Assembly (NCBI GenBank): GCA_038231275.1
Contig: JBBRLQ010000050.1
Location: 1-33,672, forward strand
Source: Polyangiales bacterium
Lineage (GTDB): Bacteria > Myxococcota_A > Polyangia > Polyangiales > Polyangiaceae
Direction: 5' to 3'
Length of the DNA stretch: 33,672 bases
In this document: positions 1 through 33,672 of the stretch, piece by piece
Layout: each line of letters begins with the position of its first letter
Position numbering within the stretch: the first letter of the stretch is position 1
Made by a program: the position numbers and the translations under genes
Notes under the pieces: generated by a model
The model's database searches: none
Seen by the model: the letters and a program-made list of their open reading frames with translations, nothing else
What the model was told of the DNA's origin: nothing

Positions 1-139
1 ACGAGATCTCCTTCGCGAGCCCCTTCTTCGACTGCACCTTCACCAGCGCAGCCGTCAGCGTCGTCTTGCCGTGGTCGATGTGACCGATCGTGCCGACGTT
101 CACGTGGAGCTTGTTCCGGTTGAATTTCTCTTTCGCCAT
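1..139 (-). CDS. tuf: Elongation factor Tu, 5' end (runs off window)
   Basis: Hand translation from ATG at 139: [46 protein letters not shown]. Contains the [10 protein letters not shown]-loop; GAGGA RBS upstream; directly downstream of fusA. Confidence 0.97.
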
Positions 140-186
140 GATGGTTCCTCAATGCGCTTTCGAGTGCGGAGCTACGGTGATTCGAT

Positions 187-2304
187 TTACCTTGCGGTCC
201 CCTTGACCTTCGCGACGACCTCTTCCTGGACGGCGTTGGGCACGGGTGCGTAGTGCGAGAAGTGGAGCGACGACGTCGCGCGGCCCTGCGTCATGCTGCG
301 CAGGTCCGTGACGTAGCCGAACATCTGGGCGAGGGGAACCTCGCTGTCGACGACCTGCGCGTTGCCGCGCTGACTCATGCCGAGGATTTTGCCGCGGCGC
401 GAGTTGATGTCGCCGATGACGTCGCCCATGTACTGCTCGGGGACGACGACCTCGTTCTTCATGATCGGCTCGAGCAGGTGCAACCCGGCTCGTTTCGCGC
501 CGTCTTGGAAGCAGAGCGAGGCCGCGACCTCGAACGCCTGCGCGCTCGAGTCGACGTCGTGGTAGCTGCCGTCGTAAAGGCGGCAGTGCATGTCGGTCAG
601 CGGGTAGCCGGCGAGGACGCCGCGCTCCATGGCCTCTTTGACGCCCTTTTCGATCGCCGGGATGAACTCCTTCGGGATGACACCGCCGACGATGTCGTTC
701 TCGAAGACGTAGCCCGCGCCGCGCTCGCCGGGGCCGATCTCCATCAGGACGTGACCGAACTGGCCGCGACCGCCGGACTGCTTGGCGTACTTGTATTCGC
801 AGGCGACCTTCTTGCTGATGGCCTCGCGGTACGCGACCTCGGGCTTGCCGACGTTCGACTCGACCTTGAACTCGCGGCGGAGGCGATCGCAGATGATGTC
901 GAGGTGGAGCTCGCCCATTCCGCTGATGATCGTCTGGCCCGACTCTTCATCCGTGTGGATGCGGAACGACGGGTCCTCGGCGGCGAGCTTCTGGAGGCCG
1001 ACGCCGAGCTTCTCGACGTCCACCTTGGTCTTCGGCTCGATGGCGATCGAGATGACCGGCTCGGGAAAGATCATCTTCTCGAGGATGATCGGCTTCTTCT
1101 CGTCGCACAGCGTGTCGCCCGTGCGCGTGTCCTTCAAACCGACGGCCGCGTAGATGTTGCCGGCGTCCGCCTCGGTGAGCTCCTCGCGCTTGTTGGCGTG
1201 CATGCGGAGGATGCGGCCGATGCGCTCGCGCTTGCCGCGCGTCGAGTTACTCACCATCGTGCCGCTCGAGAGCGTGCCCGAGTAGACGCGGAAGAACGTC
1301 AGGTTCCCGTGCGGGTCGTTGATGATCTTGAATGCGTAGCCGGCGAACGGCTCCTTGTCGTCGGCCTTGCGCTCCTCTTCCTTGTCGTTGTCCGGGTTGA
1401 TGCCCTTGACCGGCGGGATGTCGAGCGGCGACGGGAGGTAGTTGATGACGGCGTCGAGCATCAGCTGGACGCCCTTGTTCTTGAACGCCGATCCGCAGAT
1501 GACCGGGAAGAACTTGAACGAGCAGCAGCCCTTGCGGAGCGCCGCGACGATCTCGGGCTCGGTGACTTGGTCGGAGTGGCCTTCGAGGAACTTCGCCATG
1601 ATCGCGTCGTCCACGTCGGCGCAGGCCTCGATCATCTTCTCGCGGTAGAGGAGACACTTGTCCTTGATGTCCGCGGGGACATCGACCCACTCGTACTTCT
1701 GGCCCTTCGACTCCTCGTCGAAGATGGCGGCCTTCATCTTGATGAGGTCGACGACGCCCTTGTGCTGATCCTCTTCGCCGACCGGCCATTGGATGGGAAC
1801 CGGGTTGACGCCGAGGCGCTCGCGGATCGAGTTGACGTTCATCTCGAAGTCGGCGCCCGTCTTGTCCATCTTGTTGACGAAGACGATGCGGGGGACGCGG
1901 AACTTGTCGGCCTGGCGCCAGACGGTCTCGGTCTGCGGCTCGACGCCGTTGCCGCCGTCGAGGACCGCGACCGCGCCGTCGAGGACGCGCAGCGAGCGCT
2001 CGACCTCGATCGTGAAGTCCACGTGGCCGGGGGTGTCGATGATGTTGATGCGGTGGCGAACGCCGGCGTGGGGGCCTTCGAGCGGCGCCCAGAAGCAGTT
2101 CGTCGCCGCCGAGGTGATCGTGATCCCGCGCTCCTGCTCCTGGACCATGTAGTCCATCGTCGCGGCGCCCTCGTGGACCTCGCCGATCTTGTAGTTGACC
2201 CCGGTGTAATAGAGAACGCGCTCGGTCGTCGTCGTCTTGCCCGCATCGATGTGGGCCATGATTCCGATGTTGCGTGTCTTCTCTAGCGGGTATTCGCGGG
2301 CCAC
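187..2304 (-). CDS. fusA: Elongation factor G
   Basis: [38 protein letters not shown] and [10 protein letters not shown] motifs. Start moved to GTG at 2304 (AGGAGA RBS at 2309-2314) instead of the ORF-track start 2382. Confidence 0.98.
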
Positions 2305-2348
2305 GGGGTCTCCTGAAATGCGAAACGAGATGGAACGGGTCGGCAGAT

Positions 2349-2418
2349 AAACGAAACCCCCTCCGGCCTGTTGCCCCTTCACATTTTGAAGGGACCTTTG
2401 GGGTGTCCGGAGAGGGGT
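2349..2418 (-). terminator. Terminator/attenuator-like nested hairpin in the long rpsG-fusA spacer
   Basis: Outer arms ACCCCCTCCGG (2356-2366) and CCGGAG(A)GGGGT (2407-2418); inner arms CCCTTCA (2375-2381) and TGAAGGG (2387-2393). A U-rich run (UUUCGUUU, 2356-2349) ends the stem on the transcribed strand. Confidence 0.5.
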
Positions 2419-2530
2419 CGGGGTACGTCGTCAATGCGCGTAACCCGATCCTTATGTCAGCTTCGTCATTTCTGCGTGCAGTGCTCCTGAGTTCTTCTGA
2501 AGGGCCGAACCTTAGCGGTCGCGGCGAGTC

Positions 2531-3001
2531 TTACCAGCGGTAATGGGCGAACGCCTTGTTTGCGTCGGCCATCTTGTGCGTGTCGTCCTTCTTCTTCACG
2601 GCGTTGCCGCGGCCGTTGGCGGCATCGACGAGCTCGCCCGCGAGGCGCTCACGCATCGTCTTCTCGCCGCGGTCACGCGCGTACTGAACGAGCCAGCGCA
2701 TCGCGAGGGCGACGCGGCGCTCGGGCCGCACTTCGACCGGGACCTGGTAGGTCGCACCGCCGACGCGGCGGCTCTTCACTTCGAGCTTCGGCTTCGTGTT
2801 GTCGAGCGCCTTGCGGAACACCTCGAGGGCGTCCTCCTTGAAGCGCTCGCCGATGATGTCGAACGCGCCGTAGAGGATCCCCTCGGCAGTGGCCTTCTTG
2901 CCGCTGAACATGATCGTGTTCGTGAACTTGCTGACGAGCTTGTCCTTGAACTTCGGGTCCGGCGTGATTCGGCGCTTGGGTACTTCTCGTCGGCGCGGCA
3001 T
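2531..3001 (-). CDS. rpsG: 30S ribosomal protein S7
   Basis: [10 protein letters not shown]...[16 protein letters not shown]...[15 protein letters not shown]; position in the str operon. Confidence 0.99.
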
Positions 3002-3043
3002 AGGATTCTCTTCTTCTTATTCGGTCACGGGAAAATCGAGTCT

Positions 3044-3442
3044 TCAGCTCTTCGGACGCTTCACGCCGTACTTCGAGCGCTTGCGATTCCGGTTAACTTT
3101 GTTGGTCGAGCTCGGGCCGATGGCGCCGGAGGCGTCCAACGTGCCGCGGACGACGTGGTAGCGGACGCCCGGGAGATCCTTGACGCGGCCTCCGCGGATG
3201 AGGACGACCGAGTGCTCCTGGAGGTTGTGCCCCTCGCCCGGGATGTAGCTCGTCACTTCCATCCCGTTCGTCAGGCGCACGCGGCAGACCTTGCGGAGGG
3301 CCGAGTTCGGCTTCTTCGGGGTGGTAGTGTAAACGCGGACGCAAACGCCGCGCTTCTGCGGGCAGCTCTTGAGAGCCGGCGACGCCGTCTTGAAGCGGGC
3401 GGCCTCGCGGCCGTGGTTGATGAGCTGATTGATGGTGGGCAC
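3044..3442 (-). CDS. rpsL: 30S ribosomal protein S12
   Basis: MPTINQL...[11 protein letters not shown]...[15 protein letters not shown] start. Confidence 0.99.
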
Positions 3443-3536
3443 GGAGCGGTTTCCTCGAGTCTTTTCTTGAGTCTTGTCGCTTCTTTACGCTGCCACCCTT
3501 CACAGAGAACGCCGTGCAGGGGCTGCGGGGACGCGC

Positions 3537-3564
3537 ACTTTACCCGTGGGGATCCGCCTGTCAA
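3537..3564 (-). promoter_or_regulatory. sigma70-type promoter of the str operon
   Basis: TTGACA (3564-3559), 16-nt spacer, TAAAGT (3542-3537), then a GC-rich discriminator (GCGCGTCCCC); about 95 bp upstream of rpsL. Confidence 0.75.
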
Positions 3565-3696
3565 GCGTTAAGCCCGCGGAAGGCGAGGCCGTCCGAGGCG
3601 CGGATCTGGCGACGCTCGCGCGCGCTCGTGTACCCTTGGATTTGGGGTGCCTCGCGCCGGACTGCGGCGCGCGCAAGGGGGCCCAAGGAGCTTACC

Positions 3697-6495
3697 GTGA
3701 TCACGTCCTTTCGTAGCTTTGCCCGCGCCGCGGTGGCTGGCTTCGTGTGCCTCGCCATTTCCGCGGTGGCCGAGGCGGCGCCGACTCAGCCGATGCGCTT
3801 TTACGGCCAGGCGCAGGGAAACAACAACTGCGGAGGCGGCGCGCAGATCCACGTCATCGGAAAGAACCCCGGGACGGTATGGACGGCCACGCGCCTCGAC
3901 ACGTCTGCGGGCCTCGGCGGTGGGACGCTCGCCAACCCGTACGACATGGGGAGCGTCACCGGCATCACGAGCGCGTTTCCGTTCGTCGTCGTGACGACCG
4001 ACGTGGCGTACGTCCTCTTGACCGAGGTCTGCACGTCCGGGACGCCGACGAGTGGCGGCCTCACCTACCCCGCGGGCGACGGGGCCACGACGGTCGGCAC
4101 GCGCATCCTCTTCTATGCGACGTACGCGGCGGCGGCGAACAACTTCATCGCCGGCGTCACCGGCGCGCCTCAAGTGACGATGACGACGCCGAGCGGCACG
4201 GTCATCATGCCAACGACGAGCGTTCCTGCCGGGACGGCGATCCGTCCGCCTGCGTTGACGGCGGGCAGCATCTACCTCGTCGACGCGACCGGCGGGACGA
4301 TCACGGCGGGCAGCACCGCGCCGAGCGCGTACTCGGTGCTCGGCGTCGCCGACTCCCAGGCCGCGAGCTGCCAGAACGATCGCGGGACGAAGCTCTTCGC
4401 GTCGTTCCTCGGCAACGGCAGCACGACGACGACGGGCCTCGCGCTCTTCAACGACGGCGCGGCCGCGGCGACCGTGTCGTTCACGCCGCTCCTCGGCGGC
4501 GGCGCGTTTGCGAACGTGAGCGTCCCTGCGGGGAACAAGACGTACTCGACCGGCATGACGGAGGGCATCTACCTCCTGTCGTCCACGAACCCCGTCGCCG
4601 CGTGGTCCGGCTCGCCGAAGGGCGGCAACAACATCGACAACCTCGGCGACGACATCGGCCTCATGGTCGGTCGCTGGGACGGCGTCAGCGCGTTCCGCGT
4701 TCGCGCGCGAAACCAGGCGCAGACCTCGCGCGTCTTCGCGCGGCAAAATACGCAGATTCAGGTGAACGGCGGCGGCGCGGTCACGATCCCGGCCGCCGAG
4801 AACTTCACGCTGCCCACCGGCACCGGCACCGACATCGTCGTGACCGGCACGCAGCCGTTCCTCCTTCAGACGCAAGGCGCCGCGACGCCGATGAACGACT
4901 GGGGGAAGTGGCTCCGCCCGCTTCCGCCCGTCGACAGCGACGGCGATACCGTGAGCGACGTCGTCGAGACCACAGCGATCGGCTCGTGCCAGTCCGTCGC
5001 GCCCGATTCCGACGCGGACGGGTACGCGGACTTTCTCGACATCGACAGCGACAACGACTGCATCGCCGATTCTTCGGCGCTCGAGGCGGGCGCCGCACGC
5101 ACCAACCCCGCGTTGCCGGTCGGAGCGCACTGCACCGGGGCCACGCCCGTCTGCGTGGTCGCCAACGGCGCCGGCACGTGCACCGCGTGCTCGGGAAATT
5201 TCGGAAGCGGCGGCGTGGCCGCGTGTCCGACGGCGACGGCGCCGAGCTGTCAGGCCGGCGCGTGCGTCGGATGCAACGGGAGCTTCGGCAGCGGCACCTC
5301 GCTTGCGTGCACGAACCCCGTGACTCCGGTGTGCCTCGCGAACGGCTCGTGCGTCGCGTGCGATGGAGACTTCGGCGGCGGCACGCCCGACGCCTGCGCG
5401 CTCGCGTCGCGTCCGTATTGCTCGGCGGGACAGTGCCTCTCGTGCGGCGGCGGCTTCGGCAGCGGCGTCGCGCAAGCGTGCAAGACCGCCGCGGCGCCCG
5501 TGTGCACCGCAGGCGCGTGCGTCGTCTGCGCCAACGGCTTCGGCACCGGACAACCCAACGCGTGCGAGGTCGCCGCGACGCCGGTGTGCCGCACCTCCGA
5601 CGGCACCTGCAACACGTGCAACGGCGACAACGGCGCCGCCACGACCCTGCCCTGCCCCACGACCGCGAACCCGTACTGCGCGGCCGCCGGCACGTGCGGG
5701 AAATGCACGTCGAGCGCCGACTGCACCAGCCACGCCGGTCCGGTCTGCAATACGACGACCGGATCGTGCGGGACCACGTGCGGCGTCGACGGCGACTGCG
5801 CGACCACCGAGTGGTGCGCCGCCGGGACCTGCACCGCGAAGACTCCGAACGGCCAGCCGGTTCCCAACGTGCCGCCCATCAACGGCGTGTGCAACGATCC
5901 AAACGGCCTGCGCGTCTGCCTCTCCACCGTGTGCAGCTCGGTGGACAACGCCTGCGGACGGCGCGCCGGCGAGTACTGCAATCTCGCGGACGGCGGCCTC
6001 AGCGACGACGAGTGCCGCAGCGGCGCGTGTACGACCGGCGGGACGTGCGGCGAGTGCGGCAAGGACAGCGACTGCGGCAACCCGACGAGCGGCCGGATCT
6101 GTGGCGACACGACGAAGGCCTGCGCGAACGGCTGCCGCGGAAGCGGTGGCAACGGATGCCCGGCCGGGCAGGTGTGCAGCTCGACGGACGCCACCGTCGG
6201 AACGTGCTCGGTGCCCGAAGGGGGCGTCGACGCCGGCGCCGACACGGGAGTAGACGCCGCGCCGCCCGAGGACGCGGGCTTCGACGCGACGATCCCGCCC
6301 GACGCGGCGACGGTGGACGCGAACGTGCCAGACACGTCGGTCGAAGCAGGACGGGCGATCGACGACAACGGCGTCTTCGAGGGCGGCGGCATCGCCTGCT
6401 CGGCGAGCCGCACCTTCGGCGGCGGCGGCCCCTTCTCGGCGATGGCGCTCGGTCTCCTCGGCATTCTCGGTCTCGTGCGCCGGCGCCGACGCTAG
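3697..6495 (+). CDS. TraA-like Cys-rich surface protein with MYXO-CTERM sorting signal
   Basis: GTG at 3697 after AAGGAG. Signal peptide (…AVAEA|APT), ~400 aa beta-rich N-domain, DSDGD/DSDAD/DSDND Ca-binding-like motifs and tandem CxGxFGSG..AC....PxC..G.C repeats. Ends in a DAG linker and GGGIAC…LGLLGILGLVRRRRR. Lies directly upstream of a TraB-like gene. Confidence 0.8.
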   Translation: MITSFRSFARAAVAGFVCLAISAVAEAAPTQPMRFYGQAQGNNNCGGGAQIHVIGKNPGTVWTATRLDTSAGLGGGTLANPYDMGSVTGITSAFPFVVVTTDVAYVLLTEVCTSGTPTSGGLTYPAGDGATTVGTRILFYATYAAAANNFIAGVTGAPQVTMTTPSGTVIMPTTSVPAGTAIRPPALTAGSIYLVDATGGTITAGSTAPSAYSVLGVADSQAASCQNDRGTKLFASFLGNGSTTTTGLALFNDGAAAATVSFTPLLGGGAFANVSVPAGNKTYSTGMTEGIYLLSSTNPVAAWSGSPKGGNNIDNLGDDIGLMVGRWDGVSAFRVRARNQAQTSRVFARQNTQIQVNGGGAVTIPAAENFTLPTGTGTDIVVTGTQPFLLQTQGAATPMNDWGKWLRPLPPVDSDGDTVSDVVETTAIGSCQSVAPDSDADGYADFLDIDSDNDCIADSSALEAGAARTNPALPVGAHCTGATPVCVVANGAGTCTACSGNFGSGGVAACPTATAPSCQAGACVGCNGSFGSGTSLACTNPVTPVCLANGSCVACDGDFGGGTPDACALASRPYCSAGQCLSCGGGFGSGVAQACKTAAAPVCTAGACVVCANGFGTGQPNACEVAATPVCRTSDGTCNTCNGDNGAATTLPCPTTANPYCAAAGTCGKCTSSADCTSHAGPVCNTTTGSCGTTCGVDGDCATTEWCAAGTCTAKTPNGQPVPNVPPINGVCNDPNGLRVCLSTVCSSVDNACGRRAGEYCNLADGGLSDDECRSGACTTGGTCGECGKDSDCGNPTSGRICGDTTKACANGCRGSGGNGCPAGQVCSSTDATVGTCSVPEGGVDAGADTGVDAAPPEDAGFDATIPPDAATVDANVPDTSVEAGRAIDDNGVFEGGGIACSASRTFGGGGPFSAMALGLLGILGLVRRRRR

Positions 6496-6500
6496 CCTGC

Positions 6501-6557
6501 ACCTCCTCTAGTTTTTGTCTCCCTCCTCTCTTCCCCCCTCTTCCCCTCCCTTGCCCA
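6501..6557. other. Polypyrimidine tract between the traA-like and traB-like genes
   Basis: Almost pure C/T run (…CTCCCTCCTCTCTTCCCCCCTCTTCCCCTCCCTTGCCC); G-runs on the minus strand. Confidence 0.6.
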
Positions 6558-6576
6558 GCCCTCGCGGAACACGAAC

Positions 6577-8412
6577 ATGAAGAGACTCTTCGGCGTCGCG
6601 GCGCTCGGCGCGTTCCTCGTCACCGCGTCGGCGCCCACGGCCAAGGCAGACGGCTTCGCGGTGAACCGGTTCAACCCGGCCGATCGCGGGAGCGACTTCT
6701 TCGTCGTCGATTCGCTCGATCTTCGCGGGCACGTCCGGGCCGCAGCCGGCGCCGTCGGCGAGTGGGGATACCGTCCGCTCGTCCTCTACGATCCGTCGGG
6801 CAACGTGCGCGCCTCGGTCGTGCGAAATCAGATCGTGGTCCACCCTGGCGCGAGCATCGTGCTCTGGGATCGGCTGCGCCTCGGCCTCGACGTGCCCATC
6901 CAGGTCTTCGCCGACGGCCACGGCGGTTCGCTGAACGGCGCGCGCTACGAAGGGGCGACGAGCGATCCCGCGCTCGGCGATCTGCGCGTTTCGACGGACG
7001 TGCGACTCGTCGGATCGTACCGCCAGCTCGGACAGGTCGCGATCGGCGCCGAGCTGTTCACCCCTACTGGCAACAAGGACGCGTACTCGGGCGACGGCAG
7101 CGTCCGCGTCCTTCCGCGCGTGCTCTTCGCGGGCGGCGCCGGCATTTTGCAATACGCGGCGAAGCTCGGCTTCACGTACCGCGCGCGCGACGACGCGTTC
7201 GCGGGAAGCGCGCTCGGCAACGAGCTGGTGTTCGGCGCCGGCGCCGGCCTGCGCGCCGCGAACGACAAGCTGCTCTTCTCCGTCGAGCTCGCAGGGAGCT
7301 CGGCGACGGACGATCCGTTCAAGACGCGAACGACGCCGCTCGAAGGCACCCTCGGAATTCATTACACGCTCGCGAACGCGCTGCGCCTTGGCGGCGGCAT
7401 CGGCAGCGGACTCGCGCGCGGGTACGGAACGCCGGCGGTGCGCGGGCTCCTCGGCGTCGAGTACGCGCCGCCCATGAAGGGCGCATCCACCTCGCAGGCC
7501 GATCGCGATCGCGACGGGATCCCCGACGACGTCGACGCGTGCCCCGAGACGCCCGGCGACAAGACGAACGATCCGCAGACGAACGGTTGCCCCAAAAAGA
7601 CCGATCGCGACAAGGACGGCATCCCCGACGACGAGGACGCGTGCCCGAACGCGCCTGGCGAGCCGCACCAGGATTCGCGCATCAACGGCTGCCCGTCCGA
7701 CACCGACGGCGACGGCATCATCGACTCGGCCGACGCGTGCCCCAGCGTGCCCGGCGTCGAGCAGGCCAACCCGAAGAAGACGGGTTGCCCCCCGGACAGC
7801 GACGACGACGGCATCATCGACGAGGACGACGCCTGCCCCGACGTGCCCGGAATCAAGACCGACAACCCGAAGACGAACGGCTGCCCGCCCGTCGATCCCG
7901 ATCGCGACAAGGACGGCATCCCCAACGAGACCGACGCCTGCCCCGAAGAGCCGGGCAAGGCGGACCCCGATCCGAAGCGCAACGGCTGCCCGAAGGCGTT
8001 CGTGAAAAACGGGCAGATCCGCATTCTCGACCAAGTGAAATTCAAGACCGGCAGCGCCGCGCTCGAGGCGGGCAAGGACAGCCAGGAGGTCCTCGAGGCT
8101 GTGCTCAAGGTCTTCCAGGATCACCCCGAGGTGACGAGGGTTCGGGTCGAGGGGCATACCGACAGCAAGGGGATCGCGAAGGCGAACAAGAAGCTGTCCG
8201 CGGATCGCGCAGCGGCGGTGGTGAGGTGGCTGTTCGCGCACGGCATCGGCGCGGCGAGGGTGGTGAGCGCCGGGCTCGGCTCGGAGAAGCCGCTCGACAC
8301 GAACGCGACGGAGGAGGGGCGGAAGAACAACCGGCGGGTGGAGTTCCACATCGAGGAGACGACCCCGGTGCCGACCCCGACTCCGACTCCGAAGCCGACT
8401 CCGAAGCCCTGA
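6577..8412 (+). CDS. TraB-like OmpA-family outer-membrane protein (beta-barrel + thrombospondin type 3 repeats + OmpA domain)
   Basis: Signal peptide, amphipathic beta-strand region, five DxDxDGIxDxxDACP…GCP repeats, OmpA motifs (VEGHTD…LSADRAAAV…NRRVEF) and a Pro-Thr tail. Confidence 0.88.
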   Translation: MKRLFGVAALGAFLVTASAPTAKADGFAVNRFNPADRGSDFFVVDSLDLRGHVRAAAGAVGEWGYRPLVLYDPSGNVRASVVRNQIVVHPGASIVLWDRLRLGLDVPIQVFADGHGGSLNGARYEGATSDPALGDLRVSTDVRLVGSYRQLGQVAIGAELFTPTGNKDAYSGDGSVRVLPRVLFAGGAGILQYAAKLGFTYRARDDAFAGSALGNELVFGAGAGLRAANDKLLFSVELAGSSATDDPFKTRTTPLEGTLGIHYTLANALRLGGGIGSGLARGYGTPAVRGLLGVEYAPPMKGASTSQADRDRDGIPDDVDACPETPGDKTNDPQTNGCPKKTDRDKDGIPDDEDACPNAPGEPHQDSRINGCPSDTDGDGIIDSADACPSVPGVEQANPKKTGCPPDSDDDGIIDEDDACPDVPGIKTDNPKTNGCPPVDPDRDKDGIPNETDACPEEPGKADPDPKRNGCPKAFVKNGQIRILDQVKFKTGSAALEAGKDSQEVLEAVLKVFQDHPEVTRVRVEGHTDSKGIAKANKKLSADRAAAVVRWLFAHGIGAARVVSAGLGSEKPLDTNATEEGRKNNRRVEFHIEETTPVPTPTPTPKPTPKP

Positions 8413-8942
8413 TGGCGCTCGTTCCCCCGCTCGACGCGACGCCGGAGGAGGTCAAGGCCGCGCTCGCGCCCGTGCGTCACTCGTTCTCTGTCGCGGTGCA
8501 TGCGTGCGGGAACGCGTTCGCGGTGGGGGCGATCGTGCGGGTCGCGCACAACTTCCTCGCGAGGGAGATCATCATCGTCGGCGACGAGCCGCATTACGCG
8601 AAGGCGTCGATGGGGATGGAGAAATACGAGACGATCGTCAAGGTCCCCGACGACGACGCCTTCTTCGCGCACGCCGCAGGAAGGCCGGTGTGGGCGCTCG
8701 AGAAGGAGCACGCGCGCCGGAGCCTCTACGCGGTCCCGAACTTCCCGAGGGACGTGATCTTCCTCTTCGGCAGCGAGCGCCACGGAGTCTCCGCCGAGCT
8801 CGCGGCGCGCGCGGACGACGTGCTCGCGATTCCAATCTACGGCGTTAATAACTCGCTGCCAGTCGCCGTCGCGGCAGGGATCGTCATGAGCGAGTGGGCC
8901 CGCGCGAGATATGCGAGCCGCGGCGGAGAGCCGCCCGCGTGA
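8412..8942 (+). CDS. TrmH/SpoU-family (SPOUT) RNA methyltransferase
   Basis: ATG overlaps the traB-like stop (TGATG). Motifs NAFAVGAIVR, FLFGSERHG and IPIYGVNNSLPVAVAAGI; 176 aa. It is the C-terminal part of ORF-track 3747..8942. Confidence 0.9.
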   Translation: MALVPPLDATPEEVKAALAPVRHSFSVAVHACGNAFAVGAIVRVAHNFLAREIIIVGDEPHYAKASMGMEKYETIVKVPDDDAFFAHAAGRPVWALEKEHARRSLYAVPNFPRDVIFLFGSERHGVSAELAARADDVLAIPIYGVNNSLPVAVAAGIVMSEWARARYASRGGEPPA

Positions 8943-8956
8943 GCGCCCGGCTCAAT

Positions 8957-9052
8957 GTTCCGAGGTCGCGAGAGCGAGTGAGGAACCCCTGCATCCCTCC
9001 CGTCTGCGGGCTTCTGCCCGCAGCGTAACTCGCGTCGACGCGAAGATATGCA
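8957..9052 (+). repeat. Structured intergenic repeat R, copy 1
   Basis: GTTCC-GAGG-TCGC-GAGA-GCGA-GTGA-GGAAC hairpin, then TGCAT…ATGCA enclosing CTGCGGGC-TTCT-GCCCGCAG and TCGCGT-CG-ACGCGA. Related copies at 10468-10557 and 11390-11452. Confidence 0.8.
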
Positions 9053-9085
9053 ACAGTGTCCCCCCCGGCCTCGCCTGGCACGCCT

Positions 9086-9646
9086 TCAAGGATCGAGCGG
9101 CACGAACCAGTCGGGTTGGACGCCCATGTCCGCCCGGAGCTTGCGCGGCCCTGCCTCGAACTTGGCGTAAAATCCACCGGAGCCGCCGTTCGCGTACTTG
9201 GCGACGATGAAATACGAAATGTTGTTGTACTCGGCGGTCTCGGGCGGATGAATCGCGTACGTGGCCTCTGCGTCCAGCCCGTGGCCTTGCACGATCGACC
9301 CGTCTGCCGCACGCCCGAGGATGCGCATCGCCCCCGTGCTCGTGAGGGCGATGCCTACGTTCTCGTCGCCGCGGTGGTCGTATTGGCTCGGCCTCTCGGC
9401 CGGGCATCGCAGCCACGCACCGACCAGCTTGGTCGAGAGTGCGCCAACGCTGTCGTACGCGTCGATGCTGCCGTGCGGGTCGGAGCAGTGGGCCAGCGCG
9501 GAAGCGGCGGCGGTCGCGGCATAGCTGGCCGCGGGCTCGGTCACCGGGCCGCTGGGCGCCGGGGGCACGGGCGCGTCGTTGGCCTTCCCACCGCAGCCGA
9601 CGAACGCGACGACGATCGAGACGAAGACGGATTCATGAAACCTCAT
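9086..9646 (-). CDS. Hypothetical lipoprotein A
   Basis: ATG at 9646 with GAGGTG RBS; MRFHESVFVSIVVAFVG|C lipobox; Pro/Ala linker; 186 aa; no family recognised. Confidence 0.75.
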   Translation of the reverse strand: MRFHESVFVSIVVAFVGCGGKANDAPVPPAPSGPVTEPAASYAATAAASALAHCSDPHGSIDAYDSVGALSTKLVGAWLRCPAERPSQYDHRGDENVGIALTSTGAMRILGRAADGSIVQGHGLDAEATYAIHPPETAEYNNISYFIVAKYANGGSGGFYAKFEAGPRKLRADMGVQPDWFVPLDP

Positions 9647-9671
9647 TGAAGCACCTCGTGCCGGCCGCTTC

Positions 9672-9686
9672 GCAAGCGGCGTGCCT
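9672..9686 (-). promoter_or_regulatory. Putative sigma54 (-24/-12) promoter of lipoprotein A
   Basis: Minus strand AGGCACG-CCGC-TTGC matches TGGCACG-N4-TTGC; the implied TSS near 9660 is just upstream of the RBS. Confidence 0.65.
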
Positions 9687-9919
9687 ACGTCGAAAAGGAC
9701 GGAGACAGCGAGAAGGCGAACGCCTTGGGCCGGCCTTCGCGTCCCGCAGCAGCCCGCCTGAGGGACAGCGTGATCGCGGCTCTGCCCCGCGAGGCACATC
9801 GTGGCATACCAACGCGGAAACGGCTTAGCGCATCCCGAGCGTCGACTTGTCATCCCGTGCGCGACATGGGGTTCGGCGCATTGACGCCACACTCTCCGAC
9901 GAAACCGGGAGTGCTTCCC

Positions 9920-9986
9920 GGTGCGTGTCGCATCCGCGTTCGAATGCGCCAACTTCCATTCCGTTGCGCTTCTACAAACCCCTCGA
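9920..9986 (+). repeat. Duplicate of the promoter/5' end of the Npt-like gene (second copy at 12450-12515)
   Basis: 34-bp identical core CTTCCATTCCGTTGCGCTTCTACAAACCCCTCGA at 9953-9986 and 12482-12515, plus a similar upstream 30 bp. Confidence 0.9.
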
Positions 9987-10033
9987 GACACTCCGACCCC
10001 GACTCCGACTCCGAAGCCGACTCCGAAGCCCTG

Positions 10034-10457
10034 ATGGCGCTCGTTCCCCCGCTCGACGCGACGCCGGAGGAGGCTAAGGCCGCCCTCGCGCCCGTGCGTC
10101 ACTCGTTCTCCGTCGCGGTGCATGCGTGCGGGAACGCGTTCGCGGTGGGGGCGATCGTGCGGGTCGCGCACAACTTCCTCGCGAGGGAGATCATCATCGT
10201 CGGCGACGAGCCGCACTACGCGAAGGCGTCGATGGGGATGGAGAAATACGAGACGACCGTCAAGGTCCCCGACGACGACGCCTTCTTCGCGCGCGCCAGG
10301 AAGGCCGGTGTGGGCGCTCGAGAAGGAGCACGCACAGAGGAGTCTGTATGCCGTTCCGAGATTTCCAAAGGACGTGATTTCGCTGCCCGTCGCAGTCGCA
10401 GCAGGAATCGTGATGAGCGAATGGGCCCGCGCGAAATACGCGGAACAGAGCGTTTGA
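10034..10457 (+). pseudogene. Degenerate duplicate of the TrmH/SpoU methyltransferase (preceded by a copy of the traB 3' end, 9993-10034)
   Basis: Colinear with the sequence from 8371 onward at offset 1622. Has a 2-bp deletion near 10297 (frameshift) and a 93-bp deletion near 10379 (equals 8760-8852) that removes the GSERHG SAM-binding motif. Confidence 0.9.
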
Positions 10458-10467
10458 CGCATGGCAA

Positions 10468-10557
10468 TCCGAGGTCGCGAGAGCGACCGAGGAACCCCTC
10501 TATCCCTCGCGTATACGGGGTTCAGATCCCTGCGTACGACCGCGCGTTTCGATGCGA
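10468..10557 (+). repeat. Structured intergenic repeat R, copy 2 (divergent)
   Basis: TCCGAGGTCGCGAGAGCGA..GAGGAACCCCT shared with copy 1; perfect GGTCGC-GAGA-GCGACC hairpin; CGCGT-TTCG-ATGCG stem. Confidence 0.7.
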
Positions 10558-10617
10558 GCAGAAGGGCGTGCCCCGGCCCGCGACTGCAGACGCGACGAAG
10601 CGCGCTACCCTGCGCCG

Positions 10618-11385
10618 GTGACGCAACGTCTTCTGCTCTTCTTCTTGTTGCTCGCGTCGTGCGTGCAGAGCCGGACCGCCGGCGTCCCGACGGAGCAACG
10701 CAGCTCCACAGCCGCCGATGCGACGCTCGACGCATCCTCGGTCCGCTCACGCGAGCTGTCGGCGCCGACAGCGTCCACGACGTCATCCGCGTCCGGAGTG
10801 GCCGTCGCGGAGGCTCCCCCTCTGGTCTCGAAGAGGACCCTCCGCTACCGCGAGCTCTTTACCGGAGCGCTTCCGCATCTCGCAAGGCTGCAAACGTGGA
10901 CGCTCGTTCTCGGTGTGGACGGTCGGATGAGGCTCGAGCACGACGTGGGGGAGGCGTCACAGAACAGCCTTCGGGTCGGATTCGCGAAGCCGCTTGGGCC
11001 AGTGACGCGGCTTGCGCACGAGACTCATACTGGGAGGTGGAGCAGCGACGGGGACGGGAGCGTCGACCTTCGCTTCGACGGAGACGCGGGAGCCCCGCTG
11101 CATTGCGTGGCGGGCCGGGTGTCCACTCTCGCTGGCGGTGCGCTTCTCGTCGTTCCGCCGCACATCCACGCACCGTGGAAGCCTGCGAGGCGCCAGCCGG
11201 TCGACGTCTTCAAGTGCGACCGCGCCTGGCTCGCGGCGCCGGCGAGCTGGCAAGACGAGCCGCAGCCGACGGATCTTCCGTTCGCCGATCTCCCGGGGAT
11301 CGAGTACGCACACGACAACGACGACATGGTCATTCAGCAGGGCGGGCTGCGCCGGATCGAAGCTGAAACGCCGGACGCCCGCTGA
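10618..11385 (+). CDS. Hypothetical lipoprotein B
   Basis: GTG at 10618; MTQRLLLFFLLLAS|C lipobox; Ser/Thr/Ala linker and a globular C-domain with two Cys; flanked by R copies 2 and 3. Confidence 0.7.
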   Translation: MTQRLLLFFLLLASCVQSRTAGVPTEQRSSTAADATLDASSVRSRELSAPTASTTSSASGVAVAEAPPLVSKRTLRYRELFTGALPHLARLQTWTLVLGVDGRMRLEHDVGEASQNSLRVGFAKPLGPVTRLAHETHTGRWSSDGDGSVDLRFDGDAGAPLHCVAGRVSTLAGGALLVVPPHIHAPWKPARRQPVDVFKCDRAWLAAPASWQDEPQPTDLPFADLPGIEYAHDNDDMVIQQGGLRRIEAETPDAR

Positions 11386-11389
11386 GAAA

Positions 11390-11452
11390 TGCATCCCTCA
11401 CGTATGCGGGCTTCAGCCCCCCGCATAGCTCGCGTAGACGCGAAGATGTGCA
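11390..11452 (+). repeat. Structured intergenic repeat R, copy 3
   Basis: TGCATCCCTCACGTATGCGGGCTTCAGCCCCCCGCATAGCTCGCGTAGACGCGAAGATGTGCA aligns with 8990-9052 (offset 2400). Confidence 0.85.
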
Positions 11453-11458
11453 CGGTCA

Positions 11459-11581
11459 TCGATGCTGCCGTGCGGGCCGGAGCAGTGGGCCAGCGCGGAA
11501 GCGGCGACGGTCGCGGCATAGCTGGCCGCGGGCTCGGTCACCGGACCGCTGGGCGCCGGCGGCACTGGCGCGTCGTTGGCC
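11459..11581 (-). pseudogene. 123-bp internal remnant of lipoprotein A
   Basis: Near-identical to 9462-9584 (TCGATGCTGCCGTGCGGG…GCGCGTCGTTGGCC); no start or stop of its own. Confidence 0.85.
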
Positions 11582-11613
11582 AATCGCCCACGAGGACGTC
11601 GCCCGAACGGGCC

Positions 11614-12273
11614 TCAGTTGTTGTGCGAGTCGGCGCAGAGCATGACGATCCTGCCGGCTTCACGCTTCAGGCTACAGCCCATGTGATGCGTGGGCGTCCC
11701 GGGCTTGGTGAACGCGACGTACGACCCACGGTTCAGGAGTTCCTCGCGCAAGGGCGAGCCCTTGAGGCAGCCGCGCCATACCTCCAGAAGCGCGGAGAAA
11801 CGCCGCGCGGCGACGTCGTCGGGCAGGCGTACGACGTCGCAATAATAGGAGAAGGAGGAGTTGTTACCGTCCCTGCTTTGCACGGAGCACTCCGTGAACC
11901 CCGAGACGCGTACCCCTCCGGGACTGGGCGCGCCCTCTCGCGCGGCGCCCGCATCATCGGCCACCAGCGCGACGTCACCGCGCCACCACCCGTCCACGAG
12001 GCCAAGCTTGCCGACGATCGCCCGGAGCGACGCGCAGTGCGCTTCGGCGTCGAGCGCAGGCAACACCGCGGAGCCTTCGGCATCGACCGATGTCCCCGCG
12101 TCGCGCACGATCGTCACCGTGCTCGCTTCGGCCGCGGAGGCCCCGGCGTCGGAAGAGAGCGCGTCGCGTCGCCGGCACCCGACGCCGGCGAGAACAAGCG
12201 CAACTCCGACAGCGACAATGCCGTTCCGAGCGGCCCTTGGGCCCATCGCGAACGCCGCTCCACACGCGTTCAT
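11614..12273 (-). CDS. Hypothetical Cys-containing lipoprotein C (start 12273 or 12246)
   Basis: …RNGIVAVGVALVLAGVG|CRRRD lipobox; DAG linker; six further Cys in the mature domain; no family recognised. Confidence 0.65.
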   Translation of the reverse strand: MNACGAAFAMGPRAARNGIVAVGVALVLAGVGCRRRDALSSDAGASAAEASTVTIVRDAGTSVDAEGSAVLPALDAEAHCASLRAIVGKLGLVDGWWRGDVALVADDAGAAREGAPSPGGVRVSGFTECSVQSRDGNNSSFSYYCDVVRLPDDVAARRFSALLEVWRGCLKGSPLREELLNRGSYVAFTKPGTPTHHMGCSLKREAGRIVMLCADSHNN

Positions 12274-12450
12274 GATCCGCGCGCGCTGCATACGGCTTTG
12301 CATACCACCACGGCGAAACAGTGCTTCCCCTTCCCCTTCCCCAGCCCCCCGGTCGTCACGACGGCAACTTGATGGCGTTGAGGCGCCCCCCGAGACGAAC
12401 GCTCAGCTCGCGCGCGCGCGGCGGTCCAGTCTCCAGCCGCCGAAGGCGAG

Positions 12451-14721
12451 GTGCGTTTCGCATGCCGTTCGAATGCGCTAGCTTCCATTCCGTTGCGCTT
12501 CTACAAACCCCTCGAAACCCCTGGCGCGAACTGGGCCGCAGCGACGTCGCTCGCGCTCATTGCGCAGGCGGTCGCGGCGAAGGCGGTGCGCGACGCGCTC
12601 TTCCTCTCCAACTTCCACGCGCACTCGCTTCCCTACGCGATGGCCGCGGGCGCAGCGCTCTCGCTGGGCGCAGTTCTGTGGCTCTCGCGGCTCATGGCGC
12701 GTCACTCGCCCGCGAAGATCCTGCCCATCCTCTTCGCGATCAGCGCGGTCGGTCTCCTCGTCGAGTGGTCGCTGGGCTTCGTCGTCCCGCGCGCGGCCGC
12801 GGTCCTCGTGTACCTCCATACCGCGCTCTTCGGGCCGACGCTCCTGACGACGTTCTGGTCGCTCATCAACGAGCGGTTCGACCCGCACACGGCCAAGCGC
12901 GCGGTCGCGCGGATCGCCGGCGGAGGAACCCTGGGCGGCGTCCTCGGCGGCCTCGCGGCATGGCGCGCGTCGAAGCTCCTCCCGCTGCCGACGCTGCTCC
13001 TCTTCCTCGCGGGGCTGAGCGCGGTGGGCGTGCTCGGCTCACTGCTGATTCGCGCGCGCCGCACCGCCGTCGAGCCCTCCGCCGCCGAAGGCCCGGTCTT
13101 TGCGGAGGGGGAGGCGGTGTCGCCGTTCACGGAGCTCCGAACGGCGCCGTACCTCCGCAACCTCGCGTTGCTCGTCGCCGTCGGATCGACCACCTCGACT
13201 CTGCTCGACTACATGTTCAGCGCACAGGCGGAGCTCGTGGTCGCGCGCGGCGCGCCGCTTCTCTACTTCTTCTCGCTCTTCTGGCTGAGCGTCAGCGTCG
13301 TCTCGTTCCTCCTGCAGATCACGCTGGGGAGGATCGCCCTCGAGCGGTTGGGCCTCGCCGTGAACATCGCGTTCTTGCCGGGAGTCATCCTCCTCGGCGG
13401 CGCGCTCGGACTCGCGGTGCCCGGCCTGGGCAGCGCCGCGCTCCTCCGCGGCGGAGAGGCCGTGCAGCGCAATACCCTTTTTCGATCGGCCTACGAGCTC
13501 CTGTACACGCCGCTATCCGAGGCGAAGAAGCGCGCGACGAAGGCCCTCGTGGACGTCGGCTGCGATCGCCTTGGCACCGTCATTGGGAGTGGCCTGGCGT
13601 TCGCGACGCTGCACCTCGTGGGAAAGCGCACGCCGACGGTCCTGCTCGGCGTTGTCCTTGTGCTCGCGCTCATCACACTGCCGCTCGTGCGCCAGCTGCA
13701 CGCGGGTTACGTGCTCGCGCTGGAAAAGAGCCTGAGCGAAGGTGCGAAGAAGCTCGAGTCGGCGGGCGGGGCAGAGGAGCACGCACGTCCGACGATCGAG
13801 ATTCGCGCGAGGGAGGCCCTCATCGAGCACGTAGAGGAGATCGCGCCGGGCGGTCTGACCGGGCTCTTCGAGGGGGGCACCTCGCCAGATGCCGATACGC
13901 TCGGGGGGCCAGCAGAGCGCGCGCTCGATGGGCGGTCGCGCGTGCTCGCCCGGACCTCCGAGCTGTTCTCAGACGATCCGGCGCGAGTCACCCGCGCGCT
14001 TCGCGACCTCTCGCCCCGCGGACCGTCGACCGCGTGCGCCATCTTCCTCCTCGCGCACGACACGTTGCACGTTCCGGCGGTCGAAGCGCTCCGCGCCATC
14101 GGTCCGGCGATCGTAGGACAGCTCGTCGACGCGCTCCTAGACGAGAAGATGGACTACGTCGTTCGGCGTCGAGTCCCCCTGATCCTCGCGGTGTGTGCGT
14201 CGCAGCGGGCGGCCGACGGCTTGCTCCTGGGCGTCGCCGACTCACGCTTCGAGGTGCGCTACCAGTGCGGGCGCGCGCTCCTTCGCATCACCGCCGCCAA
14301 TAGCGGCATCGTCATCCCGCGCGACACCATCGTCGAGACGGTCAAGCGCGAGATCGAGGTGGGGAGGGTGGCGCTGGAGACGCTCACGAACGAGGACTTC
14401 GACGACGACCTCCACGGGGACGAGAAAAGCTCGCTCATGGAGCTCTTGGCGCGCGACCGCGTCGATCGCAGCCTCGAGCACGTGTTCACCATCCTCTCCC
14501 TGCACCTCGAACGCGAGCCCCTGCGAGTGGCGTTCCGCGCGCTGCACCACGCAGACGAGCGCCATCGCGGCACCGCGCTCGAGTACCTCGACACCATCTT
14601 GCCGACGGAAGTGCGCGACACGGTCTGGCCGTACCTCGGCGCCGCCGCTCCCTTACCGACGGCGCGGGCGGCGAAGGAGATCCTCGCCGACCTGGCAGCG
14701 CTTGGGAGCGCTCCTTCGTGA
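12451..14721 (+). CDS. Npt1/TLC (ATP/ADP translocase)-like MFS transporter fused to HEAT/ARM repeats
   Basis: AKAVRDALFLS, FWSLINERFDPHTAKR, FRSAYELLYTPL…KKRATKALVDVGCDRLG; many TM helices followed by helical repeats (VRRRVP, FEVRYQCGRAL, RGTALEYLD). The true start may be TTG at 12493. Confidence 0.8.
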   Translation: MRFACRSNALASIPLRFYKPLETPGANWAAATSLALIAQAVAAKAVRDALFLSNFHAHSLPYAMAAGAALSLGAVLWLSRLMARHSPAKILPILFAISAVGLLVEWSLGFVVPRAAAVLVYLHTALFGPTLLTTFWSLINERFDPHTAKRAVARIAGGGTLGGVLGGLAAWRASKLLPLPTLLLFLAGLSAVGVLGSLLIRARRTAVEPSAAEGPVFAEGEAVSPFTELRTAPYLRNLALLVAVGSTTSTLLDYMFSAQAELVVARGAPLLYFFSLFWLSVSVVSFLLQITLGRIALERLGLAVNIAFLPGVILLGGALGLAVPGLGSAALLRGGEAVQRNTLFRSAYELLYTPLSEAKKRATKALVDVGCDRLGTVIGSGLAFATLHLVGKRTPTVLLGVVLVLALITLPLVRQLHAGYVLALEKSLSEGAKKLESAGGAEEHARPTIEIRAREALIEHVEEIAPGGLTGLFEGGTSPDADTLGGPAERALDGRSRVLARTSELFSDDPARVTRALRDLSPRGPSTACAIFLLAHDTLHVPAVEALRAIGPAIVGQLVDALLDEKMDYVVRRRVPLILAVCASQRAADGLLLGVADSRFEVRYQCGRALLRITAANSGIVIPRDTIVETVKREIEVGRVALETLTNEDFDDDLHGDEKSSLMELLARDRVDRSLEHVFTILSLHLEREPLRVAFRALHHADERHRGTALEYLDTILPTEVRDTVWPYLGAAAPLPTARAAKEILADLAALGSAPS

Positions 14722-14727
14722 AGTGCG

Positions 14728-14772
14728 GCTCGACCTCGACCTCGACCTCGGCGCGAGCGCGACCGCGACCGC
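14728..14772. repeat. Short hexamer tandem repeats (CGACCT)n / (CGACCG)n, intergenic
   Basis: CTCGACCTCGACCTCGACCTCGG…GCGACCGCGACCGC seen directly. Confidence 0.6.
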
Positions 14773-14822
14773 TTCTTCGCCACCTAGCCCCGGCGCTCAC
14801 GGGGGGTTAGACTCACCGCGTC

Positions 14823-15320
14823 ATGGTCGTCGCAGCTCAACCCCGACCTCGCGGCGAGCTGTGCGAGCTCCATGAGCCCGCCGGATCGTTCGCGCTCTAC
14901 ATGCCGCGCGAAGGCGTCGCCGTCAGTCGCGTGCGCGGGGTCTTCTCGACAGAGATGGCGCGCGCATGGGTCGATGCGCTCGACCCGTATTTTGCGTCGG
15001 GCGAGCGCTTCGACACCTTCCACGACTGGGAAGCGATGACCTCGTACGACACCGGCACGCGACAGCTCCTCACGAAGTGGGTGGTGCAGCGGCGCGGCCT
15101 CGTGCGGTCAGCACGGTTCCTCGCGGGGTCGAAGCTCGTCGCGCTCGGGATCGCCACCGCCGGCCTCGCGACGGCGATCTCTGGGGTCGAGCTGCGCGTT
15201 TGTGGGCGACGTGAGTTCGACGAGGCGCTCGCCACGGCCCTCGAGGCGCGGCCGTTCGGTCCCGGCCCGATCCCGCCGTCCTCGGCAGCCCGGTCGGGAC
15301 CGCATCCCGTCGTTCGTTGA
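14823..15320 (+). CDS. STAS/SEC14-like small alpha/beta protein (myxobacterial type)
   Basis: Pattern …VAVSRVRGVFS…FHDWEAMTSYDTGTRQLLTKW…FLAGSKLVALGI…REFDEALA resembles myxobacterial STAS/SEC14-like proteins. Confidence 0.6.
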   Translation: MVVAAQPRPRGELCELHEPAGSFALYMPREGVAVSRVRGVFSTEMARAWVDALDPYFASGERFDTFHDWEAMTSYDTGTRQLLTKWVVQRRGLVRSARFLAGSKLVALGIATAGLATAISGVELRVCGRREFDEALATALEARPFGPGPIPPSSAARSGPHPVVR

Positions 15321-15322
15321 CT

Positions 15323-15367
15323 CGCTCTTCTAGCTACTGGCTCCTCTAGTAGAGGTCGCTCCTCTAG
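15323..15367. repeat. Three GCTC(C/T)TCTAG units between convergent genes
   Basis: Units at 15324, 15340 and 15358; includes the CCTCTA-G-TAGAGG inverted repeat. The same motif occurs at 6503-6511 and 32717-32729. Confidence 0.65.
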
Positions 15368-17414
15368 AGATCGACGCCGTACACGAACGACGGCTTGGGG
15401 AACCGCAGCTCGCGCTCGGTGATGACCGCCTGCGGGACGACCGTGCCGTCGACGTACTTCTTCGCGAGCTCGAGCGCGCCCGCGGTGTCGTTCTTCGCCT
15501 TGATGCCGCCGACGACCTTCATCAGCTTGTCGACCGCGGGCACCATCTTGTCGAAGTTGATCGTGAACGCGCCCTTGTCCGTGCCGTTCGCGGCGGAGGC
15601 GTTCGCGTCCCACGTGAGGGCGCCCTCGTCGAGGAAGAAGCCGATCTGCACGGCCGCGAGCTGGCTGTACGCCTTGCGCCCGCCGCCCTCGGTGTACATG
15701 CCGCGCGAGATGTGGCCGAACGCCCAGACGATCCCGTCGGTGTACGTCTGCTTCGCGAGCTCGCCGGTGATGATGCCCTTCTTGCGGAGCATCTCGACGT
15801 AGTAGAGCCCGCCGGTCTGCGCCTTGAGCTCCTCGAGCATCGACGCCATGCCGCCGCCGAACGCCTTCTCGGCGGTCTGGCCTTTGTAGCTGTACTCGTG
15901 CGCGGGGCCGAGGTTGTGCGTCGCCTCGTGGAGGATCGTGGTGAGGAGGCCCGCTTGCGGCGTGCTCGAGTAGAACCCGGCCGCGTCCTTCGACAGGAGC
16001 GACTCCACCTGCTGCTTGCGACGGGCGAGGCTGTCCGGATCGTTGTAGAGGTTGCTCATCGCGACGGTGCGCCCGCGACCCTCGGCGGCGACCTTGCCCC
16101 AGTTCGGGAGCGACTGGCCGATCGTGCCGCCGTGCGCGTGACGCGAATCGCCGGAGTGACGATGATGTCGATGAAGTCCGGCAGGTGGAACGTGACCTTG
16201 CGGGCGACGTACGGCGCGCCGATGTGCGCGGCGAGCGTCGTCTCCATCTCGGCCTGAACGGGGTTCAGCTTCTCTTGCCACGTGAGCGACTCGGGGTTGA
16301 TCTTCGCGAAGCCGAGGTGGAACCCCGCCTTGTGCGAGCACGGCTCCCAGTACACCTCGTCGGCGCCGACGCGGAGGAACCACTTGCTGTTCGTCGCGTT
16401 CATCTTCGACCACGCTTCGTCGGCGGGGAGCCAGTCGTTCGTCGTGAACGACTTGGACGCGGCCAGCAGATACGCCTTGAGCGGCGCCTCCTTCGTGTCC
16501 TTCACGTCATCGGCGGCGGCCTTGAGCTCCGCGCTGATCGCGGTCATCTGCGCCTTGTACGCTTCGGAGTACGGGCGCGTCGTGAGCTTCTTGTCCGCCG
16601 CGCCCGAGGCCACGACGACGGTGAACGGCTCGATGAGCTTCTTGCTCTGCGGATCCTTCTCGATGACCGCGCAGAACTTCGGATCTTTCTGCATCTCCGC
16701 CGGGTAGACGCTCACCGTCGGCGTGAGACCGCCCGCGATCGCGCTGCACGTCGGATCCTTCTCGGTCTTCGGCGCGACGCACTTGGTCGTCCAGTTGCGA
16801 CGGAAGACGGCGAGGCTCGCGGTATCGTCCTTCGGGAGCTGCGCCTCGAGCTGCTTGGCGCCGGTCTGCGTCGCGTAGAGATCGTCCACCATGCGCGCGG
16901 CGTTGATCATGTGGCGGACGAGCGCCTTGTCCTCGTCGCTGCCGCTCCGGAGATCGCTGTACACCATGGTCGTCGCGCCCTGCGCGAGCTCGTCGCGGAC
17001 ACGCTTCTGGCGCGCGTCGGTCGGCGCGGCGGCGGCCTGCGCGGTCTTGATCTGCGTGAACGCCTTGTCGAACGCGTCGTTCAGCTTCCCGCCCTCGGTC
17101 CAGCTGCCGTCGGTCGGATAGAAGAGGAGGGACCGGACCTCGTCGGCGTCGATCGCGCCATTCCCATTCGTGTCGGCGATCCAATAGACCGGCAGGTTCA
17201 AGCGGAACGCGGTCTCGTTGAAGGCCGCGCGGTCCATCGCGTACTTCTGCGCGGACGACGCAGGTGTGGTCGCCGTGGCAGGGGTCGGGAGCTTCTCGGC
17301 GGTCGTCACCGGCGACGCGGCCGGAGGGGCCTCCGCACCACCGCACGCCGCGGCTGCCGCGCCGAGGAGCGCGAGGGGGAGGAGCGACAGGACCTGGAGG
17401 CGAGAGGTGTTCAT
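15364..17414 (-). CDS. Dipeptidyl-peptidase III (M49)-like Zn metallopeptidase lipoprotein, split by a 1-nt frameshift at ~16157
   Basis: ATG at 17414; LLGAAAAA|C lipobox; EF-hand-like DTNGNGAIDADE. The C-half has GQSLPN, LHEATHNLGP and LEELKA. Adding one A restores DIIV-N-SGDSRH and joins ORFs 16056..17435 and 15364..16413. Confidence 0.8.
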
Positions 17415-17462
17415 CGGCCGGGTGGCATAGTGCAACCCACGCGAAACTCAAGCTACCGAGCG

Positions 17463-17490
17463 CATTTCGCCACATCTTTCGGGCGAAATG
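17463..17490. terminator. Inverted repeat just downstream of the kinase gene (terminator or operator)
   Basis: CATTTCGCC (17463-17471) pairs with GGCGAAATG (17482-17490); GGCGAAAT also repeats in tandem; no U-tract. Confidence 0.4.
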
Positions 17491-17500
17491 GCGAAATCGT

Positions 17501-19315
17501 TCAGTAGTTGTCCTTGGAACCCGAGAGAGGACCGGTCGGGGACGGAGCCGGAGTCGGAGTCGGAGTCGCGGTCGGAGTCGCGGTCGGCGTCGGGGTCGCC
17601 GTCGCCGTCGCGGTCGAGGTCGGGCTCGAGGTCGAGGTCGAGGTCGGGTCGGCGGTCGGAATCGGGAACGCGGGCAGCGGCGTATCGGACGCCCCAGCGT
17701 CGACGCGAGGCTTACGCGGACGGCGCGGCGTGGTGGCCGTCGCGACCGGAAGATCCCCCGGCGTCACGGTCCGCGGAACCGACGCCGTCCCTGCGAGCGG
17801 ATCGCTCTCCAGATTGATGGCCGACGGCGGAGGAGGAGGCGCGCTGACCGTCGGCGTCGGCATCGGATCGACCGCGCTCGAAGGCACCTGCGCGAGACGC
17901 GTGTCCGGCGACGACGCGGAGACCGATGCGCTCGTCGCCGCGCCCGCATCCGCGCGATCGAGCAAGTGGCCTTGCGTGACGATCATGACGCCGAGCCCCG
18001 CGGTCACCAGCAGCGCGAAGCCGCCGATCACGAAACCAAGAACACGCGGGCGGCCCGATGGGATCGCGGCCATCGGGACCGAGCCGCTCGCGTTGCTCGT
18101 GGGGCTCGAGTACGAATGCGGCGGCGGTGGGCCGGGGACGGCCATGAGCTGCGGCGCGATGATCCCTCCCTGATCGGGCCCGGGCCGCGACGGGCCTCGT
18201 CGAATCGTCGGCTCCGAGCCCATATCGCCGGCGGCGCCAGGCGAGACGTCACGCATCGTCGCCGCCGGCATGGCGAAGGCGGTGTCGGCGTCCTCGAGCG
18301 CCTTCCGCTCGAGCGTCGTGTCGGGGCTCCGCTCGTCGGACAGCTCGGCGACGCGCTTGGCGACGAGCGCGACATCGAAATCGGTGAGCGTCTCCTCCGC
18401 GTGCTTCATCGGCGGCGGGTTCGAGTTACGACGCGAGCTCGGCGCGCCGCCCAAGCCCATGCGCGCCCAACGCAGCGCCTCGCGCATCGACCCGGCGTCG
18501 GCCCAGCGCTCCGTCCGCTCGAATCTCAGCGCGCGATCGATGACGTTGACGACCGCAGTAGGTACGTCCGGCGCCGCATCACGCAGCGAACGCGCGGGCT
18601 TGGTCGCGCTCGCGAGCACCTTGGCGTGCGCTGTCTCCCCGAGGTGCACGTGCTGCCCCGAGAGCAACGTGAACAGCGTCGCGCCGACGGCCCAGATGTC
18701 GCTGCGCGCACCGACCTGATCGCGCAGGCCCCGCGCCTGCTCGGGTGGCATGAACGACGGGCTCCCCATGATGAGCCCGGTCTCGGTCATCTCGCTCGAA
18801 CGCGCGCCGTCCCACACCTGCGCGATGCCGAAATCGAGCACCTTGATCATGCCGTTCTTCAGGACGAGCACGTTGTCGGGCTTCAAGTCGCGGTGGACGA
18901 CGCCGACCTCGTGCGCCGCCGCGAGGACGTCGAGCAGCTGATCGCCGATGTCGAGGACCTCGATGAGATCCATCCGGCCGACGCGGCTCCTCCGCTGCTC
19001 GAGCGTCTCGCCGTCGAGGAGCTCCATCACGAGGAACGCCGAGCCGTCCTCGGCCATGTCGTCGTCGAGGACACGGAGCGCGCTCGGGTGGTCGACCTTG
19101 TTGGCGAGGTACGCCTCGCGCAAGAATCGCTTGATGAGCCCCTCGTCGCGCGACAAGTGCTTGTGCAAAATTTTGAGCGCGCCGCGCATGCCATTGCGGT
19201 GCGTGCCGGCGTACACCGCCGCCATCGAGCCGGCGCTCAGGAAGGCGTCGACGTGCCACTTCTCGCGGATGGTCGTGCCGACCCTGCCGGCGAAGCGCTC
19301 TCGACCCTCTGCCAC
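17501..19315 (-). CDS. Hanks-type Ser/Thr protein kinase, single TM, Pro/Thr-rich tail
   Basis: ALK, RFLREA, HRDLKPDN, DFG, GSPSFMPPEQ and DIWAVG motifs; TM segment VLGFVIGGFALLVTAGLGVMIV. Start is GTG 19315 or TTG 19333. Confidence 0.92.
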   Translation of the reverse strand: MAEGRERFAGRVGTTIREKWHVDAFLSAGSMAAVYAGTHRNGMRGALKILHKHLSRDEGLIKRFLREAYLANKVDHPSALRVLDDDMAEDGSAFLVMELLDGETLEQRRSRVGRMDLIEVLDIGDQLLDVLAAAHEVGVVHRDLKPDNVLVLKNGMIKVLDFGIAQVWDGARSSEMTETGLIMGSPSFMPPEQARGLRDQVGARSDIWAVGATLFTLLSGQHVHLGETAHAKVLASATKPARSLRDAAPDVPTAVVNVIDRALRFERTERWADAGSMREALRWARMGLGGAPSSRRNSNPPPMKHAEETLTDFDVALVAKRVAELSDERSPDTTLERKALEDADTAFAMPAATMRDVSPGAAGDMGSEPTIRRGPSRPGPDQGGIIAPQLMAVPGPPPPHSYSSPTSNASGSVPMAAIPSGRPRVLGFVIGGFALLVTAGLGVMIVTQGHLLDRADAGAATSASVSASSPDTRLAQVPSSAVDPMPTPTVSAPPPPPSAINLESDPLAGTASVPRTVTPGDLPVATATTPRRPRKPRVDAGASDTPLPAFPIPTADPTSTSTSSPTSTATATATPTPTATPTATPTPTPAPSPTGPLSGSKDNY

Positions 19316-19413
19316 GCGTCGCAGTTTACCCAACGAGGGCGCCCGGTGCGCGCGGATTCGTGCGCTTCCTTTCCGCTTGAAAGTAAGCCGCGTGATGGCA
19401 GACTCCGCCTGCT

Positions 19414-22278
19414 TTGCGCGAACGTAGCGTAGGTATCTTCGCGGCGCTCGCCGGGGCTGCGGCCGTTGCCTGCGCGGGCGCGGCGTTCAGCTGCTCGCCG
19501 AGCCACGACGGAGGCTCCCCCGCCGCCGACGCGTCCACCGACGCCCCGACCGAAGCGGCGCTACCCCCCCTCGAGGCCCCGCCGGAAGCCATCCCGCCCG
19601 CGAAGCGCCGCGACGCGACCTCGAGCCCCGTCGTGTTCGACGCCGAGCGGGGCGGCGTATGGACCGCCAACGGCGAGGTCGGCACCGTCAGCTACGTGGA
19701 CGTCGACGCGCGCCGAGTCGTGGCCGAAATCGCGGTCGGCCAGCAGATCACGTCGGTCGCCTTGAGCCCCGACGCGCGATGGATCGCCGCGGTCGACCGT
19801 GCGGGCGGGCGCGTCGCGCTGGTCGAGGCGGAGGGCAAGACGGTCGCGCGCACCCTCGATGTCGGACCCCACCCGCGCGCGGCGGTGTGGGACGCGTCCG
19901 ATCCGCGTTGGCTGTACGTCTCGCTGGAGGACGACGGCGCCGTCGCGGTGATCGATCGCTCCGAAGGGCGCCTGGTGAGGAAGGTGACCGTGGGTCGCCT
20001 CCCGGCGGGTCTCGCGGTCTCGGCGACCCGGCGTGAGCTCGCGATCGTGCACCGGATCGACGCGCGCGTGACGATACTTCCGCTCGACGGCGTGTACTCC
20101 CCCGCCGACCAGAAGCAGCCGCTCGTCGTCATCGCGCTGGCCGATGAGCCCGCAAACCCCGATCCCAAGGTGCCACAAGGGCGTCCGTTCGCCTTCGAGT
20201 CTCTGGCGTGGAGCCCCGACGGCGCGAAGGCGTGGGTTCCGCACCAGCTCCTCGCGTCGCGTCAGCCGCTCCAGTTCCAGTCCACCGTCTTCCCCGCGGT
20301 GAGCGTCGTCGACGTCGAAGGGCGCGCCGAGGTCCCGAACGATCCGGCGACGGCACCGGACGGCTTCGACGGTCGCAAAGTGCTCTTCGGTGGGATCAAC
20401 GTGCTCGACGAGACGAGCAATACTGCGGTCGTCTCCCAGCCCTGCGCCGCGCGCATCCACCCGCGCGGCCTCGTCGCGTATGCCGTCGCGTGCGGCTCCG
20501 AGGATCTTGTCGTCTTCGACGTCATCACCGGCAAGTCCGTCGACCTCTTGCGCGATCTGCCCGGCGATCACCCGAGCGGGCTCGCCCTCGACGACACCGG
20601 CGCGCGCGCGTTCGTGTACGCCGACCAGTCGCAGACGCTCGCCGTCATCGACCTCGCCGGTGGAAATCCGCTGGAGCACGTGCGCGTCCTCGGCCAAGGC
20701 TTCCCCGTCGTCGCGAAGGACACGCTCGATCCCGAGCTCCGCGAGGGCCTCCGCCTCTTCTACCGCGCGTCGTCGCGCAAGGGCACGATCGCCGCGACCG
20801 GCAACAACTGGATGTCGTGCGGCGCCTGTCACCTCGACGGCTTCGTGTCGACCAACCAGGTGTTCTTCGAGACGCTCGTCGTTCGGTCGCAGGCCGACGA
20901 TGCGCAGATCGGCCACCAAGGGCTGAAGGATCTGTTCTCGACGGCGCCGACGCCGACCGATCCGTCGTTCGATCCTCACGACGTGCTCGTCGCGTTCGCC
21001 GATCAAGGAGGCCTCGCGCCGGATCGAACCGGAGCCAGGCGCGACGGCGCGATCGATCCGTCGAAGCCCACGGCGGAGGCCGCGCAGATGGCCGCGAGGG
21101 TCGCGCGCGTGATCGCCCGCGATCTCCCGCTCGGCCCGAGCTGGCTCCTCCCCGGCACCACCAAGCCCGATCTCGAGCGCGACGGCGCGTGGTGCGGCGC
21201 GTGCCACCAGACCGAGTACGACGCGTGGAGCAAGAGCGCGCACGCGCACGCCGGCGAGGATCCGATGGTGCGCTTCGGCCTCACCGTCGAGAAGAAGGCG
21301 CGCGGGCCGCAGTACGGCCGACTCTGCGCCGGATGCCACGAGCCCACCGGCGCGAGGGCGTCGGACTTCTCGCTCTCGTCGGGGCGCGGCATCACCTGCC
21401 TCGGCTGCCACGAGACCGAGCGCCTGATTCGCGCGGGCGGCAACGCCGACAGCGAAGTGCGCGGCTACGACTGGACCGTGAACCACAAGGCGCGGGCCTC
21501 GGCGGGCCTCGAGACGCTTCGCCAGCCGGAGTTCTGCGGCGGGTGCCATCAGCAGTTCGTCCCTTCGGCCGGCATCGCCGCGATCACGACGCTCGACGAG
21601 TGGCAGCACAGCGCGTACGCGGGCTCGCCCGGCGGAGCGCCTCCGCAGCGCTGCGTCGACTGCCACGCCGCGCGCACGCCAGGGATGACGGCGAACGTAA
21701 ACATGCCCATCGCCGATCACGCGATGATCGGCGGCAACGTGTGGCTCGCCACCAAGTTTGGCGACGCGGACTTCATCGCGCGCACGAAGAAGAAGCTCGC
21801 GTCAGCGGTGTCCCTCGTCGCATCGCGCGGCAACGGGGTCGTCGTGGTCACAGTGGAGAATCTTGGCGCGGGGCACGGCTTCCCGACCGGCGTGACCGAC
21901 ATCCGCGAGCCGTGGGTCGAGATCGAGGCGAAGGACGCGCAGGGCAACGTCCTCGCGCGCTACGGCGGCGTCGGCGCCGACGGCCTCCTGCCCTCCACCG
22001 CCGCGCGCTTCGGCATCGACATCGCGAAGCCCGACGGGACGCTGCTCCTCCAGCACGAGCTCAGCGACACGACGCGCATCCCGTTCGATCGCCGGGTGCC
22101 CGCACAAGGCATCGTCGCGGTGCTCATCACGGTGCCGACGACGCTGCCCTCGGGCACCGCGCAGCTCGACGCGGTGCTCAAGTACAGGAACCTGCGCACG
22201 CCGTACTTCCGCGCTGCGACGGGGGACCCGACGGGCGCGGCGCCGGACGTCGAGGTCGCGCGGGTGGTGGCGCGATGA
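19414..22278 (+). CDS. Lipoprotein: YVTN/YncE-like beta-propeller fused to multiheme cytochrome c (6 CxxCH)
   Basis: Signal peptide with Cys; propeller repeats (VWTANGEVGTVS, LYVSLEDDGAVAVID). Heme motifs CGACH, CGACH, CAGCH, CLGCH, CGGCH and CVDCH; c554-like CHQTEYDAWSKSAHA; C-terminal VENLGAGHGFPTG domain. Confidence 0.88.
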   Translation: MRERSVGIFAALAGAAAVACAGAAFSCSPSHDGGSPAADASTDAPTEAALPPLEAPPEAIPPAKRRDATSSPVVFDAERGGVWTANGEVGTVSYVDVDARRVVAEIAVGQQITSVALSPDARWIAAVDRAGGRVALVEAEGKTVARTLDVGPHPRAAVWDASDPRWLYVSLEDDGAVAVIDRSEGRLVRKVTVGRLPAGLAVSATRRELAIVHRIDARVTILPLDGVYSPADQKQPLVVIALADEPANPDPKVPQGRPFAFESLAWSPDGAKAWVPHQLLASRQPLQFQSTVFPAVSVVDVEGRAEVPNDPATAPDGFDGRKVLFGGINVLDETSNTAVVSQPCAARIHPRGLVAYAVACGSEDLVVFDVITGKSVDLLRDLPGDHPSGLALDDTGARAFVYADQSQTLAVIDLAGGNPLEHVRVLGQGFPVVAKDTLDPELREGLRLFYRASSRKGTIAATGNNWMSCGACHLDGFVSTNQVFFETLVVRSQADDAQIGHQGLKDLFSTAPTPTDPSFDPHDVLVAFADQGGLAPDRTGARRDGAIDPSKPTAEAAQMAARVARVIARDLPLGPSWLLPGTTKPDLERDGAWCGACHQTEYDAWSKSAHAHAGEDPMVRFGLTVEKKARGPQYGRLCAGCHEPTGARASDFSLSSGRGITCLGCHETERLIRAGGNADSEVRGYDWTVNHKARASAGLETLRQPEFCGGCHQQFVPSAGIAAITTLDEWQHSAYAGSPGGAPPQRCVDCHAARTPGMTANVNMPIADHAMIGGNVWLATKFGDADFIARTKKKLASAVSLVASRGNGVVVVTVENLGAGHGFPTGVTDIREPWVEIEAKDAQGNVLARYGGVGADGLLPSTAARFGIDIAKPDGTLLLQHELSDTTRIPFDRRVPAQGIVAVLITVPTTLPSGTAQLDAVLKYRNLRTPYFRAATGDPTGAAPDVEVARVVAR

Positions 22279-23411
22279 AGCACGCCGCGCTCGTCGCCGT
22301 CGCCACGACGCTCGGTGCAGGGATCGCTGCGCTCTGGGCGTGCGGCGCGTCGGGGAGCGGCGCAAATCCGACCGACGCAGGTCCGCCCGCCGCCGACGCC
22401 GCGGTGATCGCGCGCGGTGAATACCTCGTGAAGGCCGTCGCGCTCTGCGGCGAATGCCACACGCCGCGCCTCCCCACAGGTCAGCTCGACACGACGAAGT
22501 GGCTCGCCGGCGTCGACAACCGCTTCGACATCGAGCCCGACGACGACACGCACGGCGCCGTGCATGCGCCGAACCTCACGCCGCACGAGTCGGGGCTCGG
22601 TGGGTGGAAGGACGACGAGATCAAGCGCGCCATCGTCGACGGCGTCGGCATCGAGGGGCCCCTCACGTCGCTCATGCCCTCCTACGTCTTCCACAACATG
22701 GCCTCGGAGGACGCGGACGCGATCGTCGCCTACCTGCGCTCGCTGCCGCCCGTGGATCATCTGATGGGCAACCGGCAGAAGCTCTCGGTTCCGGTCACCG
22801 GACCTTCGACGCCGCTTCCCGAGGCGGCGATTCCGCACACGACCTTGCCGAGCTCCGATCCCAGCTTTGCGCGCGCCGAGCATGGCCGCTATTTGACCGG
22901 CATGGCTGGGCTCTGCATCGATTGCCATTCGACGTGGCGTCCTCAAGCGGAGCCGCCGCTCGCGCTCGGGACGCTCTTCGCGGGTGGCCGGGGCATGTCG
23001 CGCATGGAGTGGAGCGTCGACGGCGACCGCACGCCGCCGGTCATCTACTCGTACAACCTGACGCCGCACCCCAGCGGGCTCAAGGGGTGGACGCCGCCGA
23101 TGATCGTCGCAACGCTGAAGACCAACCTCGACGATCAGAAGCAGCCGCTGTGCCGGCCGATGCCGGGCGGGCCCATGGGCTCGTACGCCGCGCTCACCGA
23201 CGACGACGCGCTCGACATCGCCTTGTACATCACGACGCTGCCCCCGATCGACAGCGGCGAGATCCCGCAGTGCCCGATCCCGAAGCCCGACGCGCCGCCT
23301 CCGGACGACGCGGGCGTGGATGCACCGGTCGACGCACCGCTCGATGCACCGGCCGACGGGCCCAAGGACGGAGGCGGCGACGCGAGTGCGGACGCCGACG
23401 CGGCAGGATGA
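22275..23411 (+). CDS. Diheme cytochrome c lipoprotein
   Basis: ATGA overlap with the upstream gene; ALWA|C lipobox. Two repeats of RG/HG-xYL…CxxCH (CGECH, CIDCH)…NLTP..GL.GW…MP…D…I..Y. It is the C-terminal part of ORF-track 20208..23411. Confidence 0.88.
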   Translation: MKHAALVAVATTLGAGIAALWACGASGSGANPTDAGPPAADAAVIARGEYLVKAVALCGECHTPRLPTGQLDTTKWLAGVDNRFDIEPDDDTHGAVHAPNLTPHESGLGGWKDDEIKRAIVDGVGIEGPLTSLMPSYVFHNMASEDADAIVAYLRSLPPVDHLMGNRQKLSVPVTGPSTPLPEAAIPHTTLPSSDPSFARAEHGRYLTGMAGLCIDCHSTWRPQAEPPLALGTLFAGGRGMSRMEWSVDGDRTPPVIYSYNLTPHPSGLKGWTPPMIVATLKTNLDDQKQPLCRPMPGGPMGSYAALTDDDALDIALYITTLPPIDSGEIPQCPIPKPDAPPPDDAGVDAPVDAPLDAPADGPKDGGGDASADADAAG

Positions 23412-25900
23412 GGAGCTTCAAGATGCCTTCGCGCCACACACGGACTTTCCTATCGCTGCTCGCCGCAGGCGCGCTCACGCCCCTCGCGCTCGCGATCGGC
23501 GGCGCCGGGTGCTCGTCGTCCTCGTCGTCGCCAGACGCGCCGGCCGACGCAGGGCTCGGCGATGCCACCGTCCCCGACGCCGGCGAGGATGCGCCGTGGG
23601 ATCACGTGCGCATTCCGTACGACGGAGAGGCGCCTCCGCCGGGGCCACGAACCAAAGTGACCGCCGAGCTCACGAACGCGCGCGTCGACGTGCAGCAGCT
23701 GATGTTCGCGGCGGGTGAGATGCAGATCAGCGGCGAGCCGTTCGCGCAGCATTTTGCCGGGCGAAACCTGGGGAATTACGATCGCACGTACCTCCCCACC
23801 GATCAGTATTTGATCACGACCGGCGACGACGCGCCGACGGCGCTGACCGATCTGTTCGGCTTCAGCACTGCCGTCGAGTCGTACGAGTACTCGAAGTACC
23901 ACATGAACATGGTCTCGCAGCAGACCGGCGCGGGCCTGTCATTGGCGAACGGACCGGTCATGCTCGCGCGCGAGGCCGGCGCGACGCGCCTCGACAAGCT
24001 TCGCGCGCACGCCGCCCGACTCTTGACCGCCGCCGGCACCGACGTCGCTGGCTACGCCGTCTTGCCCGCGCCCACGAACAACAACCAGAACTACCTCGGG
24101 TTCAGCGGGCTGTGGCCGGTGTTCGTGCCGTTCCGGAGCTTCGACTCGGCCCTCCAGCCGCACCACGAGGCGGTGCAGTCGTGCACGTTCGCGGGCGGCT
24201 ATGGCGGCATCCCGACGATTGGCTCGACCTTGCCGGAGTACGAGTGCGCGTACAACTCGCTGCACATGGGCACGACGAGTGGCGCCGATCCCGCGGCCGA
24301 TCTGGCATACCGGAAGACCGCGGTCGAGAGCGTGCTCGTCCCCGGCGTGCTGGGTCTCGCGACGTGGAAGCAGGCGCTTTGGAGCGTAGACTTCACGAGC
24401 CGCGTGCACGACGCGGCGAGCAACCCGGTCAACGACGTCGCCGCGGCTGATCGCGCGAAGGTCGGCACCGCGAGCAACACGGTGGTGGGCAGCGATCCCG
24501 CGGGGGCGGCCGTCGGCACGTACATCGGCTCGACGCCGCTCGAGGGCATGTGGGGCATGATGATGCTCAGCGAGATGGAGAACTCGGCGGAGCTCGTCGT
24601 CTCCCAGCTCGCGACCGCCGACGGCGTGACGCTCGGTGGCTTCGCGACGCGCGCCGACGCGATCGCCTACGACTACACGTCGCCGCTGCGCTGGTTCCCC
24701 GCGGCGGTGAACGTCACGGAGGACGCCACGGTCCCCTACCCCGCTCCGACGGCATACGCGATCGCCGACGCCTCGAGCCGCGCCGTCGACCTCGCCGGCC
24801 TCCTCCTCGGCAACTCGATGCTGTTCGGCATGACCGACGCGCGCAACCCGGCGCTCGGCGGCCAGCTGGGCCTCACGCTCACGTTCGACGGCGCTCCCTT
24901 CCCCGCCGACGACGGTCTCGCCGGCGTCGAGGACACCGCCCACGATCGCACGCTCGCAGTGCTCCGCGTCGCGTTCATCGATCTGGATCGCATGCACGCC
25001 GATCCGGCGCTCGGCGTCATCGTCGACAAGGCGACCGTCGCCGGCGGCGTCGTCACGCGTGGCACGACGGTGACGACCACTTCGCTGTCCCACGTGCTCA
25101 TCGGCCTCCGTCAGACGCTCCTCTCCTTGAACGCAGCGATCACCCAGTACGGCGCGGCGGATCCCGATCCGGCGATCGACGCGAACGGCATCCTGAACCC
25201 GATCGCGATCCACCCGCCGCAGGGGGGAACGCCGCTCTTCAGCAACCGCGTGCGCGACGTGTTCGCCGCGAACGCGCGCTTCGTGCGCGACGTGCTCACC
25301 AAGGCGGACGGCTCGGTCGCCAATGGGGCCACGCTCGCCGCCGGCGTCGCCACGCCTGATCCCGCCGCGACCACGCTCGAGGCGCAGGCCGCCGCGGTGC
25401 GCGCCCTGATCGAGGGCTTCCTCGTCACCGGCGATCCGACGTACCGCGATCGCGCGCGCGCGGTGTCGACGAAGCTCATGACCGCGTTCTTCAGCGCGCC
25501 GGCGCTGCTCTTCCGCGGCGTCCTCGGCGGCCCTGACGAGGTGCGCATGACGCCGGAGCGCTTCGCGTGGCTGCAGAGCGCGCTGCGCGAGACGCACAAG
25601 GTCATCCACCTGAGCGGCGACGCGTCGCTCGACCGCAGCGTGCTCGAGCCGCGGATCGCCCGCGTGAACAAGCTCTTCTTGAACGGGTGGGATGATCTCG
25701 ACGGCAACCGCATGGTGGACACGGGCCGCGAGTGCCTCGCCGCGCGCATGCAGATGGGCGAGCAGTCGCTCACCGGCGAGCTCGGTCGCGACGACGTCGG
25801 CCGCAACACGACCGATCGCGACAACGACTGCGTGCCAGAGATCGACGACTCGCAGCGCGCCAGCGTCCTGGCGAGCGAAGTCTACTTCCATTCGCCGTAG
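23408..25900 (+). CDS. Large uncharacterised lipoprotein (830 aa)
   Basis: ATGA overlap; IGGAG|CSSSS lipobox; FSTAVESYEYSKYHMN segment; helical C-half; Ca-binding-like WDDLDGNRMVD and DRDNDC. It is the C-terminal part of ORF-track 22454..25900. Confidence 0.8.
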   Translation: MRSFKMPSRHTRTFLSLLAAGALTPLALAIGGAGCSSSSSSPDAPADAGLGDATVPDAGEDAPWDHVRIPYDGEAPPPGPRTKVTAELTNARVDVQQLMFAAGEMQISGEPFAQHFAGRNLGNYDRTYLPTDQYLITTGDDAPTALTDLFGFSTAVESYEYSKYHMNMVSQQTGAGLSLANGPVMLAREAGATRLDKLRAHAARLLTAAGTDVAGYAVLPAPTNNNQNYLGFSGLWPVFVPFRSFDSALQPHHEAVQSCTFAGGYGGIPTIGSTLPEYECAYNSLHMGTTSGADPAADLAYRKTAVESVLVPGVLGLATWKQALWSVDFTSRVHDAASNPVNDVAAADRAKVGTASNTVVGSDPAGAAVGTYIGSTPLEGMWGMMMLSEMENSAELVVSQLATADGVTLGGFATRADAIAYDYTSPLRWFPAAVNVTEDATVPYPAPTAYAIADASSRAVDLAGLLLGNSMLFGMTDARNPALGGQLGLTLTFDGAPFPADDGLAGVEDTAHDRTLAVLRVAFIDLDRMHADPALGVIVDKATVAGGVVTRGTTVTTTSLSHVLIGLRQTLLSLNAAITQYGAADPDPAIDANGILNPIAIHPPQGGTPLFSNRVRDVFAANARFVRDVLTKADGSVANGATLAAGVATPDPAATTLEAQAAAVRALIEGFLVTGDPTYRDRARAVSTKLMTAFFSAPALLFRGVLGGPDEVRMTPERFAWLQSALRETHKVIHLSGDASLDRSVLEPRIARVNKLFLNGWDDLDGNRMVDTGRECLAARMQMGEQSLTGELGRDDVGRNTTDRDNDCVPEIDDSQRASVLASEVYFHSP

Positions 25901-25920
25901 GTCGACGTAGGCTCGGGGCC

Positions 25921-26391
25921 ATGAAGAGCGACCCGAAGGTCATCGACCTGCTCAACGAGATCCTCACCGGCGAGCTCACCGCCATCAACCAGTATTTCTT
26001 GCACGCTCGCATGTGCGGCAACTGGGGGTACAAGCGGCTCGAGGAGCAAATCAAGAAGGAGTCGATCGGCGAGATGAAGCACGCCGACACGCTCATCGAG
26101 CGCGTGCTCTTCTTCGAGGGCCTGCCCAACGTGCAGCGCCTCGGCAAGATCAACATCGGGCAGAACGTGCCCGAGATCCTCGCCAACGATCTCGCCGTCG
26201 AGATGGTCGCCATCCCGCTCTTGAACCGCGCGATCGCTGTGTGCCGCGACCTCGGCGACAACGGGACCGAGGATCTCCTCACGAAGATCCTCGTCTCGGA
26301 GGAAGAGCACGTGGACTGGATCGAAGAGCAGCTCGAGCTCATCAAGCAGCTCGGCGCAGCGCATTACCTCGCGCAGCAGGTCCACGGCTGA
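25921..26391 (+). CDS. bfr: Bacterioferritin
   Basis: ATG at 25921; ELTAINQYFLH, EMKHA (E51, heme ligand M52, H54), E94 and EEEH; 156 aa. Confidence 0.97.
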   Translation: MKSDPKVIDLLNEILTGELTAINQYFLHARMCGNWGYKRLEEQIKKESIGEMKHADTLIERVLFFEGLPNVQRLGKINIGQNVPEILANDLAVEMVAIPLLNRAIAVCRDLGDNGTEDLLTKILVSEEEHVDWIEEQLELIKQLGAAHYLAQQVHG

Positions 26392-26444
26392 TCATTTTTT
26401 TCGGCGTGATCTCCGCAGGTTGGCGGCATTCGATCGGAGCGGGC

Positions 26445-26472
26445 TTGCGTTGATAATGGTTTTCATTATCTT
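26445..26472 (+). promoter_or_regulatory. Fur box overlapping the bfd promoter
   Basis: GATAATGGTTTTCATTATC at 26452-26470 (consensus GATAATGATAATCATTATC, perfect 7-bp arms). It spans the spacer between -35 TTGCGT (26445-50) and -10 TATCTT (26467-72) and overlaps the -10. Confidence 0.88.
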
Positions 26473-26478
26473 TTAGAT

Positions 26479-26679
26479 ATGTACGTTTGCGTCTGCCGAG
26501 CGGTCACCGACAAGAAGGTCGAAGAGGTCATCGAGCACGGCGCGCAGACGGTGGACGCGGTGACGCGGGCGTGCGGCGCCGGGGGCGACTGCGGCGCGTG
26601 CCGAGAGAAGATCGGTGAGATGATCGACGCGGCGCAGGTCGTCCCGGCGGCGCGGCTCGTTCGCGAGAAGGCGGCGTAG
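26479..26679 (+). CDS. bfd: Bacterioferritin-associated [2Fe-2S] ferredoxin
   Basis: MYVCVCRAVTD…GAGGDCGAC; 66 aa; adjacent to bfr. Confidence 0.93.
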   Translation: MYVCVCRAVTDKKVEEVIEHGAQTVDAVTRACGAGGDCGACREKIGEMIDAAQVVPAARLVREKAA

Positions 26680-26704
26680 CGACGGCGTTCGGCCTCTCGG
26701 TCGT

Positions 26705-28084
26705 TCACTCCTTCGGGAGGAACGGGACCTTCAGCTCGACCACATCGAGGCATGGCGCGCGGCGGTCGAGGCGCTCCGGACGGCAGAGGCGCTTCCACGG
26801 AGCCGACGGGTACGGCGGCGCTTCGATGCCTCGCACCTCTGCGGTGACGAAGACCCGCGTGGGAAGCGACGGCAGGCGATCGAGCGCCAGGCGGACGTCG
26901 CCCACCGAGCCTGCGCCGTGCGCGACCGCGGACAGATCGGTCGCCTCGAAGAAGCGCACGCTGGGTCCGCCGAAGATCGCCGCGCGTGCCGGGCTCGGGA
27001 GCTCGCGGACGGCGGCGACGAGCTGTGCACCGGGAGGCGCCACGGTCGTTCGCTCGTGAACGTCGCCGAGCGTGCGCAGGGCGCCGATGGCGAAGAGAGC
27101 AACCCCGAGCCGGCGACCGCGATCGACGCTCATCGCCGCGAGCGCGAGGGCGCCGGCGAGCGCGGCGACGAGAGGGACGACGTGACGCGGCTGTTGCCGG
27201 AGGTTCTGTCCGGCGAGCACCCAGAGGAGGTACGGCCCCAGCGCGATGGCGGCCGTGCGCGCGCCCGCCCATTCTGCGCGACGCCACTCGGTGATCCCGA
27301 CGAACGCCACAGCTGCCGCCGTGCCGCCCAAGACGAGGCCCAGCGGATCACGACCGATACCGAGCCCGTCGACGAAGACGTCCCGCGCGAGGTACATGAG
27401 CCGCTCGGCGCCGGGATCGGTCAACGCGGTGCCGCCCCAGCGTGTCGTGTGCCCCGCGAGGTGCGTCTGGAGGAGCGCGACCAGGTGCGAAGGGCCGACG
27501 ACCAACGCGAGGGGGACGGCCCACGCCAGCGACGCGAGCGCGGCGAACGCGAGCGCGCGAGGGCGTGCACGCGGCGCGAGGACCAGGAGCGCGAGGTAGA
27601 GCGGCGCCCACGACGCGCGCACGCCGAGGCCGAGCCCCACCGCGACGCCGAGCCAGTCCGCGCTCTCACGGACGAGCGCCCACGCCGCGAGGGCCGCGAA
27701 GAGGAGCGCCAGCGCTTCGGTGCCGACGCCGGACTCCGCGCGCCACACGAGCGGCACGATCGTGACGGCGAGCGCGACCGCCCACCCGCGCGCGTCGCCG
27801 AACGTCCGCGACACGGCGTCCTTCACCAGCGCCGCGACGCCGACGCCGGAGAGCACGCTCACGGCGGTCGCGGCGACGAGCGGCGAACGAAGCACCAGCG
27901 CGAGCGACTTCGCGACGGCGACCCACACCGGATACCCGGGAGGATGTGGCGCGAAGCGATCGAGATCGAAGCGCGTGACGGCGGCCACGAAGCCCAGGCC
28001 GTCCCAATCGTCGGGCCACGACGGCGCGCTGATCGTGAGCAGCACCGCGATCGCCGCGTACAGCGCGAGCGGCCCCTTCTTCAT
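26705..28084 (-). CDS. Polytopic membrane protein, GT-C glycosyltransferase-like (HPPGYP motif)
   Basis: PDDWD acidic loop after TM1, PHPPGYP, many TM helices, QPRHVVPL and a soluble C-domain; ATGA overlap with the upstream oxidoreductase. Confidence 0.65.
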   Translation of the reverse strand: MKKGPLALYAAIAVLLTISAPSWPDDWDGLGFVAAVTRFDLDRFAPHPPGYPVWVAVAKSLALVLRSPLVAATAVSVLSGVGVAALVKDAVSRTFGDARGWAVALAVTIVPLVWRAESGVGTEALALLFAALAAWALVRESADWLGVAVGLGLGVRASWAPLYLALLVLAPRARPRALAFAALASLAWAVPLALVVGPSHLVALLQTHLAGHTTRWGGTALTDPGAERLMYLARDVFVDGLGIGRDPLGLVLGGTAAAVAFVGITEWRRAEWAGARTAAIALGPYLLWVLAGQNLRQQPRHVVPLVAALAGALALAAMSVDRGRRLGVALFAIGALRTLGDVHERTTVAPPGAQLVAAVRELPSPARAAIFGGPSVRFFEATDLSAVAHGAGSVGDVRLALDRLPSLPTRVFVTAEVRGIEAPPYPSAPWKRLCRPERLDRRAPCLDVVELKVPFLPKE

Positions 28085-29484
28085 GCGGTGATCGCCGTCG
28101 ACTCGATCGGCGCGCGCGCCCGACCGATGGCGTCGAGGGCCGCGCCGTCGCGCTCGCTGCGCATCATCTGTCGCGCCGCGAGGACGCCCATCTGCATCGC
28201 GGCGTCCATGAACACGTAGCGAAAGAGCCCCTGCCGGCCTGCCGTACGGACGTTGGCGAACTCCGAGACGACGCGCAGCAGTTCCTGACGATCTCGCTCG
28301 TAGCCGAGGTGATAGACCGGATAACCGTGCGCCACGCGCACCACGAACGCGCCGGTGACGTCGTCGACCGCGAAGCCCAGCGTCCGTAGCTCGTCGCCCA
28401 TTCGGCGGCGGAGCTCGGTCACGTCGGCGCGCCAGAGATCATCGCCCACGTCGCAGGGGATTTCGAGCATCAGCGACGTGCGGCCGTCCGGGGCCATCGC
28501 GACGCTCCGCCGCTTCGGCTCCTGGATGCGCGACATGGCGAGGCCGCCGCTGGCGACGTACATCCAGGTGTTCTCCGAAAAATCGCGGCGCGCGAGCATC
28601 AGGTTGAGGAAGGTCAGCGCGCGAAAGCGGAGCGGCGGGCGCGGCGCGTCGGGGCGGAGCTCGCGGGCGAGATCGGTCAGCGGGATCGTCGAGAGGAGCT
28701 CGCCGACCGGTATTCGCATTGGCCCCGCGGCGGTGTCGGCACGCACGGCGACGACGCGCTTGCCCGCAGTCTCGAACGACAGGCTCACGACGCCCGTGAC
28801 GATCTCGCCGCCGAGCGATCGCACCTCGCGCGCCATCTCCTCGTAGAGCTGCCCCATTCCGTGACGGGGATAGCGGTAGCGTCGCGCGTACGTGCGCACC
28901 TCGCTCGTGCGGAGGCCGCCCATTCGGAGGAGCGCGTCGCCGAGGTGGAGCAGGCTGATGCGCTCGGCCGCCCAGTCGGCGGAGATGCGGCTCGGGTGAA
29001 TGCCCCAAAGCTTCTGCGTGTACGGCCCGAAGAACGCGTCGTAGAGCGGGCGGCCGAAGCGCGAGGTGACCCAGTCCTCGAACGAGACGTCGGGCCGCGG
29101 GCGGACGGCAGAGACGGCGCGCGCGCGTGCGTAGCCCGCGAGGGCGCGCGCGTTCTCGCGAACGCCGAGGCTCCGGACGAGATCGGCGGCGTCGAGCGGA
29201 TACTTGAACGTGCGCCCGTCGTGGAGCACGACGCTCTTTCGCTCTTGGGTGAGGAGATCGTCGCCCAAGAGTCGCTCGAGCCAGCGCGAGAGCTCGGCGC
29301 TCGCGGACACGAAACGGTGCCCGCCGAGATCGAAGCGAAACCCGTCCTTGGCGTGCGTTGCGCAGAGGCCCCCCACCAGGGCCTCGCGCTCGAGCACGAC
29401 GGGGCGCCATCCGCTCCGCGCGAGCTCCCACGCGGCGGCGAGCCCGCAGGGGCCCCCACCGAGGATCACGTGCGGCCCGTTCAC
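28081..29484 (-). CDS. FAD-dependent oxidoreductase (UDP-galactopyranose mutase / protoporphyrinogen oxidase-like)
   Basis: ILGGGPCGLAAA, LERE…VGGL, FDLGGHRF, YTQKLWG, YPRHGMGQ, YPVY and GRQGLFRYVFMD motifs. Confidence 0.85.
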   Translation of the reverse strand: MNGPHVILGGGPCGLAAAWELARSGWRPVVLEREALVGGLCATHAKDGFRFDLGGHRFVSASAELSRWLERLLGDDLLTQERKSVVLHDGRTFKYPLDAADLVRSLGVRENARALAGYARARAVSAVRPRPDVSFEDWVTSRFGRPLYDAFFGPYTQKLWGIHPSRISADWAAERISLLHLGDALLRMGGLRTSEVRTYARRYRYPRHGMGQLYEEMAREVRSLGGEIVTGVVSLSFETAGKRVVAVRADTAAGPMRIPVGELLSTIPLTDLARELRPDAPRPPLRFRALTFLNLMLARRDFSENTWMYVASGGLAMSRIQEPKRRSVAMAPDGRTSLMLEIPCDVGDDLWRADVTELRRRMGDELRTLGFAVDDVTGAFVVRVAHGYPVYHLGYERDRQELLRVVSEFANVRTAGRQGLFRYVFMDAAMQMGVLAARQMMRSERDGAALDAIGRARAPIESTAITA

Positions 29485-29497
29485 GCGAGGACCGACT

Positions 29498-30721
29498 TCA
29501 GCTCCAGAGGGCCCGCGCCACGCCGTCGACGAGCGCGCGCGCCGCAGCTGCCGTCGGCAACCCCGCGGTCGCGACGAGCGACGCCGGCGTCGCGGCGTCG
29601 ACCTCGTCCATCAGATCACGGATCGCCTGCGCCCTCGCCTTCGCGACGCGCGCGCGTCCGTCGTCGTCGAGCCGGCTCGAGGCCCACTCGGCGACCGCCC
29701 ACGCGAGCGCAGCGTGGCGCGTCTCGTCGTCCGCGATCTTCGCCATCTGCGCGCGGACATCCGCATCCTCCGCGTGCACTGCCTGGTACGCCGCCAGGAG
29801 CGCGCCGAAGGTCTCCCGAACGCAGCCCTCGGCGGCGTTCTCGATCGCGAGCGCCTCGAGCGAGCGTATCGCCCCACGCCGTACCTTCGCGAGCTTCGGC
29901 GTGGCGCCGAACCTTCGGGCGAGGCGCGCCGTCGCGCGGGTGTGGCGGACCTCGTCCTTCGCCGAGCGCTCGGCGAGGAGGACGAGCTCGCGTGGCGCCC
30001 TGTGCGCGACGAGCTCCGCGCGAAGCGTCCGAAACGCAGCGATCGATGCCCCTTCGAGGTGCGACAGCTGCGCGAACCACGCGCCGACCTCGGTGCCGCC
30101 GCGCCGCGCGAAGCCTTCCATCGCCTCGGGCCTCCGGCCGCCGAGGCACTTCGTGCAATCGACGACGACGTCGGTCGTGTCGATGATCTCGTTCGTCCCG
30201 CCGTCGCTCACGGTCCGACAATTGGCGGAGGGCACGAAGCACCCTGCGTTGGGGATGAAGCCGCAGGTGGAGGCGCACACGTCGAGCTTGAAGTAGCAGC
30301 CCGGACCGGCGGCTACCGGGCCCGGCATGCAGGTCTTCAGGTCGAAGAAGTAGTCGCACGCGCCGTCGTCTGCGGCGTCGAGGTAGACGGCCCCGTCGAT
30401 CCGCGGGTGACCGGCGTTGGCGTCGGGATCGTTGGGGCAATTCGAAGCCGGCCCGTCGCGGACGGAGGCGTCGTTCCCGGTCGAGCCGTCTTGGCCCGTC
30501 GACGAGTCGTCGCCGGCGTTCGAGTCAGTCGCCGATGACCCATCGCTGCCGGTGTCCGATCCGGTGGTGCCGTCGCCTTGCGAGCTCGCGTCGGGGGTCG
30601 CGCCGTTGTCCCCGCCGGACGAAGAGCTGCACGCGTAGAGGACCGCTGCTGGCGCGCCGAGAGAGAGAAGAAGGAGCGAGCGGAAAGCACGCCGGAGGCG
30701 CCTCTCTTCGTCACGGATCAT
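29498..30721 (-). CDS. Ferritin-like (diiron carboxylate) domain lipoprotein
   Basis: ATG at 30721; RRLRR…AVLYA|C signal; Ser/Gly/Asp linker; Cys-rich domain; GRRP; then LEGASIAAF…DEVRH…ENAAEGCVRET…DETRH. Confidence 0.82.
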   Translation of the reverse strand: MIRDEERRLRRAFRSLLLLSLGAPAAVLYACSSSSGGDNGATPDASSQGDGTTGSDTGSDGSSATDSNAGDDSSTGQDGSTGNDASVRDGPASNCPNDPDANAGHPRIDGAVYLDAADDGACDYFFDLKTCMPGPVAAGPGCYFKLDVCASTCGFIPNAGCFVPSANCRTVSDGGTNEIIDTTDVVVDCTKCLGGRRPEAMEGFARRGGTEVGAWFAQLSHLEGASIAAFRTLRAELVAHRAPRELVLLAERSAKDEVRHTRATARLARRFGATPKLAKVRRGAIRSLEALAIENAAEGCVRETFGALLAAYQAVHAEDADVRAQMAKIADDETRHAALAWAVAEWASSRLDDDGRARVAKARAQAIRDLMDEVDAATPASLVATAGLPTAAAARALVDGVARALWS

Positions 30722-30758
30722 TGGGAAAGAATGGCCGACGCGGGCGACCTCGTCCAGG

Positions 30759-30774
30759 GCAAGCGTCGTTCCGG
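30759..30774 (-). promoter_or_regulatory. Possible sigma54 promoter of the ferritin-like operon
   Basis: Minus strand CCGGAACG-ACGC-TTGC (GG-N10-GC with TTGC), about 38 bp upstream of ATG 30721. Confidence 0.45.
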
Positions 30775-30863
30775 CGACTTCCTGCCGGTGCCTGCTCGGA
30801 CATAGGTTGGTCCGAGACGCGCGCTTGCGTGGGCGCTGGCTCGGTGACAAAACCAGGTCAGCC

Positions 30864-31307
30864 ATGCGGTCTCCGACGCTCGTTCTCATCAGCGTTTTCG
30901 TCAGCGTTCTCACGGCATGCTCGGGCGGGGGAACGAGCAGTGGATCCACGACGGTCCAGCCCGGCGACTCCGGCGCGCAAGACGCCGCGTCGCTACCCGC
31001 TTCCTGGTCGGCCGTCTACGGCGCGTACTTCGGTCCCGGAACGCCCGGCCATTGCGGCAACGCGGGCTGCCACGCCACGACGCGCGGAGGCTTCCTCTGT
31101 GGTCCGAACAAGGACACCTGCTACCAAGGCCTGGTGAACGCGTCGCTCGTCAGCCTCAAGACGCCGGCGTCATCCGCGATCGTGGACACGTCGTCGTCTC
31201 CGCTCACCTGGTTCGGCGGGCTCATGCCGCAGGACAACCAGGGCCCGAACGCCGACGCCGCGACCGCGCTGAAGGCGTGGGTCGCGGCGGGCGCGCAGAA
31301 CGACTGA
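30864..31307 (+). CDS. Small lipoprotein, cytochrome c-like (CX4CH)
   Basis: ATG at 30864; VLTA|C lipobox; CGNAGCH…LMP…LKAWVAAGA resembles planctomycete-type monoheme domains. Confidence 0.65.
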   Translation: MRSPTLVLISVFVSVLTACSGGGTSSGSTTVQPGDSGAQDAASLPASWSAVYGAYFGPGTPGHCGNAGCHATTRGGFLCGPNKDTCYQGLVNASLVSLKTPASSAIVDTSSSPLTWFGGLMPQDNQGPNADAATALKAWVAAGAQND

Positions 31308-31322
31308 ACGATCGAACGTTCG

Positions 31323-32627
31323 TCAGTGGGCGACGACGAGCGGGTCGTACCAGGAGCCGGCGGTCCCGTGGACGGGGTTCGGGAGCATCGACACGGTGCC
31401 AGCGTCGCCGACGGCGAGCACGGAGATGAGCTCTTTGTTGCCGGACGCGACGATGAACTTGCCGCCAGGATCCATGGTCATCCCGCGCATGCCGGTCTGT
31501 CCGACCCCGAAGGTGCTCGTGATCGGTGCGCCGAGCGCGCCGGTGGTGCCGTCGAGCGGGAATGACGTCACGGTATTCGCGTTCCCGTTCGCGACGTAAA
31601 GGTAGGTCCCCGTCAGATCGACGGTCGCGCCGATCGGCGTATTTCCCACGACACCAGGCGTTCCGAGCGATGTGACGAGGCCGGTCGCGTCATAGGAGAG
31701 CTGGAAGACCGCCAGTCCGTTCGACGAGGTGACGTAAAGGACCTTCTTCGTCGGATGGTGGTAGATGCCGATCGGAGCCGACGTCGTCTGGTTGTAGTCC
31801 TGCCGTGCCGAGAGCGCGCCCGTGACCGCGTCGACCTTGAACGTCGAGACCGCTTCGCCGAACTGGTTCACGACGAACATGAAGTCGCCGGCGAGCGACA
31901 TCACCATCCCGCGCGGCCCGTTGAGTGTGGCCGCGGTGGGCGTCGTCGCGTTCGCCGTCAGTGCACCCGTCGCGCCGATGTCGTAGATGGAGACGACGGC
32001 GCCGCTGTATTGCGACACGTAGAGGTGCTTGCCCGTCGCGTCCGTGATCAGGAAGAACGGCGACCCGCCGCCTCCGAGGTTGTAGTTGGCGATGGGCGTG
32101 AGGCCGCCGGTGGACGTGGAGACCGCGAACGCGCTGACGGAGTCGTCTCCGCTGTTCGCGACATAGAGAAACGATCCGTTCGGCGTCGTCGCGCCGGCTG
32201 CGACGACTTTGCCTGCGGAGATGGAGCTCTGGAAGCCGGGGTTCACCGCGTCGATGTCGAACGGAGCGAGATTCCCGTTCGTCGGATCGACGGTGTATCC
32301 CAGGACTCCCGAAGGCGCGGGGCCGCCGTCTCCCGGGGGCAACCCCGTCCCGAGCGTGAACACGAAATGCGCCGGGCCGTTGTACCCGCCCTCGGCCGCG
32401 TCCTGTCCAGCGTCCGTCCCGCTGTCGACGTTGCCGCTCGCTCCGCTGGTTCCGCTGCTCCCGCTGGTTCCGCTGCTCCCGCTGGTTCCGCTGCTGCTGG
32501 TGTTCGAGTCGAAGCTCGCGTCCTGCCCGCCGTCGGGCGTGGGCGCGGCGTTGTCGCTGCCCCCGCAGGCGGCCATCGCGACGAGACCAGAGGCAGAAGC
32601 GAGCAAAGCGAGGGTTCGGAAGTTCAT
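31323..32627 (-). CDS. Lactonase-like 7-bladed beta-propeller lipoprotein
   Basis: ATG at 32627; VAMAA|C lipobox; repeats FLYVANSGDDSVSAF, HLYVSQY, FMFVVNQ and YLYVANGNANTVTSF. Confidence 0.85.
   Translation of the reverse strand: MNFRTLALLASASGLVAMAACGGSDNAAPTPDGGQDASFDSNTSSSGTSGSSGTSGSSGTSGASGNVDSGTDAGQDAAEGGYNGPAHFVFTLGTGLPPGDGGPAPSGVLGYTVDPTNGNLAPFDIDAVNPGFQSSISAGKVVAAGATTPNGSFLYVANSGDDSVSAFAVSTSTGGLTPIANYNLGGGGSPFFLITDATGKHLYVSQYSGAVVSIYDIGATGALTANATTPTAATLNGPRGMVMSLAGDFMFVVNQFGEAVSTFKVDAVTGALSARQDYNQTTSAPIGIYHHPTKKVLYVTSSNGLAVFQLSYDATGLVTSLGTPGVVGNTPIGATVDLTGTYLYVANGNANTVTSFPLDGTTGALGAPITSTFGVGQTGMRGMTMDPGGKFIVASGNKELISVLAVGDAGTVSMLPNPVHGTAGSWYDPLVVAH
32443..32498. repeat. 18-bp coding tandem repeat (SGTSGS linker)
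   Basis: CCGCTGGTTCCGCTGCTC repeated about 3 times, in frame. Confidence 0.8.
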
Positions 32628-32741
32628 GGCGCGTACGTTAATCCCGTATGCGCCGCCGCGCCACAAACGCGAAGCGCCGCGCCGACCCATTGGAAGGGCT
32701 GGCACGGCGCATTCGCGTCGCTCCTCTAGTTAGTAGAGCGA

Positions 32742-33672
<931 letters not shown>

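Follow-up and report, generated by a model that had tools for sequence, protein, structure and literature searches.

A propeller-haem lipoprotein and its (alpha/alpha)6-barrel neighbour in soil myxobacteria: a possible envelope haem-enzyme module

The gene cluster and its surroundings

The analysed window is a stretch of 33,672 nucleotides from a Polyangiales bacterium. Three genes, here indicated as A, B and C, are followed by bfr and bfd and, on the opposite strand, by three further genes:

19414-22278, + strand: gene A, ORF of 954 aa, TTG start
22275-23411, + strand: gene B, ORF of 378 aa
23408-25900, + strand: gene C, ORF of 830 aa (or 825 aa)
25921-26391, + strand: bfr, bacterioferritin, ORF (TIGR00754)
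26452-26470, strand not assigned: Fur box, 19-mer consensus match
26479-26679, + strand: bfd, bacterioferritin-associated [2Fe-2S] ferredoxin, ORF (PF04324)
26705-28084, - strand: GT-C type membrane glycosyltransferase-like gene, with weak PMT_2/TMEM260 similarity
28081-29484, - strand: FADox, FAD enzyme resembling eukaryote-type UDP-galactopyranose mutase (UGM) (NF005547)
29498-30949, - strand: g483, Cys-rich lipoprotein with a ferritin-like domain, motif read from the sequence

A sequence-only reading of the same DNA had described A, B and C as lipoprotein genes carrying eight CxxCH motifs, and this is confirmed: the three are real, co-directional and tightly packed, lipoprotein-type N-termini are read from their translations (..AAFSC27S in A, ..LWAC23G in B, ..GGAGC35SSSSS in C), and the motifs are six in A and two in B. 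The ATGA junctions on which that reading joined them are both present (22275-22278 for A/B, 23408-23411 for B/C), but the second overlap is lost if C starts at the second ATG (23423), which fits the 825 aa of the database record for C (P0006): B and C would then be spaced by 11 nt. In the plus strand cassette, no porin, quinol dehydrogenase or molybdo-/flavo-subunit was found; no iron permease or TonB receptor is found beside it within the window.

The only bfr copy found in this assembly begins 20 nt past the C stop, and no terminator-like site was found between the two. With TIGR00754 it reaches 207.9 bits (cut-off 125.55); bfd reaches 55.8 bits with PF04324 (cut-off 26). The Fur box, GATAATGGTTTTCATTATC, has 2-3 mismatches to the 19-mer consensus and is separated by 8 nt (26471-26478) from the bfd ATG; no second site of this kind occurs in the window, and 100 shuffles gave an expectation of 0. 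Coordinates, profiles and box search agree with the order initially proposed, bfr 20 bp after C and then a Fur-boxed bfd.

FADox scores 390 bits against NF005547 (cut-off 380) and is nearest to eukaryote-type UDP-galactopyranose mutases (E 4e-17). This flavoprotein and the GT-C gene, both part of a conserved neighbourhood, had been missed in the sequence-only reading. The C-terminal domain of g483 contains two ExxH motifs, read from the sequence, of a putative four-helix, di-iron-like (ferritin-like) type; one g483 relative gives weak AurF/Rubrerythrin matches.

Domains and folds of the three lipoproteins

Protein A, whose C27 is invariant, contains a seven-bladed YVTN propeller (about residues 70-440), after which comes the first haem domain, of CCP/MauG type, with its CxxCH at 469. 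Next are an ExtKL/c552-type pentahaem module (CxxCH at 594, 638, 662, 708 and 747) and a C-terminal beta-sandwich with an invariant GHxFPTG motif. None of the six CxxCH motifs varies among the 32 aligned homologues. The best match of the propeller is hydrazine synthase beta (5c2v_B: Z 37.1, rmsd 2.1, 303 aligned). A also matches pentahaem c552 5ze8 (Foldseek E 2.4e-13, TMt 0.64); we infer that this match, for which Foldseek printed no aligned range, belongs to the C-terminal part. A Pfam profile search gives no CCP_MauG match in A at E <= 0.1; the haem-1 segment is homologous to the first haem domain of the partner proteins found in the sister clade of C (see below). Profiles, motifs and folds bear out the original description of A as a propeller with one peroxidase-type haem and a five-haem, c554-like module.

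The succession of a seven-bladed YVTN propeller and a CCP-type haem domain is shared with hydrazine synthase beta/gamma and its fused non-anammox homologues. According to the available text of PMC12758564, the latter are widespread among environmental bacteria, in some cases carry extra c554 domains, usually have a second large subunit as neighbour, and have no known function. A differs in the lack of a second CCP/gamma-type haem domain, whose place is taken by the pentahaem module and beta-sandwich, and in scores far under the cut-offs of the hydrazine-synthase NCBIfam models (50 against 560, 37 against 1250); its large neighbour is an (alpha/alpha)6 barrel, not an alpha homologue, and nothing at the A-B-C module suggests nitrogen chemistry. 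Five CxxCH motifs followed by an Ig-like beta-sandwich characterize, as in A, the PHC pentahaem cytochromes (Geobacter ExtKL, T. tepidum c552 5ze8, cable-bacteria PHCs), a family described in the available part of PMC11976967. In A, however, the module is fused behind a propeller-haem enzyme, and the ExtKL model aligns residues 660-848 at 41 bits, for a cut-off of 250.

Protein B is a dihaem class-I cytochrome c (CxxCH at residues 58 and 214), in whose sequence Met ligand motifs of the MP type can be read. Among solved structures it comes closest to the cytochrome subunits of the membrane-bound dehydrogenases for fructose, glucose and alcohol (7w2j_C, E 4.3e-17; also 8hdd_B and 8gy2_B). Such cytochrome c subunits, including those of aldehyde dehydrogenases, have class-I haem domains resembling B, and pass on to the respiratory chain the electrons that a periplasmic catalytic subunit delivers; B differs from them in having two haems rather than three, in being lipid-anchored, and in the absence of a FAD/PQQ catalytic subunit beside it.

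Protein C is predicted to fold into one large (alpha/alpha)6 six-hairpin barrel with long insertions (residues 84-829, about 750 residues). It belongs to no Pfam or NCBIfam family, and its relatives are all "hypothetical"; against PDB profiles the best E is only 0.046, with no glycoside-hydrolase family match in sequence and no known catalytic motif identified. The fold matches 5zig_A (Z 17.5, 350 aligned), 5x32_B (Z 17.1) and 4xuv_B (Z 16.8), and its structural kin, at Z 14-17.5, are cellobiose 2-epimerase, mannose isomerase, GH105, GH88 and GH76; GlcNAc 2-epimerase is the next-nearest Atlas cluster (score 0.79, a lead only). The barrel had been overlooked in the sequence-only reading. The six-hairpin fold is common to C and to AGE-superfamily epimerases/isomerases, GH76, GH88 and GH105, but only about 350 of the roughly 750 residues align, at 9-13% identity, and C, being a lipoprotein, has a haem protein as its partner. 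Six residues are nearly invariant (W320, K321, W325, Y159, Y161, H334). The modelled fold, together with conserved Asp, Glu, Trp and Tyr, points to carbohydrate chemistry rather than metal handling. As originally claimed, A, B and C correspond to no characterised complex over their full length.

Conservation of the neighbourhood and the iron link

C is present in 34 of the 151 genomes of the family that were sampled. An A-type propeller match lies within 5 kb of C in 25 of 38 C places (26 with one later-found case), counts that are not independent, because the compared genomes are one another's relatives; 11 of the 25 feature full-length A and 14 the propeller only. Of 29 related loci, 9 have full-length A adjoining C: in L002 the two genes run in the same direction, while in L006-L009, L015, L024, L028 and L029 they are divergent. 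The expected co-occurrence of A and C is, accordingly, repeated across relatives. The three-gene cassette with bfr, in contrast, does not hold as a conserved unit: B is found in only 5 of the 9 A-C loci, and the usual order is A(-B) divergent from C, rather than A-B-C.

In the sister clade, C is partnered by a protein of about 650 aa, with a propeller and two CxxCH motifs (dihaem CCP/DHOR-like), which follows C in 12 of 13 loci (L031-L038, L043-L045, L049); the gene pairs are tight, with overlaps often below 20 bp. These partners match DHOR, RoxA-like, MbnH and hydrazine-synthase beta-gamma models, the fused beta-gamma model covering both parts; matches to MbnH-family, MauG-like and hydrazine-synthase gamma models are all under cut-offs. 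One database ORF of 1460 aa (P0396) contains C and partner in a single frame, and looks like a read-through or calling artefact, because an internal signal peptide and lipobox are retained. In a C tree, built by a quick method, haem-partnered loci make up 11 of 12 rows on one side of the basal split and 10 of 26 on the other, and the partner labels change 6 times, against a shuffled mean of 20.0 (0 of 200 shuffles as low). For the 12 C genes of one clade, the surrounding 10 kb contain no haem partner; in G031, A and C are on separate contigs, and distant C relatives occur without haem partners (L039-L041, L046), some distant relatives bearing type IX secretion tails. The conserved unit is the pair formed by C and a propeller-haem protein, not the three-gene cassette with bfr.

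GT-C and UGM-like genes are the commonest neighbours of C within its own clade: within 10 kb of C, a GT-C gene is present in 16 loci, window included, and FADox in 10. The operon order in relatives is A-B-FADox(-GT-C), with B/FADox junctions of 3-6 bp or overlapping in L007, L008 and L009. No GT-C or UGM-like gene lies within 10 kb in the 13 sister-clade loci.

The slot between C and the GT-C gene, 804 bp here with bfr and bfd, is below 300 bp in 10 relatives, where GT-C is convergent to C (L010, L011, L013, L017, L022, L023, L027, L028, L029, L047). Only in the window's genus does bfr directly follow C; in L002, from a sister species, a minus-strand gene separates the two. Judging from gene order, bfr and bfd are here a genus-specific, recent insertion between C and the GT-C gene, probably co-transcribed with C and outside the conserved machine. 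Across the 34 C-bearing genomes, 4 have bfr at no more than 6 kb from C (G000, G019, G066, G101; 3 of 24 genera). In other genera, bfr/bfd and C genes have ferritin-like g483 paralogues at their side; such paralogues are beside C in L002, L032, L033, L038 and L049, although some of these adjacencies may be due to chance, since the family has 13 matches in this genome. L033 also contains a Dps-like ferritin and an ABC-3 metal transporter.

In 852,521 bases (window and loci), only 7 sites have up to 4 mismatches to the 19-mer Fur consensus: each of them is located either at one of the genes bfd and bfr or where a C-type operon has its 5' end. Local-palindrome Fur-like boxes are found at operon 5' ends in 6 of 13 sister-clade loci (L032, L033, L038, L044, L045, L049); the refined palindrome was built from the very hits to which it was then applied. 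In L033, L038, L045 and L049 the box overlaps codons of the conserved N-terminus M-K/R-I/V-I/V-F/L, so that part of the Fur-like signal could be coding conservation, not an operator. No Fur-like box was found before A or before any of the 9 related A-type loci, where the best sites, with 8-10 mismatches, are at background level. The suggested tie to iron is retained at the family level, through bfr proximity and the relatives' boxes; at the locus itself, the restriction of adjacent bfr to one genus and the lack of a box before A do not support it.

Possible function of the module

An envelope glycan or glycoconjugate pathway offers an explanation which we consider rather unlikely. The substrate of C, as a six-hairpin enzyme (hydrolase, epimerase or transglycosylase), would be a glycan or glycoprotein with furanose units, the glycan being made with the help of the UGM-like enzyme and transferred by GT-C; A and B would oxidise or reduce this glycan, or be glycosylated clients, and the iron genes would be bystanders. 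The epimerase, isomerase and GH-like fold of C, its Atlas neighbour, the tightly joined A-B-FADox-GT-C operon, the frequency of GT-C and FADox near C and the mutase kinship of FADox all fit, as do the T9SS tails of distant C relatives, which are common on secreted glycan enzymes. Yet the sister clade lacks GT-C and UGM-like genes (0 of 13 loci) while keeping the haem partner in 12, C shows neither a glycoside-hydrolase sequence match nor an identified catalytic motif, and the synteny of GT-C, seen inside a single family, may reflect shared descent instead of a functional link.

It is improbable that the pair is a maturation system of the MauG-preMADH or MbnH-MbnP type, where a high-valent haem of the propeller protein would modify C post-translationally, through a Trp-, Tyr- or Lys-derived cofactor or cross-link, into a functional enzyme or metal binder. 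The sub-cut-off MbnH, MauG and gamma matches, the tight gene pairs, the single-frame P0396 and the nearly invariant residues of C are in line with it; but a modification site is not demonstrable from sequence, P0396 looks like an artefact, A has lost the second CCP-type haem domain used by MauG chemistry, and standalone C relatives have no partners. An extracellular or outer-membrane electron conduit to external iron minerals (Geobacter ExtHIJKL, Mtr/Pcc-like), with C as surface component, is very improbable: neither the cassette nor its conserved neighbours include a porin-like or MtrB/ExtI-like gene, sister-clade partners carry two haems only, and the ExtKL score is far below cut-off, against which stand the ExtKL/PHC-like module of A, the three lipid anchors and the adjacent bfr/bfd. 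Chance juxtaposition of unrelated neighbours in a gene-dense genome, already disfavoured, is scarcely credible; the separate contigs of G031 and the partnerless 12-member clade would suit it, but adjacency survives three gene arrangements and both sides of the basal split, with far fewer label changes than in shuffles.

We tentatively prefer, as a possibility somewhat short of probable, to regard A, B and C as an undescribed envelope haem-enzyme module of soil myxobacteria, probably linked to iron or peroxide. Close parallels are the bCCP/MauG/DHOR pairs (MauG-preMADH, MbnH-MbnP, DHOR-imelysin, EfeB-EfeO), where, as here, a periplasmic haem peroxidase-type enzyme lies beside a non-haem partner; however, A has one CCP-like haem domain instead of two, C differs in fold from imelysin, MbnP and the MADH light chain, and no permease gene is near the cassette. 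The available text of PMC3143127 places DUF1111/DHOR dihaem peroxidases, in its drawings, in the gene neighbourhoods of imelysin-like proteins for which a part in iron uptake is implied, and presents DHOR and Efe systems as iron-regulated or implicated in that uptake; the Fur-like boxes at relatives' operons are a counterpart.

In this module, A, B and C would be lipid-anchored and extracytoplasmic, possibly forming a complex, with C and a propeller-haem protein of the hydrazine-synthase beta-gamma or CCP-MauG-DHOR kind as core pair. In this lineage, A keeps the propeller and the first, catalytic-type haem domain, with the pentahaem module and beta-sandwich in place of the second, electron-transfer one of relatives, and the His/Met dihaem B is an added component. 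The reaction may take place at haem 1, by the propeller, and depend on peroxide or O2, as it does in CCP, MauG and DHOR enzymes; the five presumably bis-His haems of A and the two of B may act as a relay to periplasmic or respiratory redox partners, and C would bind or process an extracytoplasmic substrate. By analogy with the EfeB-EfeO and DHOR-imelysin pairs, a candidate chemistry is the oxidation or handling of Fe(II), driven by peroxide. Evidence at the family level assigns the pair to the Fur-family regulon, so that its likeliest role would be in envelope iron/peroxide homeostasis.

Organization of the cassette and its surroundings

The window is one entire contig of a 9.28 Mb assembly in 164 contigs; its G+C content is about 70%, and the database records related to it are Polyangiaceae and Myxococcales MAGs. 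The features of interest are listed below.

Features of the cassette region: coordinates, strand and description.
19414-22278, + strand: gene A, lipoprotein with a propeller, 954 aa, six CxxCH motifs
22275-23411, + strand: gene B, dihaem cytochrome c lipoprotein, 378 aa, two CxxCH motifs
23408-25900, + strand: gene C, giant lipoprotein, 830 aa
25921-26391, + strand: bfr, bacterioferritin, TIGR00754 above cut-off
26452-26470: Fur box, 2-3 mismatches, last base 8 nt 5' of the bfd start
26479-26679, + strand: bfd, bacterioferritin-associated [2Fe-2S] ferredoxin, PF04324 above cut-off
26705-28084, - strand: GT-C gene, glycosyltransferase-like, weak PMT_2/TMEM260 similarity
28081-29484, - strand: FADox, flavoprotein with likeness to eukaryote-type UDP-galactopyranose mutases
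29498-30949, - strand: g483, Cys-rich lipoprotein, two ExxH motifs

A, B and C encode three exported lipoproteins, with eight c-type haem sites. The sequence-only reading had described ATGA overlaps at the A/B and B/C junctions and eight CxxCH motifs over the cassette: both overlaps are present in the sequence, and the motifs are distributed as six in A and two in B. The database record of C (P0006) is 825 aa long, which fits a start at the second ATG, 23423; with this start, a B-C spacer of 11 nt replaces the overlap. Lipobox Cys27 and all six CxxCH of A are invariant in 32 out of 32 homologues. In a simple scan of 19000-27000 no promoter-like site was found, and terminator-like sites were three, where 2.6 are expected; the C-bfr interval contains none of the three.

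At one end the contig carries fusA, rpsG and rpsL on the minus strand (187-3442), and at the other the 3' end of rpoC (32742-33671, minus strand); the G+C content of the ribosomal genes goes down to 0.64. In bacteria, rpoC and rpsL are commonly near neighbours: here they are separated by about 29 kb of unrelated genes, the cassette among them. Family matches are absent for a 932-aa protein (3697-6495), for possible genes at 9086-12372, where a lower GC3 is badly handled by the GC3-based caller, and for a 459-aa lipoprotein (16056-17435), which shows a weak EF-hand-like match and is kept in the sister species.

Domain composition of the encoded proteins

A carries a CCP-type first haem domain on a propeller, together with a PHC-type pentahaem module, and is composed of four parts. 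The first is a 7-bladed YVTN propeller: in structure, hydrazine synthase beta comes closest to it (5c2v_B, Z 37.1, rmsd 2.1, 303 residues aligned), with a YVTN domain from an archaeal S-layer in second place (Z 35.8). The second, around the first CxxCH at residue 469, can be aligned, motif by motif, to haem domain 1 of the propeller-dihaem proteins of CCP/DHOR-like kind, the common motif being ..LRLGxxxFxSAxS..W(V/M)SCxxCHxxG... The third contains five more CxxCH, with c554, c7, MtrC-domain and ExtKL matches, all sub-threshold at the equivalog level; the fourth is a confidently modelled C-terminal beta-sandwich, with an invariant GHxFPTG. The T. tepidum pentahaem c552 (5ze8) ranks third in Foldseek (E 2.4e-13, TMt 0.64), whose output gives no aligned range; the match probably falls on the C-terminal part of A. 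Given the available invariant histidines (His610, 691, 769, 821 and 881), the PHC haems are probably bis-His.

Family tests define the position of A more closely. bCCP/MauG dihaem peroxidases contain two CCP-type haem domains, with a CxxCH in each, and are recognised by their family model (PF03150), whereas A has no match to this model at E <= 0.1, and only its first haem segment aligns with the CCP/DHOR-like partners found in a sister clade of C relatives. Likeness to hydrazine synthase beta is confined to the propeller, at the fold level: scores are 50.4 with NF052340 (cut-off 560) and 37.1 with NF052342 (cut-off 1250). The ExtKL/PHC model NF040886 gives 41 bits against a cut-off of 250, below the equivalog level, while the five CxxCH, the beta-sandwich and the 5ze8 match fit the wider ExtKL/PHC fold family. 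NrfA/Hao enzymes feature a CxxCK or a cross-linked catalytic haem and have family models of their own; in A no CxxCK is present, and only sub-threshold NrfH, DmsE and HmcA matches were obtained. A shares folds with bCCP/MauG and hydrazine synthase, and probably with ExtKL, and fails all three at curated thresholds. In PMC11976967, T. tepidum c552, ExtKL and the PHCs of cable bacteria are united in a "pentahaem + Ig-like" family.

Solo PHC-type pentahaem modules, 33-35% identical to A residues ~535-940, occur in the window's genome (G000:C33:11859-13226 and G000:C13:33531-34463) and in many genomes of the family: the module is therefore mobile and expanded. A second full-length A paralogue, divergent from A and 66% identical, is found in the sister species (L002, 2887-5751, minus strand). 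A multi-His metal site was considered as a shared propeller feature, and discarded: H153, H349 and H386, invariant in A, are not kept in the ~650-aa partners of the sister clade, and the site could be particular to A.

B is a dihaem class-I cytochrome c. Among solved structures it is nearest to the cytochrome subunits that serve membrane-bound dehydrogenases of sugars and alcohols (7w2j_C, E 4.3e-17), and the MP motifs in its translation indicate that the haems are probably His/Met.

C, a six-hairpin barrel, matched no Pfam or NCBIfam family. Of 8000 candidates scored, 563 are relatives of C, which group into 330 clusters at the 50% identity level; all 120 that were listed are unnamed or "hypothetical". 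Relatives of A number 309. The model of C, obtained from a 40-sequence alignment (pLDDT 86.1, pTM 0.89), is a single (alpha/alpha)6 barrel, residues 84-829. The best fold matches are cellobiose 2-epimerase (5zig_A, Z 17.5, rmsd 2.9, 350 residues aligned), mannose isomerase, GH105, GH88 and GH76, with an identity of 9-13% over some 350 residues in every case, and Z values of 14-17 are reached by many GH and AGE chains; for helical repeats, a Z of about 13 is attainable through arrangement alone. The model places C in the six-hairpin glycosidase-like (alpha/alpha)6 superfamily, an assignment which fixes the fold and not the function. For the specific GH/AGE families (GH76, GH88, GH105, PF07221), no Pfam or NCBIfam match was obtained and the best PDB profile had an E of 0.046: C is of the six-hairpin fold class, and of no known family. 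The near-invariant residues, which include many Asp, Glu, Trp, Tyr, His and Arg, suggest an enzyme or a specific binder, not a scaffold. A terpene cyclase was rejected: class-II cyclases match at Z 14.8, below AGE/GH chains, and the DxDD motif was not seen. A putative complex of C (84-830) and A (400-600), modelled without the full propeller, reached an ipSAE of 0.01 against a mark of 0.32, a value that counts neither for nor against their association.

Three distant relatives of C (P0206, P0259, P0271; 27-33% identity) end in Por_Secre_tail type IX secretion sorting domains, indicating that the barrel family is surface-exported also outside Myxococcota. A homologue with four in-frame TGA codons (G029:C17:770480-772177) may be a pseudogene or an assembly problem.

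The bacterioferritin scores 207.9 bits with TIGR00754 (cut-off 125.55), and its translation contains E18, E51 and H54, which we take, by family numbering, to be ferroxidase residues, and M52, presumably the haem ligand. The Bfd ferredoxin scores 55.8 bits with PF04324 (gathering cut-off 26), and features the four Cys of a CxC...CxxC pattern.

Conservation of the pair and its relation to iron genes

Twenty-nine loci encoding C relatives were searched with the window's proteins; gene ends in these loci are approximate, as the GC3-based caller used misses low-GC3 genes and misplaces some starts. Full-length A adjoins C in 9 of them, and only in the same-genus locus L002 is the window's A-B-C order found; L006-L009, L015, L024, L028 and L029 have the two genes in divergent orientation. 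In 5 of the 9 loci, A is followed by B (L024, L028 and L029 do not contain B; L006 ends inside A). In L007-L009 the genes run A-B-FADox(-GT-C), and B and FADox either overlap or are 3-6 bp apart. The nearest kin of FADox are eukaryote-type UDP-galactopyranose mutases (E 4e-17), and its NF005547 score is 390, with a cut-off of 380.

The family sample includes 151 genomes from 89 genera, relatives of one another and in many cases fragmented MAGs. C is present in 34 genomes and 24 genera, and an A-type propeller match lies within 5 kb of C in 25 of 38 places (11 full-length A, 14 propeller-only); one additional C place with a propeller partner was found in G101. Partners are absent from 12 places, several of them on short contigs, and in G031 C and A are on separate contigs.

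The sister clade consists of C relatives of about 40% identity. Next to each, on the 3' side and frequently with the start codon overlapping the C stop, comes a gene for a ~650-aa protein composed of a propeller and two CxxCH; this partner is present in 12 of 13 loci (L031-L038, L043-L045, L049) and absent from L042. These partners match Lactonase/YncE propeller models, RoxA-like cytochrome c, MbnH-family and fused hydrazine-synthase beta-gamma models, as well as DHOR (up to 31.8 bits, cut-off 22). Fused beta-gamma homologues are described in PMC12758564 as common in environmental bacteria and of unknown function, sometimes with added c554 domains and usually with a second large subunit alongside. 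P0396 (1460 aa), the only longer relative of C, is a single reading frame that covers a C of the sister clade and the propeller-dihaem protein paired with it. It was rejected as a Rosetta-stone fusion, since an internal signal peptide and lipobox remain, and is probably a read-through, a lost stop codon or a gene-calling artefact.

A quick maximum-likelihood tree of 42 C sequences (SH-aLRT support only, midpoint-rooted) leaves four distant standalone homologues outside. The remainder forms two clades: in one, 11 of 12 rows have the ~650-aa partner; in the other, 10 of 26 have A, and a derived 12-member subclade has no haem partner and lies in a different synteny, among genes for a HEAT-repeat protein, a GT-C enzyme and an Omp85 protein. 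Partner labels require 6 changes, against a shuffle mean of 20.0: because so few are needed, the propeller-haem association would most simply be ancestral to the Polyangia C family. A may then be the derived form, with the PHC module in place of the second haem domain, this order of events depending on the midpoint-rooted tree. The pairing of barrel and propeller-haem protein is conserved, and a chance juxtaposition of the cassette genes is very unlikely.

The synteny of the partnerless paralogous clade is fixed (L013, L014, L022, L023, L027, L010, L012, L018, L026): a ~710-845-aa cytoplasmic protein, with a HEAT_2 match in one case, is divergent from C, and a GT-C gene, a ~225-aa protein, an Omp85-family protein and a GST lie downstream and convergent. 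Next in the row, in L013, are genes for a TonB-dependent receptor and a cupredoxin-like protein.

The sequence-only reading had put the cassette in one operon with bfr, and this did not hold across relatives. In the window bfr and bfd fill the slot between C and the convergent GT-C gene, which in 10 relatives is less than 300 bp from the C stop; in the sister species (L002), C and bfr are separated by a g483-like gene on the minus strand. The window's genome has one copy of bfr, a gene recovered from 106 of the 151 family genomes. In 4 of 34 C-bearing genomes (G000, G019, G066, G101), from 3 genera, bfr and C are no more than 6 kb apart: by estimate, and the genomes being related, this is far more than chance would give with one or two bfr genes per 6-10 Mb.

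The Fur box reported at bfd was recovered at 26452-26470, as the sole one in the window, with none expected by chance. Its extension to A-B-C failed: no Fur-like box is present 5' of A or of any A-type locus, where the best matches have 8-10 mismatches (10 upstream of the window's A). When the window and 48 loci (852,521 bases) were scanned with a 19-mer consensus, allowing up to 4 mismatches, only 7 sites were found: 4 at bfd or bfr (window, L002, L033, L049) and 3 at the head of C operons belonging to the sister clade (L033, L049, L045). The local palindrome GAAAATGAnnnTCATTTTC, a refinement built from the very hits it then scored, gives 8 sites with up to 2 mismatches, all at bfr/bfd, at C-operon 5' ends (L032, L033, L038, L044, L049) or 5' of a small cytochrome gene (L049). 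With both motifs combined, L045 included, 6 of 13 sister-clade operons carry a Fur-like box.

In L033, L038, L045 and L049 the box overlaps the first C codons (M-K/R-I/V-I/V-F/L), and coding conservation could contribute to the signal. Against coding conservation as the sole source stand the palindrome in non-coding DNA at bfr/bfd, the AT-rich codons in a 70% G+C genome and the hexamer arrays. These arrays cover the C start codon and MKIIF... (L033 8186-8216, L049 9155-9179, L038 7657-7675, L045 11237-11255), as might be expected if repression at +1 acted on transcripts with a short leader or none; in the same genomes, the GAAAATGAnnnTCATTTTC palindrome lies 7-90 bp 5' of bfd and bfr. A regulator of the Fur family, such as Fur itself or PerR, would act there, with either sign.

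Paralogues of g483 adjoin C in L002, L032, L033, L038 and L049, in L032 on the same strand with a 4-bp overlap. g483 has 13 matches in the window's genome, paralogues being found on G000:C34, C26, C30, C10 and C41, and with so many copies some of these adjacencies may be chance. It features a Cys-rich region of roughly 100 aa and a C-terminal four-helix domain with two ExxH, and no Pfam match even at E <= 1; one relative has weak AurF and Rubrerythrin matches. From its sequence, g483 looks like an unrecognised exported di-iron/ferritin-like family, recurrent beside bfr/bfd and C genes. In G066 (L033, 1815-5415), a sister-clade pair lies in a metal island with an ABC-3 permease and ATPase, a Dps/ferritin-like gene, a small cytochrome c, a cytochrome c'-like gene and a bfr with a Fur-like box of its own.

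Possible roles and significance

No full-length match to a characterised complex was found for A, B or C, and a literature search of titles and abstracts (MauG/bCCP fusions, Polyangiaceae multihaem proteins, hydrazine synthase in Myxococcota) did not find the cassette. It is rated as a dihaem-peroxidase-type enzyme with a dedicated partner protein, of new partner fold and domain architecture. Haem 1 would be the reactive centre, C would supply the substrate site, and the PHC haems and B would relay electrons between haem 1 and periplasmic or respiratory partners.

A role in iron and peroxide homeostasis is tentatively ranked first, because of the Fur-family boxes, of the bfr/bfd and ferritin-like neighbours and of the kinship with DHOR: it might consist of peroxide-driven Fe(II) oxidation or handling, or of a removal of peroxide that depends on iron status. 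PMC3143127 shows DHOR/DUF1111 dihaem peroxidases among the gene neighbours drawn for imelysin-like proteins, which are implicated in iron uptake. A glycan-directed role, suggested by the fold of C and by the UGM-like and GT-C genes, ranks second, as a possibility of lower probability. A maturation of C, similar to those carried out by MauG or MbnH, is third and improbable. An Ext/Mtr-like conduit is more unlikely still: neither the window genes nor the conserved neighbours include an outer-membrane beta-barrel gene of the kind expected for a porin-cytochrome conduit (Mtr, Pcc, Ext), and the OmpA-domain gene at 6577-8412 lies 11 kb from the cassette and is not conserved with it.

Beyond the iron and peroxide role, C and its propeller-haem partner might form a new, Fur-family-regulated class of extracytoplasmic two-subunit metalloenzymes, built on hydrazine-synthase logic and wired to the respiratory chain, a proposal to be regarded as doubtful. 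The CCP-type haem on the propeller would make a reactive species or a high-valent oxidant, to be channelled into the six-hairpin active site or to install there a protein-derived cofactor; in the window's lineage, the ExtKL-type pentahaem module and the dihaem cytochrome c would provide the connection to the respiratory chain.

The A and C families are large and wholly uncharacterised; comparison gives a clean signal, and each part taken singly is familiar. Two large families, so far labelled "hypothetical" or "multiheme cytochrome", now form a conserved, probably functional pair, with folds and domain histories, and the Fur-family boxes at the operons of relatives point to a regulator. The exchange of a CCP-like electron-transfer domain for an ExtKL-type haem wire would be a case of modular haem-enzyme evolution, and bears on the ways in which bacteria connect catalytic haems to electron transport. 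Should a logic like that of hydrazine synthase apply, the chemistry of that architecture would be wider than anammox. Polyangia are abundant in soil and sediment, with very large and mostly unannotated genomes. The two-subunit metalloenzyme, if true, would give soil Polyangia a new redox reaction in the periplasm, one coupled to iron status.
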